Of a DNA stretch of 64,000 bases, positions 1 through 64,000 are shown piece by piece. Positions within the stretch are counted from its first letter, which is position 1, and every line of letters starts with the position of its first letter. The translations under genes were made by a program, and so were the position numbers. Source of the stretch: an uncultured Parachlamydiaceae bacterium (GTDB lineage: Bacteria; Chlamydiota; Chlamydiia; Chlamydiales; Parachlamydiaceae); contig CAWACC010000008.1 of NCBI GenBank assembly GCA_963780445.1, positions 12,523-76,522 on the forward strand. Reading direction: 5' to 3'. The notes beneath the pieces were generated by a model. That model was given only the letters and a program-made list of their open reading frames with translations, did no database searches and was not told the origin of the DNA.

Positions 1-147
1 TTTAACGGGAATGGGGTCCAAAGGTCTGCTCTATCACGCTTTGTATGCCCAAAAACTTGCGAAAGAAATTTTAAATTTTATAACACTTAATTCTTGACTT
101 TGCCCCTGTCTGCCTGTATAATTAAGTGTTCATAATAGAGGTATTCA

Positions 148-1512
148 ATGGATATAATTCTTAAAGAGCTAGCCAAATCATTCAATGAATATTTTACTGT
201 TCTTGTTGTATTTCCTACCATCGCCTGTTTTGGAATTTATTTAACATACAAGCTGAAATGCATGCAGATTTCAAAAATGAAATTGGGCTTCCAATCGCTT
301 TTTCAGAAGAACACCGGAGGCGAAGGGCAAATCAGCTATTATGAAGCCATCGCCGCCGTCTTGGCCGGCAACTTCGGAACAGGAAACATCTCCGGCATGG
401 CCGTGGCCATGGCCACCGGAGGTCCCGGAGCCCTCGTCTGGATGTGGATAACCGCCTTTCTCGGATCTATCATTCAATACGCCAGCTGCCTCCTCTCCGT
501 CAAATACCGAAAACTGAATGCAGAAAATGAATACATTGGCGGCCCCATGTGCTACCTCCACGAAGGATTAGGATTTAAAACCTTGGCTGCCATCTTTGCC
601 ATCTTCACTGTATGCGGCGCCCTCACCGTAGGAAACTTAGCTCAGGTCAACTCCATCACCCTACCCCTCCAGTCGCTCGGCATGCCGCCCCTCCTGTGCG
701 GAGTGATCATTGCTGTCGTCGTGGCTTCAGTGACCTTGGGAGGAATCCGAAGAGTCGCTAAATTCGCCTCTATATTTGTGCCCTTTAAGGCATCCCTATA
801 TCTCGGCACAGCTTTAACTATTCTTCTCATCAACTATGAAAACATCCTACCAGCCCTATATCTCATGTTTGATTCTGCTTTTAACTTTACCTCCCTAGCC
901 GGCGGCGTCATGGGTTATAGTGTCGTCAAAACCATTACCACCGGATTGGACCGAGGGATCTTTGCCACCGATGCCGGCACCGGACTGGTGCCTATTTTGC
1001 AAGCCAATGCCAAAACCAAAAACCCTGTGATGGACGGCATCATTACTTTGGTCGCCCCTTTTCTCGTGATGATCGTTTGTACGACAACTGGGCTAGTACT
1101 CTTGGTCACCGGCGCCTGGCAGCATCCTGAGCTTAAAAGCACCAATATGGTCTCTTATGCCTTTGAGACTGGTTTGGGCACTGTTTTCGGCAAGTATATC
1201 GTGATTGTTTCGCTTGTTTTATTCGCCTATACCACCATTTTGGCCTGGGGATGCTGCGGAGAAAAAGCCGTCAGCTTTTTAGCCGGATCCAAAGCCGGGC
1301 GAATATTTCAGTTGGTTTATGTAGCTGCTATTCCCATTGGAGCCCTTGTCCATGTCGACTGGGTGTGGTTGCTGGCTGATATATCTATTTCGTTTATGCT
1401 GTTGACCAACCTCATCGGAGTGATAGGACTTTCCCACGAGGTCATTAAAGACAGCCACGAATACTTCCCTCCCAAAAAAGAACTTAAGGAAAAGGCAAGC
1501 CCGATCCAATAA
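148..1512 (+). CDS. Alanine/glycine:cation symporter (AGCS family) transporter
   Basis: 454-aa multi-TM ORF. The segment GNFGTGNISGMAVAMATGGPGALVWMW matches the conserved AGCS (Na+/alanine symporter) region. A purine-rich SD-like sequence lies before the ATG. Confidence 0.85.
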   Translation: MDIILKELAKSFNEYFTVLVVFPTIACFGIYLTYKLKCMQISKMKLGFQSLFQKNTGGEGQISYYEAIAAVLAGNFGTGNISGMAVAMATGGPGALVWMWITAFLGSIIQYASCLLSVKYRKLNAENEYIGGPMCYLHEGLGFKTLAAIFAIFTVCGALTVGNLAQVNSITLPLQSLGMPPLLCGVIIAVVVASVTLGGIRRVAKFASIFVPFKASLYLGTALTILLINYENILPALYLMFDSAFNFTSLAGGVMGYSVVKTITTGLDRGIFATDAGTGLVPILQANAKTKNPVMDGIITLVAPFLVMIVCTTTGLVLLVTGAWQHPELKSTNMVSYAFETGLGTVFGKYIVIVSLVLFAYTTILAWGCCGEKAVSFLAGSKAGRIFQLVYVAAIPIGALVHVDWVWLLADISISFMLLTNLIGVIGLSHEVIKDSHEYFPPKKELKEKASPIQ

Positions 1513-1640
1513 AATATTTCTATTTCTAGGAAATAATTTTTCCAAAACACTTTTTTACCATAACTTAATAAACACTTAATAATATATTTAATATTATTAT
1601 TTATAATAATATTAAGATTAATTAATATGTAGGTTTAAAA

Positions 1641-3095
1641 ATGAATATAATTAATAATACAACTCAATATAGCCGTGATTTTGTTTGGCAAAAATTTAAA
1701 AATAAAAACTATCCAACTGCAGCTGCGAGAGAGTTAGAGGATTTGAAAAAACAGGCCGACAAAATGGCGGATTATATTCTTTCGGGAGGGATCCCTGCTT
1801 CCAAGCTGGATGAAACTTATAAAGCTTGGATGGCTAAAAAAGGGCTAAACAAACTCACGGATGTTGAAAAGCACGCCAGAGTTTTTGCATTATCCCTTAA
1901 AGTTATACAGCAATTTAAAACCTTTAAAGGCGAATTGGGAATTTCCAAAAGTTCAATTTCAAAAAAAGAGAGGAAAAATGCCCCCTTTATTAAATTATTT
2001 GGGCCTGAAGCTAAGTTTGATGTATTGAAATCAGTAAATAGTAAGCTAGTTGAAATGATCCTTTTACGATCTTTAGGTAAAGGGGCGCATAATGCTGCTC
2101 ATTTGGTTTATGGCATCAATTATGGGGAAACTGTCCTAAGATCGTTGAAACCGGAAGTACTTGAAAACAAAGTTCTCGTAAAACGATGGGTTTCAGATAG
2201 CACAATACACCAAAAACTTCTTAATCTTAAAATCCCTGGCATTGTAGATATACGTGATATCTTTGTTATCGATGAAAAACATAAACCCATAAAACGATCC
2301 ATGTTGATGGAAAAGTGTGATGGGGATTTAAACAAAATTTGCGGTAAAATATCAAATCAACAGGCTAAGAAGATCATGAAACAAATTCTAACGACGATTA
2401 GCCAGATGCATGCCAACGGATTCGTCCATGGAGATTTAAAACCAGGTAATATCCTTTATGTGAATTCCCCGGAGGGTGTGATAACAAAGTTGGGAGATTT
2501 TGAGACCACAGAAAGGGCTTCCCAGGGTTGGAGTGGAACCAACACCCCTGCATATGTCACTCCCCAGGGTTGGTTAAATGAAAATATAGGAGCAGAGAAC
2601 ACGAAAAAACAAGATTGCTTTGCCTTAGGATTTATCGCTTTTCAATTAGAGAAGGGTGTAATTTTTTCGACAGTTGCCAGAGATTATCGCTCCCGCCTTC
2701 GAGAAAACCATGCTCTAAAAGATCTATTGAATCAATTTAAGCATCAGGAAATAAATCGTGATGAACTTCTCAGGAAATTAAGTGAACTCTATCCAAAGGT
2801 TCCTGAGTTTAATAAAATATTGGATGAAAAGACTCTTGAAATGCTTAATGAAAAGATTGACGATGAGAAATTTCTAGAGATTCTGAATAAATGTCGCAAA
2901 GGCATTATTCAGTTTGAATTTGAAAAACCGTGGGAACAAAGCTTTAAAAATCTTCTGAATAATTTGCTAGTTCAGAACCCAAGTCCCTATCATAGATTAA
3001 TTGCCCAGCTTTTGAATCCAGATGCTAGCCAAAGGATCACAGCTCAAGAGGCATTAGCTAAATTGAACATGATAATAGAAGAAGATCTTTATTAA
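1641..3095 (+). CDS. Eukaryotic-like Ser/Thr protein kinase (candidate secreted effector)
   Basis: 484-aa ORF. Catalytic loop HGDLKPGNIL (HRDLKPxN-like); DFE in place of DFG (KLGDFETTE); glycine-rich GKGAHNAAHLV; downstream DCFALGF (subdomain IX-like). The gene and its upstream region are AT-rich. Confidence 0.75.
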   Translation: MNIINNTTQYSRDFVWQKFKNKNYPTAAARELEDLKKQADKMADYILSGGIPASKLDETYKAWMAKKGLNKLTDVEKHARVFALSLKVIQQFKTFKGELGISKSSISKKERKNAPFIKLFGPEAKFDVLKSVNSKLVEMILLRSLGKGAHNAAHLVYGINYGETVLRSLKPEVLENKVLVKRWVSDSTIHQKLLNLKIPGIVDIRDIFVIDEKHKPIKRSMLMEKCDGDLNKICGKISNQQAKKIMKQILTTISQMHANGFVHGDLKPGNILYVNSPEGVITKLGDFETTERASQGWSGTNTPAYVTPQGWLNENIGAENTKKQDCFALGFIAFQLEKGVIFSTVARDYRSRLRENHALKDLLNQFKHQEINRDELLRKLSELYPKVPEFNKILDEKTLEMLNEKIDDEKFLEILNKCRKGIIQFEFEKPWEQSFKNLLNNLLVQNPSPYHRLIAQLLNPDASQRITAQEALAKLNMIIEEDLY

Positions 3096-3107
3096 ACATC
3101 TAATTCA

Positions 3108-3135
3108 AGGCTGACTATGTTGCCACAATCAGCCT
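3108..3135. terminator. Candidate stem-loop between the convergent kinase and atpK genes
   Basis: AGGCTGA ... TCAGCCT forms a 7-bp stem with a 14-nt loop in the 63-bp convergent spacer. There is no clean U-tract, so the call is weak. Confidence 0.2.
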
Positions 3136-3158
3136 ACTCGGCGATAAATTTTTTCTGA

Positions 3159-3581
3159 TCACATTATCAAAATCGTGAAGACGAATACAAACAGCGAAAA
3201 GGACTCAATAATCCCCACAGCAGCAAAGCACTTACCAAAAAGAGAGGGCTGCTTTGCGGTTGCTTGAATACCCGTAGCGCAAACTTTCCCCTGATACATG
3301 GAGGAAAACAAAAGGCCAAAACCGGCGCAAATGCCAATAATGACTCCGGCCAAAGGAGACACGCTTCCGGCTTTGATGGCATTTTTCATCAATATGGTAA
3401 GTAATAATCCATAAATAGACTGAGATGAGGGCGCTGCAGAGAACAATATAAACTTGGCATGCCCTTCTTCTACTCTGCTCATAACGGCATGTGAAGCGGC
3501 GCCGGCTATGAAGCATCCTATACTGCTTCCGATGGCGCTGATTGCTAGGACCAGTGCAGGTCCAGCCATATCAAAATTCAT
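3159..3581 (-). CDS. atpK: V-type ATPase proteolipid subunit K
   Basis: 140-aa hydrophobic, Gly/Ala-rich four-helix ORF with a conserved Glu in the last helix (GIIESFSLF). It is the last gene of the V-ATPase operon. Confidence 0.85.
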   Translation of the reverse strand: MNFDMAGPALVLAISAIGSSIGCFIAGAASHAVMSRVEEGHAKFILFSAAPSSQSIYGLLLTILMKNAIKAGSVSPLAGVIIGICAGFGLLFSSMYQGKVCATGIQATAKQPSLFGKCFAAVGIIESFSLFVFVFTILIM

Positions 3582-3596
3582 AACTTTAACTCCTGT

Positions 3597-5522
3597 TTAT
3601 TCTGCTTTTTCAATTTTTAACTTTCGTAAAGGATCAAATGGCTTGCCCCCTCCCTCGAAACTATAGTGATACCACTCGAGGAAATTAAGACGCAAGCCAT
3701 GTATAGTTCCACCCATGATGCATAACAGCATATTGACTCCATGTCCTGCGATTATAATGGGAAGGGCCAGGGCAAAATTCAATCCTGCGGCCAGATCATT
3801 GGTTGTAGCGGCCAACATAGCTCCGGACAGGCCCAATGCATACAGACGCAAATACGACATCGCATCGGCAAAGAGCTGTCCAATATGCATAGGCTCCAAA
3901 AGTCCCGACCATTTATGCTGAAAGATGGCGATGACTGTGGCCAATCCGGCTCCAATGTAAATCATATACAAACCCGTTTCGGGAGCAGTTTCCTTATTCA
4001 CTCCAAAAATAAAATGTATCAAGGAGGTGGCATGCAGGTAATAAGGGATATAAAGATACGCTCCTATGATGAATATAATCCACCCAATGGAGCTTTTATT
4101 CCGGTTTATATAACGCAGCATGGACAGGATGATATGGACAACTCCAATAAAGATGGCCATTTCTAACAAAATATTATCTGCAAATCGGTTATACAACGTA
4201 TACTCTTTTTTGCCATGGACATCTTCAACCGCTGTTTTTAAGAACACGTCCGGATCTTTAACATTAGCCAGAGCAGGAAATTTATGTACCCATTCCTTCC
4301 AGTCTTCATCGTGATGTTGAATAATATACTCGACTTTTTTCTCTACCATCCATTGCATGAGGGAGATTTTCCTTAGAGGATTGTCCATGCCCACCGTTAT
4401 TCCGAAAAAGGAGGTAGTTAGAATGCCCCAAACAAAAACCGCCCCTGCCAAAACAGTCAGTAAATTCAATACTCGCCACCCCGTCTTAGTAAAGGAAAAC
4501 CTGTACCTGGCATACAAAGCCGCAGCCAAAAAAATCAGCCCATATCCCGCATCACCTACAATAAAGGCAAAAAAGAAGGAAAAAAATACGAGCACCCATA
4601 AAGAAGGGTCTTTATCAGTATGAGAAGGCGTATCGTAAATATTCACAAGATCTTCACCTAATCGGGCTGCTCCTTCATTTTCAAGATAGGTCGGTATGGT
4701 GTCATCGGGGCGAATGGCCACCTGTTCGACATGGACGTCCCCTTCTTTGATCAGCTTATGCAAATCTCCGAGTTTAGTCTGTGGGACCCATCCTTCGATA
4801 GCAAAAAGCTGCCCATCGAGGGCAGGCGTGGTCTGGGCATTTGCGTCGTGCAGATGGTAGGTATTGAGCTTATAGATCAGATGATGGTGAAGGAATTCGT
4901 TATATTTAGCGTAACCTTTAAGCCTCTGCTCAATGGAATGGATTTCTTCCGCAATTTCTTTAAGGCGTTTTGACAATTCACCGAGAGGCTTATGGATGAC
5001 TATTTCAGCCATTTTAGGGTAGGTTTTCGGTCCCGGATTCAACGCCATGAAGTAATCCAGCGAAATGTCAGATCCGACATAAACAATTTCAGGTGGAAGG
5101 GCCTGGAGGTTTATGGACCCGACTCTAGCGCAAAAAAACTGCATTTTTCTCTGAGTTTCTTTTTCAAGCTGCTGGCGCGATTCTGCTGAGAAATCCCCAA
5201 AGACTTCCATGCGGGCCATGTCTTGCTTGATGACTCTTTCCTCTTCATATAAGGCCTCTTCAGTTTTTTTTAGCTGAAGGATTTTCAACACTAGCCCGTC
5301 AGCCAGCGCATATTCTTCGATCTCTTCCTGTTCTATGGGGGGGAGGCCTTTGACAATTTTAATAGCTTTCAGCAGATCCTGCAATTCTTCGGGTACGTGG
5401 CCTACTTTTGCGGGCTTTGTCTTGATGAAATGGATGATCCCATGATCCTGGGCTTTTTGAAAAAAATCTTCCCTTTCCCCTTCAAACCCTACAAAAAGAT
5501 ATTTGTTTACATCATATCGCAT
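3597..5522 (-). CDS. atpI: V-type ATPase subunit I (membrane stator/a-subunit)
   Basis: 641 aa with a soluble coiled N-terminal half and a multi-TM C-terminal half. It sits between atpD and atpK, as in chlamydial V-ATPase operons. Confidence 0.85.
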   Translation of the reverse strand: MRYDVNKYLFVGFEGEREDFFQKAQDHGIIHFIKTKPAKVGHVPEELQDLLKAIKIVKGLPPIEQEEIEEYALADGLVLKILQLKKTEEALYEEERVIKQDMARMEVFGDFSAESRQQLEKETQRKMQFFCARVGSINLQALPPEIVYVGSDISLDYFMALNPGPKTYPKMAEIVIHKPLGELSKRLKEIAEEIHSIEQRLKGYAKYNEFLHHHLIYKLNTYHLHDANAQTTPALDGQLFAIEGWVPQTKLGDLHKLIKEGDVHVEQVAIRPDDTIPTYLENEGAARLGEDLVNIYDTPSHTDKDPSLWVLVFFSFFFAFIVGDAGYGLIFLAAALYARYRFSFTKTGWRVLNLLTVLAGAVFVWGILTTSFFGITVGMDNPLRKISLMQWMVEKKVEYIIQHHDEDWKEWVHKFPALANVKDPDVFLKTAVEDVHGKKEYTLYNRFADNILLEMAIFIGVVHIILSMLRYINRNKSSIGWIIFIIGAYLYIPYYLHATSLIHFIFGVNKETAPETGLYMIYIGAGLATVIAIFQHKWSGLLEPMHIGQLFADAMSYLRLYALGLSGAMLAATTNDLAAGLNFALALPIIIAGHGVNMLLCIMGGTIHGLRLNFLEWYHYSFEGGGKPFDPLRKLKIEKAE

Positions 5523-5524
5523 AA

Positions 5525-6142
5525 TTATTTCTTTGCTTGTGCCAGCCTTTCCTCAATTTTATGTTTCGCCACTTTCGCCTGTGAAACTGCGGCCAGCTGC
5601 ATATCGCCTAGGAACACTTTGATCTTTTTTATGTTGGACAGGGCCCTTGGGATCAAAATTTTTTCAAAGAGGTTGACCCGGATCGACACTTGCCTGAACT
5701 CGTATTCCAAGGCCCGTTTTTTTTCTTCGGCTATTTGCACTTTTATCCAAGCCGTGGCCACTCTTCTTAAACCGGCGACGACGCCATCCACCCAAAAGGG
5801 GGAATCCATTAGAGGATACGAGTACTCGGCAAAAGTAATGCCCTTAAAAGAGGGAGCTTCCACACCGGCTATATTTTCGTATTCTTTTTTCAGTTCTAGA
5901 ACTTTAGTTGCAGCTTGAGGGTCTATAGTTACGGTTTCGGTAAGAAAAAGAGCATATTCATCCACCTGTTCCTTTTCTTTGCGATATTCCTCCTGTGCCC
6001 TGGCTATTTCCTGCCGGGCTTCCTGCACGACGACTTGAAGCATGGCTTTTTTAAGCTGCAGCGTAGGCAAATACTTCAGCAGCTGGGACAACCGGTTTTG
6101 CTGGTCTCGCAGCTCAGTCTTTGTCATCTTCACTTCAGCCAT
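5525..6142 (-). CDS. atpD: V-type ATPase subunit D
   Basis: Coiled-coil-rich protein of about 205 aa. I moved the start to the ATG at 6142 (MAEVKMTKTEL), which has AAGGA upstream and lies 9 nt after the atpB stop. The track ORF begins at a TTG at 6163. Confidence 0.85.
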   Translation of the reverse strand: MAEVKMTKTELRDQQNRLSQLLKYLPTLQLKKAMLQVVVQEARQEIARAQEEYRKEKEQVDEYALFLTETVTIDPQAATKVLELKKEYENIAGVEAPSFKGITFAEYSYPLMDSPFWVDGVVAGLRRVATAWIKVQIAEEKKRALEYEFRQVSIRVNLFEKILIPRALSNIKKIKVFLGDMQLAAVSQAKVAKHKIEERLAQAKK

Positions 6143-6150
6143 AACAATCC

Positions 6151-7449
6151 TTATCCCGGCCAATACTTGTCGATCAGTATCTTCTTGATTCCGGTCTCTT
6201 CAGGTTTGAAACACTCTTTTAGGGTCTTCCATCCGAGGTTCAAGGCCTCTTCAAGAGGCAGGTTCACTTGCAGGTTCATCATGCGGTCCTCAAACAAATG
6301 GGAATAATGTAGAAGCTGTTCATCCCACTTGGAAAGCTTAAAGCCCATGCTCTGCTTTTCCCTTGCCTTCTTGGATTCCGCATACAGCCGGATCATTCCA
6401 TTGGCCAGATCTCCATGGTCCTCGCGGGTCACTTTGCCTATCACCAGCTGTTTCAAACGGGACAATGAACCAAAGGGTTCAATTCGGTCCTGATGAAGAT
6501 AGAACTGCCCTTCTGTAATATATCCGGTATTGTCGGGAATGGGATGGGTCACGTCATCCCCCGGCATCGTCGTCACCCCCACAATGGTGATGGATCCACT
6601 GCCGTCTATCAAAACAGCTTTTTCATAACGGGAGGCCAGGTCGGAATAGAGGGACCCCGGATAACCGCGGTTCGAGGGGACTTGGTCCATCGTAATGGCT
6701 ATTTCCTTGATGGCATCGGCAAAGGCAGTCATATCGGTCAACAAAACCAAAACGTTTTTGTTATTCACGGCAAATTTTTCCGCTACGGCCAAGGCCATGT
6801 CAGGGACCAATATACACTCCACAGCAGGGTCTGTGGCACGATGTATGAACATAATCGTCTTGTCCATCGAACCGGACTCCTCGGCGTTATCAATGAAAGC
6901 CTGATAGTCCTTGAATGTCAGGCCCATCCCGCCTATGATCACCACATCGGCATCGGTCTGGTTGGCAATCCGCATCAAAAGCTGGTTGTAAGGTTCGCCA
7001 GGCACGGAAAAAATGGGGATTTTCTGCGATCTCACCAAGCAGTTAAAAACGTCGATCATGGGGATATTCGTCTTGACCATTTCACGTGGAATGATCCGCT
7101 TCACTGGATTAAAGGAGGGCGTTCCAATATTTACCGGTTCCCCCACTATTTCAGGCCCGCCATCAATGGGTTTTCCGGTGCCGCTCAATCGCCTCCCCAG
7201 AAGGCTGTTGGAATAGGCGGCCTGCATCTCCCGCTTTAAAAAAGTAACTTTGTCATTCGTCGAAATGCCGCGGGTGCTCTGGAATACCTGCAGGGTGACC
7301 TGATCTCCGTCGATCCGCAGCACAGAGGCATAGACGCTCCGGCCATCCTGAAAGTCGATGCGCGCCAGCTCCCCCAGGCTAACCCCTACGGCGGTGACTT
7401 TAATGAGGTTGCCCCGCATTTCGTTGATTTTTTCATAAACCATTTTCAT
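6151..7449 (-). CDS. atpB: V-type ATPase subunit B (non-catalytic)
   Basis: 432 aa with an A/B-type ATPase fold (VPGEPYNQL..., [30 protein letters not shown]). Located in the operon. Confidence 0.9.
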
Positions 7450-7465
7450 AAATAAAAAACCCTTT

Positions 7466-9253
7466 CTAAGAAACTTTGGCCATCATCTGTTCTATTTCCG
7501 CCCAGGCCTTCCGGTATTCCTCCCCTTCAAAGGCCATAAAGTTCATGTTTTTCAGCATGTTTTGCAGGCTCAAAAAATAGGACCTGGCTTCATCATGGTT
7601 GGAGAACTTGAAATGTTTGTCTAATATCTGGTGGATCAATCGAAATAGGGGGATCTGTCGTTTTAAAGGACAAAAAGCGTCTTCCTTGTCAAAAGCATTC
7701 TGCTGCAAGTAGCTGAAATCATACATCTCCGCTTTTAAATAGACAATCAAATCTTCCATGGAAGTCCCTTCTTCTCCCACGACTTCCATCCGTTTGCCGA
7801 TCTCATCCCCTTTCCTCAAAAATTCCGCGGCCTTGCGGACCATGCGGCCCCACCCTTCCACCTGTTTGTCCAGCTCCCTGCTGATGTCATCCACATATTT
7901 GGTCCACGATATCAGGGGGTTGATGGCGGGATAGCGGCGGGAATCGGAGCGCTCCCGGGATAATCCCAAAAAGGCGCCTACCACAGAAAGCGTAGCCTGC
8001 GTCACCGGCTCCTCAAAGTTGCCTCCGGCAGGCGAAACAGCTCCTCCAATGGTCACAGAGCCTTTATCGCCGTTGCGAAGCTCCAGCACGCCGGAGCGTT
8101 CATAAAACCCAGCTATACGGGATGCCAGGTAGGCGGGAAATGCTTCATCTCCAGGTATTTCCTCAAGGCGGCCGGACATCTCCCTCAAGGCCTGCGCCCA
8201 GCGGGAGGTGGAATCGGCCAGCAGGAGCACATCCAGCCCCATCTGGCGGTAATATTCGGCTATGGTCATGCCCATATAGATGGACGACTCCCTGGCAGCT
8301 ACAGGCATGGATGAAGTATTGCATATAATCACCGTGCGGGTCATCAAGGTCTCGCCGGTATTGGGATCGATCAGATGGGGGAACTCGCGCAAGACTTCCA
8401 CCACTTCGCCGGCGCGTTCTCCGCAGGCTGTCACGATGACGATATCGACATCGGAATACTTCGACAGATGGTGCTGAAGCACGGTTTTACCGGCTCCAAA
8501 AGGGCCTGGAGTACAGAAGGTGCCGCCTTTCATGATCGGAAACTGCGTATCGATAATCCGTTCACCCGTCACCATCATTTTGGTGGGCTTGACTTTCGTC
8601 CCTTGGAACAGGGCATTCTTGATGGGCCATTTTTGCGCCATCGTAAAGGAATACTCCACCCCAGCTTCATCTTTGGCTTTGGCTACAACAGTATCTACGG
8701 AGTAGGATCCGTGCTTGATTACCCAGGTCAGCTTGTACTGGCCAAAGAGGGTAAAGGGTACCATGATATGATGATGGAACCTCCCTTCCATGGTGGTCCC
8801 TAAAGTATCGCCTCGTTCGACTGCTTGTCCCACCTGAGCCTGCGGGATATAGTCCCACCGGTATTTCCGGTTAAGCGCATTGATGTAGATGCCTCGCGGT
8901 AGAAACAGGCCGGCCTGATGGGCCACTTCTTCCAAAGGATTTTGCAGGCCGTCAAAAATCGATGTCAGCAATCCGGGTCCGAGCTCTGCCTCGAGCAGTT
9001 CTCCGGTAAACTCCACCGGCGTCTGATATTCCACTCCTCGAGTATCCTCAAATACCTGGATCTTGGCTTCGTTTCCATTGATCTCTATCACCTCAGCCTT
9101 GAGCCGGATCCCATCCATGGATACCATGGCCACTTCGCCCTGCTTGATGTTACCCCTAAACTTCACCTGAAGCAAATTCCCAAAGGCTTTCTCAACATTC
9201 CCTTGGGCTCGGGCTTTTTGTTTCTCTTCTACAGCGGACTCGTTTTCACTCAT
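7466..9253 (-). CDS. atpA: V-type ATPase catalytic subunit A
   Basis: 595 aa with Walker [10 protein letters not shown] and typical A-subunit blocks ([26 protein letters not shown]). Confidence 0.93.
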
Positions 9254-10035
9254 GATTTTTCCTTCACTACGTTTTCTAAAATGTTTAATCCTTTTTCCTT
9301 ATCAAGGCGCATAAAACGCTCAATCAATATAAACCGGGCCATATAACCCAAAATATGGTTTATTGAAAAATAGTCAAATTGCAATCTGTCTTCAATCCAA
9401 TTAAATACATATTCCATCACAGCTTTTTGTAATTTTAACGGTGAACTGTCGTATAGTTGAAGCACCGGCTTGAAATCTTCGAACCCTTCGGGCAGTTCAA
9501 ATTCTTTGGAGTCTTTATGCTCCAGCAGCTGGGCCACGATATCGTCTTCCGGATCTTCATACTCAAATTCCACTTCCAGGTCCCTGCCTAGACGGCGGGC
9601 CCGGTACGCGGTCATGATCAGGCGGATATTCCTTTCGAAGGCCCTGTAATCGCGCAAAAATCCGGTGTTTTGAGAAGCTTCCTCAGCAAAATAGGTGGAT
9701 ATCACTTTGGAAAAATGGCGCTGCCGCTCTTCCGGGCTGTCATATTCATTCAAATAGTCATATAAATAGCCGGGCAGCTCATTTCCCTCTCGCGTCAGCA
9801 ACGCGTCCTCTAACTGGTTCTCATTGAGGGTCCCCCAATAATCCAAAGGTTCCTTTTTCCAATACGCACGCACGTTCCTCAGATCATAAAACCAGCGCAT
9901 ACGCCGCATCTTGTCAAAGTCGGAGGGAGTCAAGTTCTCCTGCAGCAACTGATCAAACTCGTGGAAGGAAATCTCCGGCTTCTCATCCAAAACCAGCTTC
10001 GGAAGCACAATCGATAAATAATAATACTGTTTCAT
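9250..10035 (-). CDS. DUF2764-like protein conserved in chlamydial V-ATPase operons (positional equivalent of C. trachomatis CT309)
   Basis: 261-aa ORF whose stop overlaps the atpA start by 4 nt. It holds the same position (between atpE and atpA) as the conserved hypothetical gene of Chlamydia V-ATPase operons. The family assignment is from memory and was not searched. Confidence 0.6.
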   Translation of the reverse strand: MKQYYYLSIVLPKLVLDEKPEISFHEFDQLLQENLTPSDFDKMRRMRWFYDLRNVRAYWKKEPLDYWGTLNENQLEDALLTREGNELPGYLYDYLNEYDSPEERQRHFSKVISTYFAEEASQNTGFLRDYRAFERNIRLIMTAYRARRLGRDLEVEFEYEDPEDDIVAQLLEHKDSKEFELPEGFEDFKPVLQLYDSSPLKLQKAVMEYVFNWIEDRLQFDYFSINHILGYMARFILIERFMRLDKEKGLNILENVVKEKS

Positions 10036-10050
10036 ATATCTCTGTCCCTA

Positions 10051-10404
10051 TAATGGATCCACAGTCATTTCCCCTGCAGGGGAAAATATAATCCCAGTCA
10101 TTTCCCCGGCAGGGGAAAATATAATCCCAGTCATTTCCCCGGCAGGGGAAAACGTGAATAGCCCCGTGTGAAGCGAGCGTAAGCGAGCGGAACGCGGGGT
10201 TATTGCATAATAAATATTGCGCCCCGGTAGGGGCGCAAGAATCCTTCCTTTCATCCAAATATTGTTTTGTGTTTTGTGTTTCGTGCGCCCCTGCCGGGGC
10301 GCAATCTTTACTATGCTGCAAACCCCGTGTTCCGCTCGCTGACGCTCGCTTCACACGGGGCTATTCACGTTTTCCCCTGCCGGGGAAATGACTGTGGACC
10401 CATT
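10051..10404. repeat. Roughly 355-bp nested palindromic element inside the V-ATPase operon
   Basis: Left terminus TAATGGATCCACAGTCATTTCCCCTGCAGGGGAAAA pairs with right terminus TTTTCCCCTGCCGGGGAAATGACTGTGGACCCATTA. Inner arms 10152-10201 and 10321-10369 are reverse complements, as are 10202-10240 and 10281-10321. Each arm contains GC-rich mini-hairpins (TTCCCC-TGCA-GGGGAA; GCGCCCC-GGTA-GGGGCGC). Confidence 0.9.
10062..10153. repeat. Three tandem 33-bp units (CAGTCATTTCCCCNGCAGGGGAAAATATAATCC) in the left arm only
   Basis: Unit starts at 10062, 10095 and 10128 give an exact 33-bp period. The right arm carries a single copy. Confidence 0.9.
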
Positions 10405-10421
10405 AAAATTCTGTTTTATCA

Positions 10422-19854: not shown

Positions 19855-20988
19855 ATGCTGGAAACCAAAGAGAAGAAAAAAACAGGCGGATTAGCCGGCG
19901 TTGTGGCCGGAGATTCTGCCATCTGCCTTTGCGGAGCGGAAGATCAAAGCCTGAGATACCGTGGCTATTCCATAGAAGATCTCGCACGCCATTCCACCTT
20001 TGAGGAAGTGGCGTGGCTGCTGCTTCGAGGAGGATTGCCCTCTCCAAGTGAATTGCATGACTACCGTCTAAAACTGAAAAAAATGAGGGACATCCCTCCC
20101 GTTCTAAAATCCGTTTTAGAGAAAATCCCTCCCCACACCAACAGAATGGACGTCCTTCGGACCGGATGCTCCTTTCTAGGAAATTTGGAACCGGAAACGC
20201 CCCAATCCGAGCCCTTTGCCATTGCAGACCGCTTGATTGCCTGCCTGGGCTCTTTGCTATTTTATTGGGACCACTTCCAAAAGACCGGAAAATCGCTAGA
20301 CCTCCATACCCCGGAAGAAAGCTTGGCAGGGCATATCCTGACCCTGGCGCTGAATCGCAGGCCGGAGGAAGAACACCGGCGCTGCCTGGATGTTTCCTTA
20401 ATACTCTATGCCGAACACGAATTCAATGCCTCCACTTTTACTGTAAGAACGATTGCAAGTACCCTATCCGATTTCTATTCAGCTATCTGCGGAGGGATCG
20501 GAGCTCTTCGCGGGCCTTTGCATGGGGGTGCAAACGAATGGGCCATGGCCCTGGTCCAACAATTTAATACTCCCGAACAGGCGGAATATGAAATACGGCG
20601 CCTCCTGGCAGAAAAGCAATTGATCATGGGATTCGGCCATCGCGTCTATACGACATCCGATCCCCGATCCGCCATCATCAAGGAATGGGCAAAAAAATTA
20701 GGGAGCCATGCTAAAGACGGGTATTTGTTTCCCATTGCGGAACAGATTGAAAAAGTGATGTGGAATGAGAAAAAGCTCTTTCCCAATCTGGATTTTTATA
20801 GCGCATTGGCTTACCACTTTTGCGGTATTTCCACAGAAATGTTCACTCCCCTGTTTGTCCTGTCCAGGATAAGCGGTTGGTCCGCCCATCTCCTGGAACA
20901 AAGGGCTAACAACAAACTCATCAGGCCCATAAGCCATTACACAGGCCCTGCACCCCGCCCCTATCCAAAACAAGATACACGGCCCTGA
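19855..20988 (+). CDS. prpC: 2-methylcitrate synthase / short-form citrate synthase
   Basis: 377 aa with the citrate-synthase signature [14 protein letters not shown]. Both the size and the immediately adjacent PrpD gene favour a PrpC assignment. Confidence 0.75.
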
Positions 20989-20989
20989 A

Positions 20990-22420
20990 ATGGATACTGA
21001 AGCTGATGCAATCAACCAAACGATTGCCGAATATGTCCACGACTATAAAATAACGAGCGATGAGGCATACCTTACGGCAAGGTATTGTCTGGCAGATTCC
21101 ATAGGGTGCGCCTTGCTGGCATTAAAATTCAGGGAGTGCACAAAACTGCTGGGCCCGGTGGTTCCCGGAACTGTGGTGCCCGGCGGCTCAAGGGTTCCCG
21201 GGACCTCGTTCATCCTCGATCCGGTCCGTGCAGCTTTCAACATAGGCGCCATGATCCGATGGCTGGATTTTAACGATACCTGGCTGGCGGCGGAATGGGG
21301 CCATCCTTCCGACAATCTTGGCGGGATTTTAGCCGTCGCCGACTTTGTTTCGCAAAAAATGGAGGCCGCCCGCCAACCTCCCCTGAAAATTTCGGACCTG
21401 CTTACGGCGATGATCAAAGCGTATGAAATCCAGGGAATCCTGGCTCTGAAAAACAGCTTTAACCGGGTGGGATTCGATCATGTCATACTAGTAAAAGCCG
21501 CTACGGCAGCTGTGGCCACACAGCTTTTGGGAGCCACCAAAGAACAGATTTTCAATTCACTCTCGAATGCGTGGATCGATGCGGGCCCTTTAAGGACCTA
21601 TCGGCATGCTCCCAATACGGGTTCGCGAAAATCGTGGGCGGCAGGCGATGCCGCCAGCCGAGGAGTGCAATTTGCTTTTATGGCCCTGCAAGGTGAAATG
21701 GGCTATAAGACGGCTTTAAGCGCTCCCCAATGGGGATTGTACGATGTGCTGTTCCAGGGAAAGCCTTTCATCCTGGAAAGGCCTTTGGGTTCTTATGTCA
21801 TGGAAAACATTCTGTTTAAAATAGCTTACCCTGCCGAATTCCATTCCCAAACCGCCATAGAATGTGCCATCCAACTGCATCCTCAAGTAAAAGACCGCTG
21901 GGAGGAAATCAAATCCATAGAAATAGGCACGCACGAATCCGCCATCCGCATCATAGACAAAAAAGGAGAACTTAAAAATCCAGCCGATCGCGACCACTGT
22001 CTGCAATATATTGTCGCCATTGGCCTTCTCTATGGGGATTTAAAAGCAGAGCACTATGAAGATGAAATCGCAAAAAATCCCCTCATCGACAGGCTGCGCC
22101 ATAAAATGACGGTAAAGGAAATCCCTTCCTACAGTTCGGATTACCTCCATCCGGACAGACGGTCCATACCCAACAGCATTAAAATTACAATGAGGGACCA
22201 AACAATATTGGGCCCCTTGGCCATCGAATACCCTTTAGGACATCGAAAACGCCGCAAAGAAGCATTGCCATGGCTTCTCAAAAAGTTTTATGCCAATTTA
22301 CAGCCAAGATTCCATCCGGACAAAGCGGCAGGGATTTTAAACCTTTTCCAACAACCTCACGACCTGCTGGATTTGCCAGTTTCTAATTTCTGTCAGTTGC
22401 TGGCGTCCCCTGAAGCATAA
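20990..22420 (+). CDS. prpD: 2-methylcitrate dehydratase (MmgE/PrpD family)
   Basis: 476 aa; the start lies 1 nt after the prpC stop. PrpD-like N-terminus ([19 protein letters not shown]) and length. Confidence 0.8.
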
Positions 22421-22853
22421 AGACATCCGTAAAGCCGGAATACAGCTTCGCCAACCCCATTAAAATAGTGGATGCTATAATACTCGATACAATGGCAACA
22501 GCAGCCATATTGATCGTAATGCCTAAAATGGCCGATGCGATCAGGGAACTGACTGTGACACTGACTGCTATGCGGATGAGTTGATAAAGTGGTTTCTGCA
22601 AACTTTCCTTGAAAGGCAATTGCTCGAGTACGGCTTTTGCAATCAAATCCACCACAGTAAAAATAGCGACAGCCGCGCACGCATCCCATGGCTGAATCGC
22701 CAGATTGGCAGATCTTCCCAAGACAACTTTACCAGGATTCAGCCATAGGGCCACCGCATTGATAAAATGGCCTGAAAAATAACCGATTCCCGTTTGCAAT
22801 ATCATGGAACCGGCATGATAAACAACATTTTCTATATTGCGAACTGATATCAT
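22383..22853 (-). CDS. Hypothetical small membrane protein
   Basis: 156 aa with several hydrophobic helices. Its 3' end overlaps the convergent prpD 3' end by 38 nt. No recognisable domain. Confidence 0.45.
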
Positions 22854-22945
22854 ACGAACCTATTTTGATTTGGACTACTAGAAACACTATAGCTTTTATG
22901 CGTCTTTCTGTAAATTGGAATATATAGGAAAAGCAAGGGTCGTTG

Positions 22946-23070
22946 TTCTTCACCACTGAGACACTGAGATCACTGAGAAAATATGAGATAATTGAGAGGG
23001 ATTATAATTTAGGCATCTATCTCATTATCTCATACCTTCTCAGTGATCTCAGTGGCTCAGTGGTGAAGAA
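22946..23070. repeat. Family-A (CACTGAG) palindromic element, copy 2
   Basis: TTCTTCACCACTGAGACACTGAGATCACTGAGAAAATATGAGATA ... TCTCATACCTTCTCAGTGATCTCAGTGGCTCAGTGGTGAAGAA. Confidence 0.9.
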
Positions 23071-23097
23071 TGACTTAGGTATTATTTAGGAGCAAAA

Positions 23098-24135
23098 ATG
23101 AACTCCCACCTTTTTAAAAATAAAACCGTCCTGATCACAGGGGGTACCGGCAGCTTTGGACGCTCTTTTGCCAAACGGCTCCTGACTGAAAATGAATGCA
23201 CCAAAGTGATCATCTTCAGCAGGGATGAATGGAAGCAATGGGAAATGCAACAATCAGATCCCATTTTCAAGCACCCCAAAATCCGCTATTTCTTGGGAGA
23301 CGTCCGTGACTCCACCCGCCTGATGCGGGCCTTCCACGAGGTCCACTATGTAATCCATGCCGCGGCCCTGAAGCAGGTGCCTGCTGCTGAATACAATCCC
23401 GGCGAATTCATCAAAACAAATGTATTGGGCGCCATGAACATCATCGAGGCCGCCATCGATTGCCAGGTGGAAAAAGTGATTGCCCTCTCTACAGACAAAG
23501 CCGTCAACCCCATCAACCTATATGGAGCCACCAAACTGTGCTCAGACAAACTGTTTATAGCCGGCAATGCCTATGTGGGCGCCAGAGGAATTCCCCGATT
23601 TTCAGTCGCCCGATATGGCAATGTTTCCGGAAGCCGCGGCAGCATTATCCCTTTTTGGGCCGGGCTGCTGGCAGAAGGAGCCGCATCGCTGCCCATTACA
23701 GACAGCCGCATGACACGTTTCTGGATCACCCTGGACCAAGCCATCGATTTTGTAGAAAAATGCTTTCAGGAAATGCGGGGAGGTGAAATTTTTGTACCGA
23801 AAATCCCCAGCATCCACATTGAAGACCTGGCAGAAGCCATGGCTCCTGGATTACCTAAAACCTATTGCGGAATCAGGGACGGAGAAAAATTGCATGAACT
23901 CATGATCAGCTCCGACGACGCAAGGCATACCATCGAATTCTCCGATCATTATGTCATCATTCCCGAAGCCTATATCCATGATCTCCATAAGCTCGCCAAA
24001 TTCTTGGATGGGCGGGAAGGTCAATTCACTCCGGAAGGCTTCTGTTATACCTCGAATAACAACACCCAGTGGCTGAAGGTTGAAGAACTGCGAAAACTAG
24101 TCAAAAGGGAAGGGACTAAAGGCAAAGGGACATAG
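23098..24135 (+). CDS. UDP-N-acetylglucosamine 4,6-dehydratase-like SDR (PseB/FlaA1/CapD family)
   Basis: 345 aa with Rossmann motif VLITGGTGSFG and catalytic YGATK. The last roughly 10 codons (REGTKGKGT*) are encoded by the family-B repeat. Confidence 0.8.
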   Translation: MNSHLFKNKTVLITGGTGSFGRSFAKRLLTENECTKVIIFSRDEWKQWEMQQSDPIFKHPKIRYFLGDVRDSTRLMRAFHEVHYVIHAAALKQVPAAEYNPGEFIKTNVLGAMNIIEAAIDCQVEKVIALSTDKAVNPINLYGATKLCSDKLFIAGNAYVGARGIPRFSVARYGNVSGSRGSIIPFWAGLLAEGAASLPITDSRMTRFWITLDQAIDFVEKCFQEMRGGEIFVPKIPSIHIEDLAEAMAPGLPKTYCGIRDGEKLHELMISSDDARHTIEFSDHYVIIPEAYIHDLHKLAKFLDGREGQFTPEGFCYTSNNNTQWLKVEELRKLVKREGTKGKGT

Positions 24136-24217
24136 GGACATAAGGGACCTAAGGGACTAAAGGGACAAAATTCATAATTTTATGTCCCTTAGGTCCCTTA
24201 GGTCCTTTAGGTCCCTT
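24105..24217. repeat. Family-B (AAGGGAC 9-mer) palindrome, copy 1
   Basis: The left arm has about 6 units of NNAAGGGAC, the loop is AAAATTCATAATTTTA, and the right arm is TGTCCCTTAGGTCCCTTAGGTCCTTTAGGTCCCTT. Confidence 0.9.
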
Positions 24218-24292
24218 CTCCTTTTCCCATTGGCAAGAAAAAAAATATTATTTATAACTATTTTTTTTGAATACTGCCTACAGGAGACACGC

Positions 24293-25306
24293 ATGCGCAT
24301 TGGAGTCATTGGCCTAAACCACAAATTGGCGGATCTAAAACTGCGTGAGAAATTAGCTAAAGCCTGCCATCTCCACTTTTCCATGGGGCAAAACCGCCAC
24401 CAACAACACTACTTTGTCCTGCTCTCCACCTGTAATAGGACAGAAATCTATTTCACTTCGGAAGAACTGGCAGAAGCACATTCCTATCTGTTGTCTCTTT
24501 TAAGGATGGAAATCCAGGACAACTTTGATCAAAAAATGTACTCCTATTTTAGCTACGACTGCTTTTTACATCTTTGCAGAGTCACCGTGGGATTGGATAG
24601 CGCCATCATTGCCGAAACAGAAATCCAGGGACAAGTAAAAACAGCCTATGAAAACGCCATCCAATATACCCAGCTGCCTTATGAGCTCCATTACCTGTTT
24701 CAAAACTGTTTGACGATCGGAAAAAAAATACGCTCTACCCTTCCCATCAAACCGGGTTTGCCCGATCTGGAACACTCTATTTTTCAGGCAGGAACACAAT
24801 TTTTCCAATTCCCATACCAGATACCTATCCTGTGCATCGGAGCTTCAGAGATCAATAAGAAAGTCATCGCTTTTTTGAGAAAAAAACGCTTCGAAAATAT
24901 CACTCTCTGCAATAGGACAGCCTCCTATGCCCAAGAAATTGCAGAAAAAGAGAAAATCCACTACGGCGATTGGGATCTAGTGCATTCGTGGCATAAGTAT
25001 GATTGGATTATCTTTGGAACAAAATCGCCCAGCTATCTAATCAATAGAAGCCAACTGCCGGAACATATTGGCCGAAAATTGATAATTGATTTGAGTGTTC
25101 CGCGAAATGTAGACCCTCGCTTAGGCCAAAACGTCAATATTGACCTGCTCAATATTGATCATTTAAATCAAACCCTTAAAATACGGCGAAAAAAACTGCA
25201 TCAATTGGTAACCCTAGCCGAAGAAATGGCCATACAAGCCGCAAAGCAAAAAGTGCTAGGTTTTCATCTCAGACACCAGCGAAGCCTGGTATACCAAGCT
25301 GGCTAA
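24293..25306 (+). CDS. hemA: Glutamyl-tRNA reductase
   Basis: Start reassigned to MRIGVIGLNHK (AGGAG SD 7 nt upstream). Contains the HemA catalytic motif LSTCNRTEIY. The track ORF start at 24182 reads through the repeat arm and is rejected. Confidence 0.85.
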   Translation: MRIGVIGLNHKLADLKLREKLAKACHLHFSMGQNRHQQHYFVLLSTCNRTEIYFTSEELAEAHSYLLSLLRMEIQDNFDQKMYSYFSYDCFLHLCRVTVGLDSAIIAETEIQGQVKTAYENAIQYTQLPYELHYLFQNCLTIGKKIRSTLPIKPGLPDLEHSIFQAGTQFFQFPYQIPILCIGASEINKKVIAFLRKKRFENITLCNRTASYAQEIAEKEKIHYGDWDLVHSWHKYDWIIFGTKSPSYLINRSQLPEHIGRKLIIDLSVPRNVDPRLGQNVNIDLLNIDHLNQTLKIRRKKLHQLVTLAEEMAIQAAKQKVLGFHLRHQRSLVYQAG

Positions 25307-25310
25307 ACCA

Positions 25311-25445
25311 ACCAATAACGGTACGTCCTTTTATGAGAAAGTAGCCAGAGCGTCCCGCCCTGGCACAGGCCGAGACGGACTGGTTACCTTTTCATGCTTC
25401 GCCTTGCCATAACTTTTAGGACGTAACAATAACGTCCTTAACGAC
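25311..25445. repeat. Family-D palindromic element, copy 1
   Basis: GGTACGTCCTT...ATGAGAAAGTAGCCAGAGCGTCCCGCCCTGGCAC...CTGGTTACCTTTTCATGCTTCGCCTTGCCATAACTTTTAGGACGTAAC. Recurs at 26448-26600, with partial copies at 39228-39270 and 60765-60802. Confidence 0.85.
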
Positions 25446-25541
25446 ATTTTTATTGTAGATTCTTAAATTCAAATTTGGTAACATATTTGTTCAAGAATAT
25501 GAAAAAAAAAATATAACCCTAAAAATTAATTAGAAGATTTT

Positions 25542-26462
25542 ATGCAAAGTGTAAATACAAGTTTACCTATAGTTTATCCATCATTTCAAAACCTGGAAAG
25601 TGGATGGAACATGCTTCCTCAAGATCTATCAAACATTATTTTTACCTACGCTGGCGCGGAAAATCTTCCTTCGCTAGCTTTAACATGCAAAAATTGGTCC
25701 GTTCTAGCTGATAATAAAGAATTTAGAGAAAATATACGGCCTGCCGGAATTTTTGGGACTAAGGAATGGAAAGAAACTTTTGATGTCAATGCCGGTGAAG
25801 AACCTATTTTGCCAAGATGCGCCTACGCGGAAATGAAAGATGATAAGTTTCAGATCATTTTAGTTCCTGAAAAAGTTAAGGATGAGAAGGATGAAATTAA
25901 TCTATATAGTAAAGAAGGGATAGATAAACTATTAAAAAAAACAAAAAAATTAACTTTAAGGACAAATTGCGGTTTTATTTCAAATTCCTTCAAAATAGTC
26001 AAACCTGAGAAAACACACTGGCTATCTATTGCAAAAGACTATATAGATGGCGGTGATTATTACAATGGACAATTCCATGACATAGCAAAAAGACCGGTAT
26101 CTGTACCAACCGGATTTTTCGGGTGTGATGTAAAACTTATACAAGCAAAAAAAGGAGAAGACATTTCTAGGCTCATAGATACTATAATAACTCGTAGTAT
26201 ACGATATATCACAGAGCCTGTTTATGGACAAAAATTTTTAGTTGTTAAAGAAAAAAGAGATTCTAAAACTCATATATGCATCCATATTGATGGCAAGCTA
26301 TTGTGCGTTGGACATCCTGAAAATTATTCTTATGAAAATTGGACCTATAATATTACTTTGGCGAAAAGATATTTTGCTTCTGAACAAAATGCAATGGAAA
26401 TCTGTGATCCTGATAATGCAATTAAAAAAACGACCTTAACGACCTTAACGGTACGTCCTTAA
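25542..26462 (+). CDS. F-box-like protein with a C-terminal domain of unknown function (paralog family 1, copy 1)
   Basis: 306 aa with an F-box-like segment LPQDLSNIIFTYAGAENLPSLALTCKNWSVLADNKEFRENI. Nearly identical to 26700..27593 and related to 59724..60581. The last 13 aa (KKTTLTTLTVRP) are read from family-C/D repeats. Confidence 0.65.
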   Translation: MQSVNTSLPIVYPSFQNLESGWNMLPQDLSNIIFTYAGAENLPSLALTCKNWSVLADNKEFRENIRPAGIFGTKEWKETFDVNAGEEPILPRCAYAEMKDDKFQIILVPEKVKDEKDEINLYSKEGIDKLLKKTKKLTLRTNCGFISNSFKIVKPEKTHWLSIAKDYIDGGDYYNGQFHDIAKRPVSVPTGFFGCDVKLIQAKKGEDISRLIDTIITRSIRYITEPVYGQKFLVVKEKRDSKTHICIHIDGKLLCVGHPENYSYENWTYNITLAKRYFASEQNAMEICDPDNAIKKTTLTTLTVRP

Positions 26463-26600
26463 AAAGTCATGGCACCACATGACTTTTTATGAGAAAGTAG
26501 CCAGGGCGTCCCGCCCTGGCACAAGCCGAGACGCCTGGTTACCTTTTCATGCTTCGCCTTGTCATAACTTTTAGGACGTACCAATAACGTCCTTAAGAAC
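26425..26600. repeat. Family-C units followed by family-D element, copy 2
   Basis: AAAACGACCTTAACGACCTTAACG followed by GTACGTCCTT...AGGACGTACCAATAACGTCCTTAAGAAC. Relative to copy 1 it has an extra hairpin AAAAAGTCATGGCACCACATGACTTTTT. Confidence 0.85.
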
Positions 26601-26699
26601 ATTTTTATTGTAGATTCTTAAATCCAAATTTGGTAATATACATGTTCAAGAATATGAAAAAATAAAAAATATAACCCTAAAAATTAATAAGGAGATTTT

Positions 26700-27593
26700 A
26701 TGCAAAGTATAAATACAAGTTTACCTATAGTTTATCCATCATTTCAAAACCTGGAAAGTGGATGGAACACACTTCCTCAAGATCTATCAAACAATATTTT
26801 TACCCAAGCTGGCGCGGAAAATCTTCCTTCGCTAGCTTTAACATGCAAAAATTGGTCAGTTCTAGCTGATAATAAAGAATTTAGAGAAAGTATACGGCCT
26901 GCCGGAATATTTGGCGCTAAGGAATGGAAAGAAACTTTTGATGTAGATGCCGGTGAAGAACCTAATTTGCCACGATGCGCCTACGCGGAAATGAAAGATG
27001 ATAACTTTCAGATCATTTTAGTTCCTGAAAAAGTTAAGGATGAGAAGGATGAAATTAATCTATATAGTAAAAAAGGGATAGATAAACTATTTAAAAAAAC
27101 AAAAAAATTAACTCTAAGGACAAATTGCCCTTTTATTTCAAATTGCTTCAAAATAATCAATCCCGAGAAAACACACTGGCTATCTATTGCAAAAGACTAT
27201 ATAAACACTGGTGGCTATTACAATGGTCAATTCCATGACATAGCAAAAAGACCGGTACACGTACGAATGGGATCTTGTGTTGTAAAACACATTCAGGCAA
27301 AAAAAGGAGAAGATATTTCTAGGCTCATAGATACTATAATAGCGCAAAGTATAAAATATATCAAAAAGCCAGATTTTAAAATGAAATTGTTCGTTGTTAA
27401 AGAAAAAATAGATTCTAAGACCCATATATGCGTCCATATTTACTTTGACATGCTTCATGGAATGGAATTGTGCGTTGGACATCCTGAAAATTATTCTTAT
27501 GAAAATTGGACCTATAATATTACTTTAGCAAAAAGATATTTTGCTCCTGAAGAAAATGCAATGGAAATCTGTGATCCTGATAATGCAATTTAA
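26700..27593 (+). CDS. F-box-like protein (paralog family 1, copy 2)
   Basis: 297 aa, a tandem duplicate of 25542..26462 (start-to-start period 1158 bp) with the same N-terminus and F-box-like motif. It stops at a TAA just before the family-C repeat. Confidence 0.65.
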   Translation: MQSINTSLPIVYPSFQNLESGWNTLPQDLSNNIFTQAGAENLPSLALTCKNWSVLADNKEFRESIRPAGIFGAKEWKETFDVDAGEEPNLPRCAYAEMKDDNFQIILVPEKVKDEKDEINLYSKKGIDKLFKKTKKLTLRTNCPFISNCFKIINPEKTHWLSIAKDYINTGGYYNGQFHDIAKRPVHVRMGSCVVKHIQAKKGEDISRLIDTIIAQSIKYIKKPDFKMKLFVVKEKIDSKTHICVHIYFDMLHGMELCVGHPENYSYENWTYNITLAKRYFAPEENAMEICDPDNAI

Positions 27594-27662
27594 AAAACGA
27601 CTTTAACGACCTTCACGACGATAATAAAAATGTCGTTAAGGTCGTTATTGTCGTTTGTCGTT
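27594..27662. repeat. Family-C (AACGAC) palindrome
   Basis: AAACGACTTTAACGACCTTCACGACGAT / loop / GTCGTTAAGGTCGTTATTGTCGTTTGTCGTT. Confidence 0.85.
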
Positions 27663-27705
27663 AAATAAAAAAAAGCCTAGGCCAGCCCATTCCCAATGCA
27701 GTTAA

Positions 27706-28404
27706 TTACTTTCGATTTAAATCATATCTAAATGTTGAAATCCAGGTTTGAAATTCTTCAAGACTGCACCTATCGTCAATAAAGTTATGCGAAGGGTCTG
27801 GCATTACTTTGTAAAATGTAACAGTAAAGTCATTATCATAAATAATATAATAAATAAAAACTAGATATTCAGAAGTATAAGAGGTTGGATTAATTTTAAA
27901 CGAATAAAAGAATGCCTCTTTACCATTCAATTTCACCCATTTTTCTTCCAACATCTGTGTTAATTGGGGGTTTATTGCGGACTTAAAACCTTCCCCTAAT
28001 TTATGACCCATCTCATATTTTACTTTTTCTGGTATAGGACCACTTTTGGCTACAGCACAGCCGTATTGATTTCTATTCAATGCTCCCGGGCCGAAACTTG
28101 CATAGGAAAAATGCACATTATCTTCTCGCCTAAAGGACTTTTCCCCTATCGTTAACCATTCCTTGTCATTATTACTAAAAGAAGGTGGAATACCAATGGT
28201 AAACACACCTGGCAATGTACCAATGTGGTTGGTATATTGCGTCTCTTCCAATACACCTTGCGTCCGCTTTTTTGCCGGCATAAAATTTCCAAATCCATTC
28301 CCTCCGGTTTTCACCAGACCTTGAAAAAAGTCTAATTCCTGCATTGCTTGGCAATTTTGAAATAATATAAAAGAACATACAAACAAAATTAATATTTTAC
28401 GCAT
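27706..28404 (-). CDS. Hypothetical secreted protein
   Basis: 232 aa with an N-terminal signal peptide MRKILILFVCSFILFQNCQA. No recognisable domain. AT-rich. Confidence 0.5.
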   Translation of the reverse strand: MRKILILFVCSFILFQNCQAMQELDFFQGLVKTGGNGFGNFMPAKKRTQGVLEETQYTNHIGTLPGVFTIGIPPSFSNNDKEWLTIGEKSFRREDNVHFSYASFGPGALNRNQYGCAVAKSGPIPEKVKYEMGHKLGEGFKSAINPQLTQMLEEKWVKLNGKEAFFYSFKINPTSYTSEYLVFIYYIIYDNDFTVTFYKVMPDPSHNFIDDRCSLEEFQTWISTFRYDLNRK

Positions 28405-28502
28405 AAGCCTCCATTTAAAAAATTTTATAATCTAGCGAATCCAGTATAATTAATTAGGAAATATAAAATCAATTAAAAAGCAGTTCTTGCGAAAATTTGA
28501 GT

Positions 28503-28665
28503 AAAGGGACGAAAGGGACCTAAAGGACATAAGGAACCTAAAGGACATAAGGGACAAAACGACAAACAACGATAACGACCTGAACGACAATAACGACCTT
28601 AACGACAAACGACTTGTTTATTGTCGTCGTTAAAGTCGTTATTGTCGTTAAAGTCGTTTGTCGTT
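28503..28665. repeat. Family-B direct array (28503-28555) abutting a family-C palindrome (28556-28665)
   Basis: AAAGGGACGAAAGGGACCTAAAGGACATAAGGAACCTAAAGGACATAAGGGAC, then AACGAC-unit arms around the loop TTGTTTATT. Lies immediately downstream of the 5S rRNA. Confidence 0.9.
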
Positions 28666-28678
28666 AAATAAAAAAAAA

Positions 28679-28794
28679 GCCTGGCGGCGACCTACTCTCC
28701 CACACTCTTGTGTGCAGTACCATCGGCGATGAAAGGCTTAACTTCTGAGTTCGGAATGGGGTCAGGTGTTTCCCTTTCTCTATTGCCACCAGGC
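28679..28794 (-). rRNA. rrf: 5S ribosomal RNA
   Basis: The reverse complement reads GCCTGGTGGCAATAGAGAAAGGGAAACACCTGACCCCATTCCGAACTCAGAAGTTAAGCC...GGGAGAGTAGGTCGCCGCCAGGC, followed by a T-run. Confidence 0.93.
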
Positions 28795-29023
28795 AAGAAT
28801 ATCTTCGAATCCCTAGGGCTCTGTGCCCTAGTTGCCTAGGGCGATGCCCTAGGCTTCTACATACCAGGCTTTCAGCCTGATGATCGGATTTTGAATTCAC
28901 TTACAAAAATCAACGCTTGAGGTTATTCTTCACACACTCATTACAACTGTGATTTTACTAAACTTGCGACCACTCTTTCTTTATAGACGCTTTCTTAAGG
29001 TCCTTATTCACGTCTTCTTAAAA

Positions 29024-31967
<2,944 letters not shown>

Positions 31968-32275
31968 AAAAATTTATTCTTTGTTCAGCTGTAATATATT
32001 GTTGTTCGATCTCTCGAACATTGAGCTACGATGAGTATTGATTACTAGCTTCTTTTATGCCTTAGTCGCGGTCTGCACCTCTGCATATTTTTATGTGTGA
32101 AGATTATTCCTCAACGCCGTTGACTTTTTGGTCATGTGAATGCCTATATGTAGTTTCCCGCTGATTTGTCAGATCGTAAGTCTGATGATATTGAATAATT
32201 TAGCTTGGCAACGGTTACGATCGTTCAATCTGCGTAGACTGTGATAGCATACTGCACCGCAAAGCATAAAATTCA

Positions 32276-32349
32276 GTCGGTTACCAAGACTTGAACTTGG
32301 GACCTCGACATTATCAGTGTCGCGCTCTGACCAACTGAGCTATAACCGC
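32276..32349 (-). tRNA. tRNA-Ile (anticodon GAT)
   Basis: Reverse complement GCGGTTATAGCTCAGTTGGTCAGAGCGCGACACTGATAATGTCGAGGTCCCAAGTTCAAGTCTTGGTAACCGAC. Anticodon loop CTGATAA. No CCA is encoded. Confidence 0.85.
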
Positions 32350-32365
32350 TTATGCTTGTTAACCA

Positions 32366-32437
32366 TGGAGGCTAGGAGACTCGAACTCCTGACCCTCTGA
32401 ATGCAAATCAGATGCTCTACCAACTGAGCTAAACCCC
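32366..32437 (-). tRNA. tRNA-Ala (anticodon TGC)
   Basis: Reverse complement GGGGTTTAGCTCAGTTGGTAGAGCATCTGATTTGCATTCAGAGGGTCAGGAGTTCGAGTCTCCTAGCCTCCA. Anticodon loop TTTGCAT. The G3:U70 identity pair is present. Confidence 0.85.
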
Positions 32438-32621
32438 GATTATACCTAATAATGAGTATACAGGATGAGATTCAGCCAATTAAATGACCCGTTCTCGAGA
32501 GCGCTCCGCGGCGTAACTTGTTTCCATGATTCTGTCATTTTGACAACGAAAGAAGACGACGTGTTTACTAGTGAAGTTTGCCCAACCTAAGTATCGCATC
32601 TTCTGCGATACTTTGTCCTTT

Positions 32622-34158
<1,537 letters not shown>

Positions 34159-34376
34159 AAAAAAAAAATTTTGAAAATTTGTTGGTGACACTTTACGTGT
34201 CTTTTATAATTCGTGATTTATCGTTTATTATAACGAGTTCACGTACAAGCTTTATTTCGTTTGCACATCGTCTTTTATCTACTGTCAAAACAACATTGAT
34301 CGCATCAGGCGATCTGTTCGATTCATTTGATATTAGCTTGCCCTTGCCTACTACTCACCATGCGAATGAAGCTCAA

Positions 34377-34450
34377 ACTATACAAGTTAACCTATTATTT
34401 TCGCAAGCACTTTTTTACTTTTTTTTTATTTTTTTTTAATTTTTTTTTAA
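34377..34450 (-). promoter_or_regulatory. Candidate rRNA promoter with an A/T-rich UP-like tract
   Basis: On the minus strand: TTGCGA, an 18-nt spacer, then TATAGT, preceded by about 40 nt of A-runs (AAAAAAAAATTAAAAAAAAATAAAAAAAAAGTAAAAAAG). Located about 220 nt upstream of the mature 16S 5' end. Confidence 0.3.
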
Positions 34451-34472
34451 TCGCGTTGAGAACATATTGTAG

Positions 34473-34623
34473 AAGGGTAAGGGACCAAAGGGACGAAAGG
34501 GACCAAAGGGACCAAAGGGACGAAAGAGACATAAGGGACATAAGGGACATACAAAATATGCTGTGATTCCTTACGCCCTTTCGTCCTTTATATCCCTTTT
34601 GCCCCTTATGTCCCTTTGGTCCC
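34473..34623. repeat. Family-B (AAGGGAC 9-mer) palindrome, largest copy
   Basis: Eight consecutive 9-bp units (GTAAGGGAC CAAAGGGAC GAAAGGGAC CAAAGGGAC CAAAGGGAC GAAAGAGAC ATAAGGGAC ATAAGGGAC), a loop, then degenerate inverted units ...CCCTTATGTCCCTTTGGTCCC. Confidence 0.92.
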
Positions 34624-35379
34624 AGTTGCCTTTTGCAATAATGCTGTGATCACTTCCGGATTATTATCATATATTTTTTTTACAATTTCATTTAGCAGTG
34701 TTCTAGCTCCCTTATGATTTTTTTCTACAGCTTTTTTAAGCCAGAACAAAGCCTTTTGAATTCTAGCCATGCAATCTTTTTTGGTTTCATTATCTGGCAC
34801 CCACGCACCTCCTTGATCAAGCAATCGCTTTCCCAAAAAGTAGGTAGCTTCCAGGTGCCCTTTATTTGCTGCCTGCTCTAACCAGTAGAGAATTACCTCG
34901 ACTTTAGGTCCATCCTCAAAATCATTCGTGTATATGATATAACCATAATAGGCAGTATAATACAGCCATAATGCTTTAGGGTTTTCAAAAGGATCTCCAT
35001 CTTCATTCTCCACATATCTTTTGGCCAATATATATAGGGCATAATAATCCTCCGGGTTTGCGACCACATCGAGATGATGCATGCATTTAAAATACTGCCT
35101 TGCAGCTTTTTCAGTTACATAGTATCTTCCATAAGCATCTTTCAGCTCTCTTACATTTGATGAATATAAATACACAGTACGGGACAAATGCTGAAACCAG
35201 TACTTCATATTGGATTGATTCCTTGCATGGATCCTATCGTTTACTATTTTTGAAATGAGACAGCATTTTGCCAGGTGCCGGGGTGTCAGATATCCGAAAA
35301 TTTTGCTTCTGAGCTCTTCTGGAAGGGATACAAAGTCGTAAACTATCTGGTTAGGCGGCTGGGCATTGTAACTAATCAT
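34606..35379 (-). CDS. F-box / Sel1-like repeat protein
   Basis: 257 aa with the canonical F-box LPEELRSKIFGYLTPRHLAKCCLISKIVNDRI and Sel1-like repeats (WLEQAANKGHLEATYFLGKRLL; WLKKAVEKNHKGARTLL). The C-terminal ...TGTKGT* is encoded by the family-B repeat. Confidence 0.75.
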   Translation of the reverse strand: MISYNAQPPNQIVYDFVSLPEELRSKIFGYLTPRHLAKCCLISKIVNDRIHARNQSNMKYWFQHLSRTVYLYSSNVRELKDAYGRYYVTEKAARQYFKCMHHLDVVANPEDYYALYILAKRYVENEDGDPFENPKALWLYYTAYYGYIIYTNDFEDGPKVEVILYWLEQAANKGHLEATYFLGKRLLDQGGAWVPDNETKKDCMARIQKALFWLKKAVEKNHKGARTLLNEIVKKIYDNNPEVITALLQKATGTKGT

Positions 35380-35421
35380 AAATTCTCCTTTAATGAATTT
35401 TTTGGATAAATAGCGGGTCCA

Positions 35422-36225
35422 TTATCTGTTTTGGAGGACCCAGATGTCTTGTTTGATTGATTTTTGCGGGTAGTCTGACACCTGTTCTAGAATATGGAAT
35501 TCCTTAAAGAGGTCAAACTTTAAAAATTTTGGGCTGTGGAAGGCTGCAAAGCCTCTTCTACCTTCGGTGATATCATCGCGGACGACTAATCTTCCCTGAT
35601 CATACTCTCCTTTTTCCTGATCTGACAGCAGATATCGAAAGAAATCGCCGTGAGAGGTCAAAATAAGGACCCCATTCGGTTTTAAAATTCTTTTTAGTTC
35701 ATGGATCCACGCGAACTGCATGTCTTCGGAAAGGTGTGTAATGACTGAAAGGCCATAGATTGCATCAAAGAAGCTAGGAGGATAGTGGAGAGGAGGTTTT
35801 AAATCATTGCATGAGAAATCGATTCTTGGAAAGTTATTTTGACACCATTCAAAAGTCTGTTTGTTGAAGTCTGTGCCAAAAAGTTCTGGGGTTCGTGAAG
35901 CAAGAATCCGGGGCATATGTTTGAGGACACGTACGGGGCCGCAACCCCAATCCAATACATGAAGAGGGCATTGAGTTGTATATTTCAGGATTATACCGGC
36001 AATCCAGCGGGCGTCTTCAAAGCCTGATTCTTCATACAATTCAAAGTCCACGTGGCCATAGGCATCGAATGCAAGCTCTAGCGGAGGGGGAATAAAAGAA
36101 GGATTTTTTTTTAGAAAATTCCTGTTTTTTTCCTTCAACTTTATGTATTTGCAACGTGATCTGAAGTAATCCAGTACTGGGATAAGATTGAGTCTTGATA
36201 AAATTATCTTTACGTAATTTTTCAT
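35422..36225 (-). CDS. Class I SAM-dependent methyltransferase
   Basis: 267 aa with motif I VLDWGCGPVRVL and post-I/II blocks (FDAIYGLSVITHL; LKPNGVLIL). Confidence 0.75.
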   Translation of the reverse strand: MKNYVKIILSRLNLIPVLDYFRSRCKYIKLKEKNRNFLKKNPSFIPPPLELAFDAYGHVDFELYEESGFEDARWIAGIILKYTTQCPLHVLDWGCGPVRVLKHMPRILASRTPELFGTDFNKQTFEWCQNNFPRIDFSCNDLKPPLHYPPSFFDAIYGLSVITHLSEDMQFAWIHELKRILKPNGVLILTSHGDFFRYLLSDQEKGEYDQGRLVVRDDITEGRRGFAAFHSPKFLKFDLFKEFHILEQVSDYPQKSIKQDIWVLQNR

Positions 36226-36324
36226 AAAAAAAACTATTTAAAATAATGTGGGGTAATTTTTATATTGAATCCATTTGGATTTAATTGTATAGGGTTAATC
36301 AGGAAACCTTATATTAAAATTATT

Positions 36325-37128
36325 ATGCCAGGTTTTTGCTATAAGGACAAGGGAATACCCTGCCTGATCTTTATTATAGCCCTTTTGCTGCCAGGGGTTA
36401 GCATAGCGTTTGATACCCTATTAGACCTGAGTTTTCTTGAATATCATACACATCACTTTTGGAATAAACAGGGGCAAAGGAAGAACAGCCGGACTCATTT
36501 TAGAAAGAACGAAGGACAGATCTATTTTGAGGTAATCCCTGTTCCAGGCTGTGTCTTTTCAACTCTAGGGACCTTTGCGGCCATTCATGATCGCCTGAAT
36601 GGGAATGCCTATGGTTTTGGAGATATCGAGCTTAACTGGACATTTCAACCTCTCCCTAACTGCGCAGAGACTTTCTGGTTGAATGTGACGACGATAATCC
36701 CCGCAGGGGATGAAAAAGATTCTTTGCGTTATGGACGATGGGCCATAGAAGGGGATCTATTTTATTCCAATGCGAAACTCGTTTATGATGTGCCTTGCTG
36801 GTATTATGTGGGTATAGGGTACCGTGCCTATCAGGGTTTCCCCTCGGATCAGGTCCGGGCCATTATCAATGGAACTGCAGCCCTTTCTTCCCGCCTGTTT
36901 TTATATGGGATAGGCAATGTGGAGTGGGGAATATTTAATGGAAGAAGAAAGGAACATTTTAATCAGATTTTGTATAATCCCAATTATAGGCTTGTAAAAA
37001 TTCAGACTGGAATTTTGGGATATATTACCGACTGGCTGTATGTTGATGCCGGGTATTACCGGCATGTTTGGGGGGAAAACATCGGAACAGGAGGAGGTTT
37101 CATTGGAGGTTTTGGTTTGCGTTTTTAG
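36325..37128 (+). CDS. Putative outer-membrane beta-barrel protein
   Basis: Start placed at the first ATG (MPGFCYKDKGIPCLIFIIALLLPGVSIAFD, signal-like). Alternating aromatic/Gly-rich segments end in the typical OMP terminus GGFGLRF*. The track ORF begins at a TTG at 36265. Confidence 0.5.
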   Translation: MPGFCYKDKGIPCLIFIIALLLPGVSIAFDTLLDLSFLEYHTHHFWNKQGQRKNSRTHFRKNEGQIYFEVIPVPGCVFSTLGTFAAIHDRLNGNAYGFGDIELNWTFQPLPNCAETFWLNVTTIIPAGDEKDSLRYGRWAIEGDLFYSNAKLVYDVPCWYYVGIGYRAYQGFPSDQVRAIINGTAALSSRLFLYGIGNVEWGIFNGRRKEHFNQILYNPNYRLVKIQTGILGYITDWLYVDAGYYRHVWGENIGTGGGFIGGFGLRF

Positions 37129-37858
37129 GTATTTTCTTTGTATTTTTTTTATTTTGAATACCACAAGCGGAATCTGCGAAATTTCCACTTACTTTTTGCC
37201 CGAAGATCACCCGGTAAAGCCCATTGCGGATGCGCTTTTTTCTCAGAGCCGAGCTACATTGGATATCAAATCGATGAAAAATGCAGGTTTTATCGATCCC
37301 TATCCCAGAAAATTCACCCATGTCGTTGTCACTCGCCATCCCTTGCTGGAAGGGTATGTTTTGAAAGTGTACCTGGATGCCCAGCGCTATTTTAAAAAGG
37401 AGTCGGAGCTTTACCATTGGCTGAACCGCATAACCGGAGCGGAACTCATTCGAAAGTACATTGAGGAAAACAGCCTCGAGGAAATATTCAAAGTGCCTCA
37501 GAAATGGATTTACCGATTGCCCGATTTTCCCGCTCCTGCACGGGAATTTCTTAAAAAGGAATATATCCTGATTGTAGAGGATATGGAACTGGTTTCGCGG
37601 GAAGAAAATAAGGAACTGTGGTCTAGCGCGTTGGTCACACCTGATTTATTGCATCATATTTTCACTCTATTAAATACTATAGGTTTGCATGACTGCGGCA
37701 GCATTGAAAACATACCGTTCACAAAAGATGGCAGGATTGCTTTCATAGACACTGAAACGTACAACTCTTGGCCTGTAAATTTTAAGAAATTGGCTCCTGG
37801 CTTATCCAAAGAAATGAAAATATACTGGAATCAACTGGTATTAGAAGAAAAAAAATAA
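37040..37858 (+). CDS. Protein-kinase-like (PKL) fold protein, atypical
   Basis: VLKVY (beta3 Lys-like), hinge LIVEDME, catalytic-loop-like LHDCGSIENIPF (HxDxxxxN), and metal-binding AFIDTE. The start is uncertain: the track ORF overlaps the upstream gene by 89 nt and the true start is probably downstream. Confidence 0.4.
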   Translation: MLMPGITGMFGGKTSEQEEVSLEVLVCVFRYFLCIFFILNTTSGICEISTYFLPEDHPVKPIADALFSQSRATLDIKSMKNAGFIDPYPRKFTHVVVTRHPLLEGYVLKVYLDAQRYFKKESELYHWLNRITGAELIRKYIEENSLEEIFKVPQKWIYRLPDFPAPAREFLKKEYILIVEDMELVSREENKELWSSALVTPDLLHHIFTLLNTIGLHDCGSIENIPFTKDGRIAFIDTETYNSWPVNFKKLAPGLSKEMKIYWNQLVLEEKK

Positions 37859-37930
37859 AATACTATTTTATTGAAATTCGCTTTTCTGATTTCATATGTA
37901 CAGAAATTCTCAACTTTGGAGGAGATGCGT

Positions 37931-38266
37931 ATGAAAGTGTTAAGCGGTTTTATTTTTTTTACATCCATGATCAGTTGCCTGGGATCTTTAGACGCACATA
38001 GGCATGAAGTCATTGTCATAGAGGAAGAACCTGCTGTGGATTGTGTCGTGGAGCAGGCACCACCTGAAGATATGGTGGAAGTATGCACTCCTTGCCCGGG
38101 AGCGAATTATTTCTGGATAAAAGGACGCTGGCATTGGAAGCATGGATGGCAATGGGCGCCGGGTCGTTGGGAAGTGCGCCCTTATGCTGCAGCTGTATGG
38201 AGCCATGGCCATTGGAAACGCAAACACCATGGATGGGTATGGATCGAAGGGCATTGGACACACTGA
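37931..38266 (+). CDS. Small secreted WxxGxW-repeat protein
   Basis: Start moved to the ATG at 37931 (GGAGG lies 8 nt upstream). Signal peptide MKVLSGFIFFTSMISCLGS. C-terminal repeats WIKGRWHWKHGWQWAPGRWEV and WSHGHWKRKHHGWVWIEGHW. Confidence 0.6.
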   Translation: MKVLSGFIFFTSMISCLGSLDAHRHEVIVIEEEPAVDCVVEQAPPEDMVEVCTPCPGANYFWIKGRWHWKHGWQWAPGRWEVRPYAAAVWSHGHWKRKHHGWVWIEGHWTH

Positions 38267-38269
38267 CCC

Positions 38270-39163
38270 ATGTTTTGCAAACGCCTGAAAAAAGAAATTG
38301 CTCCCGGCACTTTCATTTCCACTCCCGCGCGCCTCATGGCTATATTGCAATTGTGCCTGGCTTTTACGGTCCTGGCATGGCAGGCGGGTTATCCCTTTAT
38401 GGGAGAGCTGTTTGAAATAAAATCAAAATTGCTGGTCTATGACTATGTGATGGGGGTGAACAATGCAACCTATGCAGAACAGTTTTCGAATCTGCCCGAA
38501 AAGAAGAAAGAAGAAATTTTAAGGGAATACCAGACCTTAAAAGCTCATTTGGGCCGCCCTTTTGTGGATAAAGCGCTAGATTCTGTAGAAAGGGTATTTT
38601 TCAGCCTATCCCCCTTCAAATTATTGTGGATATTCTTCTCCATCATTATTCCCATTTTATTGCTTAAGAAGGTCGAAGGGGCCGCTTCAGTGATCTGGCT
38701 CCTTCCCTTGACCACCATGGTATTTATTGTCCATAACAGATGGTATGGAGAGGTGGTTCCTCTTTCCAAGGATACACAGCTTTTTCCTACTGAAGAAATC
38801 ATTGTTAATAACTATTTGAGGCATCCTTTGAGTTCCGATTTAAACCTGCAGGAGAAGCAGCTTCGCAATGGCTGGGAACTGTATTTGATTGAGGAATGGG
38901 CAAAAGAAACTCCTTCTTCGGATGCCTTCCAATTCACATTACAGAAAGAAAAAGGCGATTTTGCATTTAATCTTGCCCGGCTTTCCGGGCTGGAAATCAA
39001 ACCCTATAAATCATTCAATAATACACAGGAATCCTATCCTGTTTTGGCTCTCTATTTATTTTGGAACCTATCTTTTGCGTTAGTGGTGGGATCGGCTCTC
39101 CAGACTCCGCAGACAAGGCAAACAATACAAATTGTGTACCATTCTTCACCACTGAGCCAGTGA
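38270..39163 (+). CDS. Hypothetical integral membrane protein
   Basis: 297 aa with several TM helices. The start is 3 nt after the upstream stop, suggesting translational coupling. The last codons (SSPLSQ*) lie inside the family-A repeat arm. Confidence 0.5.
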   Translation: MFCKRLKKEIAPGTFISTPARLMAILQLCLAFTVLAWQAGYPFMGELFEIKSKLLVYDYVMGVNNATYAEQFSNLPEKKKEEILREYQTLKAHLGRPFVDKALDSVERVFFSLSPFKLLWIFFSIIIPILLLKKVEGAASVIWLLPLTTMVFIVHNRWYGEVVPLSKDTQLFPTEEIIVNNYLRHPLSSDLNLQEKQLRNGWELYLIEEWAKETPSSDAFQFTLQKEKGDFAFNLARLSGLEIKPYKSFNNTQESYPVLALYLFWNLSFALVVGSALQTPQTRQTIQIVYHSSPLSQ

Positions 39164-39270
39164 GATCACTGAGAAGGTTTGAGATAGGGAGGATAGATGC
39201 CTATTGATCAACTGTAACATGGCATTTGACGTACGTCCTTAAAAAGTTATGGCAAAGCAAAGCATGAAAA
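39143..39270. repeat. Half family-A element (39143-39200) plus a partial inverted family-D fragment (39228-39270)
   Basis: TTCTTCACCACTGAGCCAGTGAGATCACTGAGAAGGTTTGAGATAGGGAGGATAGATGCC has no right arm. GACGTACGTCCTTAAAAAGTTATGGCAAAGCAAAGCATGAAAA is the reverse complement of the family-D right arm. Confidence 0.8.
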
Positions 39271-39359
39271 TCTTCTTCATTGAATTAAATTTTATTTTAA
39301 TTATATTGACTTTAGATTTTTATTAAAAACATTAAATATTAAATTAAATAGAGATTTGT

Positions 39360-41222
39360 ATGAACAAAATTGATTCTATTAATCCTGCATTCGAGACTCC
39401 TCTTCACCTGGCAGTCAAAAGAGGTGATTTGCCCCAATGTAAATTATTGTTGGAGAAGGGCGCTAATATTAACGCCATCAATTGCCTTGGACAAAAAATA
39501 TTACCTATTGCATACGAATCTGAAAACAAAGAGCTCAGGTTCTTTTTTTTAAAAGAGATGATGAAAACCAAACCATTGTCCAATGATGGCAAGACTCCCA
39601 TTTTTGAATATGAGTGTTATCATCACAAACCTCTTTCCGACAAGGAATATGATGATTTTGAAGCGCCTCATAATGAGTTGACAAAATTGACAAAAGAACT
39701 GAAGCTTTTAGGCTTACGCTTTTCTTTACGAGGAAACGTCTTTGAAGGGAGCCCCTCTTTTTTAACCTATAATGCTCTCGCTTCATCTCTGGAAAACTAT
39801 TTAAAGCTCAATCCAGGGCAACCAGCGTCTATTCAATCCATTCCTGATATCATTAAAAATTCTGTAAATATTAAATCTGAGGAAATAATCACACAATTAA
39901 AGCAAAACAAAATAGCGACCCTTTCTTGCGGTTGGCCAGGACATGAAACAACAATAGTCTGTTCTAATAAATATTTAATAATCTGTAATAGGGGAAGTCA
40001 ATGTGGGGATAAACCTGGAATCACCCTATATTCGATTAATAATCCTGCAAAGCTTGATGCCATTATCAGAACCCTTATTGAAAATAGACAGTGGAAACTG
40101 GATCAGAAGGAACAAGCCAAAATTGCAATTGAGGGTACAAGAATTGCTTTTCTAAAAGAAAACATGAAAGAAAAATTTATTAATTTTTTTAATAAAGAAT
40201 TACAGGAAACATTGAAACTTAAAGAACTTCGATATTTCAAACAAAAACCTCAGACAAGTGGAAACTGTGCCTGGATTGGGCCAAAAATGGCTTTCCAGGG
40301 AATTATTATCCTCAATTCAATGCTGGAAAACCCCAATGCCGACCTCGATGACCTTATAAAGGAATCCAAAAAAATTTATACTGAATGGAAAGAATTTGAT
40401 TTGATTCATTCTTTGAAAATCCTCTCCGAAGCGGAAAAAGAACCTTTACTCAAATCTATAGTCGATTTTGAAGCAGTCTATGATGAGTTGTTTGCTTTAA
40501 ATCTTTCAAGAAAACCAGCTCTTGATATGCTATGCAATGCACGACCTCGTTTAAAAGAGTGGATTTCCAATCCCCCTTCTCACGTGATTTCCCATGCCTA
40601 TCAGCATAAGAGTTCAAAACTTTTAAAATCGTGCCTTTCCGCTGGCATTCCACCTGATTTGGAAAAGTTCAGCAAGTGCAACGATAACAAAATCTCCGAC
40701 ATTCATTACGATTACTTTCTAAAGAAAGATATAAAAGCCAATCAGGCGGATGCTTCCGGGATAACTCCTCTGCATGCCCTGTGCTGCAATGCTAACACAG
40801 CCAAGTTGCTGGAACTATTAAAATCCTGGAAAAAGGAAAGTGAAGAACTGAAAGAACCGCAATTATTTCAGAATGCCTTAAACGGTAAAAGTAGTTTAGG
40901 ATTGAACTTTCTTGATGTTCTAATTACAAAAGCAAAGGATCTGGCATCTTTAAAAGAATTGATCGATTGGTCCATTAAATCCGGAGCTGGTATTTTTGAT
41001 GCGACTATTCAGAATACCTTGGTAAAATTCAAAAAAACAGAAGACCTGGAAGTGATCAAAATGCTGTTGAAAAATGCAGGTTATTCTTTGGATGATTGCG
41101 CTTTCCTCTTTGATAATTTATTGAATGGTGAGCCTTACGAATTTACGGAAGCGGTTTTTATGGATTTGTCAGCAGATAGACAAAAATCCCTGCAAAATAA
41201 CCCAGAAGGGCAGGTACAGTAA
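39360..41222 (+). CDS. Ankyrin-repeat protein with a large non-repeat central domain (candidate effector)
   Basis: 620 aa with an N-terminal ANK repeat (TPLHLAVKRGDLPQCKLLLEKGANINAIN) and C-terminal ANK repeats (ITPLHALCCNANTAKLLELL...). The central region of about 350 aa carries the motifs GWPGHETTIVCSNKYLIICNRG and QTSGNCAWIG. Confidence 0.7.
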   Translation: MNKIDSINPAFETPLHLAVKRGDLPQCKLLLEKGANINAINCLGQKILPIAYESENKELRFFFLKEMMKTKPLSNDGKTPIFEYECYHHKPLSDKEYDDFEAPHNELTKLTKELKLLGLRFSLRGNVFEGSPSFLTYNALASSLENYLKLNPGQPASIQSIPDIIKNSVNIKSEEIITQLKQNKIATLSCGWPGHETTIVCSNKYLIICNRGSQCGDKPGITLYSINNPAKLDAIIRTLIENRQWKLDQKEQAKIAIEGTRIAFLKENMKEKFINFFNKELQETLKLKELRYFKQKPQTSGNCAWIGPKMAFQGIIILNSMLENPNADLDDLIKESKKIYTEWKEFDLIHSLKILSEAEKEPLLKSIVDFEAVYDELFALNLSRKPALDMLCNARPRLKEWISNPPSHVISHAYQHKSSKLLKSCLSAGIPPDLEKFSKCNDNKISDIHYDYFLKKDIKANQADASGITPLHALCCNANTAKLLELLKSWKKESEELKEPQLFQNALNGKSSLGLNFLDVLITKAKDLASLKELIDWSIKSGAGIFDATIQNTLVKFKKTEDLEVIKMLLKNAGYSLDDCAFLFDNLLNGEPYEFTEAVFMDLSADRQKSLQNNPEGQVQ

Positions 41223-42438
41223 TTTTTCTAAGGTACCAGAAAAAATCGACTTTTTGCACACCCATAAAGACAACCCCTGCGGCGGATCCGATCAATAGGA
41301 TACTGCCGCCCGTTCCGGCGCAAAAAGCAATCAATTCCCACAGCGCATGGTCTGGCGGGTATTGCTCCAAACTATACATTCCCATAGTGGCTGCCACGAG
41401 CGGGACGTTATCTATTACGGCAGAGACGATGCCGATAATGGTAGCGATGATGCTTATATTTCCAATGGACTCATCCAAGAATCTGGCTACGGCAGATAAA
41501 ATATTGGCGCTTTCCAAAGCATTGACGCACAATAAAATTCCGAGGAAGAAAAGGGCGCTGGACAGATCAATTCTAGAAAGGACAGCCGGTACTCTCAGAT
41601 CCTCACCGGAAGGATCCCTGTAATGAAGCAAGTCTGTAACTAGCCACATGATTCCAAGTCCGAATAACATCCCCATAAAAGGAGGAAGCCCTGTGAGAAT
41701 TTTGAAGATGGGAACGAAAACAAGGCAACCTATCCCAAGAGAGAAAATCAGGACACTAGTAGGGCTTACCTTTTCTTTTTGAGACGTCGTTATTTTTTCT
41801 TCATTATTGGATTTTATCATGAAGTAGAGCCAAGCAAAACTGACGACAAAAGAGACAAGGCTCGGTAAAAAAAGGGTTTTTATAATGTTCAAAGTCGTTA
41901 TTTGACCGCCGATCCATAGCATGGTTGTGGTTACATCTCCGATGGGAGTCCAGGCCCCTCCCGCATTCGCCGCGATGACAATCCCGCCGCCTATGAGGAG
42001 TTTGTCTTCTTTATCTTTAACAAGTTTGTTTAGCAAGGCCAACATCACTATAGTTGTAGTCAGATTGTCCAAAATGGCCGACAGGAAAAAGGCAATAATG
42101 CCTATAATCCATAATAATGTTCTTTCAGATTTTACCTGGATAAGATTGGAAACGATCTGGAAACCCTTGTGCACACTGATGATTTCCACTATGGTCAAAG
42201 CCCCGACCAGAAAAAACACCACCTGTGAAATATTGGCCAGATGATGGCCTAAAAAAACCAGATTTTCTTCTTTCGTAACCCCCGAGTGCGCGAACTGCAG
42301 CACCCAGCATATGACAGCCATCAAGAGGGCGATGGTGGTTTTATTGATTTTTGTATAGTGCTCAAAAGTAATTAAGGCATATCCTATGATAAATACGATG
42401 GAAATCCATAATCCTGTGAAATGAATGGAGTCTGACAT
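41158..42438 (-). CDS. NhaD/ArsB-superfamily Na+/H+ antiporter-like permease
   Basis: 426-aa polytopic membrane protein with an ArsB/NhaD-like duplicated architecture. Its 3' end overlaps the convergent ankyrin gene by 65 nt. Confidence 0.65.
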   Translation of the reverse strand: MSDSIHFTGLWISIVFIIGYALITFEHYTKINKTTIALLMAVICWVLQFAHSGVTKEENLVFLGHHLANISQVVFFLVGALTIVEIISVHKGFQIVSNLIQVKSERTLLWIIGIIAFFLSAILDNLTTTIVMLALLNKLVKDKEDKLLIGGGIVIAANAGGAWTPIGDVTTTMLWIGGQITTLNIIKTLFLPSLVSFVVSFAWLYFMIKSNNEEKITTSQKEKVSPTSVLIFSLGIGCLVFVPIFKILTGLPPFMGMLFGLGIMWLVTDLLHYRDPSGEDLRVPAVLSRIDLSSALFFLGILLCVNALESANILSAVARFLDESIGNISIIATIIGIVSAVIDNVPLVAATMGMYSLEQYPPDHALWELIAFCAGTGGSILLIGSAAGVVFMGVQKVDFFWYLRKITVPALLGYFAGIFVYLLTNP

Positions 42439-42514
42439 ATGAAATTATCCTTCTTTCTATGTATAAAATTCATTGATACAGTAAAATGATATTTTATGGA
42501 ATGATAAGTTGTCA

Positions 42515-43027
42515 ATGGAAACTAGGTTATTGGTCATTAAAACCCATCTTAAACCAGCTATAAAAAGGACAGCCTTAGTCAGAGGTACTTTGCTGGGTGG
42601 ACTGGGAGCTGTTATTATGGTTTTAGGCGGAATATATATTCCTCTCAATTCACTTGCAGTATGGGGCCTTCCGCTATTTCTGGCGGGTTTCGGTCTGATC
42701 ACCCTAGGCCTTCTCCCCTATCGAAAACTGTTGCGGCAAGAACAGCAGCCCTGTGAACTGCATCTTTATGAGGCCAGGCTGTTATTTATACACAAAAGGA
42801 TTCTTCTCACCTTGCCTCTGGCCAGTATAGAAAAAATGGAATTTCAAACCCTTCGAAACATGGAAGGTATTACTGTATATCTTAAAAATCCTGTACCAGA
42901 GAAAATAGTGCTTCACAGGCAGCGGCTTTCTGCAAAGCAATTGTATTATTTTAAAAACGCCCTATTTTTCCCTAATTTCAGCCATAGATCTTACGAAGAA
43001 TTAATGAAAGGGACCAAAGGGACATAA
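42515..43027 (+). CDS. Hypothetical membrane protein
   Basis: About 170 aa with two N-terminal TM helices. The C-terminal MKGTKGT* is encoded by a family-B repeat. Start placed at the first ATG; the track uses a TTG at 42509. Confidence 0.45.
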   Translation: METRLLVIKTHLKPAIKRTALVRGTLLGGLGAVIMVLGGIYIPLNSLAVWGLPLFLAGFGLITLGLLPYRKLLRQEQQPCELHLYEARLLFIHKRILLTLPLASIEKMEFQTLRNMEGITVYLKNPVPEKIVLHRQRLSAKQLYYFKNALFFPNFSHRSYEELMKGTKGT

Positions 43028-43051
43028 ATTTGTTGTCCCTTAGGTCCCTTT
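43007..43051. repeat. Family-B hairpin between convergent genes
   Basis: AAAGGGACCAAAGGGACATAAATTTGTTGTCCCTTAGGTCCCTTT fills the whole convergent spacer, in a bidirectional-terminator-like position. Confidence 0.85.
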
Positions 43052-43052
43052 C

Positions 43053-44021
43053 TTAGAGGCCTGACTGAAGGATATCATGCAGTTTTATGACCCCTGCAAC
43101 AGTATCGGCTTCATCGACGACTGCCAGAACGGTGATCGGATGTTTGGGATCAGCTTCCATTTTTTGCAGAGCCGTCCAGGCCAATTCTTCCGGGCGGATG
43201 GTCCTTGGAGTCAGGGTCATAATTTCTTTCATTTTTATTTCCAGGGCGTTCGAGCCTATTTTCTGCAGTGTCCTTCGCAAGTCCCCATCGGTAAAGATGC
43301 CTAGGAGTTTCCGATTGTGGTCCACAACCAGAACACAGCCGCAGCGTTTGTTTGAAAGTTCGACCAGCGTATCAACAAGAGTGTCCTCAGGCCCGCACAA
43401 AGGGATGGCAGAACCTGTAAGCATCAAGTCTATTACTTTCATCACCAGACGCCGTCCGATCCGTCCGGAAGGATGGTTCATGGCGTATTGGTCTTGGGAA
43501 AACTGCTTGATCTCCATCAAGGATATCGCCAATATATCTCCTATGATCATTTGCATTACGGTGGAAGTGGTTGGAGCCAGGTTATAGGGGCAAATTTCCC
43601 TGTCGGTCGGAATAGTTAACACAAAATTGCTGGCCTTGGCCAGCCGGCTTTCCGGATTGGATACAATAGATAGGATCTTAACCCCTTTATTGCGAAGAAA
43701 AGGCACCAGATGCAACAGTTCATCGCTTTCGCCGCTTTTGCTGATTAGAATAATCATATCGTTTTCTGTCACAATCCCGATGTCGCCATGCAAAGCGTTT
43801 ATCGGAGAGACGAATAGAGACCTAGTGCCTGTAGAAGTCAGTGTGACAGATATTTTCTCGGCGACCAGTCCGCTTTTTCCAATCCCTGACAAGAGAATGA
43901 TGCCCCGGCACTCCCGAAGGATACCGATCATTTTTTCCAACTGCACGAGATCCAATTTCTCAAAAAAATGATTTAAATAATTGCGCTCGTTGACCCATAG
44001 CCTTTCTATGACATCTTGCAT
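43053..44021 (-). CDS. kdsD: Arabinose-5-phosphate isomerase (KdsD/KpsF; SIS + tandem CBS domains)
   Basis: 322 aa with an SIS domain (LLSGIGKSGLVAEKISVTLTSTG) and two C-terminal CBS domains. This is the Kdo pathway enzyme expected in Chlamydiae. Confidence 0.85.
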   Translation of the reverse strand: MQDVIERLWVNERNYLNHFFEKLDLVQLEKMIGILRECRGIILLSGIGKSGLVAEKISVTLTSTGTRSLFVSPINALHGDIGIVTENDMIILISKSGESDELLHLVPFLRNKGVKILSIVSNPESRLAKASNFVLTIPTDREICPYNLAPTTSTVMQMIIGDILAISLMEIKQFSQDQYAMNHPSGRIGRRLVMKVIDLMLTGSAIPLCGPEDTLVDTLVELSNKRCGCVLVVDHNRKLLGIFTDGDLRRTLQKIGSNALEIKMKEIMTLTPRTIRPEELAWTALQKMEADPKHPITVLAVVDEADTVAGVIKLHDILQSGL

Positions 44022-44122
44022 ACAGAAAACCTTTCCAAATTTAAAAAAACAGTAATTTCTAAATGGATTTTAATTGATATCTTCATTACTCTCAAGCTTG
44101 TTTTTGTACTTTGAGGTAAAAC

Positions 44123-45577
44123 ATGAATATTAAAAAAATTCCTATAACCATTGCTGAAGGAGATGGCATTGGCCCAGAAATTATGAACGCAACTTTGTTG
44201 ATTCTGGAAACTGCCAAAGCCCCGCTTGATATTCATCGCGTGGAAATAGGGGAAAAAGTGTATAAGCGAGGTGAAAAGACCGGCATTGAACCTGCGACAT
44301 GGGATGCGATCCGCCGGACAAAGGCTTTTTTAAAAGCTCCCATAACCACTCCGCAAGGAGGAGGATTCAAAAGCCTGAATGTGACTATCCGGACTTCTCT
44401 TGGGCTTTATGCCAATGTGAGGCCCTGTATTTCTTACAGCCCCTTTGTGGAATCAAGGCATCCCAAAATGAATGTCGTCGTCGTAAGGGAAAACGAGGAG
44501 GACCTCTATACAGGCATAGAATACCGCCAGACACCGGATACCTACCACGCCTTGAAAATCATCACCAGGCCAGGATGTGAAAAGATCGTCCGTTATGCGT
44601 TTGAATATGCCAGGGCGAACAAAAGAAAAAAGGTGACCTGTTTTACAAAAGACAACATCTTAAAACTATCCGACGGGCTTTTTCACAAAATCTTTGACGA
44701 AATCGCAAAAGAGTACCCTGATCTGGAAAATGAACATTGGATTGTGGATATCGGCGCTGCCAAGCTGGCGGATACTCCCGAAGTCTTTGATGTGATCGTC
44801 ATGCCCAATTTATATGGAGATATCCTCTCCGATGTGGCCGCCCAGATTGCCGGCTCTGTGGGACTGGCCGGATCGGCCAACATTGGAGAACACGGGGCCA
44901 TGTTTGAAGCCATTCATGGATCAGCTCCCAGGCGGGCAGGGCAGAACCTGGCAAATCCCTCGGGACTCCTGCTGGCGGCAGTACAAATGCTGGTACATTT
45001 GGGACTTGCTGAAACAGGGACTCTAATCCACAATGCCTGGTTGAAAACCTTGGAAGATGGCATTCATACCTATGATATTTTCAAACCCAATACAAGCAAG
45101 GAAAAGGTAGGCACAAAAGAATTTGCGAAAGCTGTAGCTGCCCGATTGGGCCAAATCCCGCATACGCTCAAGGCGGTTCATTATGCCGCACCTAACATGA
45201 GCAAACACACACCTTCGCAGCCATCTTCCCAAGCTCCAAAGATAACAAAGGAACTTGTTGGCATCGACGTTTTTATTGAATCTCATGGAGATGTAGAATC
45301 CCTGCAAAAAAAATTGTCCTCCCTGAAAAACAAGGATTTCAAACTCACGATGATCAGCAACCGCGGAGTGCGCGTATGGCCGGAAAAGATGCCTGAGACC
45401 TCCTGCAGCGATACCTGGAGGTGTCGTTTCATGAAGAAAGAAAACAAACTCCATTTAAAGCAGTTAGCGGAGCTTATTCAAAATCTGGCAGATGCCCAAG
45501 TGGATTTTGTCAAAACAGAACATCTGTACACTTTTGATGGAGTGCCGGGGTATACGGTAGCCCAAGATGAACAATAA
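44123..45577 (+). CDS. icd: Isocitrate dehydrogenase (isocitrate/isopropylmalate DH family, long form with a C-terminal extension of about 130 aa)
   Basis: 484 aa with the family signature NLYGDILSDVAAQIAGSVGLAGSANIG. The stop codon TAA is the first base triplet of the family-B repeat (TAAGGGAC). Confidence 0.8.
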   Translation: MNIKKIPITIAEGDGIGPEIMNATLLILETAKAPLDIHRVEIGEKVYKRGEKTGIEPATWDAIRRTKAFLKAPITTPQGGGFKSLNVTIRTSLGLYANVRPCISYSPFVESRHPKMNVVVVRENEEDLYTGIEYRQTPDTYHALKIITRPGCEKIVRYAFEYARANKRKKVTCFTKDNILKLSDGLFHKIFDEIAKEYPDLENEHWIVDIGAAKLADTPEVFDVIVMPNLYGDILSDVAAQIAGSVGLAGSANIGEHGAMFEAIHGSAPRRAGQNLANPSGLLLAAVQMLVHLGLAETGTLIHNAWLKTLEDGIHTYDIFKPNTSKEKVGTKEFAKAVAARLGQIPHTLKAVHYAAPNMSKHTPSQPSSQAPKITKELVGIDVFIESHGDVESLQKKLSSLKNKDFKLTMISNRGVRVWPEKMPETSCSDTWRCRFMKKENKLHLKQLAELIQNLADAQVDFVKTEHLYTFDGVPGYTVAQDEQ

Positions 45578-45786
45578 GGGACTAAAGGGACCAAAGGAAC
45601 ATAAAGGTTTACCACTGAGCCAGTGAGATCACTGAGAATGTATGAGATAATTGAGAGGAGTCTGAAACATATGTTAAAAGACGGACTTAATAGTATAGGA
45701 GTTGAATCTAACTCGCCCTATCTCATACCTTCTCTGTGATCTCACTGGCTCAGTGGTAAACCATGTCTTTTATGTCCCGTCTTTCA
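45575..45786. repeat. Composite element: family-A copy 4 (45608-45760) nested between family-B arms
   Basis: TAAGGGACTAAAGGGACCAAAGGAACATAAAGG | TTTACCACTGAGCCAGTGAGATCACTGAGAATGTATGAGATAATTGAGAGGAGTCTGAAACATATGT ... CTCACTGGCTCAGTGGTAAACC | ATGTCTTTTATGTCCCGTCTTTC. Confidence 0.9.
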
Positions 45787-46449
45787 TTGCTTTTCAACCT
45801 CGAATTTTTTGAATAATTCCCTGATGGCATTCCCTCGATCATTATCAAATTCATCCGATTTTATTATTCTTGCTATCGTGATTGTATCATAATCGATTTT
45901 TGCATTCATATCTGCTCCACTTTTCAGCAAAAATTCAATGATAGAAAGAGGCATAGACCTATTATATATATAATTAAGACATGCCGCAAGAAGAGGTGTC
46001 ACTCTACAATAAGTACGAGTATGTCCGCGTTTACAGTTCAAACTTTGCGGAATTAGCCTCACGATATCTTTGATATCCTTTTCGGTTTCTTGAGTATATG
46101 CCTTAATGGAATGATCGCCAAATGGGAGATTCCATCCGGTAAAAACAGCATCGAGAAGATGAGGATTTACATCACCGTCTTGTTCTCCATATTGCTCATA
46201 ATATTCGTTATATACAGAATATTTATTTACAAGCTCGTGGATTCTTTTTAGATCTTTCATTTTTTCAGAAAATACTACTGATGTTTCTTTGTTAATTTTG
46301 GCAATGTTGTTTATTGTGTTGGCATAATTTTTTATTTTGCAACTTGTAATCATTGTTGGTTGATCAAGAATGGCAATTTTTAAAATAATTGAATTGACCT
46401 CTGAAGGCAATTCTGGAAATAAGGGAAATGATAAATTTAAGTTGGACAT
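45784..46449 (-). CDS. F-box-like / ankyrin-repeat protein (paralog family 2, copy 1)
   Basis: 221 aa with N-terminus MSNLNLSFPLFPELPSEVNSIILK (tentative F-box-like LPxE...IL motif) and a C-terminal ANK-like segment TPLLAACLNY...IIEFLLKSGADMNAKI. One of three tandem paralogs. Confidence 0.6.
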   Translation of the reverse strand: MSNLNLSFPLFPELPSEVNSIILKIAILDQPTMITSCKIKNYANTINNIAKINKETSVVFSEKMKDLKRIHELVNKYSVYNEYYEQYGEQDGDVNPHLLDAVFTGWNLPFGDHSIKAYTQETEKDIKDIVRLIPQSLNCKRGHTRTYCRVTPLLAACLNYIYNRSMPLSIIEFLLKSGADMNAKIDYDTITIARIIKSDEFDNDRGNAIRELFKKFEVEKQ

Positions 46450-46551
46450 GATGTCTCCTATTATATTAGATTTTTGAACACGATTTTATTGAGGCATATG
46501 CCCGAGGTATTCCTCGAAAATTTTTTGAGCTAATTCTAACCGGGCCTTCTC

Positions 46552-47229
46552 CTAAATTTTTTCAAACTCGTATTTTTTGAATAATTCCCTGATGGCATGC
46601 CCTCGATCTGTATCAAATTCATCCGATTTTATCATTCTTGCTATCGAGATTGCACTACCATATTTACCAGAATCGATTTTTGCATTCATATCTGCTCCAC
46701 TTTTCAGCAAAAATTCAATGATAGAAAGAGGCCTAGGCGCATGATATTTATAATTAAGACATGCCGCAAAAAGGGGCGTCACTTTTTGACACATACGAGT
46801 ATATCCATGTTTACAGTTCAAACTCTGAGGAGTTAACCTCACGATATCTTTAATATCATTTTCGGTTTCTTGAGTATATTCCTGAATCGAATGATCGCCA
46901 AATGGGAGATTCCATCCGGTTAAAACAGCATCGAGAAGATGCGGATTTACATCACCGTCTTCTTCTCCATATTGCTCATAATCTCTGTTATATATAGTAT
47001 ATTTATTTACAAGTTCGCGAATTCTTTTTAAATCTTTCATTTTTTCAGAAAGCACTTCGAAGGTTGTTTTGTTAATCGAAGCAATGTTGTTTATTTTGTT
47101 GGCATAATCTTTTATTTTGCCACTTGTAATTATTGTTGGTTGATCAAGAATGACATTTTTTAAAATAATTGAATTGACCTCTGAAGGCAATTCTGGAAAT
47201 AAGGGAAATGATAAATTTAAGTTGGACAT
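46552..47229 (-). CDS. F-box-like / ankyrin-repeat protein (paralog family 2, copy 2)
   Basis: 225 aa, nearly identical at the N-terminus to copies 1 and 3. It ends at a TAG where copy 3 has TGG (Trp). Confidence 0.6.
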   Translation of the reverse strand: MSNLNLSFPLFPELPSEVNSIILKNVILDQPTIITSGKIKDYANKINNIASINKTTFEVLSEKMKDLKRIRELVNKYTIYNRDYEQYGEEDGDVNPHLLDAVLTGWNLPFGDHSIQEYTQETENDIKDIVRLTPQSLNCKHGYTRMCQKVTPLFAACLNYKYHAPRPLSIIEFLLKSGADMNAKIDSGKYGSAISIARMIKSDEFDTDRGHAIRELFKKYEFEKI

Positions 47230-47253
47230 GATGTCTCCTATTATATTAGATTT

Positions 47254-47315
47254 ACACGATGTGCGAGTTTGTCTTGCAGCCTTTCCAGGCTGTCAAGAAA
47301 AACTCGCACGCCGCG
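47254..47315. mobile_element. 62-bp palindromic (MITE-like) insertion flanked by an 8-bp direct duplication TTAGATTT
   Basis: The paralogous spacer at 46466-46480 reads TATTAGATTTTTGAACACG without interruption. Here the spacer reads TATTAGATTT[ACACGATGTGCGAGTTTGTCTTGCAGCCTTTCCAGGCTGTCAAGAAAAACTCGCACGCCGCG]TTAGATTTTTGAACACG. The insert folds as a long hairpin (GTGCGAGTTT.../...AAACTCGCAC). Confidence 0.6.
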
Positions 47316-47335
47316 TTAGATTTTTGAACACGATT

Positions 47336-48106
47336 TTATTGAGGCATAAGCCTGAGGTATTCCTCGAAAATTTTTTGAGCTAATTCTGGAGGTATTTCCG
47401 AAAGGATGGATTGCGGATCTTTCTTTTGTGCCAGAAATAGGAACCGGGCCTTTTCCCAAATTTTTTCAAACTTATATTTTTGGAGCAATTCCAAAATAGC
47501 ATGTTGTCGAGTGGCATCCATTTCTGTATAATTCTCTTCTACTAAGTAAGATGCAGATTCCTTCCCGGCGCAGGTTGCATAAAGATTCGCTCCACTTTTC
47601 AGCAAAAATTCAACGATGGAAACAGGTATTTTTTCGTTGATACATGCAACAATCAAAGGAGGAGTTTTAATGGTGAGACGCGTTTGTCCCTCATTACAAT
47701 TCAAACTTTGAGGAGTAAGCCTGACTATATCTTTGATATCCTTTTCGGTTTCTTGAGTATAAACCCCAATGGAATGTTTGCCACCAGGTAAATCCCATCC
47801 GGTAAAAACAGCATCGAGAAGATGGTGATTTATGAAACGGTCTCCAAATAGCTCATAACATTCGTTATATACAGTATATTTATTTATAAGTTCGTGGATT
47901 CTTTTTAGATCTTTCATTTTTTCAGAAAAGACTTCTGAGGTTTCTCTGTTAATCTTGGCAATGTTGTTAATTTTAATGGCACAATCTTTTATATTTTTAC
48001 TTGTAAATATTGTCGGTTGATCGAAAATGACATTTTTTAAAATAATTGAATTGACCTCTGAAGGCAAATCTGGAAATAAAGGAATTGATAAATTTAAGTT
48101 TGACAT
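47336..48106 (-). CDS. F-box-like / ankyrin-repeat protein (paralog family 2, copy 3, with a C-terminal extension)
   Basis: Start reassigned to MSNLNLSIPLFPDLPSEV to match its paralogs (the track ORF starts 22 codons upstream). It has an extra C-terminal tail ...KIWEKARFLFLAQKKDPQSILSEIPPELAQKIFEEYLRLMPQ containing a second F-box-like LxxIPPELxxKIF motif. Confidence 0.6.
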   Translation of the reverse strand: MSNLNLSIPLFPDLPSEVNSIILKNVIFDQPTIFTSKNIKDCAIKINNIAKINRETSEVFSEKMKDLKRIHELINKYTVYNECYELFGDRFINHHLLDAVFTGWDLPGGKHSIGVYTQETEKDIKDIVRLTPQSLNCNEGQTRLTIKTPPLIVACINEKIPVSIVEFLLKSGANLYATCAGKESASYLVEENYTEMDATRQHAILELLQKYKFEKIWEKARFLFLAQKKDPQSILSEIPPELAQKIFEEYLRLMPQ

Positions 48107-48250
48107 AACGTCTCCTGTTTCTATATTTTTGAATACGATATTAAATTTATAATAAATAAAAATAATCGTCAAGTATAAAAAAACATATATAAAAAAACGA
48201 TATTATGGTATGATTAGTTTTGCCTTTAATATTAAAGTTAAGGAGACAAC

Positions 48251-49711
48251 ATGAATCAAAATGTTTTTATAAGTAAATTTAATTCACTTAATCAGGCAGT
48301 TGATAGTGGTGAAATAATAAAAATTGCTAAAAATGGCGAATTAAAACACAAATGTGTGTCCGGGAATTTTTTCGAAAGACTCCGTGGACGCGTGGTCCGT
48401 GTTATTAAAGAAATATCGAGTTTTCTGACTGGAGAAGATTTACTGGCCAATGTCCGTATTAAAAACATAGCGCAGAAAACTTTTGATCTATGTAATAAAT
48501 ACTCTGAAGAACATAACGTGTCCTTAAGCCAACAAGAAGCTGATTCGGCTATTAAATTTTTGGAAAAGCTAAAAAATAAAGCCAAATCTGATATCTCAAA
48601 ACTGAATGTGGATATTTGTGTATTAAAGATACAGGCTCTTATGCTACAGCAAATTAACAATGAAGCGAACAAAACCCCTCCACCCGTGAGGCCGCAATTG
48701 CCGGATAACTTGCCTTCATTTGGCAGCACTACAAAAACAATTATATCTGATACTGCTGCAGCAAATACACCCACAATTACCACGACGACGACAACTCCAG
48801 CAACGCCAATAATTCCTACCCCCATCCCAACCCCACCCCCAACAGGAGCTATGCTACCCCCACCGCCTCCCCCTATGGGAATGCTATCTTCAAAAACCAC
48901 ATTGACACCTGAACAACAATGGAAACATGACCAAGAGACCAAGTTAAAAAGGAATCAACTGGAAAGGGCCAATCCAAACGCGTTTTACTGCCAGATACCC
49001 GTGGATGCCTTAACTAAAAGCCTGTTAACTGAACACTTGAATACACTCGGTTTCCTCAAAATAAATTCAAATCTCAACAAAGAAGAAAAAAAATATCTGG
49101 AAGAAAAGGAAAAAGAACTCAAATCCCGAATGGAATCCCGAAAAGAACCGATGAGCCAAAACAGCTCTGATTTTAAATACCAACTTTCTAGACTGACGAA
49201 TGAAGAACTTTCCATATTGATAGCCATATATTTCTCTACCCTAGAGAAAAAGGAAGAGAATTCCATCTATAACGAATTTAAATATCTGGTGGAAGGGAGT
49301 TTGAATAATTCGCCTGCATTGCTGTCAGGGCCGATAGGCCAACTTTTTATGGCAAATAAAACGCAATGGATTGAATTGTTAACTAGCAGTGGCGGCTGTT
49401 TAAGCGCTTTTCTCAAACTGTTAGAGGCAAGAATGAAAGGAACCATCCAGGAGCCGCAATATAAAGCCCAACCCTACGACCCCGCGAAGGTACGTCGCCA
49501 GGAAAAAGAGAAAACTCTACCTAACAATACTGCAACAACTGAAGGAAAACCAGAAATAAAGGATGAAATCATCCATCATAAGCCTTTGCATCATGTGGAT
49601 AAACAAGCGCAAGATCCAGTAGAAAAAACCCCTGAAGAAAATGAAGTCGAACGGATAAGAAGACTAATTAAAGAGCAAAACAAACGCGCCAACGGAAAAC
49701 CAAACGGCTAA
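48251..49711 (+). CDS. Proline/threonine-rich hypothetical protein (candidate effector)
   Basis: 486 aa. The central tract is TPPPVRPQLPDNLP...TPTITTTTTTPATPIIPTPIPTPPPTGAMLPPPPPPMGML, and the flanks are charged and helical. No enzymatic motif recognised. Confidence 0.5.
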   Translation: MNQNVFISKFNSLNQAVDSGEIIKIAKNGELKHKCVSGNFFERLRGRVVRVIKEISSFLTGEDLLANVRIKNIAQKTFDLCNKYSEEHNVSLSQQEADSAIKFLEKLKNKAKSDISKLNVDICVLKIQALMLQQINNEANKTPPPVRPQLPDNLPSFGSTTKTIISDTAAANTPTITTTTTTPATPIIPTPIPTPPPTGAMLPPPPPPMGMLSSKTTLTPEQQWKHDQETKLKRNQLERANPNAFYCQIPVDALTKSLLTEHLNTLGFLKINSNLNKEEKKYLEEKEKELKSRMESRKEPMSQNSSDFKYQLSRLTNEELSILIAIYFSTLEKKEENSIYNEFKYLVEGSLNNSPALLSGPIGQLFMANKTQWIELLTSSGGCLSAFLKLLEARMKGTIQEPQYKAQPYDPAKVRRQEKEKTLPNNTATTEGKPEIKDEIIHHKPLHHVDKQAQDPVEKTPEENEVERIRRLIKEQNKRANGKPNG

Positions 49712-49715
49712 AAGT

Positions 49716-49903
49716 AAAAGGGACCAAAGGGACATAGTTTACCACTGAGCCACTGAGATCACTGAGAAGGTATGAGATAATTGAGAGGAGTCTGAAACAT
49801 ATGTCAAAAAGACAGACTAAAACAGAGCCTAACCCTCTCTATCTCATACCTTCTCAGTGATCTCAGTGGCTCAGTGGTAAATTATATCCCTCTGGTCCCT
49901 TAT
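49716..49903. repeat. Composite element: family-A copy 5 (49738-49882) nested between family-B arms
   Basis: AAAAGGGACCAAAGGGACATAG | TTTACCACTGAGCCACTGAGATCACTGAGAAGGTATGAGATAATTGAGAGGAGTCTGAAACATATGT ... CAGTGATCTCAGTGGCTCAGTGGTAAATT | ATATCCCTCTGGTCCCTTAT. Same orientation and core as copy 4. Confidence 0.9.
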
Positions 49904-49946
49904 TTTTTTCTTTTCAATATCATCTTCTCTTTTATATAATGTGACC

Positions 49947-51713
49947 ATGTATAAAACAATACTTGATACCTTAAGTGACAAATTCAGACAAGCTGTCCTT
50001 GCGGCTTATCCCGAACTTGCCGATAGCGGGCAAGAGGTTTCCATCGAAGTCACGCAAAGTAGTGCAGCCAAACCAGGCCACTACCAATTCAATTCAGCCA
50101 TGAAGCTGACGCGGCAGCTTAAAGTGAAGCCGCATGAAATAGCTGAGAAAGTTAAGGCAAAACTCCCCATTTTACATAAGGAGGGGCTGCCCTTTATCAG
50201 CCAAGTTGAAATTGCCGGGCCGGGCTTCATCAATATCACCCTAGATGATGTCTTTATCACTTATGCTGTCAACCAGCTGTTGCTTCCCCATCTGGGTATG
50301 GAAAAGCCCGCCCATAGGGAGCGGATCATCATTGATTTCTCATCGCCAAACATAGCCAAAGAGATGCACGTAGGCCATTTGAGATCGACCATTATCGGGG
50401 ATTGCCTGGCAAGGCTCTTTGAGTTTTTGGGCCATGACGTGCTTCGGCTCAATCATCTGGGAGACTGGGGCACGTCCTTTGGGATGTTGATTGCATATAT
50501 GAAAACACAGGCTCCTCAAGTTCTGACCGGAGAACAACCGACCGACCTGACTCATCTGGTACATTGGTATCGGGAAGCCAAAAAGCAGTTTGATAGCGAC
50601 CCTGACTTTAAAAAGAAATCCCAAGAAGAGGTCGTTTTATTACAGGGCGGACAGGCGAAAGCCCTTAAGGCTTGGCAGATCATCTGCCTGATTTCCGAGA
50701 AGGCCTATAAGGAAGTTTATGACCTGCTTGACGTAAAACTAGTGGACCGGGGCGAATCCTATTATAATCCCATGCTGGCAGATGTTGTCAAAGAACTCGA
50801 ATCCAAAGGCCTTGTCACCATTTCTGAAGGGGCCAAATGCATTTTTCTGGAAGGGTTTAAAAACCGGGAGGGAGATCCCCTGCCATTGATGATTCAAAAA
50901 TCGGACGGAGGGTATAACTACGATACCACCGATATGGCAACCATCAAACACCGCATTGAAATAGAAAAAGGGGAACGATTGATCTATGTCACAGACATGG
51001 GCCAAAGCACCCATTTTCAAATGATCTTCAAAGCAGCGGAAAAAGCCGGCTACCTCGATCCAGCCAAAGTGCGCACCGATCATGTTCCCTTTGGATTGGT
51101 ACTAGGCCCTGATGGAAAAAAATTCCGAACCCGTGCTGGGGAAAGTGAAAAACTGATCGACCTTCTAAAAACTGCGATAGACCAGGCCAGGAATATACTA
51201 ATGACAAGGAATCCCGAGATGCCCGTCGAAGAGAGGGAATCCTTGGCGAAAGCTTTGGGCATCGGAGCAATCAAGTATGCTGACTTGAGCTGCAACCGTA
51301 CTGGAGATTATACGTTCAGTTATGAAAGGATGTTGAGATTTGAGGGAAATACCGCCGCATTTCTCATGTATGCGTATGTACGGATCAACGGGATCAAACG
51401 CAAAATCAATGCTGATATGGAAGAAGTCAGGAAAAAACACAGGATTTATTTGGAGCACCCCTCCGAATTTGCTTTGGCTTTACATCTGGCCCAATTTGGA
51501 GAAGCATTAAATCAGATGGCAAACGACCTCTTGCCTAATCGCCTGACCGATTACTTATATACCTTGGCAGAGAAATTCAATGCCTTCTTCAGGGATTGCC
51601 GTGTCGAAGGGACGGTCCAGCAATATTCCCGATTGCTGTTATGTGAAGCCGCTGCCGGGGTATTGAAGCAGGGGTTGGAAATACTGGGTTTAAAAACTGT
51701 AGACAGGATGTAA
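49947..51713 (+). CDS. argS: Arginine--tRNA ligase
   Basis: About 588 aa with class I HIGH motif HVGHLRS, ArgRS N-terminal domain features and a C-terminal DALR-type anticodon-binding region. Start placed at the ATG at 49947; the track uses a GTG at 49941. Confidence 0.9.
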   Translation: MYKTILDTLSDKFRQAVLAAYPELADSGQEVSIEVTQSSAAKPGHYQFNSAMKLTRQLKVKPHEIAEKVKAKLPILHKEGLPFISQVEIAGPGFINITLDDVFITYAVNQLLLPHLGMEKPAHRERIIIDFSSPNIAKEMHVGHLRSTIIGDCLARLFEFLGHDVLRLNHLGDWGTSFGMLIAYMKTQAPQVLTGEQPTDLTHLVHWYREAKKQFDSDPDFKKKSQEEVVLLQGGQAKALKAWQIICLISEKAYKEVYDLLDVKLVDRGESYYNPMLADVVKELESKGLVTISEGAKCIFLEGFKNREGDPLPLMIQKSDGGYNYDTTDMATIKHRIEIEKGERLIYVTDMGQSTHFQMIFKAAEKAGYLDPAKVRTDHVPFGLVLGPDGKKFRTRAGESEKLIDLLKTAIDQARNILMTRNPEMPVEERESLAKALGIGAIKYADLSCNRTGDYTFSYERMLRFEGNTAAFLMYAYVRINGIKRKINADMEEVRKKHRIYLEHPSEFALALHLAQFGEALNQMANDLLPNRLTDYLYTLAEKFNAFFRDCRVEGTVQQYSRLLLCEAAAGVLKQGLEILGLKTVDRM

Positions 51714-51720
51714 TAATCTT

Positions 51721-52995
51721 ATGTGCAAACCGGCAAAGGGAATAAATCCCAATATCTTTTTTGGCGTGGCCCTCGTGCTGGGGCTGGCAGCAGGGTTTTA
51801 TGGCTCGCCTGCTGTGTTTTCTACAGCAGAAGTGGTTTCACAAATTTTTATCAACCTGTTGAAGCTAGTCAGCCTCCCCATCATCTTCCTTTCGATTGTT
51901 TCAACGGCCTTGGGAATGGAAAGCACTCAGGAGATCAAAACCATCGGCTTCAGAGTGGTCAAATATACCTTATTGACGACTATTCTCGCGGCTTCTGTAG
52001 CCCTGCTCATTTATGTTTTTGTCCATCCTGTCCAGGTGATCCTCTCTTCAGATCCGACAAATGATGCCGGAAGCCAGGCGGGATATCTTACCTTTCTTCT
52101 CCGAGCTATCCCTTCGAATATCCTGCAGCCTTTTGTAGAAAACAACGTGATAGGGGTCCTTTTGCTAGCCTTGATGCTTAGCCTGGCAGCGTTCGGCTTG
52201 CCCGTGCAAAACCGGGTGGTCCTCCACCAATTTTTTTCCAGCCTGTTCCAAGTAGTCATGAAAATCACCCAGTGGCTTGTGCGGTGGATGCCTATAGCGA
52301 TATGCGCTTTCATCACACTGTTTGTCAGGGACTTAAAAGGGGGATTGGAATTTAAAAGTCTGGCATTGTATCTTTGCTGCGTTCTATCTGCCAATCTCAT
52401 TCAGGCGCTGATCATTTTACCTTTGATCCTTAAATGGAAAGGGGTCTCCCCCCTCCATATGATGCGGTCGATGATGCCCGCCCTGTCTGTCGCTTTCTTT
52501 ACCAAATCTTCGAGTGCCGCCTTGCCAATGGCTATGAAATGCGCAGAAGAAAAAGCAGGCATATCCCGAAAGGTCTCCAGCTTTACTTTGCCTTTATGCA
52601 CTACGATCAATATGAACGCCTGTGCGGCCTTCATTCTCATTACGGTATTGTTTGTTTCGATGAGCCATGGGATGACCTACTCCCCTATTGAAATGACCGC
52701 ATGGATACTCATAGCCACTTTAGCTGCCATCGGAAATGCAGGAGTTCCCATGGGTTGCTATTTTTTGGCCAGCGCTTTTTTGGCGGCCATGAATGTTCCC
52801 TTGACCCTTATGGGAGTAATCCTCCCCTTTTATGCCTTGATCGACATGTTAGAAAGCGCTATTAATGTATGGTCCGATTCCTGTGTCGCAGCCGTTGTAA
52901 ATAAAGAGATGGAAGAAAAGCAACCAGTTCCGCCGGAAGAACCTCTGCTCCCTTCTCCCAATTCACACAATATGATACAATCGGGTGCAGAGTGA
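51721..52995 (+). CDS. Dicarboxylate/amino acid:cation symporter (DAACS/GltP family)
   Basis: 424-aa polytopic protein with the family motif FTKSSSAALPMAM (SSSAxLP). Confidence 0.8.
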   Translation: MCKPAKGINPNIFFGVALVLGLAAGFYGSPAVFSTAEVVSQIFINLLKLVSLPIIFLSIVSTALGMESTQEIKTIGFRVVKYTLLTTILAASVALLIYVFVHPVQVILSSDPTNDAGSQAGYLTFLLRAIPSNILQPFVENNVIGVLLLALMLSLAAFGLPVQNRVVLHQFFSSLFQVVMKITQWLVRWMPIAICAFITLFVRDLKGGLEFKSLALYLCCVLSANLIQALIILPLILKWKGVSPLHMMRSMMPALSVAFFTKSSSAALPMAMKCAEEKAGISRKVSSFTLPLCTTINMNACAAFILITVLFVSMSHGMTYSPIEMTAWILIATLAAIGNAGVPMGCYFLASAFLAAMNVPLTLMGVILPFYALIDMLESAINVWSDSCVAAVVNKEMEEKQPVPPEEPLLPSPNSHNMIQSGAE

Positions 52996-53020
52996 AAACC
53001 AGGGAAACAGGTCAAACAAC

Positions 53021-54062
53021 ATGAATTCAGGAAAATTCCATACTCCCTTAAAACGGGTCCCCTATAAGTTCTTTCCTCATGACACGCAAGCAGTGATCAA
53101 AAAACTGGGAAAAGAGGTTCTTATCGAAAACCTCAGGCAAATGCTGCTTCTCCGCAATTTTGAAACGCGTGCCGAATCGGCGTATCTGCAGGGAAAAATA
53201 GGAGGCTTTTTTCATTCCTATATTGGACAAGAAGCCATCCAGACAGCAGCCATCCAAGCCATTGGCTTGAACCACTGGTGGATTACATCCTATCGCTGCC
53301 ATGCTTTGGCCCTGCTACTAGGGGCCACCCCCAATGAAATTATGGCCGAACTGTATGGCCGCGCCACAGGCAATGCCAAAGGACGCGGCGGCTCGATGCA
53401 TCTTTATACCGATCGCCTGCTGGGAGGATTCGGAATTGTAGGCGGGCAAATCCCCATTGCTACAGGAGCCGCTTTTACCGTCAAATACAAAGAAAATAAA
53501 GAAGAAATCGCCATCTGTTTTATGGGTGACGGGGCTGTTGCGCAAGGGGCTTTTCATGAATCCTTGAATCTAGCCTCTTTGTGGGATTTGCCCTGCATTT
53601 ATGTGATTGAAAACAATCAATGGGGCATGGGAACGGCAGTCAATCGGGCCGTGAGCGTAGACTACCTGGCAGAAGATAAAGCCCCGGGGTATAACATGAA
53701 GGGTTATACATTCGATGGAATGGATTTCTTCAACTGCTATGCCGGATTTGACCACGTTTTCCATGAAGTCTTGAAGACCAGCCGGCCTGTTTTGATAGAA
53801 GTCGTTACCGAGCGCTTTAAAGGCCATTCGATATCAGATCCTGGGCTCTACCGCTCTAAAGATGAACTGAAAGAAAGCATGCAGCGAGACCCTATTGCAT
53901 CTCATGCAAAAAGCTTTGATAGAAGCTCATATCATTGATGAAGAAACAATAAAAATAATGGACAAAGAAATGAAGGAACAGGTCATGGCCTCCATGAAAT
54001 ATGCCGATGAAAGCCCTTGGCCGGATCCTCTTTCTCTGGAAGAAGATGTTTATGCTCCATAG
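53021..54062 (+). pseudogene. pdhA: Pyruvate dehydrogenase E1 alpha subunit, interrupted by one single-base frame disruption near 53900
   Basis: The TPP-binding block GDGAVAQGAFHESLNLASLWDLPCIYVIENNQWGMGT is present. The first frame ends ...RDPIASHAKSFDRSSYH* at 53938. The expected C-terminus LMQKALIEAHIIDEETIKIMDKEMKEQVMASMKYADESPWPDPLSLEEDVYAP* continues in the +1 frame to 54062. Confidence 0.75.
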
Positions 54063-54070
54063 GTACCCTA

Positions 54071-55056
54071 ATGGCAAATACCCAAATCATTGAAATGCGC
54101 GAAGCGCTTCGGCAAGCTTTGGATGAAGAGATGGCGCGCGACCCCGCTGTCTTCATCATGGGCGAAGAGGTGGGGGAATATAATGGCGCTTATAAAATAA
54201 CCAAAGGCCTGCTCGATAAATGGGGTCCCAAGAGGATCCTGGATACTCCCATTTCCGAATCGGGGTTCGCCGGGCTGGCCATAGGAGCCGCCATGACAGG
54301 TTTAAGGCCTGTCGTAGAATTCATGAGTTTTAATTTCTCTTTTGTAGCTGCAGACCAGCTGATTTCCAATGCCATTAAAATGTATTACATGTCAGGCAAC
54401 CGCTTTTCCGTGCCTATCGTTTTTCGGGGCCCGAATGGTGCCGCCGCTCAGGTATCCAGCCAGCACTCCCATTGCGTCGAAGCTATTTACGGCAATTTAC
54501 CCGGATTCATCGTCATTGCGCCCAGCAATCCCTATGATGCCAAAGGCCTTTTAAAATCAGCCATTCGGAATAACAATCCGGTTTTATTTTTGGAATCGGA
54601 ACTGTCCTATGGCGACAAAATGGAAATTCCTGTCGAGGAATACCTGGTGCCTATTGGCAAAGCAAAAATTGTAGAAAAAGGACAGCATGTAACCATTGTT
54701 TCCCACAGCCGGATGGTGCTGTTATGCCATACTGCCGTGAAAGAACTAGCGAAGAAAGGGATAAAAGCGGAACTGATTGATCTGCGGACATTGCGGCCTT
54801 TAGACATAGCCACAGTCATTGAATCAGTCCGAAAGGACTCATCGCTGCGTTCTAGTCGAAGAAGGGCATATCTACGCAGGAATCGCTTCAGAAGTGGGAT
54901 TTCAAATCCAGGAATATGCATTTGACTATCTGGATGCCCCCATCGAAAGGGTATGCCAGCGCGACACACCGATGCCATATTCCAAAGTGCTTGAAAGCGA
55001 AACGCTTCCAACCGTAGCATCGCATTCTGGCCGCTGTATATAAAACTATGAGATAA
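54071..55056 (+). pseudogene. pdhB: Pyruvate dehydrogenase E1 beta subunit, interrupted by two single-base frame disruptions (about 54836 and about 55023)
   Basis: Start MANTQIIEMREALRQA. Frame 1 degenerates after ...VIESVRK. The conserved THRCVLVEEGHIYAGIASEVGFQIQEYAFDYLDAPIERVCQRDTPMPYSKVLE... lies in the +1 frame (track ORF 54819..55043). A typical end ILAAVYKTMR* lies in the next +1 frame. Confidence 0.75.
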
Positions 55057-55072
55057 TCTATAAAGGAGACAT

Positions 55073-56383
55073 ATGCCATTTACATTGACCATGCCAAAAC
55101 TCTCTCCCACCATGGAATCCGGAACCATTGCCAAATGGCACAAAAAAGTCGGCGATTTTGTTGACTCTGGCGACCTCATTTTAGAAGTGGCTACAGATAA
55201 AGCTACAGTCGAATACAACGCACTGGACGGAGGTTGGCTCCGCCAAATCCTGATTCCAGAAGGGGGCGAGGCTTCTGTCAACCAGCCCCTGGCAATTCTA
55301 AGCGAAAAAAAAGAGGAAAGCATTGAAGGGTATCAGCCGGAAGGGGTATCGCCAAAAGCCAAAGAGCCCTCCCCTGAAATTCAGGCTCAACCTTCCCCTC
55401 AGGAACCTTCGAAACCTGAATCTTCCGCGGCCCCCCCTTCCTTCAAAGGGATGGCGCAACCAGCCTTTATTCCGGAACCTCCTCTGACAAGTTATGCATT
55501 TGAAATGCCTTCCGGAGGTATAGAAAGTAGAATTAAAGCTTCCCCATTAGCCCGCAAGCTGGCCAAAGAAAAAAATCTCGACCTGACGACGGTCAAAGGG
55601 ACAGGGCCTAACCACCGTATCATGAGCCGCGATCTGGAAAAGGCCCAGCCTGCCGGCACAATCGCTTTTAGCCATCGGGAAGTTCCACAAATACCGCCAG
55701 GAACCTATGAAGAAGAGCCCTTAACTCCCATGAGAAAGGCCATAGCCCAGAGGCTGCAGGAAGCCAAAACATTTATTCCTCACTTTTATGTCACCCGCAC
55801 CCTAAACGCCAAACCTTTAATGAATATACGCGAACAGTTGCGCCACCATCAAATCAAAATTACCTATAATGACCTGGCGATCCGGGCTTGCGCCCTGGCT
55901 TTAAAGGAACATCCTGAAATCAATAGCGGATTCGATTCTGAAAAGAATGCTGTGATCCGATTCAAGACTATTGATATTTCTGTAGCTGTAAGCCTCGAAG
56001 CAGGCCTGATCACCCCCATTATCCGCCATGCGGACTTTAAAAACCTGGGAGAAATCTCACTGGAGATGCAATCGCTGGCAAAAAGGGCGAAAGATGGCAA
56101 GCTGGCTCCGCACGAATACAAAGGAGGATCGTTCACCATTTCGAATCTGGGCATGTATGGAGTGACGGAATTTCAGGCCATCATCAATCCTCCGCAAGCG
56201 GCAATTCTGGCGGTGTCAGGCATATTGGAAGTCCCGGTAGTCAAGAATGGAGCCGTCGTCGCGGGAAATACAATGAATATTACCCTTTCCTGCGACCATC
56301 GTGTCGTAGACGGAGTCAAAGGAGCCAAATTCCTGAATACCGTTCAAAAATACCTGGAAAACCCCGCAGTGTTATTGATTTAA
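55073..56383 (+). CDS. pdhC: Dihydrolipoamide acetyltransferase (PDH E2)
   Basis: 436 aa and intact. Lipoyl domain (EVATDKATVE), E3/E1-binding domain (ASPLARKLAKEKNLDL), and a catalytic domain with DHRVVDG. AAGGAG SD upstream. Confidence 0.9.
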   Translation: MPFTLTMPKLSPTMESGTIAKWHKKVGDFVDSGDLILEVATDKATVEYNALDGGWLRQILIPEGGEASVNQPLAILSEKKEESIEGYQPEGVSPKAKEPSPEIQAQPSPQEPSKPESSAAPPSFKGMAQPAFIPEPPLTSYAFEMPSGGIESRIKASPLARKLAKEKNLDLTTVKGTGPNHRIMSRDLEKAQPAGTIAFSHREVPQIPPGTYEEEPLTPMRKAIAQRLQEAKTFIPHFYVTRTLNAKPLMNIREQLRHHQIKITYNDLAIRACALALKEHPEINSGFDSEKNAVIRFKTIDISVAVSLEAGLITPIIRHADFKNLGEISLEMQSLAKRAKDGKLAPHEYKGGSFTISNLGMYGVTEFQAIINPPQAAILAVSGILEVPVVKNGAVVAGNTMNITLSCDHRVVDGVKGAKFLNTVQKYLENPAVLLI

Positions 56384-56390
56384 ACACTGC

Positions 56391-57104
56391 CTAGTAATAA
56401 CGATCGACATTAAGACCCAGTGCAGCCATTTTTTTTCCACTTATTTGGGGACATCGGCCAAAATGTATATCTGTAAGATGAGTCATCTTGGATAATGCCA
56501 CAGCAAATGCGTCCTCCGTTATTTCATGACAATAATCAAGACATATGCTTTTAAGTCCGACAAGCTTTGTAAGTGTTTCTGTAAATTTATCTGTTAGATG
56601 TTTAGGTTCGCAAATCAATAATTTCTTAAGTCTCGTAAGCTGGGGAAGCTTGTCCGATAACTTGCCCTCATCAAGGTTATGGTCGTAAAGATCCAAGCTG
56701 TTAAGGTTTTTGAACTTTTCCAGCGGATAATCCTTGAGTTGATTATCTGTTTTTGATGGGTGTAAGGTTAAATGAATAAGATTAGGGCAGTTTTGACTTA
56801 ATTTCTCCAGATCTTTGTCTGTAACATCACGACACTTATATAAATCAGCTCTAGGCAAATGATGTTTGCTAATGTAGTCCACTGCTTCAGCAGCTGTATC
56901 GAATATCCACATCTTTTTAAGAAAAATAGCAGAGTCACTTATCCAATCCTTAAAAACTTTTAAAGACAAATTCCGCATTTTTTTCGATACCAAAGCCATT
57001 TCTTCCAATCCATCAGAAGATAAAAGCTCCGTTAAAATTTTTGTTTGCAATTCTTCAGGAAGATTATTGAAACATGTTGTATTTGAATAAATATTTGTAT
57101 TCAT
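56391..57104 (-). CDS. F-box / leucine-rich-repeat protein (FBXL-like)
   Basis: 237 aa with F-box LPEELQTKILTELLSSDGLEEMALVSKKMRNLSLKVF and cysteine-containing LRRs (CPNLIHLTLH; LKSICLDYCHEITEDAF; LTDIHFGRCPQISGKK). Confidence 0.75.
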   Translation of the reverse strand: MNTNIYSNTTCFNNLPEELQTKILTELLSSDGLEEMALVSKKMRNLSLKVFKDWISDSAIFLKKMWIFDTAAEAVDYISKHHLPRADLYKCRDVTDKDLEKLSQNCPNLIHLTLHPSKTDNQLKDYPLEKFKNLNSLDLYDHNLDEGKLSDKLPQLTRLKKLLICEPKHLTDKFTETLTKLVGLKSICLDYCHEITEDAFAVALSKMTHLTDIHFGRCPQISGKKMAALGLNVDRYY

Positions 57105-57300
57105 AAGTTTGTTTACCTTTAATTTATACTTAAATTATTTTATTTGATATATTTAATAAATTATGACAATCAATTCTAATAAATATAGTGTAACATAACC
57201 TGTAATTCAATAACAATTAGAATATTAGATAATGAATATTAGATAATTAATAAAACATACCAAACTAACAATGTATAGTCTCTCCGTTGATCAGAGCTGC

Positions 57301-57429
57301 CTATGGATGAGGTGTAATAGCAAGAATTGTAACAACTGCCTTGGCGATGGCTCTCTTAGAAGGATCTGAAATTAAGTGATTTAATTGGTCTTTTGCCAAC
57401 TCTGAATAATCAATATGAAAATTACTCAT
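57301..57429 (-). pseudogene. Truncated RelE/ParE-family toxin remnant
   Basis: A 42-codon ORF MSNFHIDYSELAKDQLNHLISDPSKRAIAKAVVTILAITPHP*, whose ATG overlaps the antitoxin stop (GATGAGTAA). It matches only the N-terminal half of the RelE/ParE pattern. It is not in the ORF track because it is under 60 aa. Confidence 0.45.
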
Positions 57430-57676
57430 CGTTTAACATCTCATTCCATTTATTTAATTGTGCTTTCGTCAAGCGTGTTGTTTTTCCTTCATAAGATTCT
57501 TGAAATCCTTGATTTAACATGCCATGAAGCTGTTTTTTACGGAAGTCCTCCACCGTTTTATGGAAAACTTGACGCATTAAATTGCGAAATGGAATACGAA
57601 ATTCTACGCATTTTGTCTTTAAAAAAGTATGTTCTTCAATTGGAACATCAAAACTGACTCGAACTGTTTCTTTCAT
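57422..57676 (-). CDS. Ribbon-helix-helix-type antitoxin-like protein
   Basis: 84 aa. The N-terminal beta-strand/helix pattern MKETVRVSFDVPIEEHTFLKTKCVEFRIPFRNLMRQVF is typical of CopG/RHH antitoxins. A toxin-like ORF follows with an overlapping start. Confidence 0.5.
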   Translation of the reverse strand: MKETVRVSFDVPIEEHTFLKTKCVEFRIPFRNLMRQVFHKTVEDFRKKQLHGMLNQGFQESYEGKTTRLTKAQLNKWNEMLNDE

Positions 57677-57989
57677 GATACAACTCCTATATACATCTTA
57701 ATTATAGCAAGAGTGATACTTTTATACAAGTATCCATTTTTATTCTCAATTTCCAGCAATTCCCGCTAAAAAAATACATTTTCCAAAAGTATCTTGAAAC
57801 GTCAAACAACAGAAATCTTTTCGTAAACTTTCAAACACCCTCGGCGGCAAGATATTGTTTATCGGAAAAAGGCATCCATATCCTGTCACCGAAGGCGCCC
57901 TGCCCATCCTGTTTTTTTCCTGGAGTTTCTGCTCAATTACCGTACATATTCAAAATTAATATAAAACTTGCTATAAAGTGAAAAAAAAT

Positions 57990-58035
57990 AGGGCATAAGG
58001 GACAAAAACTAATTTGATGTCCCTTATGTCCCTTT
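57990..58035. repeat. Family-B hairpin immediately upstream of the 58055 gene's SD
   Basis: AGGGCATAAGGGACAAAAACTAATTTGATGTCCCTTATGTCCCTTTA, followed by TCTTTTAGGAGGTAAATTATG. Confidence 0.85.
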
Positions 58036-58054
58036 ATCTTTTAGGAGGTAAATT

Positions 58055-59719
58055 ATGAATGCAATCCATAAACTTTTTTATCTGTTTCTGATAGGTATTT
58101 TTTCCTTTGCCAATGCTCCGTTGGCTGGAGGCTGCGGATGTGAGAAAGACAAAGAGAAGATCTCAAAACCCACGGACAGTCTTCGTGGAAACGTCAGCCT
58201 GATGCAAAAAACTTCACCTGACTGTCAGGGAATGGACATCATCATCATATGTTCCAGCACCCCTAGCCTGTCGGATTTCTGGGAAAACCGCCTTCTGGAT
58301 ACATGCCCCTACCTTCTTCCTGCAAAGACCCTGGTCATTTGCGTGGATGAAGACTGGCATAACAGCCAAGGGGCCGGCAACGGTATGGGCACCTTGTATG
58401 CCTATCAAAAGGCCAGGGACAAAGCCTTGGATCTTTACGGAATTGATATCGTAAAAAAGCAGGCCTTAGGTTCTTCCATAGCGATGTACCATACTGCGGG
58501 CCTAGGAAAACGGCTGGCTCCCCTGACTGTCAGCGAACGGGGCATCAAGTCCGCAGTTAAACTGCCCGGCCTGATCCACCGCCTGTCCCAGGGTCCGAAT
58601 GAGGTCCAACTGATGACCCTTTTGGAAGCAGCGCTCAAACAGACAGCCGTCTATGCTTCCAGCCGAAAGGGGCGGCTGTCCGTCTTTTGGAGCGACCAGG
58701 TATTCATTCCTTCGGCTCCTTGCCTCTATACTCCAAAAAGCCATATTGATATCCTGGTCAAAAAGATACCCGCCCTCTCTGATACTGTCTGGACAGAGCA
58801 AAATCTGGGAAGCTATGGATTGGCCATCTGGAATGAATCCAAAGAAGCCAAGTTGCTGGACAAATGCAGCTACTCTACTTTTTTGGAAATATTCAACCAA
58901 AACCCCTCTCCACAAGATATTGGAATAAGCATGGGAGCCTTCAGCCTATCGCTGCCGATGACACTGGCTTTGCTGGAGGAATTTGAACAGGAACTGCAGG
59001 AAAAAAACCTCCTGTTGGACAGCGATCCTTGCTTCTGGATGCCTCTGACCCTGGATTTCGACACTTATTTTTTAGCCATGCAGGCGCGTAAAACTTCTGA
59101 AGAGTTTATCAGGTCCCACTACATGAGGATGCAGCATTTTAAAAAGAAATTTGAAGAGGGGCATCATGAATCTCATTTTGGATTGTTCCAGGCAGTGGAT
59201 ATTGGCAGCGAAAGCTACTGGTGGGATTATGGTACCGTCGAATCGTATTATCGGAACAACATAAAAATGACACAGGAGGGAACCGAAGGGGAACTCATGC
59301 GGCTTTTTTATAATATTCCCCATGTGGTTGAGGACAGCATCGACTCTGTTGAGATTCAAAATTCAACGATTTTGGGCTGCTCCCTCAATAGGGGAAAAAT
59401 CAGGAACAGCCTTGTGATAGGAGTCCAGGCCGAAAACCTCGATCTGGAAAACTGCATCATGATCGGCAGTAAAGCAAAATCATGCACAGCCAAAAATTCT
59501 CTTCTCTATAAAATCAAAGAAGATAATCCATTGATTTTGGAGCCTCTGCATGTAAGGGCAGATTTTTTTCTCCCTCACCTGCAACACAACAAGGCGCTCA
59601 CCGCTCCTCTGCATAGCGACGGGAAAGTCAACTGGAAAATCAGACTGGACCCAAATCCCTATTCCTGGGAAGAGGCTGTACAAATAGTTTCAAATCCAGA
59701 ATTTTTGCTTTGCCAGTGA
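58055..59719 (+). CDS. Fucokinase-N-terminal-domain / GDP-fucose-pyrophosphorylase-like nucleotidyltransferase with an N-terminal signal/lipoprotein-like peptide
   Basis: 554 aa. N-terminus MNAIHKLFYLFLIGIFSFANAPLAGGCGC. The nucleotidyltransferase core is AGNGMGTLYAYQKA...MYHTAGLGKRLAPLT, resembling the GGxGxRLxPLT-type motif. The C-terminus has hexapeptide-like beta-helix repeats (IQNSTILGCSLNRGKIRNSLVIGVQAENLDLENCIMIG). Confidence 0.4.
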   Translation: MNAIHKLFYLFLIGIFSFANAPLAGGCGCEKDKEKISKPTDSLRGNVSLMQKTSPDCQGMDIIIICSSTPSLSDFWENRLLDTCPYLLPAKTLVICVDEDWHNSQGAGNGMGTLYAYQKARDKALDLYGIDIVKKQALGSSIAMYHTAGLGKRLAPLTVSERGIKSAVKLPGLIHRLSQGPNEVQLMTLLEAALKQTAVYASSRKGRLSVFWSDQVFIPSAPCLYTPKSHIDILVKKIPALSDTVWTEQNLGSYGLAIWNESKEAKLLDKCSYSTFLEIFNQNPSPQDIGISMGAFSLSLPMTLALLEEFEQELQEKNLLLDSDPCFWMPLTLDFDTYFLAMQARKTSEEFIRSHYMRMQHFKKKFEEGHHESHFGLFQAVDIGSESYWWDYGTVESYYRNNIKMTQEGTEGELMRLFYNIPHVVEDSIDSVEIQNSTILGCSLNRGKIRNSLVIGVQAENLDLENCIMIGSKAKSCTAKNSLLYKIKEDNPLILEPLHVRADFFLPHLQHNKALTAPLHSDGKVNWKIRLDPNPYSWEEAVQIVSNPEFLLCQ

Positions 59720-59723
59720 AATC

Positions 59724-60581
59724 CTAGCCAAACGACTTCCGAGCCAAGGCAAAGCCAAGGTCCTTATGTGGATTGTCAGTGGCGTTGAAGACAACAAGGC
59801 CGGAAAGCGCAAAACCTAAACCGATTCGTAATCCTCGAGTCTGCTCATTAACACGTACCCAATTGTATTGAAGTTTAGCCCAATCCCATATAAAATTGCG
59901 CTCTCCAGATCGGACATATTCCATATACATGCTGATAGCTGTATCCATAAATCCTGAAATAGTCATACCAGGTACATTTTTATTTATCTCCTTGGCAAAC
60001 TTTTGCTGATCTTCATAACTTCTACCTTGGCCTATGATTTCTTTGCTTATCAACACCCAATGCGGCTTTTCAAGATTTCTTTTTTCTTGATAAGCTTCTT
60101 TCCAGGATCCTGGATTAAAACCAATTTTATTTCCTTTTGTTGAATTTTCCACCAGTTTGCTAATAACCTCCAGCCTATCCAATGGAACTTTTTTGACCGC
60201 CTCGATATCCACAGATGTTACATTTTCTTGCATTACCTTGACTGTTTCAGGGATGAAAGTAAGGTAGTAGTTCCCCCTTTTCATATCTCCATAGACCCGC
60301 CTTGGCAGTGGGAGTTCTTCTCCGGCATCCACTCCAATATATTCTTTCCATTCGCGGCTGCCAAAAGCGGTGGCTGGGCGTATCGTTTCTCGCAAGACCT
60401 TATCATCGGCCAAATTCCGCCACTCGTTGCAAACCAAAGCCAGCTGGTGAAGATCTGCTTTCGCATTTTGGAAAATAATGCGAGTGACATCCAATGGAAG
60501 TAGACTGGTTTTACCTATGGGATCTACTAGAGGCTGTCCGCTTTGAGAATCTATTCCTGTAACAACGTTACTTATATTCAT
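59724..60581 (-). CDS. F-box-like protein (paralog family 1, divergent third member)
   Basis: 285 aa. LPLDVTRIIFQNAKADLHQLALVCNEWRNLADDKVLRETIRPATAFGSREWKEYIGVDAGEELPLP aligns with the 25542 and 26700 proteins. Confidence 0.6.
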   Translation of the reverse strand: MNISNVVTGIDSQSGQPLVDPIGKTSLLPLDVTRIIFQNAKADLHQLALVCNEWRNLADDKVLRETIRPATAFGSREWKEYIGVDAGEELPLPRRVYGDMKRGNYYLTFIPETVKVMQENVTSVDIEAVKKVPLDRLEVISKLVENSTKGNKIGFNPGSWKEAYQEKRNLEKPHWVLISKEIIGQGRSYEDQQKFAKEINKNVPGMTISGFMDTAISMYMEYVRSGERNFIWDWAKLQYNWVRVNEQTRGLRIGLGFALSGLVVFNATDNPHKDLGFALARKSFG

Positions 60582-60764
60582 AAAAGAACTCCTTTAGTTT
60601 TATAATATTTCATTTGACAGGGATTTCAATACGTGCTAATTTGACATTAAATGTAAAATCCGCACAAATACAATAGAGAAAATGATTATCGACGAATTTC
60701 AATATGTTCCGCAAACACTTTTCTTAAAAAACCAGACAAGAAGCCAAGGGAATGTCTTTTCAAT

Positions 60765-60802
60765 CATATGCTTCACCTTGCCATAACTTTTTAGGACGTA
60801 CG
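60765..60802. repeat. Partial family-D fragment
   Basis: CATATGCTTCACCTTGCCATAACTTTTTAGGACGTACG matches the right arm of the family-D elements. Confidence 0.75.
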
Positions 60803-60809
60803 AAAAGTA

Positions 60810-61847
60810 TTACAGATGCAGCAGCAAGGAATGTTCTTCCATCTTAGGATAGGTGTTGAATTCTTTGCAAAGGGCTTCCATTTCGTAAAGGGTTTCTTTT
60901 TCTTCGGATAGATTGACCTGAAATTGGGAAATAGATATAGGAAGCATCTGCACCGATAGCAGGCGCTGTTTGTTTAGTTTGACGATGAAAAAGAAAGAGC
61001 GATCATTGCGCAGGACCGGATCTACAGCGTAATCATCGACTAGTTCTCCTGTGTCATACAAAATCAGTTTGTTTTTATAGGCTTCGACCCCCTGAAAAAC
61101 ATGCGCACTATGCCCATGCACGATATCAACGCCAAGGTCGATCACTTCATGGGCAAAAGATCGAAAATAGGAATAGGGCCTTTTACGCATATTCGGCCCC
61201 CAATGAAGAGACAGGATCAACACATCTACCTTAGTCCTGAGAGAAGCAATGGAATCCCGGATTACCCCTGCATCGCCTATTTCAATAAAATTCGTTCCAG
61301 GATGATCCTTAGAGGCTATCCAACCAGGCTCATTGTCGGTACAGCCGAGCAGTCCGATTTTTATTCCCTTTTTTGTGAGGACCGCAGGCATTTTGGCATG
61401 GGCTATAGAGGTGCCCGCTCCCACGTGGAGAATATGGGCCTGGTCCAAGGTTCTAATGGTTTCCTTAAGCCCCTCTTCAGAAAAATCGAGGATGTGATTA
61501 TTGGCCAGATTGACAGCGTGGATATGGCCTGCTGTAAGGGCTGCGACCTTGTCAGGGCTTGCCTTGAAATTAAACACTTTAGGACGCAGCTTTTTGCTTT
61601 TGGTCAACGTCGTTTCCAAATTGACAATATTGACATCATTGCAAGCGAGAATCGGGTGTAAGTTACCCCAAATATACGATGGAGGATAACGATCCAGATA
61701 CGTATTGACAAGGCGTCCGATCATCAGGTCTCCTCCCAAACCAATGGAGAGAACGGGATCTTCCTTCCATTTCTGAAGCAGCTGCAACAATATGGCCTGG
61801 TATGGGAACCCAGCCAAAAGAGGTGATGACATGCAGGACACTCCCAA
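60810..61847 (-). CDS. CapA/PgsA-family (PGA_cap) metallophosphatase-like protein
   Basis: 345 aa with the blocks LGGDLMIGR, NLETTLT, NLANNHILDF, SLHWGPN and IVHGHSAHVFQG. The start is uncertain: the annotated 5' end overlaps the upstream gene by 124 nt. Confidence 0.75.
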   Translation of the reverse strand: MGVSCMSSPLLAGFPYQAILLQLLQKWKEDPVLSIGLGGDLMIGRLVNTYLDRYPPSYIWGNLHPILACNDVNIVNLETTLTKSKKLRPKVFNFKASPDKVAALTAGHIHAVNLANNHILDFSEEGLKETIRTLDQAHILHVGAGTSIAHAKMPAVLTKKGIKIGLLGCTDNEPGWIASKDHPGTNFIEIGDAGVIRDSIASLRTKVDVLILSLHWGPNMRKRPYSYFRSFAHEVIDLGVDIVHGHSAHVFQGVEAYKNKLILYDTGELVDDYAVDPVLRNDRSFFFIVKLNKQRLLSVQMLPISISQFQVNLSEEKETLYEMEALCKEFNTYPKMEEHSLLLHL

Positions 61848-62212
61848 AACTCCTTAATAGTAGTCCGAATCTGTTCCGGAAGATCATCTGGCGGTTGTGT
61901 CTTCTCAAACAGTGAATTGCATTTTAGACATCTGGAAAAAGGGCGATATAGCCAATCCACATTCTTTTCTTCTTTCAATTGCTCCATCCATTCGCTTAAA
62001 CCTTCCTCTTTCAGGTAAATAACGGTTTTCTGTTCTGGGTCCAATTTTAGAAAATATTTGTCCCGCGTGATAAGGCAACGATTTTCTTCGACAGCTTTTT
62101 CAAAAATTTTTTTATCGTCCATCGCTCCTTCAATAATGACCGTATCATAACCGGCTATCCGTAGCCATTTTCCCAATTCTGCACACATGTGATCGCAAAG
62201 AAATTTTATCAT
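61724..62212 (-). CDS. Mut7-C RNase domain (DUF82, PIN-like + zinc ribbon) protein
   Basis: 162 aa. FLCDHMCAELGKWLRIAGYDT...RCLITRDK...FSRCLKCN...ECPACHHLFWLGSH matches the Mut7-C pattern. The tail after GSH looks non-native. Confidence 0.65.
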   Translation of the reverse strand: MIKFLCDHMCAELGKWLRIAGYDTVIIEGAMDDKKIFEKAVEENRCLITRDKYFLKLDPEQKTVIYLKEEGLSEWMEQLKEEKNVDWLYRPFSRCLKCNSLFEKTQPPDDLPEQIRTTIKEFWECPACHHLFWLGSHTRPYCCSCFRNGRKIPFSPLVWEET

Positions 62213-62305
62213 AACTCCACCCTATTAGGTTATTACATTGAACTTAAAAGCTCACATTTTCTATACTACATATAATTATACTATATTATTACCCAAGTTA
62301 AACAG

Positions 62306-64000
62306 ATGCTTTTATTTAATGCAGAATCCATTTCAAAATCTTTTGGGACCCGCGTCCTCTTCGAGGATCTATCCATCAGCATTTTCAACGGAGACAGAAT
62401 CGGCCTGATAGGTCAGAACGGATCGGGTAAATCGACCTTTTTAAAAATATTGGTGGGATGGGAAAAACCGGACTCAGGCATTTTATCTCCGCGCCGAGGC
62501 CTTAAAGTAGGGTATGTCCCGCAAACCTGCGATTTTCCAGACCGAAAACCCTTAGATATTTTAATGGATGCCATTCAGACCACGGCACATATTCCCGACT
62601 ACGAAAAAGAAAGGGCTGCTAAAACGTGGTTGAGCAAACTGAATTTTACCGGAAGCGAACCCTCTGCGGCCTTGCTGTCGGGAGGATGGAAAAAACGGCT
62701 GATGATAGCCCATGAGATGATAAATTCCCCTGACCTGCTGCTTTTGGACGAACCGACCAACCATCTGGACCTTGAAGGAATCCTCTGGCTGGAAAAATTC
62801 CTGAAACAGGAAGTCCCCACTTACCTGCTCGTCAGCCACGACCGCTACTTCCTGCAGCATGCCACAAACCGGATGATCGAAATAGGCACAGCCTACCCTA
62901 AAGGCCTTTTTGCCATTGACGGCCCTTATTCCCATTTCTTGGCGAAAAAAGAAGAATTTCTTCAGGGTCAGATCCAGCAGGAACGCTCTCTGGCTTCCAA
63001 GGTGCGGCGGGAGATGGAATGGCTTCGCTCCAACCCCAAAGCACGCACTACAAAATCCCAGGCCCGAATCGATCAGGCCATGGAATGGATTGACGATCTG
63101 TCGGAAGTCAAAGAACGCAACAGGCAACGCAGAGCTTCCATAGATTTTGCAGCCAGCGAACGAGAGACCCGAAAACTTCTCGTGGCAAAAAACATCGAAA
63201 AAGAACTGGGAAATAAAGCGCTGTTCCAAAATCTGGATTTCACCCTTTCTCCAGGGACCCGCATGGGGTTAATAGGGCCCAACGGCTCAGGAAAGACGAC
63301 GTTGCTGCGCATTCTCGCGTCGGAATTGGCGATAGACAAAGGGACCATAAAAAGAGCGGACAACCTCCAAACGGTGTACTTTGATCAACATCGCAGCAAG
63401 CTGCCGGACCATATTACCTTGAGGGAAGCCCTTTGTCCCCAAGGGGATTTTGTCCAGTTCCGAGGCCAAGCCATCCATGTCAATGGATGGTGCAAACGTT
63501 TCCTGTTTTCTCCGGACATTTTGGGCATGCCGCTCAGCCAACTCTCCGGAGGTGAACGGGCCCGCATTTCGATCGCCCACCTGATGCTCCAACCGGCAGA
63601 CCTGCTATTGCTGGACGAACCCACAAACGACCTCGATATACCTACTTTGGAAACCCTGGAGCTCAATCTTCTAGATTTTCCAGGCGCTGTGGTCCTGATA
63701 ACTCACGACCGGTGTATGATGGACCGGATTTGCACGGCATTTCTGGCCCTTGGCGACCTTTCCAATACACAGATTTATCCTGATTATGCCCAATGGGAGG
63801 CCTCGGCCAAGAAAAGCCTTACCGAAGCTGAACCTGTCAAACAGAAGATAACTAAAGAAGAATCCCGCCCAGCCAAATCCAGGCTATCCTATAAAGAAAA
63901 GCGGGAATATGATGAGATGGAGGGTAAAATCCAAACACTGGAACAGGAGATGCAGCAGTTGACGCTGATCCTGGAAAATCCCTCCCATGCCCAAAATGAT
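62306..64000 (+). CDS. ABC-F family ATPase (Uup/EttA-like), 3'-truncated by the window end
   Basis: Not in the ORF track because no stop is reached. The frame is open from the ATG at 62306 for 565 codons. It has two ABC cassettes: Walker A GQNGSGKST and GPNGSGKTT, signatures LSGGWKKRL and LSGGERARI, Walker B LLLLDEPTNHLD and LLLLDEPTNDLD, and a charged inter-domain linker. Confidence 0.9.
   Translation, partial: MLLFNAESISKSFGTRVLFEDLSISIFNGDRIGLIGQNGSGKSTFLKILVGWEKPDSGILSPRRGLKVGYVPQTCDFPDRKPLDILMDAIQTTAHIPDYEKERAAKTWLSKLNFTGSEPSAALLSGGWKKRLMIAHEMINSPDLLLLDEPTNHLDLEGILWLEKFLKQEVPTYLLVSHDRYFLQHATNRMIEIGTAYPKGLFAIDGPYSHFLAKKEEFLQGQIQQERSLASKVRREMEWLRSNPKARTTKSQARIDQAMEWIDDLSEVKERNRQRRASIDFAASERETRKLLVAKNIEKELGNKALFQNLDFTLSPGTRMGLIGPNGSGKTTLLRILASELAIDKGTIKRADNLQTVYFDQHRSKLPDHITLREALCPQGDFVQFRGQAIHVNGWCKRFLFSPDILGMPLSQLSGGERARISIAHLMLQPADLLLLDEPTNDLDIPTLETLELNLLDFPGAVVLITHDRCMMDRICTAFLALGDLSNTQIYPDYAQWEASAKKSLTEAEPVKQKITKEESRPAKSRLSYKEKREYDEMEGKIQTLEQEMQQLTLILENPSHAQND

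What the first reader, a model, noticed from the sequence alone, without database searches (positions are those of the whole stretch)
10051..10404. A roughly 355-bp nested palindrome splits the V-ATPase operon between atpE and the DUF2764 gene
The 386-nt spacer inside an otherwise tightly packed operon, where neighbouring genes overlap or sit under 20 nt apart, is almost entirely one long imperfect palindrome. Its three tiers of reverse-complementary arms are 10051-10086 with 10370-10404, 10152-10201 with 10321-10369, and 10202-10240 with 10281-10321. Each arm also contains a GC-rich mini-hairpin of the CCCC-NNNN-GGGG type. If it is transcribed with the operon it would form an extended duplex of well over 100 bp, which would be a likely RNase III target, attenuator or processing site separating atpE from the catalytic genes. 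As DNA it looks like a foldback or MITE-type insertion. I saw no second copy in this window.
Basis: partly seen in the sequence, partly recalled or inferred. Interest (0 to 1): 0.72.

Follow-up and report, generated by a model that had tools for sequence, protein, structure and literature searches.

The report
Palindromic repeat inserted in V-ATPase operon
The 355-bp palindrome is real and is a species-specific insertion of two inverted copies of a three-hairpin repeat unit that also occurs in other environmental chlamydiae, so it is selfish-type repeat DNA sitting inside an important operon rather than a conserved regulator.

Summary
Window 10051-10405 is a nested imperfect palindrome that fills the 386-nt atpE-DUF2764 spacer. 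All genes are on the minus strand. Fold z-scores are -23 (RNA) and -22 (DNA).

It is an insertion. In about 75 other chlamydial loci, including relatives at 59-82% DUF2764 identity, this spacer is -8 to 52 nt (two outliers, 120 and 189). Only an assembly with an identical DUF2764 gene also carries the element.

The palindrome is not one MITE-like body. It is an inverted pair (92% identical) of a ~114-nt unit: hairpin A, a linker ending in AGCCC, hairpin B, then hairpin C. One side also has two extra tandem 33-nt copies of module A.

Covariance models find 12 such units in 7 chlamydial genomes plus the window. They occur as singletons and as both kinds of inverted dimer, with compensatory stem changes. 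Another roughly 300-bp palindrome has the same layout (L049).

This matches REP/BIME/REPIN-type mosaic repeats. However, the 5' tag is NNAG rather than GTAG, and no transposase was found in the held DNA. Host copy number could not be measured. RNA-level effects (RNase III cleavage, partial termination, stabilising atpE mRNA) are inferred only.

One oddity is unexplained: related hairpins are about 19-fold enriched just downstream of atpK.

The parts
10051..10405 (.). Whole nested imperfect palindrome. It is an inverted doublet of the repeat unit plus short outer arms.
   Evidence: Inverted repeats I1-I3. Fold z-scores of -23.5 and -22.4. The outermost long-range pair is 10405-10051.
10129..10242 (+). 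Repeat unit copy 1 (hairpin A, linker ending ATAGCCCC, hairpin B, AT-rich linker, hairpin C).
   Evidence: Scores 123 bits with model R1 and 90.6 bits with R2. A profile built without the window sequences also finds it, at E = 1.9e-10.
10279..10393 (-). Repeat unit copy 2, inverted, 92% identical to copy 1. On the operon mRNA this copy is read in the A-B-C sense.
10062..10160 (+). Three tandem 33-nt copies of module A (CAGTCATTTCCCCGGCAGGGGAAAATATAATCC). The third is the A part of unit 1, so two are extra, and this makes the palindrome asymmetric.
   Evidence: Direct-repeat family D1. TRF period 33, 2.9 copies, 96% matches.
10160..10199 (+). Hairpin B of unit 1. It has an AG tag, an 8-bp stem (CCCCGTGT/ACGCGGGG), a GAA/GGA internal loop, an apical GCGAGC-GTAA-GCGAGC, and a 10-nt tandem repeat.
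   Evidence: Stem covariation with L018, L006, L049 and others (helix 2 is 96.9% paired, and 5 of 8 pairs show double changes).
10323..10362 (-). Hairpin B of unit 2.
10217..10238 (-). Hairpin C of unit 1. Read in the operon sense it is a 9-bp GC-rich stem followed by UAUUUAUUAU, which is terminator-like.
   Evidence: terminator-like site on the minus strand, 10238-10217.
10284..10304 (+). Hairpin C of unit 2.
10243..10278 (.). Non-complementary centre between the two units. The TGTTTTG x3 micro-repeat (TRF 10263-10285) begins here.
   Evidence: The centre is unpaired in the centroid structures.
10036..10050 (-). 15 nt between the foot of the palindrome and the DUF2764 start codon (UAGGGACAGAGAUAU-AUG). 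It lies outside the stem, so the ribosome-binding region is left free.
10422..11051 (-). Upstream gene, the V-ATPase E-like subunit. Its real start is probably the ATG at 11045. The stop codon TAA is at 10424-10422, 16 nt before the palindrome.
   Evidence: The Pfam match to vATP-synt_E is weak (E = 0.0037), so the identification rests on synteny.
9250..10035 (-). Downstream gene, DUF2764 (subunit C/d-like). It overlaps atpA by 4 nt.
   Evidence: Pfam PF10962, E = 4e-58. ORF table.

Best explanation
The palindrome is a non-coding, non-autonomous interspersed repeat of the REP/BIME/REPIN type. It was inserted recently into the atpE-DUF2764 junction of one environmental chlamydial species.

**Anatomy.** Its building block is a ~100-115-nt unit of three GC-rich hairpins: A, then a linker ending in NNAG-CCC, then B, then C. 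Here two units lie as an inverted 'head-to-head' pair with the AG tags on the outside. The pair can fold either as six local hairpins or as one long stem. The 33-nt A module has additionally been amplified in tandem on one side.

**Shown:**
- The anatomy is as described.
- The sequence is an insertion.
- The unit belongs to a family across Chlamydiota, with structure-preserving covariation.
- The unit occurs as singletons and as both types of inverted dimer.
- No transposase is present in the held DNA.

**Inferred about origin.** Units are copied in trans. The agent could be an enzyme that recognises hairpin DNA (as RAYT/IS200-type Y1 transposases do for REPs), or recombination or template switching at hairpins. 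The inverted pair and the 33-nt amplification are by-products of such events.

**Inferred about consequences.**
- The insert is co-transcribed with the operon.
- The nascent RNA forms stable hairpins, or a duplex of about 107 bp.
- That structure can be cut by RNase III and can block 3' exonucleases.
- The C' hairpin with its U-rich tail can terminate a fraction of transcripts.
- Together these would uncouple atpE from the downstream genes and favour atpE mRNA, as intercistronic REPs do in E. coli malE-malF (my own knowledge).
- The DUF2764 ribosome-binding region stays outside the stem, so downstream translation can continue.
For: **It is an insertion.**
- The atpE-DUF2764 spacer is 6, 35 and 9 nt in relatives L002, L003 and L004.
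- It is an overlap or 0 nt in L076 and L077, and 7-9 nt in L079-L081.
- It is -8 to 52 nt in nearly all of about 70 GTDB Chlamydiota loci.
- Only L001, with a 100% identical DUF2764, carries the element end.

**It belongs to a family.**
- L018 holds the same A-B-C modules in the same linear order but with inverted nesting.
- Models R1 and R2 find 12 units: window x2, L018 x2, L006, L026, L038, L049 x3, L061 and L065.
- A profile built without the window still finds both window units.
- L049 2547-2843 is a second roughly 300-bp palindrome with the identical A B C / C' B' A' layout, also between co-directional genes.

**Its structure is constrained.** 79% of cells are paired against 61.6% in shuffles. 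18 of 23 pairs show double changes. None of 500 shuffles reach the observed values, and slid controls reach only 33-52%.

**It fits the REP pattern.** REPs are described as occurring as singletons, as head-head and tail-tail dimers, and as clusters. Their dimers fold separately or as one large stem-loop, sometimes inside longer palindromes (PMC3733652).

**The genome is rich in such repeats.** The window holds at least three other multi-copy families of modular intergenic palindromes, some nested in one another.

**Nothing mobile is encoded nearby.** Pfam scans of window ORFs find no transposase. tblastn finds no RAYT or GIY-YIG.
Against: - Copy number in the host genome is unknown. There is no second site in 64 kb. 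The genome, metagenome and viral pattern scans found no further copy of the same subfamily.
- The canonical REP tag GTAG is replaced by ATAG, TTAG, ACAG or GAAG.
- No cognate transposase has been seen, so mobility is inferred from distribution alone.
- Eight of about 63 loci carry the related hairpin at one particular place, downstream of atpK. A purely selfish, randomly inserting repeat does not predict that.
- All RNA-level effects are untested.
Confidence: 0.7

Rival explanations
1. It is a classical MITE. On this reading it is a deletion derivative of an insertion sequence, defined by fixed terminal inverted repeats, flanked by a target-site duplication (for example TA, as for IS630/Tc1-like elements or Correia elements), and moved as a whole by the parent transposase.
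For: - The outermost arms 10051-10086 / 10370-10405 are 36 nt long and 94% complementary.
- Read in the operon sense, the ends are TA|ATGGGTCCACAG...CTGTGGATCCAT|TA, so a TA duplication is possible.
- The size (355 bp), the lack of coding capacity and the intergenic site all fit.
Against: - The TA cannot be separated from the inverted repeat with a single copy.
- Comparison with empty sites gives no clear duplication.
- Related elements do not share these ends. L018 has the same modules nested the other way round. L049 has a different outer module. Single units exist alone.
- No second copy with the same termini was found in the window, the loci or the genome-contig scan.
- No transposase is nearby.
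Confidence: 0.12
2. It is a selected cis-regulatory RNA of the V-ATPase operon. On this reading it acts as an attenuator, RNase III processing site or stability element that sets the ratio of subunit E to the other subunits. It would derive from the operon's own 3'-end structure, which was copied into the first intercistronic junction.
For: - Related AGCCC-stem hairpins or whole units lie within 450 nt downstream of atpK in 8 loci from different clades. This is about 19 times the density in the rest of the held DNA. The genes further downstream are unrelated between loci.
- The stems covary.
- A sense-strand C' hairpin is followed by a U-rich tail.
- The ribosome-binding region of DUF2764 is left free.
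Against: - The junction is empty in every relative down to 82% protein identity, so nothing at this position is conserved.
- Half of the palindrome is the antisense of the unit.
- Units occur in either orientation after atpK (minus in L006, plus in L049, L038, L026 and L065, both in L018). This argues against a strand-specific RNA function.
- Copies exist away from the operon (L049 2547-2843, L061 148-250).
Confidence: 0.12
3. It is an assembly or amplification artefact, such as a fold-back chimera from long-read or MDA data.
For: Long perfect palindromes are a known artefact class (my own knowledge). The short-read contig L001 breaks inside the element.
Against: - The arms are imperfect (92% over the units) and unequal, with 3 against 1 copies of the 33-nt module.
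- The duplicated material is a stand-alone non-coding module, not flanking genes.
- An independent assembler (Logan, ERR11718638) reproduces the proximal 70 nt exactly.
- Homologous units exist in seven other genomes.
- The contig break is expected from the tandem and palindromic k-mers alone.
Confidence: 0.02

Closest known systems
REP sequences, REP dimers / REPINs and BIMEs (Enterobacteria, Pseudomonas and others)
   Same: - GC-rich imperfect hairpins carry a short conserved tag at the 5' foot.
- They occur as singletons, as head-head and tail-tail inverted dimers with structured spacers, and as tandem clusters.
- The dimers can fold separately or as one large stem-loop (PMC3733652).
- The repeats are mosaic and modular.
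- They lie at operon ends and in intercistronic sites.
- Copies within a genome are similar, while stems covary between genomes.
   Different: - The unit is three hairpins of about 100-115 nt, not one hairpin of 20-40 nt.
- The tag is ATAG, TTAG, ACAG or GAAG, not GTAG or CGTC.
- No RAYT has been seen.
- Copy number appears low in the DNA available.
- The host phylum is Chlamydiota. Literature searches found no paper describing such a repeat family in this phylum.
Correia / NEMIS elements of Neisseria, and ERIC elements of Yersinia
   Same: These are 100-150-bp palindromic inserts, often inside operons and co-transcribed. Their long RNA hairpins are cut by RNase III or alter mRNA stability, and Correia elements are flanked by TA (my own knowledge). 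The element here also has possible TA flanks and a long sense-strand hairpin.
   Different: - No sequence relationship was established. A resemblance of the end TATAATGGAT to the Correia end is recalled from memory only.
- The ends here are not conserved among family members.
- The element is more than twice as long and is built from two composite units.
Pneumococcal BOX elements (boxA-boxB(n)-boxC)
   Same: Both have a modular A-B-C architecture with a variable number of tandem copies of one short module, fold into a stable stem-loop, and are intergenic and non-coding (my own knowledge). Here the 33-nt A module is present three times on one side and once on the other.
   Different: The sequences and host phylum are unrelated. 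In BOX elements the middle module is the variable one, whereas here it is the outer one. The element here is an inverted doublet of the whole A-B-C unit.
Rickettsia palindromic elements (RPE)
   Same: Both are palindromic repeats that proliferate in an obligate intracellular bacterium and insert close to or into essential genes without destroying them (PMC3733652, and my own knowledge).
   Different: RPEs often insert in frame inside coding sequences. This element lies between genes and leaves both reading frames intact.

Membership tests
REP / REPIN (RAYT-dependent) | Short GC-rich imperfect palindrome that forms a stem-loop | tested here: met
   Hairpins A, B and C were each predicted. Stems covary across 12 units.
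REP / REPIN (RAYT-dependent) | Conserved GTAG (or CGTC) tetranucleotide at one foot of the hairpin | tested here: not met
   The 5' foot of hairpin B carries ATAG, TTAG, ACAG or GAAG. Only the AG followed by CCC is invariant. A GTAG does occur inside the A and C loops (CCGGTAGG), but that is not the canonical position.
REP / REPIN (RAYT-dependent) | Occurs as singletons and as inverted dimers (head-head and tail-tail) able to form one long hairpin | tested here: met
   - Window and L049 2547-2843: tags outside.
- L018: tags inside.
- Singletons: L006, L026, L038, L049 (after atpK), L065.

REP / REPIN (RAYT-dependent) | Tens to hundreds of copies per genome | tested here: inconclusive
   There is one site in the 64-kb window, two sites in 17 kb of L049, and two in 10.6 kb of L061. 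The rest of each genome could not be searched.
REP / REPIN (RAYT-dependent) | A cognate Y1 (HUH) transposase gene, usually flanked by the repeats | not testable with these tools
   None is present in the window (Pfam). tblastn with an E. coli RayT sequence recalled from memory found none in the window or the loci then held, L001-L078. The genomes themselves were not available.
MITE | Terminal inverted repeats shared by all copies of the family | tested here: not met
   The window ends (TAATGGRTCCACAGTCA) are absent from L018, L049 and all other loci. Those elements have other outer sequences.
MITE | Target-site duplication flanking the insert | tested here: inconclusive
   A TA or ATA duplication is possible, but with one copy it cannot be separated from the palindrome itself. 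Empty sites in relatives have diverged too far to settle it.
MITE | A parent insertion sequence with the same ends | not testable with these tools
   No transposase was found in the held DNA.
Intrinsic terminator / attenuator | GC-rich hairpin followed directly by a U-run in the sense orientation, conserved at this position | tested here: not met
   Only the C' hairpin (10238-10217) has a U-rich but interrupted tail, UAUUUAUUAU. The foot of the whole palindrome has none. The position is empty in all relatives.
Any curated RNA family (Rfam 15) | Score at or above the family's gathering threshold | tested here: not met
   There was no hit at the element in gathering mode. In E-value mode only far sub-threshold generic hairpin (miRNA-type) matches appeared.

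The most novel reading that the evidence does not exclude
The three-hairpin 'AGCCC' unit may not be merely selfish DNA. It could be an ancient functional module that marks the 3' end of the V-ATPase operon across deeply diverged chlamydiae, for example as a terminator, an mRNA-stability element or a protein-binding structure. On this reading the module occasionally seeds copies elsewhere. In this species an inverted pair of it was co-opted into the first intercistronic junction, where it would tune subunit E relative to the rest of the complex.

A further possibility concerns the apical part of hairpin B (GT-GAA-GCGAGC-GNNA-GCGAGC-GGA-AC). The same core sits on a different basal stem next to a GIY-YIG nuclease gene in a high-GC soil bacterium. 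It might therefore be a graftable hairpin module shared across phyla.
Probability: 0.15. Interest if true: 0.6.

Novelty: new member of a known kind. Interest (0 to 1): 0.4.

Why it matters
- **New repeat family for the phylum.** Interspersed palindromic repeats are well studied in Proteobacteria, Neisseria, pneumococci and Rickettsia. The literature searches here found no description of such a family in Chlamydiota. This locus, with the 12 units recovered, defines one, and model R2 can now be run on whole genomes.
- **A natural test case for operon expression.** The insert sits inside an operon for a multi-subunit ATPase whose genes are otherwise coupled by overlaps. It therefore offers a natural experiment on how a roughly 107-bp RNA duplex affects operon expression in an obligate intracellular bacterium.
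- **A testable hint of function.** The recurrence of the related hairpin at the 3' end of the same operon in many clades suggests either a function or an insertion hot spot.
- **A practical point for assemblies.** Such palindromes break short-read assemblies, as in L001, and generate spurious ORFs such as 9983-10354.

Tried and rejected
**Searches that found nothing**
- An exact-pattern scan of genome contigs with the A module found 0 hits. The source species is therefore not among the GTDB representatives.
- A metagenome scan with the B core gave one hit, the unrelated high-GC contig L005.
- A viral scan found 0 hits.
- blastn of the element and of the L005 region against plasmids found no match.
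- A protein-database search with the spurious 123-aa ORF that spans the element, meant to fish out other copies, returned nothing.
- Rfam gave nothing meaningful in gathering or E-value mode.
- tblastn for the L005 GIY-YIG protein found nothing in the window or L001-L075.
- tblastn for a RayT sequence recalled from memory found nothing in the window or L001-L078.
- Pfam scans of 30 window ORFs found no transposase.
- Searches of the closest-clade loci (L002-L004, L076, L077, L079-L081) with filters off found no units.
- Literature searches for chlamydial REP, MITE or palindromic repeats, and for GIY-YIG-associated REPs, found nothing relevant.

**Readings considered and rejected**
- CRISPR-like array: the 33-nt repeats have no spacers.
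- Inverton: the arms take up almost the whole element and leave only a roughly 36-nt centre.
- Internal promoter: the only sigma-70-like match on the sense strand overlaps the DUF2764 start codon, and the number of matches is no higher than in shuffles.
- Coding ORF across the element: it is a palindrome artefact with no homologues.

**What the L001 contig break does not show**
The break inside the element is not evidence of multiple copies. The tandem and palindromic k-mers are enough to explain it.

Full report
**Observation.** The repeat finder reports three tiers of arms: 10128-10201/10321-10394 (74 nt, 97% complementary), 10196-10241/10280-10325 (46 nt, 83%) and 10051-10086/10370-10405 (36 nt, 94%). 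The small CCCC-NNNN-GGGG hairpins and the middle module occur nowhere else in the 64-kb window, where about 0.1 or fewer matches are expected by chance. The 386-nt spacer folds to -260 kcal/mol as RNA in the operon sense (z = -23.5) and -162 kcal/mol as DNA (z = -22.4). The RNA structure has 107 long-range pairs, an uninterrupted 48-bp helix and only two G-U pairs. The operon is on the minus strand (atpK 3159-3581, atpI, atpD, atpB, atpA 7466-9253, DUF2764 9250-10035, atpE 10422-11051). One side of the palindrome carries three tandem 33-nt copies of the outer module (10062-10160) against one on the other side.

**It is an insertion.** The organism is an environmental member of the Chlamydiota. 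This follows from the V-ATPase operon layout, the F-box, ankyrin and RasGEF proteins, and the closest loci being chlamydial MAGs. I collected the same operon from relatives at 82, 79, 78, 74, 70, 67, 66, 61 and 59% DUF2764 identity, and from about 70 GTDB representative genomes. In all of them atpE and DUF2764 overlap or lie at most 52 nt apart, apart from two outliers of 120 nt and 189 nt, the latter including a run of N. None has a palindrome there. Only a Logan assembly with a 100% identical DUF2764 (L001) carries the element. That contig starts inside the 33-nt repeats and matches the window exactly over 70 nt. The insert is therefore specific to this species and younger than its split from the 82% relative. 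The imperfect, unequal arms and the independent assembly argue against a fold-back artefact.

**What the palindrome is made of.** A short-word blastn of the element against all fetched loci hit L018, a MAG whose DUF2764 is only 41% identical. Immediately after atpK, L018 has a roughly 300-bp nested palindrome built from the same three modules in the same linear order: A, a small hairpin; B, AGCCCCGT..GAAGCGAGCG..AGCGAGCGGAA..GCGGGG; and C, GCGCCCCGGTAGNGGGCGC. The nesting is reversed, though. The window reads A B C [centre] C' B' A', whereas L018 reads C' B' A' [centre] A B C. The repeated entity is therefore a ~114-nt A-B-C unit, and both loci are inverted pairs of it. The window's two units are 92% identical to each other and 78-80% identical to the L018 units. 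L018's own two units are 81% identical to each other.

**The family.** A covariance model of the unit (R1), and then a broader one (R2), found 12 units:
- window x2;
- L018 x2;
- L006, 16 nt after atpK, on the minus strand;
- L049, 72 nt after atpK;
- L038, directly after atpK;
- L065, 40 nt after atpK;
- L026, about 313 nt after atpK;
- L061 148-250;
- an inverted pair at L049 2591-2687 / 2705-2800.

The L049 pair forms a palindrome of about 300 bp (2547-2843, -216 kcal/mol) between two co-directional genes. Its layout is the same as the window's. A profile built without the window sequences still finds both window units, at E of about 1e-10. Across the 12 units, 79% of pair cells are standard pairs against 61.6% in shuffles. 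18 of 23 pairs show changes on both sides. None of 500 shuffles reach the observed values, and sliding the partners drops pairing to 33-52%. Hairpin B is 96.9% paired. The only invariant single-stranded feature is AG immediately before the CCC that opens stem B (ATAG, TTAG, ACAG or GAAG). The genomes that carry units fall in at least five separate clades of an AtpA tree, and their sister taxa often lack them.

**Classification.** The family shows several features described for REP sequences, REP dimers/REPINs and BIMEs (PMC3733652):
- singletons;
- head-head and tail-tail inverted dimers that can fold as one long stem;
- tandem amplification of a module;
- mosaic outer modules that differ between genomes;
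- similarity within a genome combined with covarying stems between genomes;
- sites at operon ends or between cistrons.

The window genome is also full of other modular palindromes: a CACTGAG heptamer family, a GGGACnnnn 9-mer family and an AACGACnnn family. They are sometimes nested in one another, as at 49710-49909. Two defining REP features are not satisfied or could not be tested. The tag is not GTAG. No Y1 transposase was seen in the held DNA. A classical MITE is less likely. Family members do not share the window's ends, single units exist alone, and a TA or ATA target duplication cannot be separated from the palindrome itself. No Rfam family matches.

**How it probably works.** Shown:
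- the anatomy;
- the insertion;
- the family and its structural constraint;
- a 15-nt unpaired stretch carrying the likely ribosome-binding region between the stem foot and the DUF2764 AUG;
- a 9-bp GC-rich C' hairpin followed by UAUUUAUUAU in the sense orientation.

Inferred: units are copied in trans by a hairpin-recognising enzyme, or by recombination or template switching. The insert is co-transcribed with the operon. Its hairpins, or the roughly 107-bp duplex, then act as an RNase III substrate, as a barrier to 3' exonucleases and as a leaky terminator. This would uncouple atpE from the downstream genes and favour atpE mRNA, by analogy with intercistronic REPs and Correia or ERIC elements (my own knowledge). 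Folding restricted to local pairs gives -135.6 kcal/mol, against -260 for the global fold. Both states are therefore stable, and co-transcriptional folding may favour the local hairpins. No sense-strand promoter is evident.

**Unexplained.**
1. An unbiased scan for 'AGCCC + perfect stem of at least 7 bp' found 28 hits in 1.29 Mb. Eight lie within 450 nt downstream of atpK, in six loci (L006, L018, L020, L026, L038, L061). L049 and L065 carry bulged versions there as well, making eight loci. The density there is about 19 times that elsewhere, and the genes further downstream are unrelated. Either an ancestral 3'-end module of the operon seeds copies elsewhere, or the site is an insertion hot spot.
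2. The apical 31 nt of hairpin B in the window and L018 recur on a different basal stem in L005. L005 is a high-GC soil contig. There the hairpin lies beside a 97-aa GIY-YIG ORF that is flanked by two copies of the hairpin start. This may be chance in a low-complexity motif.
3. The near-80% nucleotide identity between the window and L018 units contrasts with 41% protein identity in the neighbouring gene. That implies horizontal transfer or strong constraint.

**Verdict.** The insertion and foldback reading is right in substance. The MITE label and the idea of a conserved regulatory device are not supported. RNA-level consequences remain plausible but untested. This is a new member, in a new phylum, of the known class of interspersed palindromic repeats. 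Interest is moderate. It would rise if the link to the 3' end of the V-ATPase operon proves functional.

Noticed in passing
window 15659-15798, 22946-23070, 45606-45762, 49727-49880 (and a fragment near 39150): A second family of long intergenic hairpins, built from CACTGAG heptamer repeats (ACCACTGAGCCACTGAGATCACTGAGAA..TATGAGAT). There are four to five copies in 64 kb. None occurs in the closest relatives' loci.
   Followed up: partly
window 24134-24217, 34479-34634, 43006-43052, 57981-58041, plus single hits near 28506, 45578 and 49720: Arrays of a 9-nt unit, GGGACnnnn, arranged as inverted blocks that form hairpins. They often sit directly beside members of the other palindrome families, giving a mosaic arrangement.
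   Followed up: partly
window 15803-15845, 26426-26606, 27595-27656, 28558-28665: A third family of inverted arrays of a 9-nt unit, AACGACnnn. One lies just beyond the 5S rRNA gene at the 3' end of the rRNA operon, and two flank the paralogous F-box-like genes.
   Followed up: no
window 49710-49909: A composite nested palindrome (70-nt arms, 91% complementary). The outer arms are GGGAC-type and the inner arms are CACTGAG-type. This suggests that one palindromic element inserted into the centre of another.
   Followed up: partly
L049 2547-2843: A roughly 300-bp nested palindrome (-216 kcal/mol) in a distant chlamydial MAG. Its layout, A B C [centre] C' B' A', is the same as the window element's, with an extra outer module. 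It lies between two co-directional genes, 7 kb from the V-ATPase operon.
   Followed up: yes
L006 9409-9505; L018 16854-17152; L020 ~17042-17083; L026 17169-17264; L038 16158-16248; L049 16724-16826; L061 ~10054-10082; L065 16946-17048: The three-hairpin unit, or at least its AGCCC-stem hairpin, lies just downstream of atpK, the last V-ATPase gene, in eight loci from different chlamydial clades. This is about 19 times denser than elsewhere in the held DNA. The downstream neighbours are not homologous between loci.
   Followed up: partly
L005 955-1467 (metagenome contig Ga0310890_10169125): In a high-GC soil bacterium, a 97-aa GIY-YIG nuclease ORF (1106-1399, minus strand) is flanked by two copies of a hairpin start. 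The loop of that hairpin shares a 31-nt core with hairpin B of the chlamydial element (one mismatch), on a different basal stem.
   Followed up: partly
L018 17099-17449: The ORF just after the L018 palindrome encodes only the C-terminal half of a peptide deformylase (the QHEVDHLDG motif). The N-terminal half is missing where the palindrome lies. This may be a gene truncated by the repeat.
   Followed up: no
window 28775-28885 (minus strand), in the 23S-5S rRNA spacer: A weak match to repeat model R2 (18 bits, E about 0.004). It has three consecutive GC hairpins (CAGGC-TGAAA-GCCTG, CCTAGGGC-ATC-GCCCTAGG, CTAGGGC-ACAGA-GCCCTAG). It could be an rRNA processing structure or a distant relative of the unit.
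   Followed up: no
window 25542-26462 and 26700-27593: Two tandem paralogous genes with nearly identical N-terminal halves. They resemble the F-box-like proteins elsewhere in the window (34606-35379, 59724-60581). A RasGEF-domain protein with a long proline-rich region lies at 11248-13593. These eukaryote-like genes are typical of amoeba-associated chlamydiae.
   Followed up: no
window 9983-10354 (minus strand): A 123-aa open frame runs through the palindrome and contains the peptide repeat FPCRGNDWDYI three times. It is a by-product of the repeat and has no homologues in the protein database, but gene callers could annotate it.
   Followed up: yes

What the first reader, a model, noticed from the sequence alone, without database searches (positions are those of the whole stretch)
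34473..34623. Family B: palindromes built from tandem 9-bp NNAAGGGAC units, mostly at gene 3' ends
Copies lie at 24105-24217, 28503-28555 (direct array only), 34473-34623 (8 units in one arm), 43007-43051, 45575-45607 with 45764-45786, 49716-49736 with 49884-49903, and 57990-58035. Arms contain 2-8 units with a strict 9-bp period, in which only the two N positions vary, and they face inverted units across a short AT loop. Most copies sit directly after stop codons or fill convergent spacers such as 43007-43051. That position fits a terminator or insulator role, yet they lack U-tracts. The fixed 7-mer with a variable dinucleotide resembles an array of binding sites as much as a hairpin.
Basis: partly seen in the sequence, partly recalled or inferred. 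Interest (0 to 1): 0.68.

Follow-up and report, generated by a model that had tools for sequence, protein, structure and literature searches.

The report
Nonamer-array hairpin repeats at gene ends
These are real, fast-evolving hairpin-forming repeats built from 9-bp AAGGGACNN units, sitting between genes of an uncultured chlamydia; the same design recurs across many bacterial phyla and is tightly linked there to a small protein family of unknown function.

Summary
The window (uncultured Chlamydiota, with an rRNA operon) holds seven family-B copies at the stated coordinates. AAGGGAC occurs 39 times against 7.9 expected. Units have a strict 9-bp phase, and six copies are palindromes that fold into very stable hairpins (z -5.7 to -10.7).

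They lie at gene boundaries. Several supply the stop codon, two flank the rRNA operon, and one sits 20 nt before a start codon.

In a relative about 95% identical in DNA, one copy has 4+3 units instead of 2+2. The core of the focal copy is inverted there. Relatives at 78% protein identity lack the arrays, and one of them has canonical terminators at the same site.

The same architecture, (MARGGACNN)n-loop-inverse, recurs in Planctomycetota, Verrucomicrobiota, Lentisphaerota, Chlamydiota and other phyla.

New lead: such arrays specifically flank genes for "four helix bundle suffix" proteins, the S23p / 23S-rRNA intervening-sequence family. They occur in 43/70 upstream and 30/68 downstream flanks, against 2/87 and 1/64 for neighbouring genes. 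No such gene lies in this window.

Best reading: these are REP/IVS-like dispersed hairpin repeats that mark transcript ends, and the heptamer is probably a protein recognition unit. Function is inferred, not shown.

The parts
34473..34623 (.). Focal family-B palindrome. It has 8 units (34479-34550), a ~20-nt loop, and about 6 degenerate inverted units (34568-34623). It overlaps the last codons and stop of the minus-strand F-box-like ORF 34606..35379.
   Evidence: RNA fold: -83.3 kcal/mol (z -10.7) on the minus strand and -75.8 (z -9.1) on the plus strand. The core is inverted in relative L200.
34377..34448 (-). Promoter-like site TTGCGA-18-TATAGT (34406->34377), with a long A-tract (T-tract on the + strand, 34409-34448) upstream of it. 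It lies between the focal palindrome and the 16S rRNA gene.
   Evidence: consensus scan only. The sequence is conserved in L200. 16S lies at 32622-34163 on the minus strand.
24105..24217 (.). Family-B palindrome with about 7 units, a 12-nt AT loop and 4 inverted units. The stop codon of the PseB-like gene (24133-24135) lies inside the left arm. hemA follows.
   Evidence: RNA fold -62.9 kcal/mol, z -7.9.
28503..28668 (.). Composite element: 6 direct family-B units (28503-28557), then a family-A (AACGACNNN) palindrome (28573-28668). It starts 10 nt after the 3' end of 5S rRNA (minus strand).
   Evidence: The family-A part folds at -49.5 kcal/mol, z -9.2.
43007..43051 (.). Minimal family-B palindrome (2+2 units, 11-nt loop). 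It fills the spacer between convergent genes 42509..43027 (+) and kpsF 43053..44021 (-).
   Evidence: Folds -31.9/-31.3 kcal/mol on the two strands. The same site has 4+3 units in relative L117.
45575..45786 (.). Family-B arms (45575-45607 and 45764-45786) around a nested ~155-bp inverted-repeat element (45608-45763). The stop codon of icd is the TAA of the first unit, and the convergent gene 45784..46449 ends in the right arm.
   Evidence: Conserved in L117 with a changed first unit.
49716..49903 (.). Family-B arms (49716-49736 and 49884-49903) around a second copy of the nested element (49737-49883). It follows the stop codon at 49709-49711, is followed by T7, and precedes argS.
57990..58035 (.). 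Family-B palindrome (2+2 units) ending 20 nt before the ATG at 58055. The Shine-Dalgarno sequence AGGAGG comes directly after the 3' arm.
   Evidence: Fold -22.8 kcal/mol, z -5.7. The spacing matches that seen upstream of four-helix-bundle genes elsewhere.
27596..27662 (.). Family-A (AACGACNNN / GTCGTTNNN) 9-bp-unit palindrome after gene 26700..27593. This is a sister family with the same design.
   Evidence: Fold -31.3 kcal/mol, z -7.6. AACGAC-type units are mixed with AAGGGAC units in other phyla (L017, L392).
15659..15844 (.). A third copy of the nested inverted-repeat element (15659-15798), followed by 6 family-A units (15797-15844) and preceded by degenerate family-A units.

Best explanation
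Family B is a local set of non-autonomous, hairpin-forming dispersed repeats. They belong to a widespread and, as far as I could find, undescribed class: inverted arrays of phased nonamers with consensus M-A-R-G-G-A-C-N-N.

At the DNA level they behave as unstable palindromes. They gain and lose whole 9-bp units, their core flips by recombination between the arms, their loops accept other small elements, and they turn over between species. They persist only where tolerated, which means gene boundaries.

When transcribed from either side they fold into long imperfect stems with a pyrimidine/U-rich 3' arm. The most likely effect is to define transcript 3' ends between closely packed genes, by termination, by blocking exonucleases or by RNase III processing, as REP/BIME elements and rRNA intervening-sequence stems do. 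At the focal site this would insulate the rRNA promoter from read-through.

Three features point to the heptamer as a recognition unit of a trans-acting protein: it is conserved across phyla, its spacing is fixed at 9 nt, and its spacer is free. The prime suspect is the 'four helix bundle suffix' protein (S23p/IVS-protein family), whose genes are bracketed by the same arrays in other bacteria.

Shown: the anatomy, the hairpin stability, the strain-level dynamics, the cross-phylum recurrence and the gene linkage. Inferred: the effect on transcripts and the protein binding.
For: - The motif, the 9-bp phase and the palindromes are far above chance.
- The hairpins are very stable: z -5.7 to -10.7.
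- The copies lie at gene boundaries and overlap stop codons.
- In the ~95%-identical relative, 2 of the only 3 indels >=4 bp in 12.6 kb are whole-unit changes at 43007-43051 (2+2 versus 4+3 units).
- The core of the focal copy is inverted in that relative, and the 8-unit arm has changed sides.
- In a Roseibacillus-like population, one array has 2, 3, 4 or 6 units in otherwise identical flanks.
- Relatives at 78% protein identity have no arrays at the orthologous sites, and one has three canonical terminators there.
- The same architecture occurs in many phyla, with polarity 27 convergent to 4 divergent.
- Linkage to the four-helix-bundle suffix gene:
  - All three copies of the gene found in array-selected loci abut arrays directly.
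  - In 80 independent metagenome loci, 9-bp-phased GGAC/GTCC pairs occur in 43/70 upstream and 30/68 downstream flanks.
  - Flanks of other genes in the same loci show 2/87 and 1/64 (against 30/67 and 30/65 for the gene at that call's start estimates; Fisher 3e-11 and 5e-10).
  - Only period 9 gives a signal.
  - The last unit ends about 20 nt before the start codon.
- Unit consensus from 252 units: positions 1-3 are biased, positions 8-9 are free.
- Spacer complementarity between arms is only 46%, against 30% by shuffle.
- Precedent: the Coxiella 23S IVS carries an S23p ORF inside an inverted-repeat stem cut by RNase III, with strain-variable tandem short repeats upstream of the ORF (PMC4990558).
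Against: - There are no transcript or binding data.
- Six of seven copies lack a canonical U-tract, and the terminator scan flags none.
- One copy sits 20 nt upstream of a start codon, where a terminator would block that gene.
- In L392 a canonical terminator precedes the palindrome, so there the array is not the terminator.
- No four-helix-bundle gene exists in the 64-kb window or in the 14-kb relative contig, so the link is not shown for this genome.
- The association could mean that these small genes tend to land in or next to pre-existing palindromes, rather than that their product binds them.
- The structure model of the protein gives no significant PDB match.
Confidence: 0.6

Rival explanations
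1. The arrays are neutral selfish or slippage-prone palindromes with no cellular function. They simply accumulate, expand and flip in the few places where they do no harm.
For: - Turnover is rapid: the arrays are absent at orthologous sites in relatives at 78% protein identity.
- Unit number varies and the focal core is inverted between close strains.
- Arms are degenerate, as in the focal right arm.
- One copy occurs 5' of a gene as well as others 3'.
- Arrays intrude into the last codons of genes.
Against: - The heptamer and the exact 9-bp phase are conserved across phyla while spacers drift.
- Polarity is strongly biased, 27:4.
- The arrays sit at a fixed ~20-nt distance from the start codon of one specific gene family.

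Drift does not predict any of these three features.
Confidence: 0.2
2. The arrays are double-stranded DNA binding arrays for a nucleoid-associated protein or transcription factor, working as operators or insulators. Tandem 7-9-bp operator repeats bound cooperatively by MetJ or omega-type repressors work this way. On this view the hairpin potential is incidental.
For: - The heptamer is fixed, the spacer is free and the phase is exact.
- Direct-only arrays exist (28503-28555; L033, L070, L078).
- Spacers pair poorly across arms.
- An array sits directly upstream of the start of the four-helix-bundle genes, as an autoregulatory operator would.
Against: - Most copies are palindromic with the same polarity, which a dsDNA site array does not require.
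- Spacer complementarity is still above chance (P = 0.0005).
- The copies lie at 3' ends of unrelated genes rather than at promoters.
- No DNA-binding fold is recognisable in the linked protein.
Confidence: 0.15
3. The arrays are the ends or remnants (MITE- or REPIN-like) of a mobile element. Its autonomous form would carry the four-helix-bundle gene, or an as yet unseen transposase. Solo palindromes would be deletion derivatives that still move.
For: - The gene lies between complementary arrays (L101, L060, L003).
- In L155, loop plus right arm is duplicated on both sides of the gene.
- Loops and inner sequences are genome-specific and repeated within a genome (L103, L069/L070/L078, L014/L046).
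- Many gene copies lie on very short contigs, as repeats do.
- The motif spreads across phyla.
Against: - The solo copies have no target-site duplications (read).
- No empty versus filled site was found between the two close strains in 13 kb.
- The linked protein has no recognisable catalytic domain.
- Identical proteins were found only in the same genomic context.
Confidence: 0.25
4. The arrays are G-quadruplex / i-motif forming tracts, (GGG N6) repeated at least 4 times, that act on replication or transcription.
For: Arms with at least 4 units (24105, 28503, 34479) match the textbook G3N1-7 motif by sequence.
Against: - Most copies have only 2-3 units per arm.
- The whole heptamer is conserved, not just the GGG.
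- The sister family AACGAC, and variants such as AAAGGAC and CAAGGAC, lack G3 runs.
- The complementary arm would compete by forming a duplex.
Confidence: 0.03

Closest known systems
REP / BIME elements of Enterobacteria and Pseudomonas, with their RAYT genes (REPINs)
   Same: Both are short, extragenic, hairpin-forming dispersed repeats at gene 3' ends and in convergent spacers. Both are often clustered, have variable copy structure, and have loops that attract other insertions. In both, a specific gene family is flanked by the repeats. REP/BIME elements are proposed to act in mRNA 3'-end stabilisation and transcription attenuation (established knowledge; survey in PMC3733652).
   Different: - The arms here are tandem arrays of a phased 9-bp unit with a free dinucleotide, not one 20-40-bp palindrome.
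- There is no GTAG/CGTC tag.
- The linked gene is a four-helix-bundle protein with no known catalytic activity, not an HUH Y1 transposase.
- The unit sequence is shared across phyla, whereas REP sequences are species-specific.
23S rRNA intervening sequences (IVS) carrying an S23p / four-helix-bundle ORF (Leptospira, Coxiella)
   Same: The linked protein family is the same (TIGR02436/PF05635). The ORF is bracketed by inverted repeats that form a long stem. Coxiella has tandem short repeats of strain-variable number just upstream of the ORF. The stem is an RNase III substrate, and a mobile origin has long been suspected (PMC4990558).
   Different: - The copies here are intergenic, not in 23S helices. 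The 23S rRNA gene in the window is uninterrupted.
- No ORF is present in the window copies.
- The stems are nonamer arrays.
- The linked genes carry the extra 'suffix' domain (TIGR04258).
Intrinsic (Rho-independent) terminators
   Same: Both have a stable G+C-containing stem at gene ends, with the U-containing arm 3'. Here the design is bidirectional by symmetry. The arrays occupy the place where a relative has canonical terminators.
   Different: - Stems are far longer (16-60 bp) and have periodic internal mismatches.
- Loops are often longer than 8 nt.
- A U-tract is absent in most copies.
Cyanobacterial STRR (short tandemly repeated repetitive) sequences
   Same: Both are dispersed intergenic arrays of a short unit with hairpin potential and unknown function (my knowledge; not tested here).
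   Different: STRR units are heptamers of other sequence. Here the period is strictly 9, and the arrays are inverted pairs.
Tandem short operator repeats bound cooperatively by small repressors (met boxes for MetJ; heptads for omega of pSM19035)
   Same: Both are contiguous 7-9-bp units in direct and inverted orientation with exact phasing. This is the pattern expected if one protein subunit reads one unit (my knowledge; an analogy for mechanism only).
   Different: Those arrays are promoter operators of a few loci. The arrays here are dispersed at gene ends and are strongly palindromic.

Membership tests
REP/BIME (REPIN-RAYT) | Extragenic imperfect palindromes, dispersed in many copies | tested here: met
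   Seven family-B copies and four or more family-A copies lie in 64 kb. All are at gene boundaries.
REP/BIME (REPIN-RAYT) | Conserved GTAG or CGTC tetranucleotide at one end of the palindrome (PMC3733652) | tested here: not met
   Only the focal copy has a GTAG next to it (TTGTAGAAGGG). The other six have none (read).
REP/BIME (REPIN-RAYT) | Associated RAYT (HUH Y1 transposase) gene flanked by the repeats | tested here: not met
   Among 3042 ORFs of at least 100 aa in the 115 array-selected loci, the only family seen directly abutting arrays, out of the recurrent families checked, is a four-helix-bundle protein. The window ORFs were not scanned exhaustively for Y1 transposases.
MITE | Terminal inverted repeats plus target-site duplication, related to an autonomous IS | tested here: not met
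   Inverted arms are present, but no direct repeats flank the solo copies. No IS with such ends was seen.
Intrinsic terminator | G+C-rich stem, short loop, followed by a U-tract | tested here: inconclusive
   Stable stems are present. A T7 tract follows only 49884-49903. The consensus scan flags none of the copies. Termination itself is not testable here.
23S rRNA IVS-type element | Inserted in a 23S rRNA helix and excised by RNase III | tested here: not met
   The 23S gene matches the Rfam model end to end (positions 1-2925 over 2941 nt) without an insert. The copies are intergenic. RNase III cleavage is not testable.
23S rRNA IVS-type element | S23p / four-helix-bundle ORF enclosed by terminal inverted repeats | tested here: inconclusive
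   Not in the window. It is met in related loci: L101 and L060 have the gene between AAGGGAC and GTCCCTT arrays, and 43/70 metagenome loci have phased arrays upstream.
Four helix bundle suffix protein (the linked gene, not the repeat) | Scores above the curated cut-offs of TIGR04258 and TIGR02436 | tested here: met
   For the L003 protein, TIGR04258 scores 75.8 bits (cut-off 40) and TIGR02436 scores 25.5 bits (cut-off 24). For the L060 protein they score 55.7 and 22.1 bits, the latter just below the cut-off. Pfam PF05635 scores 21.4 and 18.8 bits, below its cut-off of 33.8. The AF2 model is all-helical with pLDDT 85, but Foldseek gives no significant PDB match.
Collagen-like or other 3-residue coding repeat | Array lies inside a long ORF and is direct only | tested here: not met
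   The window copies are palindromic, contain or follow stop codons, and lie between genes. Some direct-only hits in other genomes (Bartonella, Cohnella, Streptomyces) and in viral contigs may well be coding.
CRISPR | Repeats of 24-48 bp separated by unique spacers of similar size | tested here: not met
   The unit is 9 bp with a 2-bp variable part.
Rfam RNA families | Match to a curated covariance model | tested here: not met
   Only rRNAs and two tRNAs reach gathering scores in the window.

The most novel reading that the evidence does not exclude
The phased MARGGACNN arrays are the cis-acting partner of the four-helix-bundle 'suffix' proteins (S23p / IVS-protein / Avd-like family). Together they would form a previously unrecognised module spread across phyla, either mobile or acting in RNA processing. 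The chlamydial copies would be its orphan, ORF-less derivatives, and classical rRNA intervening sequences would be a special case. This would give the first functional handle on a very large protein family that has had no known role since the 1990s.
Probability: 0.35. Interest if true: 0.85.

Novelty: new variant of a known kind. Interest (0 to 1): 0.72.

Why it matters
- Dispersed hairpin repeats shape transcript ends and genome plasticity. [quoted passage not shown]
- This class is unusual because one short heptamer and an exact 9-nt phase are shared across phyla. That implies a conserved reader rather than species-specific selfish DNA.
- The statistical link to four-helix-bundle suffix genes gives a concrete, testable hypothesis for a huge protein family of unknown function and for the origin of rRNA intervening sequences.
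- The unit-number changes and core inversion between near-identical strains make these loci useful strain markers. They are also a likely cause of assembly breaks in metagenomes.

Tried and rejected
- **Organism identity.** No close named genome was found. The best named homologue is 'Parachlamydia sp.' at 77% protein identity. My first guess, Waddlia (from GC content), found no support: the Waddlia genome paper discusses only repeats longer than 200 bp.
- **Literature.** Searches for the heptamer, for nonamer repeats, for REPs in PVC bacteria and for TIGR04258/TIGR02436 found no description of these arrays or of the gene link.
- **Raw hit counts.** Permuted heptamers give as many 9-bp arrays in viral contigs as the real motif (117+ and 32, against 41). 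Only the palindromic, polar architecture is distinctive, not the count.
- **Phage origin.** No four-helix-bundle suffix relative was found in viral contigs.
- **Protein structure.** A PDB sequence search found no hit. An AF2 model plus Foldseek gave only weak helical-bundle matches; the S23 family entry 2rld ranks 12th with E 1.3.
- **Extended direct repeats around the gene.** Only 3 of 58 loci have them, so Campbell-type duplication as in L155 is not general. The first attempt at this test was void, because my start-codon choice ran through the arrays.
- **Ideas considered and dropped as untestable or unsupported.**
  - CsrA-type ANGGA sponge: the arms are paired, and CsrA is not known to me in chlamydiae.
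  - Topoisomerase IB CCCTT site.
  - DNA uptake sequences.
  - KOPS or Chi sites.
  - 9-bp target-site-duplication footprints: the flanking units are inverted, not direct.
- **Terminator scan.** The consensus scan does not call the arrays.

Full report
**Observation**

The window is a bacterial chromosome segment of about 43% G+C. It carries an rRNA operon on the minus strand: 5S at 28679-28793, 23S at 29027-31967, tRNA-Ile and tRNA-Ala, and 16S at 32622-34163. Several features point to an uncultured, amoeba-type member of the Chlamydiota:
- V-type ATPase genes and a chlamydial-type hemA;
- F-box-like and ankyrin genes;
- a best named icd homologue from 'Parachlamydia sp.' at 77% identity.

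- AAGGGAC occurs 39 times against 7.9 +/- 2.8 expected; no shuffle reaches 39.
- The period is strictly 9 bp.
- In 49 units read in register, positions 1-7 are 84-94% conserved. Position 8 is mixed, and position 9 is A or T in 46 of 49 units.
- Six copies are palindromes with the AAGGGAC arm 5' on either strand. The array at 28503-28557 is direct, but it continues into a palindrome of a sister family, AACGACNNN.

**Placement**

- Stop codons lie inside or within 4 nt of the arrays at 24105, 34473, 43007, 45575 and 49716. At 43007 and 45575 this holds for both convergent genes.
- The PseB-like protein ends 11 residues beyond its family profile, inside the array.
- Two elements flank the rRNA operon. 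The 28503-28668 composite starts 10 nt after 5S.
- The focal copy lies between the end of an F-box-like gene and an A-tract plus a promoter-like site (TTGCGA-18-TATAGT) upstream of 16S.
- One copy breaks the 3'-end rule: 57990-58035 ends 20 nt before the ATG at 58055, with the Shine-Dalgarno sequence directly after the arm.

**Hairpins**

- As RNA the copies fold at -22.8 to -83.3 kcal/mol, with z-scores of -5.7 to -10.7. Stability is similar on both strands.
- Canonical U-tracts are rare: only 49884-49903 is followed by T7.
- The simple terminator scan calls none of the copies.
- Two copies carry a ~150-bp element nested exactly between the arms. It has ~45-bp inverted ends that are themselves made of CACTGAG repeats. 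Two further copies of this element are flanked by family-A-type units.

**Comparison with relatives**

An ENA metagenome contig (L117/L200) is about 95% identical in DNA and colinear with window 34150-48998.
- In 12.6 kb there are only three indels of 4 bp or more. Two of them are whole-unit changes in the 43007-43051 palindrome, which has 2+2 units here and 4+3 there.
- The focal copy is present in the relative, but its core is inverted. The loop is the reverse complement, and the 8-unit arm lies next to the gene instead of next to the rRNA promoter. This is as expected from recombination between the inverted arms.
- Relatives whose icd is 78% identical (L118, L119) have no arrays at the orthologous kpsF/icd sites.
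- L119 has three canonical hairpin+T terminators in the spacer where this genome has an array plus nested element.

The copies are therefore young, unstable and lineage-specific in position. In L119 canonical terminators occupy the orthologous spacer after icd.

**Distribution**

- By my count of record titles, 56 of the 115 come from the PVC superphylum: Verrucomicrobiota, Planctomycetota (including Brocadiia), Lentisphaerae/Victivallales, Kiritimatiellae and Chlamydiales. Several genomes contribute 3-5 loci each.
- Many loci show the same design, (AAGGGACNN)n - loop - (NNGTCCCTT)n. These include an Acidobacteria MAG and an Armatimonadota MAG.
- Of 122 arrays, 27 have inverted units downstream (G-rich arm 5') and 4 have them upstream.
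- Within a genome the loops or inner sequences are often shared (L103, L069/L070/L078, L014/L046).
- Caveat: permuted heptamers give as many 9-bp arrays in viral contigs as the real motif. Those sets, and the viral hits of the real motif, are almost never palindromic. Many direct-only hits are therefore probably coding repeats.

**The linked gene**

I clustered all ORFs of the 115 loci.
- One recurrent family stood out because its members directly abut arrays. It scores above the curated cut-offs of NCBIfam TIGR04258 (four helix bundle suffix domain) and, for one member, TIGR02436 (four helix bundle protein, the S23p / 23S rRNA intervening-sequence protein family).
- All three copies sit between complementary arrays. 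An example is L101: (AAGGGAC)3 - gene - (GTCCCTT)2.
- As an independent test I fetched 80 metagenome loci encoding homologues at 57-74% identity.
  - GGAC..GGAC or GTCC..GTCC pairs at exactly 9-bp spacing occur within about 220 nt upstream of the start in 43 of 70 loci, and within 250 nt downstream of the stop in 30 of 68.
  - The flanks of other long ORFs in the same loci give 2/87 and 1/64. With that call's start estimates the gene itself gave 30/67 and 30/65 (Fisher 3e-11 and 5e-10).
  - Spacings of 6-8 and 10-12 bp are at background.
  - The last GTCC unit ends about 20 nt before the start codon, with most values between 10 and 36 nt. This is the same spacing as at 58035/58055 in the window.
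- From 252 units in 50 loci the consensus is M-A-R-G-G-A-C-N-N, with positions 8-9 near uniform. More distant homologues carry other 9-bp units: CAAGGAC, GGGGACA, ATGGGAC, and AGGGAT/AGGAAT next to an annotated gene in Prevotella nigrescens.
- In a Roseibacillus-like population the upstream array has 2, 3, 4 or 6 units in otherwise identical flanks.
- The family is very large: 8000 or more proteins at E <= 1e-10. Named members come from Pirellulaceae and Verrucomicrobiota.
- No member is encoded in the window or in L117, and none was found in viral contigs.

**Mechanism**

What is shown: these are unstable DNA palindromes that change by whole units and flip. They would form very stable hairpins in transcripts from either strand. 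They sit at gene boundaries. Their heptamer and phase are conserved far beyond what pairing needs, since spacers of opposite arms are complementary at only 46% of positions, against 30% by shuffle (P = 0.0005).

What I infer:
- (a) The RNA hairpins mark transcript ends, by termination, exonuclease block or RNase III processing. At the focal site they would shield the rRNA promoter from read-through.
- (b) The heptamer is read, one unit per subunit, by a trans-acting protein. The four-helix-bundle suffix protein is the best candidate, by genomic linkage.

The closest precedent is the Coxiella 23S intervening sequence. There an S23p ORF lies inside an inverted-repeat stem cut by RNase III, and tandem short repeats upstream of the ORF vary in number between strains (PMC4990558).

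Arguments against:
- U-tracts are mostly absent.
- One copy lies just upstream of a gene.
- A canonical terminator precedes the palindrome in L392.
- There is no four-helix-bundle gene in the sequence available for this organism.
- These small genes may merely tend to lodge next to pre-existing palindromes.

**Comparison with known kinds**

- The elements work like REP/BIME. They fail the REP membership tests: there is no GTAG/CGTC tag and no RAYT.
- They resemble rRNA intervening sequences in the linked protein family and in the stem. However, they are intergenic and ORF-less here, and the 23S gene is uninterrupted.
- They are not MITEs in the strict sense, because they have no target-site duplications.
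- They are not CRISPR arrays, not coding repeats, and not in Rfam.
- I found no paper describing the arrays or the gene link in the searchable library.

I therefore rate the finding as a new variant of a known kind (dispersed extragenic hairpin repeats) with an unreported and testable protein partner.

**Limits**

- Start codons of the linked genes were estimated from alignments.
- Gene models in other loci are ORF-based.
- The structure model of the protein (pLDDT 85, all helical) gave no significant PDB match.
- No expression or binding data exist.

Noticed in passing
window 15797-15844, 26429-26450, 27596-27662, 28573-28668: A second family of 9-bp-unit arrays and palindromes (AACGACNNN / GTCGTTNNN) has the same design and placement as family B. 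At 28503-28668 the two unit types share one arm, and AACGAC-type units are mixed with AAGGGAC units in Verrucomicrobiota loci (L017, L392).
   Followed up: partly
window 15659-15798, 22954-23063, 45608-45763, 49737-49883: There are four copies of a 110-155-bp MITE-like element with ~45-bp inverted ends (ACCACTGAGCCACTGAGATCACTGAGAA.GTATGAGAT), themselves made of 8-9-bp CACTGAG repeats. Two copies sit exactly in the loop of a family-B palindrome; the other two are flanked by family-A-type (AACGAC/GTCGTT) units, on one side only at 22954-23063. This suggests loop-targeted insertion.
   Followed up: partly
L117 5621-6084 (equivalent to window ~40234, inside ORF 39360..41222): The 95%-identical relative has a ~465-bp insertion that splits the ankyrin-repeat ORF. 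It is bounded by 24-nt direct repeats, each holding a small hairpin (ACCCTCCCCTAAAGGAGAGGG). It is absent from the window.
   Followed up: partly
window 10057-10152: A 33-bp tandem repeat of 2.9 copies at 96% identity (ATCCCAGTCATTTCCCCGGCAGGGGAAAATATA). Each copy contains a CCCCGG/CAGGGG hairpin.
   Followed up: no
window 34409-34448: A 40-nt T-rich tract (A-tract on the rRNA strand) lies directly upstream of the promoter-like site of the rRNA operon, like an UP element. It is conserved in the relative L200.
   Followed up: partly
window 45784-48172 and 25542-27593: Tandem paralogous genes: three ankyrin-like ORFs of about 220 aa (87-90% DNA identity between copies in L117 versus the window), and two ORFs of about 300 aa that share their 3' end plus the following family-A units.
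   Followed up: no
L003 (Pirellulaceae contig JANPLJ010000895.1): A four-helix-bundle suffix gene with its nonamer arrays lies directly downstream of the 3' end of a 16S rRNA gene and a canonical terminator. This is another rRNA-adjacent position, like the two in the window.
   Followed up: no
L141, L152, L177, L180, L199 (metagenome loci): Several four-helix-bundle suffix genes appear to sit inside or next to restriction-modification operons. The downstream ORFs begin like HsdR or HsdS, and the upstream ORFs end like DNA methyltransferases. This was read from translations and not tested with profiles.
   Followed up: no
protein list: Many predicted four-helix-bundle suffix proteins are 215-250 aa instead of about 185. 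Gene callers probably extend the N-terminus through the stop-free upstream arrays, as in P0123 = L003. Many lie on contigs of 1-2 kb, as expected if the flanking repeats break assemblies.
   Followed up: no

What the first reader, a model, noticed from the sequence alone, without database searches (positions are those of the whole stretch)
45575..45786. Repeat families are nested: family-A elements sit exactly at the centre of family-B or family-C palindromes
At 45575-45786 and 49716-49903 a family-A element is inserted at the loop of a family-B palindrome, so the B arms flank it on both sides in inverted orientation. At 15635-15852 the same occurs inside a family-C palindrome. Either family A targets the loops of B and C hairpins (structure-directed insertion, as known for some IS200/IS605-type and REP-associated systems), or the composites propagate as units. 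All three arm types share a direct-repeat register of 8-9 bp.
Basis: partly seen in the sequence, partly recalled or inferred. Interest (0 to 1): 0.7.

Follow-up and report, generated by a model that had tools for sequence, protein, structure and literature searches.

The report
Hairpin repeats nested inside other hairpins
In this chromosome piece from an environmental chlamydia, a 125-160 bp hairpin repeat, which is a gene-less relic of an insertion sequence carrying an uncharacterised GxxExxY nuclease gene, sits at the tip of terminator-position hairpins built from tandem 9-mers far more often than chance allows, so hairpin tips are preferred or uniquely tolerated landing sites.

Summary
At 45575-45786, 49716-49903 and 15635-15852 a family-A hairpin lies between inverted B or C arms. 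Each composite folds as one continuous hairpin (z -10.7, -17.3, -11.0). Three of five A copies nested is unlikely by chance (P about 3e-5 to 3e-4).

The interpretation needs revising:
- The two B-A-B composites share homologous junctions and are copies of one ancestor, so the window holds two independent nesting events.
- B and C are one superfamily of tandem 9-mer palindromes; 8 of 9 abut a gene 3' end.
- A is not IS200/IS605- or RAYT-type. Related Chlamydiae hold an intact IS5-family element (9-bp duplication, IS903-like 18-nt ends) with the same arms around a transposase and a GxxExxY (PD-(D/E)XK) gene. Window A copies retain its gene 3' end.
- In 80 metagenome loci from many taxa, GxxExxY genes lie between inverted arms of tandem 8-9-mers. 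I found no published description of this.
- Nesting is reciprocal: other tandem-repeat palindromes sit inside A loops elsewhere.
- Nested A copies lack the IS ends and any target duplication, so how they were placed is unresolved.

No transposase or nuclease gene lies in the window.

The parts
45576..45605 (+). Left B arm of composite 1: 3.5 tandem 9-mers of the AAGGGACnn type. It starts at the icd stop codon (45575-45577).
   Evidence: family D4; TRF 45576-45607, period 9
45606..45762 (+). Family-A hairpin element, subfamily A1. Arms are 45606-45649 and 45719-45762. It has no IS5-type outer end and no target duplication.
   Evidence: (I10: 44 nt, 95%)
45674..45698 (+). Remnant of the 3' end of a GxxExxY gene inside A1. 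TTAAAAGACGGAC..TTAATAGTATAG corresponds to ..LKDG..LIV*; in L012 the matching stretch is CTGAAGTATGGTATTCGTCGTTTAATAGTATAA.
   Evidence: the intermediate L048 keeps 21 codons
45763..45786 (+). Right B arm of composite 1, inverted and decayed. It holds one clear unit, ATGTCCC.
49716..49736 (+). Left B arm of composite 2.
49737..49882 (+). Family-A hairpin element, subfamily A1. It is the sister copy of 45606-45762 (125/137 identical) and lies in the same orientation.
   Evidence: (I2)
49883..49903 (+). Right B arm of composite 2, inverted.
15635..15654 (+). Left C arm of composite 3. It is short (AAAACGATCTTTATCGACAAGG).
15655..15802 (+). Family-A hairpin element, subfamily A2. Its interior, GAGATGGGGAGGATAGA.., resembles the transposase-stop side of the intact IS.
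   Evidence: (I23)
15803..15852 (+). Right C arm of composite 3: about 5.5 tandem 9-mers of the GTCGTTnnn type.
   Evidence: TRF 15797-15844
22946..23072 (+). A1 copy that is not nested in B or C. Its ends are CTTCACC..GGTGAAG.
   Evidence: (I9)
39140..39215 (+). Left half of an A2 copy, not nested. It is conserved in sister strain L069.
24105..24217 (.). B palindrome without A. It overlaps the 3' end of ORF 23098..24135.
34470..34623 (.). B palindrome without A. It lies between the 3' end of ORF 34606..35379 and the 16S rRNA gene.
   Evidence: (I16)
42999..43050 (.). B palindrome without A, filling the gap between convergent genes. Sister strain L069 has two more units on the left arm and one more on the right.
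57995..58034 (.). Short B palindrome without A.
   Evidence: (D15)
27596..27662 (.). C palindrome without A, between convergent genes.
28495..28668 (.). A B array (28495-28562) that runs directly into a C palindrome (28565-28668). It lies just downstream of the 5S rRNA gene.

Best explanation
Each of the three sites is one long composite hairpin built from two kinds of module.

The inner module, A, is a non-autonomous hairpin of 125-160 bp. It is an internal-deletion derivative of an IS5-family insertion sequence. In related Chlamydiae that element carries a transposase gene and a GxxExxY (PD-(D/E)XK) gene between the same arms. The arms (ACCACTGAG CCACTGAG ATCACTGAG ...) belong to a class of tandem 8-9-mer inverted arms that enclose GxxExxY genes in many phyla.

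The outer modules, B and C, are one superfamily of REP-like palindromes. They are made of tandem 9-mers, lie at gene 3' ends, and change length by whole units.

Nesting arises when a complete hairpin module comes to lie at the apex of an existing hairpin without duplicating the target. A composite formed this way can then be copied as a unit, which explains the two B-A-B copies.

Shown here: the anatomy, the non-randomness, the ancestry of A, the reciprocity of nesting, and the unit copying.

Inferred: the placement step. The most likely account is structure-directed insertion at the hairpin or cruciform tip by machinery that acts on the ACCAC...GTGGT hairpin ends, reinforced by selection, because only apex insertions keep the terminator-position hairpin intact. 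The GxxExxY nuclease is a candidate for that machinery.
For: Anatomy and folding.

Non-randomness.

A1 and A2 each have both nested and non-nested members, so the A core moves independently of the B/C arms.

B/C palindromes exist without A at six sites, and 8 of 9 abut a stop codon or the end of the 5S gene. B and C units mix within single arrays at window 28495-28610 and in L019, L023 and L036. Between strains about 95% identical, arms gain or lose 9-nt units.

The intact element in L155 reads: duplication GGTATCTAC, end GGCTTTGTTGTACAATTC plus A arm, IS5 transposase (314 aa, NF033579, 301.7 bits), GxxExxY gene (139 aa), A arm plus end, duplication GGTATCTAC. MITE copies show 9-bp duplications in L042, L044 and L026. 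L048 keeps the last 21 codons of GxxExxY, and window A1 keeps about 25 nt (45674-45698) of the same gene end.

The GxxExxY gene lies between CACTnAG arms in Bacteroidetes as well (L003, L011, L058). In 44 of 76 metagenome loci the gene's two flanks form an inverted repeat scoring above the 99th percentile of the null. Exact 5-mers repeated three times at 8-10 nt spacing occur in 31 of 73 upstream flanks and 31 of 73 downstream flanks, against 13 of 605 control windows.

Reciprocal nesting: palindromes of other families lie inside A loops in L007, L067, L009, L049, L010, L050 and L032, and A lies inside GATCACGAT arms in L001.

The two B-A-B copies share junctions.

Relatives carry unrelated hairpins at the same icd 3' and argS 5' positions.
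Against: - No empty-versus-filled orthologous site was found. The sister strain (L069, about 95% identical) has the same composite, and more distant relatives have neither A nor B there. The direction of nesting is therefore inferred, not observed.
- Nested A copies lack the IS5 ends and any duplication. The one mobility mechanism documented for this element, DDE transposition, does not explain them.
- Gene-bearing GxxExxY hairpins in metagenomes are mostly in unique DNA. Their outer flanks are not palindromic (median score equal to the null), so apex targeting is not a general property of the class.
- Most A copies in other Chlamydiae are not inside B/C-type arms.
- The window contributes only two independent events.
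- No GxxExxY, IS5 transposase or Y1 gene lies in the window.
- Nothing shows that GxxExxY proteins cut or move DNA. The structure model was too poor to help.
Confidence: 0.5

Rival explanations
1. Unit propagation only. One or very few composites (B-A-B, C-A-C) formed once, by any accident, and were then spread as whole units by recombination or duplication. Nesting would then say nothing about target choice.
For: The two B-A-B composites are sister copies with homologous junctions. They lie in direct orientation around a 4-kb lineage-specific block between icd and argS; in L074, L158 and L159 only a patatin gene lies upstream of argS, and in L074 that gene is all that separates icd from argS. 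Within single MAGs, composites of one type recur: L007 and L067, and L009 and L049.
Against: A1 in B and A2 in C are different subfamilies inside different arm types. Other genomes show nesting with at least five further partner families and in both directions. Unit copying cannot account for that many distinct combinations.
Confidence: 0.2
2. Ordinary IS5-type MITE transposition into a symmetric target. The transposase mobilised A copies that had IS903-like ends into the AT-rich centre of B/C palindromes. The 18-nt ends and the 9-bp duplications were lost later. From memory, unchecked here: IS903 is reported to prefer a palindromic target (Hu and Derbyshire 1998).
For: The intact IS and MITEs with 9-bp duplications exist in related genomes. 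In L044 a MITE with IS ends sits inside a B/C-type array, and its duplication TCCTTTATG equals one array unit.
Against: All three nested window copies, and both non-nested ones, lack the ends. The 17-18 nt outside A show no residual similarity to the IS end (my reading). B/C arms abut the canonical ACCAC end directly, leaving no room for an IS end plus a duplication. The L044 insertion is in an arm, not at the centre.
Confidence: 0.12
3. Growth around A. B/C arms are not older than A. They arise and lengthen in place on both sides of an A hairpin, by slippage or fold-back copying, so A ends up central by construction.
For: B arrays gain and lose 9-nt units between strains, including the left arm of the icd composite. 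The outer and inner arms form one uninterrupted stem with no loop remnants.
Against: Six B/C palindromes in the window have no A and have ordinary AT-rich loops. The arms of the composites are shorter and more decayed than those of A-less palindromes. The same B/C units occur at many loci, which in-place origin does not explain.
Confidence: 0.13
4. Chance neighbours. A and B/C merely share a liking for short gaps at gene 3' ends.
For: Both kinds of element lie mostly at gene ends.
Against: P is 3e-5 to 5e-3 under random intergenic placement. The arms flank A symmetrically and continue its stem. Nesting recurs in other genomes.
Confidence: 0.03

Closest known systems
REP/BIME elements as insertion targets (IS1397, ISPpu9, ISPpu10, ISPsy8 and others)
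   Same: Short dispersed palindromes at gene ends serve as landing sites for a second mobile element. Tobes and Pareja 2006 (PMC1525189) describe REPs as hot spots for specific insertion sequences.
   Different: Here the incoming element is itself a hairpin repeat without a transposase gene. It leaves no duplication and lies at the apex, so the two stems stack. The targets are tandem 9-mer arrays rather than 20-40 bp GC-rich REPs. Nesting also occurs in the reverse direction.
REPIN/RAYT systems (Bertels and Rainey 2011, PMC3116915; Nunvar 2010, PMC2817692; Ton-Hoang 2012, PMC3333891)
   Same: A single-copy gene is flanked by inverted copies of a repeat that also occurs, gene-less, many times in the genome. 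Tandem clusters occur too: L011 and L058 hold arrays with a period of about 115 nt.
   Different: The enclosed gene is a PD-(D/E)XK-family GxxExxY protein, not an HUH Y1 transposase. The arms are 3-5 tandem 8-9-mers (C-A/G-C-n-n-A-G type), not a single REP hairpin. No activity has been shown. True RAYT-like genes in related Chlamydiae (L050, L159) have different repeats.
MITEs derived from IS5-family (IS903-group-like) insertion sequences
   Same: Copies in other Chlamydiae have 18-nt GGCTTTGTTG-type ends, 9-bp duplications, and interiors that are deletion remnants of the full element (L155).
   Different: The window copies have lost, or never had, the terminal 18 nt and the duplication. The long subterminal arms are shared with GxxExxY cassettes that have no IS at all.
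Small dispersed repeats (SDR) of heterocystous cyanobacteria (Elhai et al. 2008, Genome Res 18:1484; recalled from memory, paper not held, cited in PMC3116915)
   Same: Very small hairpin repeats reported to be inserted within other repeats, including tandem heptamer arrays and MITE-like sequences, with no known enzyme.
   Different: The phylum, size (21-27 nt against 125-160 bp) and sequences all differ. I could not check the details.
Intervening sequences of 23S rRNA (from memory)
   Same: Extended stem-loops, sometimes carrying a small ORF, placed at the tip of an existing helix.
   Different: Those lie within rRNA and are removed by RNase III. No such element interrupts the 23S gene here: the Rfam match covers model positions 1-2925 across 2941 nt of window sequence (29027-31967).

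Membership tests
MITE of an IS5-family insertion sequence | Terminal inverted repeats matching those of an autonomous IS | tested here: not met
   For the window copies, the 18-nt GGCTTTGTTGTACAATTC end of L155 is absent from all five A copies. Only the subterminal arms match. The feature is met by copies in other MAGs.
MITE of an IS5-family insertion sequence | Target-site duplication of the length made by the parent IS (9 bp) | tested here: not met
   No direct repeat flanks any window copy. Nine-bp duplications are present in L155, L042, L044 and L026.
MITE of an IS5-family insertion sequence | Interior derived from the parent element by deletion; no coding capacity | tested here: met
   A1 keeps the GxxExxY 3' end, and A2 keeps the region beside the transposase stop. 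L048 and L012 are intermediates.
REP/REPIN with RAYT | Cognate Y1 (HUH) transposase gene flanked by the repeat | tested here: not met
   There is no Y1 gene in the window. The Y1 genes found in L050 and L159 are flanked by different GC-rich repeats. The gene found between A-type arms is GxxExxY.
REP/REPIN with RAYT | Short (20-40 bp) GC-rich imperfect palindrome, often with a GTAG or CGTC tag (PMC3733652) | tested here: not met
   A arms are 44-70 nt long and consist of tandem 8-9-mers. B/C arms are AT-rich 9-mer arrays.
IS200/IS605-type element | Subterminal hairpins at each end, no terminal inverted repeats, TnpA(Y1) and/or TnpB gene | tested here: not met
   A is one large inverted repeat. 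The associated transposase is a DDE enzyme of the IS5 family.
REP-like, terminator-position palindromes (functional class, for B/C) | Dispersed intergenic palindromes immediately downstream of genes | tested here: met
   Eight of nine B/C palindromes start within about 11 nt of, or overlap, a stop codon or the 5S end.
REP-like, terminator-position palindromes (functional class, for B/C) | Actual effect on termination or mRNA stability | not testable with these tools
   The simple terminator scan cannot see stems with such long loops. Testing this needs Term-seq or RNA-seq.
GxxExxY-associated hairpin cassette (class proposed here) | Inverted arms of at least three tandem 8-9-mers beginning (T)(T/C)ACCAC-type | tested here: met
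   The window A arms match the pattern seen around GxxExxY genes in Chlamydiae, Bacteroidetes and 80 metagenome loci.
GxxExxY-associated hairpin cassette (class proposed here) | GxxExxY (TIGR04256 / PF13366) gene, or a remnant of it, between the arms | tested here: inconclusive
   Only a 25-nt remnant, with a frameshift and an 8-nt deletion, is present in A1. It is convincing only through the intermediates L048 and L012.

The most novel reading that the evidence does not exclude
GxxExxY proteins (TIGR04256/PF13366; 22,575 clusters at 50% identity; function unknown) may be the enzymes of a widespread hairpin-repeat system that has not been described. In this reading a PD-(D/E)XK nuclease gene sits in the loop of a long hairpin whose arms are tandem 8-9-mers. 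Gene-less copies multiply in the genome, as REPINs do with RAYT. The hairpins are placed at the tips of other hairpins without target duplication, which produces the nested palindromes seen here.
Probability: 0.25. Interest if true: 0.85.

Novelty: new variant of a known kind. Interest (0 to 1): 0.62.

Why it matters
Dispersed palindromes serving as landing pads for mobile DNA is a known idea (REP/BIME and their insertion sequences). This case differs because both partners are hairpin repeats built on the same 8-9 bp plan. They stack into stems of 70-150 bp, the nesting runs in both directions, and it leaves no duplication. That points to a placement mechanism, or a selective filter, centred on hairpin tips.

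Following family A also gave a concrete lead on a very large protein family with no known role. GxxExxY genes in many phyla lie inside such hairpins, and in Chlamydiae one cassette is carried within an IS5-family element. This makes the function of GxxExxY proteins testable, using cognate arms as candidate substrates.

It also explains a practical nuisance. Metagenome assemblies break at these repeats: L157 starts inside an A arm, and most close GxxExxY homologues lie on contigs of 1-2 kb.

Tried and rejected
- My first guess, from the sequence alone, was cyanobacterial STRR or Nezha-type repeats. I dropped it when the genome scan returned Chlamydiae MAGs.
- One segmental duplication explaining both B-A-B sites: rejected. 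The upstream genes are unrelated (icd and a hypothetical protein).
- Empty-site test at icd and argS using one close relative of each gene (99% and 100% protein identity: L069, L157) and more distant relatives (74-83% protein identity: L070-L074, L158, L159). The close relative at icd (L069) has the same composite; the one at argS (L157) shows only its right part, because the contig starts inside the right A arm. The distant relatives have unrelated hairpins or none. No informative polymorphism was found.
- The exact window proteins are not on record in the contig index.
- Search for target duplications at nested junctions: none found.
- Search for genes inside B/C-type palindromes across all loci: none found.
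- Structure of GxxExxY: there is no PDB relative by sequence. The AlphaFold2 model has mean pLDDT 61, and Foldseek against the PDB gave nothing below E = 0.6.
- Rfam: no family at gathering score apart from rRNA and tRNA. One sub-threshold hit, to the plant MIR2118 precursor, reflects a generic long hairpin.
- The simple terminator scan does not register these stems.
- Literature searches found no description of Chlamydiae MITEs or of GxxExxY-associated repeats. PF13366 is listed as function unknown.
- Elhai 2008 could not be read.
Full report
**What the window is.** It carries a complete rRNA operon on the minus strand and about 46 protein genes. About 14% of it is intergenic. Three lines place it in an environmental member of the Chlamydiae close to Parachlamydiaceae:
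- The family-A pattern hits mostly Parachlamydiales, Parachlamydiaceae and Chlamydiales MAGs.
- The closest named homologues of its isocitrate dehydrogenase are annotated as Parachlamydia.
- The closest named homologues of its ArgRS are annotated as Protochlamydia or Parachlamydiaceae.

**Checking the observation.** Family A has five copies in the window, giving nine arms against 0 expected in shuffles. They are at 15655-15802, 22946-23072, 39140-39215 (left half only), 45606-45762 and 49737-49882. Each is a large inverted repeat with arms of 38-47 nt that are 92-95% complementary. The arms are themselves tandem 8-10-mers with a TGAG core: ACCACTGAG CCACTGAG ATCACTGAG AAGGTATGAG ATAATTGAG.

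Family B consists of arrays of AAGGGACnn, and family C of arrays of AACGACnnn. Both have period 9 and form palindromes with short AT-rich loops.

At 45575-45786 and 49716-49903 B arms flank A, and at 15635-15852 C arms flank A, as reported. Two caveats apply. The right B arm at 45763-45786 is decayed. The C arms are unequal, at about 23 and 55 nt. All three composites fold as one uninterrupted hairpin, with z-scores of -10.7, -17.3 and -11.0.

With 8879 nt of intergenic DNA and nine B/C centres, three of five A copies at centres has P between 3e-5 and 3e-4.

**How many independent events.** The two B-A-B composites are each other's closest A copies (125/137 identical). They share the left junction GGGACCAAAGGnACATA..GTTTACC. 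Their right junctions differ mainly by one 9-nt unit. The genes upstream of them are unrelated. The two copies lie in direct orientation around a 4-kb block of lineage-specific ORFs between icd and argS. In L074 only a patatin gene separates icd and argS, and in L158 and L159 the same patatin gene lies directly upstream of argS.

They are therefore copies of one ancestral composite. The window contains two independent nesting events: A1 in B and A2 in C. Subfamilies A1 and A2 each also have a non-nested member, so the A core is a discrete unit that occurs in different contexts.

**What B and C are.** B and C units run into one another in a single array at 28495-28610. They are also mixed within arrays in other Chlamydiae (L019, L023, L036). 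I treat them as one superfamily.

Eight of the nine B/C palindromes overlap or closely follow a stop codon or the end of the 5S gene, and several fill the gap between convergent genes. Some arrays extend into coding 3' ends.

A strain about 95% identical (L069) has the same composite at icd. It differs by whole 9-nt units in B arms, with two more on the left and one more on the right at 42999-43050.

More distant relatives carry unrelated hairpins at the same icd 3' and argS 5' positions. This suggests that a hairpin is maintained at these positions while its sequence family turns over. By position, B/C are REP-like elements. Their function was not tested.

**What A is.** In other Chlamydiae MAGs, A-type arms are usually bounded by an 18-nt end (GGYCTTGTTGCATAATTA, IS903-like) and by 9-bp target duplications (L042, L044, L026).

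An intact element in L155 has this layout:
- duplication GGTATCTAC;
- 18-nt end plus A arm;
- IS5-family transposase (314 aa; NF033579, 301.7 bits);
- a 139-aa GxxExxY protein (TIGR04256, PF13366);
- A arm plus 18-nt end;
- duplication GGTATCTAC.

Deletion intermediates exist. L012 keeps a transposase C-terminal fragment plus the GxxExxY gene. L048 keeps only the last 21 codons of GxxExxY. Window A1 copies retain about 25 nt of that gene end (45674-45698), with an 8-nt deletion and a frameshift.

The window itself holds no IS5 transposase, GxxExxY or Y1 gene. All window A copies lack the 18-nt ends and any duplication.

**A wider pattern.** The same kind of arms encloses GxxExxY genes in Bacteroidetes loci that have no IS ends. 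Gene-less hairpins there also form tandem arrays with a period of about 115 nt (L003, L011, L058).

I fetched 80 metagenome loci with a GxxExxY alignment. In 44 of the 76 usable loci, the upstream and downstream flanks form an inverted repeat scoring above the 99th percentile of a between-locus null. The median score was 20.75, against 9.0 for the null and 10.0 for direct repeats.

The arms are nearly always 3-4 tandem 8-9-mers: CACGGAG, CGCAGAG, CACATAG, CACAGAG, CACGAAG, CATTAAG and others, typically beginning (T)TCACCAC. Under a strict periodicity criterion, 31 of 73 upstream flanks and 31 of 73 downstream flanks qualify, against 13 of 605 control windows.

The family is large: 22,575 clusters at 50% identity. 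It is listed as of unknown function (PMC3424549). I found no paper describing these flanking arms.

The association is an observation. Nothing here shows that the protein acts on the arms.

**Nesting elsewhere.** In other Chlamydiae loci, palindromes of other tandem-repeat families lie inside A loops:
- GGATAAGCA type in L007 and L067, giving 320-nt hairpins with free energy near -200 kcal/mol;
- GCAGAG type in L009 and L049;
- ACAAAG type in L010;
- ACGAT type in L050;
- another family in L032.

In L001, A lies inside GATCACGAT arms. Several of these inner families are the same motifs that enclose GxxExxY genes in metagenomes.

Nesting is thus reciprocal and recurrent, but it is not the rule. 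Most A copies in other genomes have IS ends or unique DNA outside them. Gene-bearing GxxExxY hairpins in metagenomes show neither palindromic outer flanks nor duplications, with L104 the one exception.

**Mechanism.** The following are shown:
- the modules are discrete;
- A's boundary is the same ACCAC...GTGGT end in every context;
- the outer arms continue A's stem with no loop remnant and no duplication;
- composites can be copied whole.

The following is inferred: a complete hairpin module is placed at the apex of an existing hairpin, either by machinery that recognises hairpin or cruciform tips, or because only apex insertions leave the terminator-position hairpin intact, or both.

The one mechanism documented for this element, DDE transposition with 9-bp duplication, does not fit the nested copies. 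It does operate on copies with IS ends, including one inside a B/C-type array (L044). The direction of nesting could not be observed because no polymorphic site was found.

I put 0.5 on apex placement into pre-existing B/C hairpins followed by unit copying. The rivals are unit copying alone (0.2), growth of B/C around A (0.13), transposase-mediated insertion with later loss of ends (0.12) and chance (0.03).

**Comparison with known systems.** The closest analogues are REP/BIME elements as targets of specific insertion sequences (PMC1525189) and REPIN/RAYT systems (PMC3116915, PMC2817692, PMC3333891).
- no Y1 gene is associated with A, B or C;
- the repeats are not REP-like in size or composition;
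- the transposase linked to A is an IS5-family DDE enzyme.

RAYT-like genes do occur in related Chlamydiae, but with their own GC-rich repeats (L050, L158, L159).

I rate the nested arrangement as a new variant of a known kind. If the GxxExxY-hairpin association proves functional, it would be a new kind of system.

Noticed in passing
L075-L154 (metagenome loci); L003, L011, L058; L012, L155: GxxExxY (TIGR04256/PF13366) genes from many taxa lie between inverted arms made of 3-4 tandem 8-9-mers of the C-A/G-C-n-n-A-G type. The motif differs between loci but is uniform within a locus. I found no description of this in the searched literature.
   Followed up: partly
L097, L099, L115: Three contigs share an orthologous site (the upstream gene ends ..EYNAKLG). 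Their GxxExxY hairpins have different unit motifs: GCAGAG, ACAGAG/CTCAGAG and ACAAAG/ACGAAG. All units of both arms appear to change together.
   Followed up: no
window 10049-10407: A separate GC-rich nested palindrome. It has three tandem 33-mers (CAGTCATTTCCCCGGCAGGGGAAAATATAATCC), then 74-nt arms that are 97% complementary (10128-10201 and 10321-10394) enclosing a further 46-nt arm pair.
   Followed up: no
window 28495-28668 and 34470-34623: The rRNA operon (minus strand, 28679-34163) is bracketed by B/C arrays. One lies directly after the 5S gene and one lies upstream of the 16S gene.
   Followed up: no
window 42999-43027, 24105-24135: B arrays extend into coding 3' ends (for example ..KGTKGT* in ORF 42509..43027). 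In the sister strain L069 the array is two units longer, which would lengthen the protein tail in frame.
   Followed up: partly
window 45784-48172 and 25542-27593: There are three tandem paralogous ORFs (221, 225 and 278 aa; weak ankyrin signal) between the two B-A-B composites. There are also two tandem paralogs (306 and 297 aa) whose ends carry C-type arrays.
   Followed up: no
L069 5621-6084 (sister strain; corresponds to window 40233-40235): A 463-bp insertion splits the 620-aa ORF of the window (39360..41222). It is bounded by direct copies of the small hairpin CCCTCCCCTAAAGGAGAGGG, so it is another mobile element that is polymorphic between the two strains.
   Followed up: no
L050 6524-7181; L159 1-745 and L158 600-1000: RAYT-like Y1 transposase genes occur in related Chlamydiae. 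One is flanked by 64-nt GC-rich inverted repeats. One is a tandem-domain protein followed by four tandem units of about 120 nt that resemble REP/BIME arrays. The repeats are unrelated to A, B or C.
   Followed up: partly
L044 6790-7060: An A-type MITE with IS ends sits inside a B/C-type array. Its 9-bp duplication (TCCTTTATG) is exactly one array unit, so the duplication length of the IS equals the period of the B/C arrays. This may be coincidence or a route to array growth.
   Followed up: no
L009, L049, L010: Palindromes nested in A loops in one MAG are 'inside-out' relative to gene-bearing hairpins of the same motif. The pyrimidine-rich arm comes first, and the AAAC end faces the centre.
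   Followed up: no
L157 1-25; table: The contig carrying the identical ArgRS starts inside the right A arm of composite 49716. Most close homologues of the chlamydial GxxExxY gene lie on contigs of 1-2 kb. These repeats break short-read assemblies.
   Followed up: no
L156 8-1339: An IS4-family (Tn5-like) transposase is inserted into a decayed copy of the IS5/GxxExxY element. This is a further example of elements nested in elements.
   Followed up: no

Follow-up and report, generated by a model that had tools for sequence, protein, structure and literature searches.

Gene content and base composition of the icd-argS interval

The window analysed here, a 64,000-nt stretch of DNA from an uncultured Parachlamydiaceae bacterium, carries between the conserved genes icd and argS two composite hairpin repeats, e1 and e2, which enclose exactly four ORFs. 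The left flank, icd (44123..45577, + strand), encodes isocitrate dehydrogenase (Pfam Iso_dh, E 3e-92, and a bacterial IDH C-terminal domain), and the right flank, argS (49941..51713, +), encodes arginyl-tRNA synthetase (Pfam tRNA-synt_1d, E 8e-123, together with DALR_1 and Arg_tRNA_synt_N). Element e1 (45575..45785, +) is followed by three tandem paralogs on the minus strand: paralog 1 (45784..46449, 221 aa, GC 32.9%, with a weak likeness to ankyrin), paralog 2 (46552..47229, 225 aa, GC 33.5%) and paralog 3 (47336..48172, 278 aa as the ORF was listed, the start homologous to those of paralogs 1 and 2 being the ATG at 48106). The spacer between paralogs 2 and 3 (47246..47323) contains a palindromic insert. 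A proline-rich gene (48251..49711, +, 486 aa, GC 39.6%) precedes e2 (49710..49912, +), and a promoter-like site (49911..49940, +; TTTTCA, 18 nt, TATAAT) lies 5' of argS. The ORF list agrees with a preliminary description of this DNA, according to which the repeats bracket exactly the three paralogs and the proline-rich gene.

The enclosed genes had also been described as AT-richer by eye, and this was borne out by computing the contrast with the flanks: the GC content of the interval is 35.8% versus 44.3% and 47.0%. The interval falls within the lowest 3.3% of genome windows of equal size, and its GC contrast is the strongest among 49 element-bracketed intervals. Paralogs 1-3 have a GC content of 33-34%, and since the dispersed paralogs at C11:138690 and C9:335100 are equally low, the low GC is a property of the gene family and not of the locus. 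No integrase was revealed among the ORFs of the interval by either the ORF list or Pfam. Within the window, tRNAs occur only in the rRNA operon at 32.3 kb, so none adjoins the block. An exact-protein look-up with icd gave no match.

Paralog 2 is 79% identical to paralog 1, and paralog 3, which has an additional C-terminal extension, is 62-64% identical to both. Identity among the three over their full length is 62-80%, against a family threshold of at least 30% over at least 60% of the length. Outside the locus, only two distant matches (~37% identical) were found, which gives five copies in the genome, and the family is present in 3 of 30 relatives' genomes. The Ank scores of the paralogs (14.5-19.8 bits) lie below the Pfam cut-off of 21.1, and Pfam gave no F-box match, which leaves their earlier designation as F-box-like unconfirmed. 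The AlphaFold model of paralog 2 is mostly helical (pLDDT 74.5) and has no significant match in the PDB, the best being ankyrin domains with E 0.1-0.5. For the proline-rich protein, no Pfam family, no significant homologue and no meaningful PDB sequence match were found; the gene is single-copy in the genome and, judged by these comparisons, appears to be essentially an orphan.

Structure of the elements e1 and e2

Each element is a long hairpin of ~200 nt with arms of 44-70 nt that are 91-95% complementary. The outer arms are formed by AAGGGACNN nonamers (family B), whereas the inner part is an element with CACTGAG termini (family A); the nesting of each family-A copy in family-B arms is thus as previously described. 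Within the window there are exactly two occurrences of the 31-mer GAGATAATTGAGAGGAGTCTGAAACATATGT (45644-45674 and 49774-49804), both on the plus strand and with a chance expectation of 0, which confirms that the two family-A copies share a core and an orientation. The first nonamer of e1 overlaps with the TAA stop codon of icd, and e1, whose asymmetric core holds the 31-mer, is situated between the convergent icd and paralog 1. The right arm of e2 is followed by ATTTTTTTCTTTT. A T-run comes after e2, and the promoter-like site of argS directly after that. The predicted RNA folds are very stable (e1, -106.7 kcal/mol, z -13.3; e2, -128.2 kcal/mol, z -20). A terminator scan limited to stems of 20 pairs and loops of 8 nt called neither element.

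The two elements are 84% identical over 178 nt and share a 73-nt stretch of 96% identity which includes the exact 31-nt match. In the genome-wide comparison, the best match of e1 was found at C10:31069 and the best matches of e2 at C8:139717 and C8:138761. By their sequences, e1 and e2 therefore do not form a sister pair, each having closer counterparts at other loci. Their designation as the two most similar copies holds within the window but not genome-wide, where the core of their subtype is present at 26 loci and they are not each other's best match. No target-site duplication or common flank was seen outside e1 and e2, similarity stopping at the element edges. The outer flanks, …GATGAACAATAA and ATTTTTTTCTTTTC…, have on reading no direct repeat in common. 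Nor was a duplication seen around the A/B element as such, whose flanks continue the palindrome as family-B arms instead of repeating directly. The Logan contig L133 breaks inside the right arm of e2, and scans of JGI metagenomes with the icd 3' end and the core 31-mer as queries gave no match.

The 62-bp palindromic insert at 47254-47315, an inverted repeat, has the 8-bp target-site duplication TTAGATTT on either side. When the two spacers were aligned, the paralogous one at 46466-46473 proved to be the corresponding empty site. This palindrome is assigned to a small mobile repeat family other than A/B.

A genome-wide family of hairpin repeats

About 480 arms of the family (482 counted) are distributed over 135 loci of this genome. 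A repeat unit is ~150-200 nt long, has a stem of 45-70 bp and is built from sub-repeats of CACTGAG and AAGGGACNN in its interior. GGGAC nonamers lie directly outside 38% of all A arms versus 2% expected by chance, and the B/A composite is therefore the usual form. In places the repeats have expanded in tandem, forming arrays with a period of 59-79 nt. A CRISPR reading of these evenly spaced arm arrays was rejected, as the units are identical including the 'spacers', and the arrays are thus tandem repeats. With regions called from ORFs, 128 of the 135 loci are intergenic. Convergent gene pairs flank 52 of these 128 versus 18% of all intergenic regions (2.3-fold enrichment), and divergent intergenic regions are depleted in repeat loci. 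Neighbouring loci are no more than 4.2 kb apart in 30 of 119 pairs (25%), versus 17% under a Poisson spread.

Core-bearing copies of the e1/e2 subtype lie within 5 kb of each other in 5 pairs versus 1.3 expected by label shuffling (P ~0.008), and neighbouring pairs in direct orientation number 4 versus 0.7 expected. Other direct same-subtype pairs enclose rnpA and rpsN, and kbl and a cystathionine-lyase-like gene. The GC difference of intervals between neighbouring elements averages +0.008, with 20 of 49 values negative, and genes adjoining elements tend, if anything, towards a higher GC content, with 6.9% of them below 36% GC versus 12.7%. Element-bracketed intervals are not generally low-GC or accessory-like.

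An association of the repeat with RAYT transposases was rejected, since all 11 PF01797 (Y1_Tnp) matches in the genome are more than 5 kb away from any A element. One A/B element is split in two by a 455-aa transposase gene (C17:27380-28747). This IS (1679 bp) was rejected as the autonomous partner and is regarded as a secondary insertion because its two other copies, 99.8-99.9% identical, have no A arms nearby. No autonomous element with ends matching the A/B element was found. Per genome, 482 arms were counted here, 0 in a same-genus genome, and 28 and 21 in two other genera. A family-A element directly upstream of argS also occurs in another genus (genome G005). The repeat family is patchy among genera and, as far as our searches went, undescribed.

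The interval in related genomes

The relatives compared were a strain ~96% identical at the DNA level and then, with nothing in between, genomes from L134 (argS 81% identical) outwards. In the ~96% identical strain, e1 and e2 are both found at the same sites, and the sole difference is that two paralogs are present instead of three. The ENA contig L132 encodes next to icd a protein identical to paralog 1, has e1 in the corresponding position (~97% identity across its A portion), and contains a hybrid of paralogs 2 and 3, from which it follows that this lineage recombines between ~88% identical direct repeats 0.9 kb apart. Element e2 has kept its position in the related strain L150. Compared with neighbouring synonymous sites, both elements show higher conservation in the related strain (97% in e1). 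A differing argS upstream context in the ENA contig L150 was dismissed as an assembly chimera, high-GC dnaX-type sequence being joined at window position 49000, exactly where L132 ends.

The seven nearest relatives (argS 76-81% identical) all have a patatin-like gene next to argS, in the order patatin-argS-moxR. The closest of those found, L134, has the order kpsF-icd-patatin-argS-moxR without A/B repeats; kpsF-icd adjacency is kept across Parachlamydiaceae and Simkaniaceae relatives. As judged by eye, homology to L134 reaches as far as the outer ends of e1 and e2 and no further, and the sequence upstream of argS (49911-49940) is conserved. Both elements are thus part of the segment that was swapped, which is also compatible with a role for them in the swap and to that extent counts against the interpretation preferred below. 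No patatin remnants were detected in the icd-argS interval and no patatin match in this assembly, which was scored 68% complete, so that the gene may merely be unassembled. Synteny is broken downstream of argS too, moxR being located at C11:796 kb here. The preliminary description had named two findings that would speak against a repeat-bounded cassette, namely relatives without the repeats that keep the same genes and a composition equal to that of the flanks. Neither was found, L134 having patatin instead; these two tests do not separate an accessory slot from a repeat-mobilised cassette.

Origin of the block and role of the repeats

We consider it likely that the icd-argS interval is a variable accessory-gene slot which evolves in place, and that the flanking repeats are independent, long-resident copies of the genome-wide family. 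The slot would here be filled by three paralogs of a fast-evolving, low-GC, weakly ankyrin-like family, putatively involved in host interaction, and by the proline-rich orphan, and in the nearest relatives by the patatin-like phospholipase gene next to argS. The block would change by tandem duplication and unequal crossing-over between the paralogs, which number three here but two in the ~96% identical strain, and by events such as the insertion of the 62-bp palindrome with its 8-bp target duplication. The hairpin family may settle in intergenic DNA with a preference for gene 3' ends, and elements at both ends of a block would be a frequent outcome for so dense a family; e1 and e2 would not have delivered the block. 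Since these two are unremarkable members of a repeat family with about 135 genomic locations, they probably do not mark the ends of a mobile cassette.

What was first proposed, an insertion or excision cassette bounded by repeats, hence stands as regards its accessory nature, the slot being lineage-specific and variable, but not as regards the repeats as functional boundaries, given a dispersed family, non-sister copies and no recombinase gene in the interval. That the block and its two direct repeats form a composite-transposon-like or site-specifically excisable unit moving as a whole is very improbable. The direct orientation and the 96% identical stretch of the elements, the low GC and the absence from most relatives would fit such a unit; none of the four ORFs, however, is a transposase or recombinase, and the elements are ~200-nt non-coding hairpins, merely 84% identical to each other and with no target-site duplication seen. 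Against it are also the distance of all Y1-transposase matches from A elements and the secondary nature of the sole IS inside an A/B element. Moreover, a second copy of the block was not found in the genome, plasmid and phage collections gave no match to it, and the ~96% identical strain has kept the arrangement. A replacement by homologous recombination between dispersed hairpin copies, which brought the block in or removed patatin and left e1 and e2 as the joints, is unlikely, if less so than a mobile unit. The positions of both edges of the non-homologous segment, the pairing of same-subtype copies beyond label shuffling, the recombination seen in the L132 hybrid and the break downstream of argS are in its favour. 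Yet the coincident edges carry little weight because intergenic DNA is unalignable at ~80% protein identity, e1 and e2 are closer to copies elsewhere than to each other, and element-bracketed intervals are not accessory-like in general. Furthermore, the post-icd block of the same-genus genome G001 is, at its G000 location (C1:16-21 kb), without an A element. The wider proposition that the hairpin repeats are recombination joints of exchangeable accessory slots, same-subtype direct copies swapping blocks without an integrase, is improbable; such probability as it has is owed to the same-subtype neighbour excess and to both swap edges falling at element ends.

A functional bracketing unrelated to mobility, in which selection would keep the hairpins as transcription stops that shield icd and argS from the AT-rich block, is a tentative alternative with a better chance than any form of exchange. 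The stability of the predicted hairpins, the T-run between e2 and the argS promoter-like site, the enrichment of the family at convergent gene ends, the conservation of e1 and e2 above synonymous sites, and the element upstream of argS in another genus are consistent with it. However, the terminator scan called neither element, 3'-end enrichment is equally expected from purifying selection against promoter insertions, and relatives do without these elements at the same junctions.

To return to a variable slot with resident repeats, e1 and e2, being very stable hairpins, would probably stop or stabilise transcripts where icd and paralog 1 converge and in the gap that separates the proline-rich gene from the argS promoter. 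Being direct repeats of 84% identity, the two could on occasion recombine with each other, with loss of the block. The excess of neighbouring core-bearing pairs and the GC contrast, the strongest of the 49 intervals, are observations which count against a slot of this kind.

If repeats did mobilise such blocks, obligate intracellular bacteria would have a means of trading host-interaction genes that needs none of the classical mobile-element enzymes. The evidence favours the more ordinary case, in which a putative effector family that multiplies by tandem duplication has come to occupy a variable slot and the genome around it is crowded with hairpin repeats of a selfish or terminator-like kind. 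Look-alike repeats a few kb apart are in this genome by themselves no sign of a cassette, and the repeat family is a more interesting object than the block.

Comparison with known systems

With composite transposons and genomic islands, the locus has in common that conserved genes enclose an accessory block of low GC whose two ends carry similar direct repeats, and the deviating composition and the absence at the same site in related genomes that mark islands are both found here. It differs from them in having no transposase or integrase, no adjoining tRNA and no apparent target duplication, and from composite transposons in that the repeats at its ends are non-coding, share 84% identity and each have closer copies elsewhere. 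The A/B family resembles the REP, BIME and REPIN sequences of Enterobacteria and Pseudomonas, which are likewise short, lineage-specific hairpin repeats of high copy number, intergenic, enriched at 3' ends and often clustered or in composite arrays. Its units are much longer (~150-200 nt), contain the CACTGAG and AAGGGACNN sub-repeats and form tandem arrays of 59-79-nt period, and, unlike REP/REPIN with RAYT, the repeats flank no single-copy Y1 transposase (none within 5 kb). With MITEs such as the Correia elements of Neisseria and the Rickettsia palindromic elements, the family shares a size of 100-200 nt, long terminal inverted repeats and hundreds of copies with a patchy distribution among related genomes (482, 0, 28 and 21 arms). 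For the A/B element, no target-site duplication was recognised and no autonomous partner found; the 62-bp palindrome does have an 8-bp duplication.

For Parachlamydiaceae, the literature describes eukaryote-like gene families in tandem arrays that vary between strains, as well as extensive rearrangement from genus to genus (PMC4209131, PMC5010888). Compared with the eukaryote-like F-box, BTB and ankyrin families (Domman et al. 2014, PMC4209131), the present family, with five copies, is small, lacks a recognisable F-box and shows a sub-threshold ankyrin signal. It is like them in consisting of lineage-specific tandem paralogs whose copy number varies between close strains, and which are presumed host-interaction genes of amoeba symbionts.

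Results

An accessory slot between icd and argS

Four ORFs lie between icd (44123-45577, + strand) and argS (49941-51713, + strand), both of which were confirmed by Pfam: three tandem paralogs on the − strand (paralog 1, 45784-46449; paralog 2, 46552-47229; paralog 3, 47336-48172) and a proline-rich ORF of 486 aa on the + strand (48251-49711). The genome assembly (G000) is assigned to the Parachlamydiaceae and comprises 3.0 Mb in 17 contigs, with 42% GC and a completeness score of 68%; the window corresponds to G000:C8:12523-76522. The paralogs, which share 79% and 62-64% identity, had been described as F-box-like/ankyrin proteins. Pfam gave no F-box match in any of the three and only sub-threshold Ank matches. 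The AlphaFold model of paralog 2 (pLDDT 74.5, mostly helical) had no significant match in the PDB, its top matches being ankyrin-repeat domains with E values of 0.1-0.5. The designation ankyrin-like is weakly supported, and F-box-like was not confirmed.

The order nhaD-hyp-kpsF-icd is kept across Parachlamydiaceae and Simkaniaceae. The argS gene lies away from icd in 21 distant relatives and in nine genomes of the family, including G001, the only genome of the same genus. Among closer relatives, which were retrieved via the argS protein, all seven with an argS 76-81% identical carry patatin(−)-argS(+)-moxR, and the closest (L134, GCA_052916005.1, argS 81% identical) has the order kpsF-icd-patatin-argS-moxR. 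No A/B repeats of the kind described below were found around patatin in L134. Other small GC-rich hairpins occupy both gaps around that gene (L134:3850-4048 and 5254-5421), and one of them stops before the conserved argS promoter region, at the same point as the right-hand repeat of G000.

In G000, patatin had no match in the assembly, an absence which is uncertain at 68% completeness, and no remnant in the icd-argS interval; moxR is located at C11:796 kb and argS is followed by gltP-pdhAB. The paralog family is present in the genomes of three of 30 relatives and in two further dispersed copies in G000, and the proline-rich gene is essentially an orphan. The preliminary description had proposed accessory content between icd and argS, and the synteny comparison agrees with it: the block occupies an accessory, lineage-specific slot. 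The patatin of the relatives, the rare paralog family and the orphan gene therefore indicate that the slot content was exchanged in the G000 lineage.

The enclosed genes had also been judged AT-richer by eye, and the computed contrast bears this out. The GC content of the interval is 35.8%, which places it among the lowest 3.3% of equally sized genome windows, vs 44.3% and 47.0% in the flanks. Recent import cannot be deduced from this low GC because the dispersed paralogs (C11:138690 and C9:335100; 32.5-33%) have the same GC content as those of the block and the proline-rich gene (39.6%) is unremarkable.

The flanking repeats belong to a dense hairpin family

The block is bracketed by two hairpin elements of about 200 nt, e1 (45575-45785) and e2 (49710-49912). 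Their outermost layer consists of AAGGGACNN nonamer arms (family B), within which lie CACTGAG-repeat arms (family A); the element owes its polarity to an asymmetric core at the centre. The arms measure 44-70 nt and are 91-95% complementary, and the predicted RNA folds reach −107 kcal/mol (z −13) for e1 and −128 kcal/mol (z −20) for e2. As originally proposed, the two are same-orientation composite copies with a common core that enclose exactly the paralogs and the proline-rich gene: the only exact copies of a 31-mer of the core in the window lie on the + strand at 45644 and 49774. Similarity between e1 and e2 ends at the element edges, and neither a common flank nor a target-site duplication was seen in the outer sequence. 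The e1 element occupies the gap between convergent genes; 3' of e2 there is a T-run and then a promoter-like site of argS.

The A arm is present in 482 copies in G000, which form 135 loci (40 kb in total), five or six of them within the window. Almost all loci are intergenic; 52 of 128 lie between convergent genes vs 18% of all intergenic regions, and gaps between divergent genes are depleted. The element usually takes the composite B/A form: 38% of all A arms have a GGGAC unit on their outer side, at most 40 nt away, vs 2% by chance. The 31-mer core was found at 26 loci. The top genome-wide match of e1 is C10:31069 and those of e2 are C8:139717 and C8:138761. The claim that e1 and e2 are the two most similar copies thus holds within the window but not for the genome, where each stands far down the match list of the other. 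They are nothing special among the repeat copies.

At many loci one arm is tandemly expanded with periods of 59-79 nt. One array outside the window (C1:112950-114560) consists of some 17 tandem copies of the left A arm, the period being exactly 73 nt, then a loop and roughly three right arms. The period is 59, 68 or 79 nt in other arrays, and the length of some loci reaches 4.9 kb. A CRISPR reading of these arrays was rejected because their units are identical.

The distribution of the A arm among genomes G000-G030 is patchy (482 copies in G000, none in G001 of the same genus, 28 in G005, 21 in G024 from another family and five in G018), a pattern that points to recent expansion, to transfer between chlamydiae or to a combination of the two. 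In G005, which belongs to a different genus, argS and a Glu/Leu-dehydrogenase gene have a core-less family-A element directly between them (L104:8828-8995, on G005:C1). With 28 arms in 3.3 Mb, the chance of a coincidence at one given junction is ~0.5%. The A element 5' of argS in two genera may reflect site preference, an insertion of old date or mere chance.

Repeat pairs and other mobile sequences

In 49 intervals of 0.8-8 kb between neighbouring loci, the mean GC difference between inside and outside was +0.008, with negative values in 20. Genes below 36% GC make up 6.9% of those adjoining elements vs 12.7% of other genes, and with GC as the sole proxy for accessory genes, element loci were not enriched at the edges of accessory blocks. 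Neighbouring loci lie ≤4.2 kb apart in 30 of 119 pairs (25%) vs 17% for a Poisson spread. Label shuffling predicted 1.3 core-bearing pairs within 5 kb and 0.7 in direct orientation; five and four, respectively, were found. This excess may point to copies spreading or being homogenised locally. The remaining direct core pairs enclose rnpA and rpsN, kbl and a cystathionine-lyase-like gene, or just one secreted-type ORF, none of which is an accessory block. Element pairs in G000 generally do not mark cassettes.

The left half of an A element (39145-39186) lies just 5' of a 620-aa ankyrin-repeat gene (39360-41222). On the syntenic G001 contig this gene has no match and its neighbours adjoin each other. 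It is a further accessory gene, bordered on one side by a repeat.

No transposase with ends matching the A/B element was found in G000, and the block had no match in plasmid and phage collections. Beyond the window, the A/B element at C17:26780-29035 is interrupted by some 2 kb of nested repeats plus a 1679-bp IS with a gene for a 455-aa transposase. The three copies of this IS (C17, C1 and C3) are 99.8-100% identical, and it was rejected as a partner of the element since the two other copies are without A arms. Y1-transposase (PF01797) matches number 11 in G000 (e.g. C8:199548, C8:215499 and C9:212747), the highest count of 31 related genomes; none of the 11 has an A element within 5 kb. Identical IS200-like copies account for five, three of which lie at contig ends, and several other, single-copy Y1 genes may serve other repeat families. 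In another relative, a gene for a 302-aa double-domain Y1 transposase (L136:301-1209) lies just 5' of patatin-argS, where the slot varies.

The block in a closely related strain

One metagenome (sample ERZ25039465) yielded two ENA contigs with 95-97% identity to the window: contig_74796 (L132) covers 36279-48998 and contig_102573 (L150) covers 49000-57343. In L132, e1 is found at the same site, with an identity of about 97% in the A portion; in L150, e2 lies within a 96.8% identical stretch. L150:1-9116 is high-GC sequence (dnaX and others) unmatched in G000 and joined at 49000, just past the proline-rich low-complexity stretch. Since this dnaX-like sequence is joined exactly where L132 ends, the join is most likely a metagenome assembly chimera, and a rearrangement was rejected. 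L132 also has an extra ~462 bp at 40233-40235 within the ankyrin-repeat gene, which is split there into two ORFs.

The only real difference at the block is that the related strain has two paralogs vs three in G000. Its second is a paralog 2/3 hybrid (L132 vs window 46811-48094), as would be expected from unequal crossing-over in the conserved 5' halves of paralogs 2 and 3. Between these two paralogs G000 carries a 62-bp palindrome of another repeat family (within 47246-47323) with an 8-bp target duplication, TTAGATTT, for which the paralogous spacer 46466-46473 represents the uninterrupted site. Similar sequences occur at C17:28850 and several loci on C11 and C1. The block is therefore old enough for its paralogs to have diverged, and it changes through small insertions and recombination on a local scale. 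Its flanking elements stay fixed.

Discussion

The direct orientation and exact bracketing of e1 and e2 had been taken as the geometry of a repeat-bounded insertion or excision cassette. This interpretation was not upheld: the repeats occupy 135 loci, e1 and e2 are not each other's best matches, no target duplication was seen and bracketed intervals are not generally of low GC. We consider it very improbable that the block is a mobile cassette. A role of the repeats as recombination joints in the slot swap is somewhat more probable but still seems unlikely, given that neither is the closest copy of the other.

We conclude that e1 and e2 are two ordinary members of a dense hairpin family favouring gene 3' ends, and that they were derived independently and have long been resident. 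They likely function as transcript-end hairpins and are also a possible substrate for deletion via homologous recombination. Parachlamydiaceae are known for eukaryote-like gene families in tandem arrays varying by strain (PMC4209131), and their genomes are extensively rearranged from genus to genus and collinear within a species (PMC5010888).

What the first reader, a model, noticed from the sequence alone, without database searches (positions are those of the whole stretch)
47246..47323. Filled versus empty site: a 62-bp palindrome inserted with an 8-bp target-site duplication
The spacers below copies 2 and 3 of the tandem gene family are paralogous. At 46466-46480 the sequence runs TATTAGATTTTTGAACACG without interruption. 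At 47246-47323 the same sequence is split by a 62-bp hairpin-forming insert (GTGCGAGTTTGTCTTGCAGCC TTTCC AGGCTGTCAAGAAAAACTCGCAC), and TTAGATTT is duplicated on both sides. This is direct evidence, internal to the window, that tiny palindromic elements transpose or are otherwise inserted in this genome. It also implies the insertion post-dates the gene duplication.
Basis: seen in the sequence. Interest (0 to 1): 0.66.

Follow-up and report, generated by a model that had tools for sequence, protein, structure and literature searches.

The report
Lone palindromic insertion with target duplication
A 62-base hairpin-forming piece of foreign DNA was recently inserted, with an 8-base duplication of its target, between two tandem genes of a chlamydia-related bacterium; it looks like a very small transposon relic, but no second copy could be found.

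Summary
At 47246-47323, TTAGATTT + a 62-bp insert + TTAGATTT interrupts a sequence that is uninterrupted at the paralogous site 46466-46473. The flanks match at 86/86 and 70/72 bases.

Four other paralogous or orthologous sites are empty: upstream of copy 1, upstream of copy 3, and both sites in a 97%-identical relative. The event is therefore an insertion, not a deletion. It sits inside a 161-nt gene-conversion tract and so is very young.

The insert is a near-perfect palindrome of 55% GC in a 34-37% GC setting. It can also be read as a 63-bp element with AC...GT ends, 28-nt inverted repeats and a 7-bp duplication.

The best reading is a MITE-like element made only of terminal inverted repeats, integrated by a staggered-cut transposase acting in trans.

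No sibling was found in the window, the relative's contig, one-pattern exact scans of 185,579 species genomes, JGI metagenomes and IMG/VR, or blastn of plasmids and phages. No transposase is encoded in the window. "Mobile family" therefore remains unproven, because the rest of the genome could not be searched. This is an ordinary kind of event, well documented within the window.

The parts
47246..47253 (.). Left copy of the duplicated target TTAGATTT.
   Evidence: Present once at each of the empty sites.
47254..47315 (.). The 62-bp insert, 55% GC, a near-perfect palindrome. Alternative parse: a 63-bp element 47254-47316 with AC...GT termini and a 7-bp duplication TAGATTT.
   Evidence: (pair I22).
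47261..47309 (.). Hairpin core GTGCGAGTTTGTCTTGCAGCC-TTTCC-AGGCTGTCAAGAAAAACTCGCAC. As minus-strand RNA the stem extends through G-U pairs across the whole element.
   Evidence: DNA fold, z = -7.3. (RNA fold of 131 nt, -46.1 kcal/mol, z = -7.6).
47316..47323 (.). Right copy of the duplicated target TTAGATTT.
46466..46473 (.). Empty paralogous site upstream of copy 1, with a single TTAGATTT.
48122..48128 (-). Empty, more diverged paralogous site upstream of copy 3 (minus strand ...ATCGTATTCAA AAATATA GAAACAGGAGAC...).
47157..47387 (.). High-identity tract, paired with 46377-46537. It has 2 substitutions in 161 nt plus the 70-bp indel, against about 13% divergence in the adjacent coding DNA. This is a recent gene-conversion tract that contains the insertion.
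46552..47229 (-). Tandem gene copy 2 (225 aa, no Pfam family above cut-off). The insert is 16 nt upstream of its ATG.
47336..48106 (-). Tandem gene copy 3 (256 aa from the ATG that matches its paralogues). The insert begins 20 nt after its stop codon.
   Evidence: (P0003).
45784..46449 (-). Tandem gene copy 1 (221 aa). Its upstream spacer holds the empty site.

Best explanation
A non-autonomous, MITE-like mini-element was integrated once, very recently, into the conserved region upstream of tandem gene copy 2. The element consists of little more than two imperfect 28-nt terminal inverted repeats around a 5-6-nt centre (62-63 bp).

Shown:
- The DNA is an insertion. One of five homologous sites is filled.
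- It is flanked by an exact 8-bp (or 7-bp) duplication of an AT-rich target.
- It is compositionally foreign.
- Its ends are inverted repeats.
- It is younger than a conversion tract that has accumulated only 2 substitutions.

Inferred:
- The duplication was made by a DDE-type transposase that cut the target with a 7-8-nt stagger and joined the element's 3' ends, followed by gap repair.
- The transposase, and the donor copy, lie elsewhere in the genome or have been lost.

Consequence (inferred, untested): if the tandem genes are co-transcribed, the minus-strand mRNA gains a very stable stem-loop without a U-tract between copy 3 and copy 2. The conserved upstream block of copy 2 is also split.
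For: - Filled versus empty alignment with identical flanks and an exact 8-bp duplication.
- Four other homologous sites are empty, two of them in relative L011, which is 96.8% identical over 10.2 kb.
- Inverted repeat of 24/28 positions plus one indel, reaching the very ends in the 63-bp parse. The three outermost mismatches are all transitions.
- The hairpin is far more stable than shuffles.
- The insert is 55% GC, against 37% for the spacer and 34% for the gene cluster.
- The insertion lies in the middle of a 161-nt tract with 2 substitutions, while the neighbouring DNA differs by about 13%.
- Size, terminal inverted repeats, target duplication and lack of coding capacity fit the published description of bacterial MITEs (PMC3184786; PMC6382973).
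Against: - No second copy was found anywhere searched:
  - the window, by mismatch search, blastn-short and a covariance model with filters off;
  - the relative's 12.3-kb contig;
  - 185,579 species genomes, where 10 hairpins from unrelated phyla matched, close to my rough estimate of the chance number;
  - JGI metagenomes, with 2 hits that have no significant extension;
  - IMG/VR;
  - plasmids and phages, where every hit had E >= 0.4.
- No transposase domain occurs in any main ORF of at least 150 aa in the window (ORFs overlapping larger ones were not scanned).
- The outermost 6-7 nt of the two ends differ at 3 positions, which is unusual for transposase cleavage sites.
- The first 7 nt of the insert (ACACGAT) recur 4 nt beyond the duplication in the flank. 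The chance of this is 0.01-0.02. It is not predicted by simple transposition.
Confidence: 0.6

Rival explanations
1. Transposase-independent capture. A palindromic fragment copied or ligated from elsewhere was inserted during repair or replication template switching at a staggered break, and fill-in produced the short duplication. On this view the recurrence of ACACGAT at the insert's edge and in the flank is a microhomology used in the event. An example would be a 19-bp duplication TTAGATTTTTGAACACGAT that later lost TTGA.
For: The element appears to be single-copy. No transposase is encoded in the window. The 7-mer recurs with a chance of about 0.01-0.02. The two ends are not identical at their tips.
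Against: An exact 8-bp duplication combined with inverted repeats that run to the ends is the classic transposase signature. The 19-bp parse needs an extra 4-bp deletion. ACACGAT is native to all family upstream regions, so a chance match is plausible. Neither arm of the palindrome exists locally, which excludes a snap-back or inverted-duplication origin.
Confidence: 0.15
2. A REP-like or IS200/IS605-type hairpin element moved by a single-strand (HUH/tyrosine) transposase such as a RAYT.
For: The size and GC-rich hairpin fall in the REP range of 21-65 bp (PMC3184786).
Against: Those systems insert without target duplication, whereas an exact 8-bp duplication is present here. There is no GTAG or CGTC head in the insert (direct reading). 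There are no clustered or multiple copies in 64 kb. No Y1/HUH transposase is encoded in the window.
Confidence: 0.06
3. Reverse polarity. The palindrome is ancestral to the spacers and was lost from the other sites by replication slippage between the 8-bp repeats.
For: Hairpins flanked by direct repeats are known deletion hotspots (general knowledge).
Against: Four of five homologous sites are empty. These include the diverged sites upstream of copy 3 and of L011 gene l2, where the repeat sequence itself differs (AAATATA), so several independent precise deletions would be needed. The GC content of the insert is foreign to its setting. Even under this view the direct repeats around a palindrome would still need an original insertion.
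Confidence: 0.03
4. An assembly or library artefact in a tandem-repeat region.
For: The region is a three-copy tandem array with near-identical segments, where assemblies are fragile. The relative has only two copies. No independent sequence of this junction exists.
Against: Artefacts do not create a clean target duplication with otherwise colinear flanks. From memory, and not tested against a database, the insert does not resemble common adapter or transposase mosaic-end sequences.
Confidence: 0.04

Closest known systems
Bacterial MITEs (for example MITEAba12, Correia, RUP and Nezha; type I MITEs derived from an IS by internal deletion)
   Same: It is short and non-coding. It has terminal inverted repeats that fold into one long stem-loop. 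It carries a target-site duplication in an AT-rich intergenic target and lies close to a gene start (PMC3184786, PMC6382973).
   Different: At 62-63 bp it sits at the very bottom of the stated size range (about 50-600 bp), with essentially no core between the repeats. Only one copy is known. No parent IS or transposase has been identified. The tips of the two ends are not identical.
REP / BIME elements mobilised by RAYT transposases
   Same: A small GC-rich imperfect palindrome in an intergenic region. It could act as an mRNA stem-loop.
   Different: It has a target duplication. It lacks the GTAG/CGTC head. It is neither abundant nor clustered in the 64 kb examined.
The window's own palindromic repeat families (the CACTGAG-armed 125-200-bp elements and the palindromic 9-mer arrays)
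   Same: Same genome, intergenic, hairpin-forming.
   Different: There is no significant sequence relationship. The best match is 19/21 at 15711-15731 (E 0.04), without significant extension. Those families are shared at the same sites with the relative L011, whereas the 62-mer is a private, recent insertion.
IS families that make 7-9-bp duplications (IS982 is recalled as having AC termini and 3-9-bp duplications; ISL3, IS256, IS6, IS66 and IS1595 make 8 bp)
   Same: The duplication length, and in the 63-bp parse the AC...GT termini.
   Different: This is recalled from memory only. No IS end could be compared and no such transposase is encoded in the window.

Membership tests
Bacterial MITE | Small size (about 50-600 bp) and no transposase gene | tested here: met
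   The insert is 62-63 bp, too short to encode a protein.
Bacterial MITE | Terminal inverted repeats | tested here: met
   24 of 28 positions plus one indel, reaching the termini in the 63-bp parse. The outer 7 nt match at only 4 of 7.
Bacterial MITE | Target-site duplication, shown by an empty site | tested here: met
   An exact 8-bp TTAGATTT duplication, with four homologous empty sites.
Bacterial MITE | Multiple dispersed copies in the genome or in relatives | tested here: inconclusive
   None found in 64 kb + 12 kb, in one-pattern exact scans of GTDB species genomes, JGI metagenomes and IMG/VR, or in blastn of plasmids and phages. The rest of the source genome (the contig is listed as 262,815 bp) could not be searched.
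Bacterial MITE | Ends matching those of a resident IS whose transposase can act in trans | not testable with these tools
   No transposase domain in the scanned window ORFs of at least 150 aa. The whole genome is not available.
REP / RAYT elements | Conserved GTAG or CGTC tetranucleotide at one end of the palindrome | tested here: not met
   GTAG, CTAC, CGTC and GACG are all absent from 47254-47315 (direct reading).
REP / RAYT elements | Insertion without target duplication, and high copy number or clusters | tested here: not met
   An 8-bp duplication is present and there is a single copy in the window.
Intrinsic (rho-independent) terminator | GC-rich hairpin followed directly by a U/T run on the transcribed strand | tested here: not met
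   On the minus strand the hairpin is followed by AUCGUGUAAAUCUAAUAU. The terminator scan does not list it on either strand.
Curated RNA families (Rfam 15) | Match at or near a family's gathering score | tested here: not met
   Only a 16-bit match to an animal miRNA model whose gathering score is 90 bits.

The most novel reading that the evidence does not exclude
The palindrome may be a currently active minimal transposon substrate in an environmental chlamydia, consisting of just two transposase-binding ends. That would make it among the smallest duplication-generating MITEs, and the first within-genome evidence of recent MITE transposition in Chlamydiota. Alternatively, it is a solitary hairpin inserted by a route that needs no transposase, with the ACACGAT microhomology as its trace.
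Probability: 0.12. Interest if true: 0.55.

Novelty: new member of a known kind. Interest (0 to 1): 0.3.

Why it matters
This is a clean example, documented within the window, of a very recent insertion in a chlamydia-related genome. That lineage is poorly sampled: the flanking gene family has only six relatives among 5.8 billion proteins.

If sibling copies and a matching IS exist, the element would define a minimal MITE family. It would also give a dated marker for mobile-element activity and for concerted evolution of a tandem family of possible effector genes.

If it is truly unique, it is a curiosity about how short palindromes enter genomes. Either way the kind of event is well known, and the practical consequence is limited to possible effects on the expression of copy 2.

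Tried and rejected
- Sibling searches. All were negative or at chance level:
  - left arm at up to 3 mismatches;
  - outer-stem gapped pattern in the window;
  - blastn-short with word size 7;
  - covariance model with filters off on the window and loci;
  - L011;
  - Genome contigs outer-stem scan, giving 10 hairpins from unrelated phyla;
  - metagenome arm scan;
  - IMG/VR;
  - plasmids and phages.
- The 19/21 match at 15711-15731, inside a larger palindromic element. It aligns to that family's own centre and has no significant extension, so it was rejected as a sibling.
- The 22/22 match in L012. The contig carries type IV pilus and chemotaxis genes, so it does not look chlamydial. There is no significant extension, and the hit count matches my rough estimate of chance, so it was rejected.
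- Looking up the window's own proteins to reach the rest of the genome: not on record.
- A multi-copy F-box family as a route to other loci of relatives: only the window's own proteins were returned.
- Rfam: nothing relevant.
- Terminator or promoter reading: no T-run. The TTGACA in the insert is 45 nt from the TATAAT (and direct reading).
- Literature: full-text searches found no paper describing MITEs or small palindromic insertions in Chlamydiae.

Full report
**Observation.** Reading the two spacers and aligning them confirms the finding.
- The sequence ...CCTATTATA TTAGATTT TTGAACACGATTTTATTGAGG... runs uninterrupted at 46457-46495.
- At 47246-47323 it is split by TTAGATTT + 62 bp + TTAGATTT.
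- The flanks are identical over 86 nt on the left and 70/72 nt on the right.
- The insert (47254-47315) is ACACGAT-GTGCGAGTTTGTCTTGCAGCC-TTTCC-AGGCTGTCAAGAAAAACTCGCAC-GCCGCG.
- As single-stranded DNA it folds at -23.2 kcal/mol, z = -7.3 against shuffles.
Otherwise the description is accurate.

**Setting.** The window comes from a member of the Chlamydiota.
- The 16S rRNA gene begins GAGAATTTGATCTTGGTTCAGATTGAATGCTGACGGCGTGGATGAGGCATGCAAGTCGAACG. From memory this is a chlamydial signature.
- The genes include a V-type ATPase and eukaryote-like RasGEF, F-box, ankyrin and protein-kinase domains.
- The three tandem genes are on the minus strand: copy 1 at 45784-46449, copy 2 at 46552-47229, copy 3 at 47336-48106. 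They have no Pfam family above cut-off and only six relatives in a 5.8-billion-protein database.
- The insert lies 20 nt after the stop of copy 3 and 16 nt before the ATG of copy 2.

**Polarity and age.** A syntenic contig from an ENA metagenome (L011) is 96.8% identical to the window over 10.2 kb. It carries only two tandem copies.
- Five homologous upstream sites were aligned: upstream of copies 1, 2 and 3 in the window, and upstream of both genes in L011. Only the site upstream of copy 2 is filled.
- The two sites upstream of copy 3 and of L011 gene l2 are diverged (AAATATA instead of AAATCTAA). Repeated precise deletion is therefore not credible, and the event is an insertion.
- The two window spacers, together with the first about 73 nt of copies 1 and 2, form a 161-nt tract with just 2 substitutions. 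The adjoining coding DNA differs by about 13%, and the orthologous L011 spacer differs from the window's spacer by roughly 18% (read).
- This is a recent gene-conversion tract. A conversion across the site would have copied or erased the insert, so the insertion is younger still.

**Anatomy.**
- The insert is 55% GC, against 37% for the spacer and 34% for the gene cluster. It is compositionally foreign.
- Neither arm has a local source, which excludes a snap-back inverted duplication of neighbouring DNA.
- If one T of the duplication is assigned to the element, it becomes a 63-bp unit (47254-47316) with AC...GT termini, a 7-bp duplication (TAGATTT) and 28-nt inverted repeats. These match at 24/28 positions plus one indel. 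The three outermost mismatches are all transitions.
- On the minus, sense strand these mismatches become G-U pairs, so the RNA hairpin spans the whole element.
- The hairpin is not followed by a T/U run and is not listed by the terminator scan.
- Rfam gives nothing meaningful.

**Search for siblings.** Every search was negative or at chance level.
- Window: none within 3 mismatches of the left arm, none with the outer-stem pattern, none by blastn-short. None by a covariance model built from both orientations and run with filters off; the next best hit has E = 0.16 and is an unrelated 9-mer palindrome.
- Best weak hit: 19/21 at 15711-15731. It aligns with the native centre of a different, larger palindromic family, and its flanks show no significant similarity.
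- L011: none.
- 185,579 species genomes, scanned for GTGCGAGTTT-N18-42-AAACTCGCAC: ten hairpins from unrelated phyla, about the number I estimate by chance. None resembles the insert internally. The window's own genome was not hit, so it is not in that collection in this form.
- JGI metagenomes, scanned for either arm: two hits.
  - L012 is an exact 22-mer in a contig that encodes PilB/PilT/PilC, CheW and an MCP. It has no significant extension.
  - L013 lies in a 53% GC contig and also shows no further similarity to the insert.
- IMG/VR: no hits. Plasmid and phage collections: no significant hits.
- No transposase domain occurs in any main window ORF of at least 150 aa (ORFs overlapping larger ones were not scanned).
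- The window's proteins could not be looked up to reach the rest of its genome. A multi-copy F-box family gave no relatives to use as stepping stones.

**Interpretation.** The following together are the standard signature of integration by a staggered-cut (DDE-type) transposase:
- an exact short duplication of an AT-rich target;
- inverted repeats running to the ends;
- no coding capacity;
- foreign base composition;
- a demonstrable empty site.

These meet four of the defining features of bacterial MITEs as described in PMC3184786 and PMC6382973. At 62-63 bp the element is at the bottom of the quoted size range and is essentially two ends joined together. That is what an extreme internal deletion of an IS would leave. 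I therefore favour a MITE-like, inverted-repeat-only element mobilised in trans (confidence about 0.6).

Two features are untested: multiplicity, and a matching IS or transposase. That is why the element is not filed as an established MITE family.

**Rivals.**
- Transposase-independent capture during repair or template switching (0.15).
  - It is favoured by the apparent single copy, the non-identical tips, and one oddity. The first 7 nt of the insert, ACACGAT, recur in the flank 4 nt beyond the duplication, with a chance of 0.01-0.02.
  - That motif is native to all upstream regions of the family, so it was not left by the insert. It could be coincidence, insertion next to an end-like sequence, or microhomology.
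- A REP/RAYT or IS200/IS605-type hairpin element (0.06). The duplication and the absence of a GTAG/CGTC head argue against it.
- Reverse polarity (0.03). The five-site comparison argues against it.
- Assembly artefact (0.04). It cannot be excluded without reads, but it would not produce a clean duplication.

**Verdict.** This is a known kind of event in a little-studied lineage, so interest is modest.

Noticed in passing
window 15659-15798, 22946-23070, 45606-45762, 49710-49909 (half copy near 39145-39191); L011 2300-2510 and 9380-9445: A family of 125-200-bp palindromic elements. The arms are built from CACTGAG-type octamers ((GG)TTTACCACTGAGCCACTGAGATCACTGAGAA.GTATGAGATA) and the centres are variable. 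They are present at the same sites in the relative L011 and are often nested inside palindromic 9-mer arrays. They look like an older MITE-like family.
   Followed up: partly
window 24124-24217, 34479-34634, 43006-43052, 45575-45605, 49717-49738, 57981-58041; also 27595-27656, 28558-28665, 15800-15850: Palindromic arrays of tandem 9-mers (GGGACNNAA and AACGACNNT types) sit at gene ends. At 43027-43050 the array differs from L011 by exactly 9 and 18 bp, so unit number is polymorphic. They may be this genome's terminator-like structures.
   Followed up: partly
L011 7884-8348, corresponding to window ~40235 inside ORF 39360-41222: The relative carries a 465-bp insert bounded at both ends by the palindrome CCCTCTCCTTTAGGGGAGGG. 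It splits the orthologue of the window's 620-aa ankyrin-repeat ORF into two genes. This is a second filled/empty polymorphism, involving a different element.
   Followed up: partly
window 45784-48172 versus L011 888-2306: The tandem gene family is mosaic. Identity between copies swings from 41% to 100% in 100-nt blocks. The window has three copies and the 97%-identical relative has two, which indicates unequal crossing-over and gene conversion. Copy 3 reads through the stop position used by copy 2.
   Followed up: partly
window 10170-10352: A nested palindrome of about 180 bp in an intergenic region. The outer arms are GAAGCGAGCGTAAGCGAGCGGAACGCGGGG.../...CCCCGTGTTCCGCTCGCTGACGCTCGCTTC, and it contains two GC-rich sub-hairpins (GCGCCCCGGTAGGGGCGC and GCGCCCCTGCCGGGGCGC). 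It is unrelated to the other repeat families.
   Followed up: no
window 28500-34200 (minus strand); 11248-13593; 26700-27593; 39360-41222; 1641-3095: An rRNA operon with tRNA-Ile(GAT) and tRNA-Ala(TGC) in the 16S-23S spacer, and a chlamydial 16S 5' signature. Several ORFs carry eukaryote-like domains (RasGEF, F-box, ankyrin, protein kinase), typical of amoeba-associated chlamydiae.
   Followed up: partly
window 47328-47334 and 46478-46484 versus 47254-47260: ACACGAT, the first 7 nt of the insert, recurs in the flank 4 nt beyond the target duplication. The chance of this is 0.01-0.02. In the filled allele the native motif ATCGTGT therefore abuts AAATCTAA directly, 4 nt closer to the ATG of copy 2. 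This is unexplained.
   Followed up: partly
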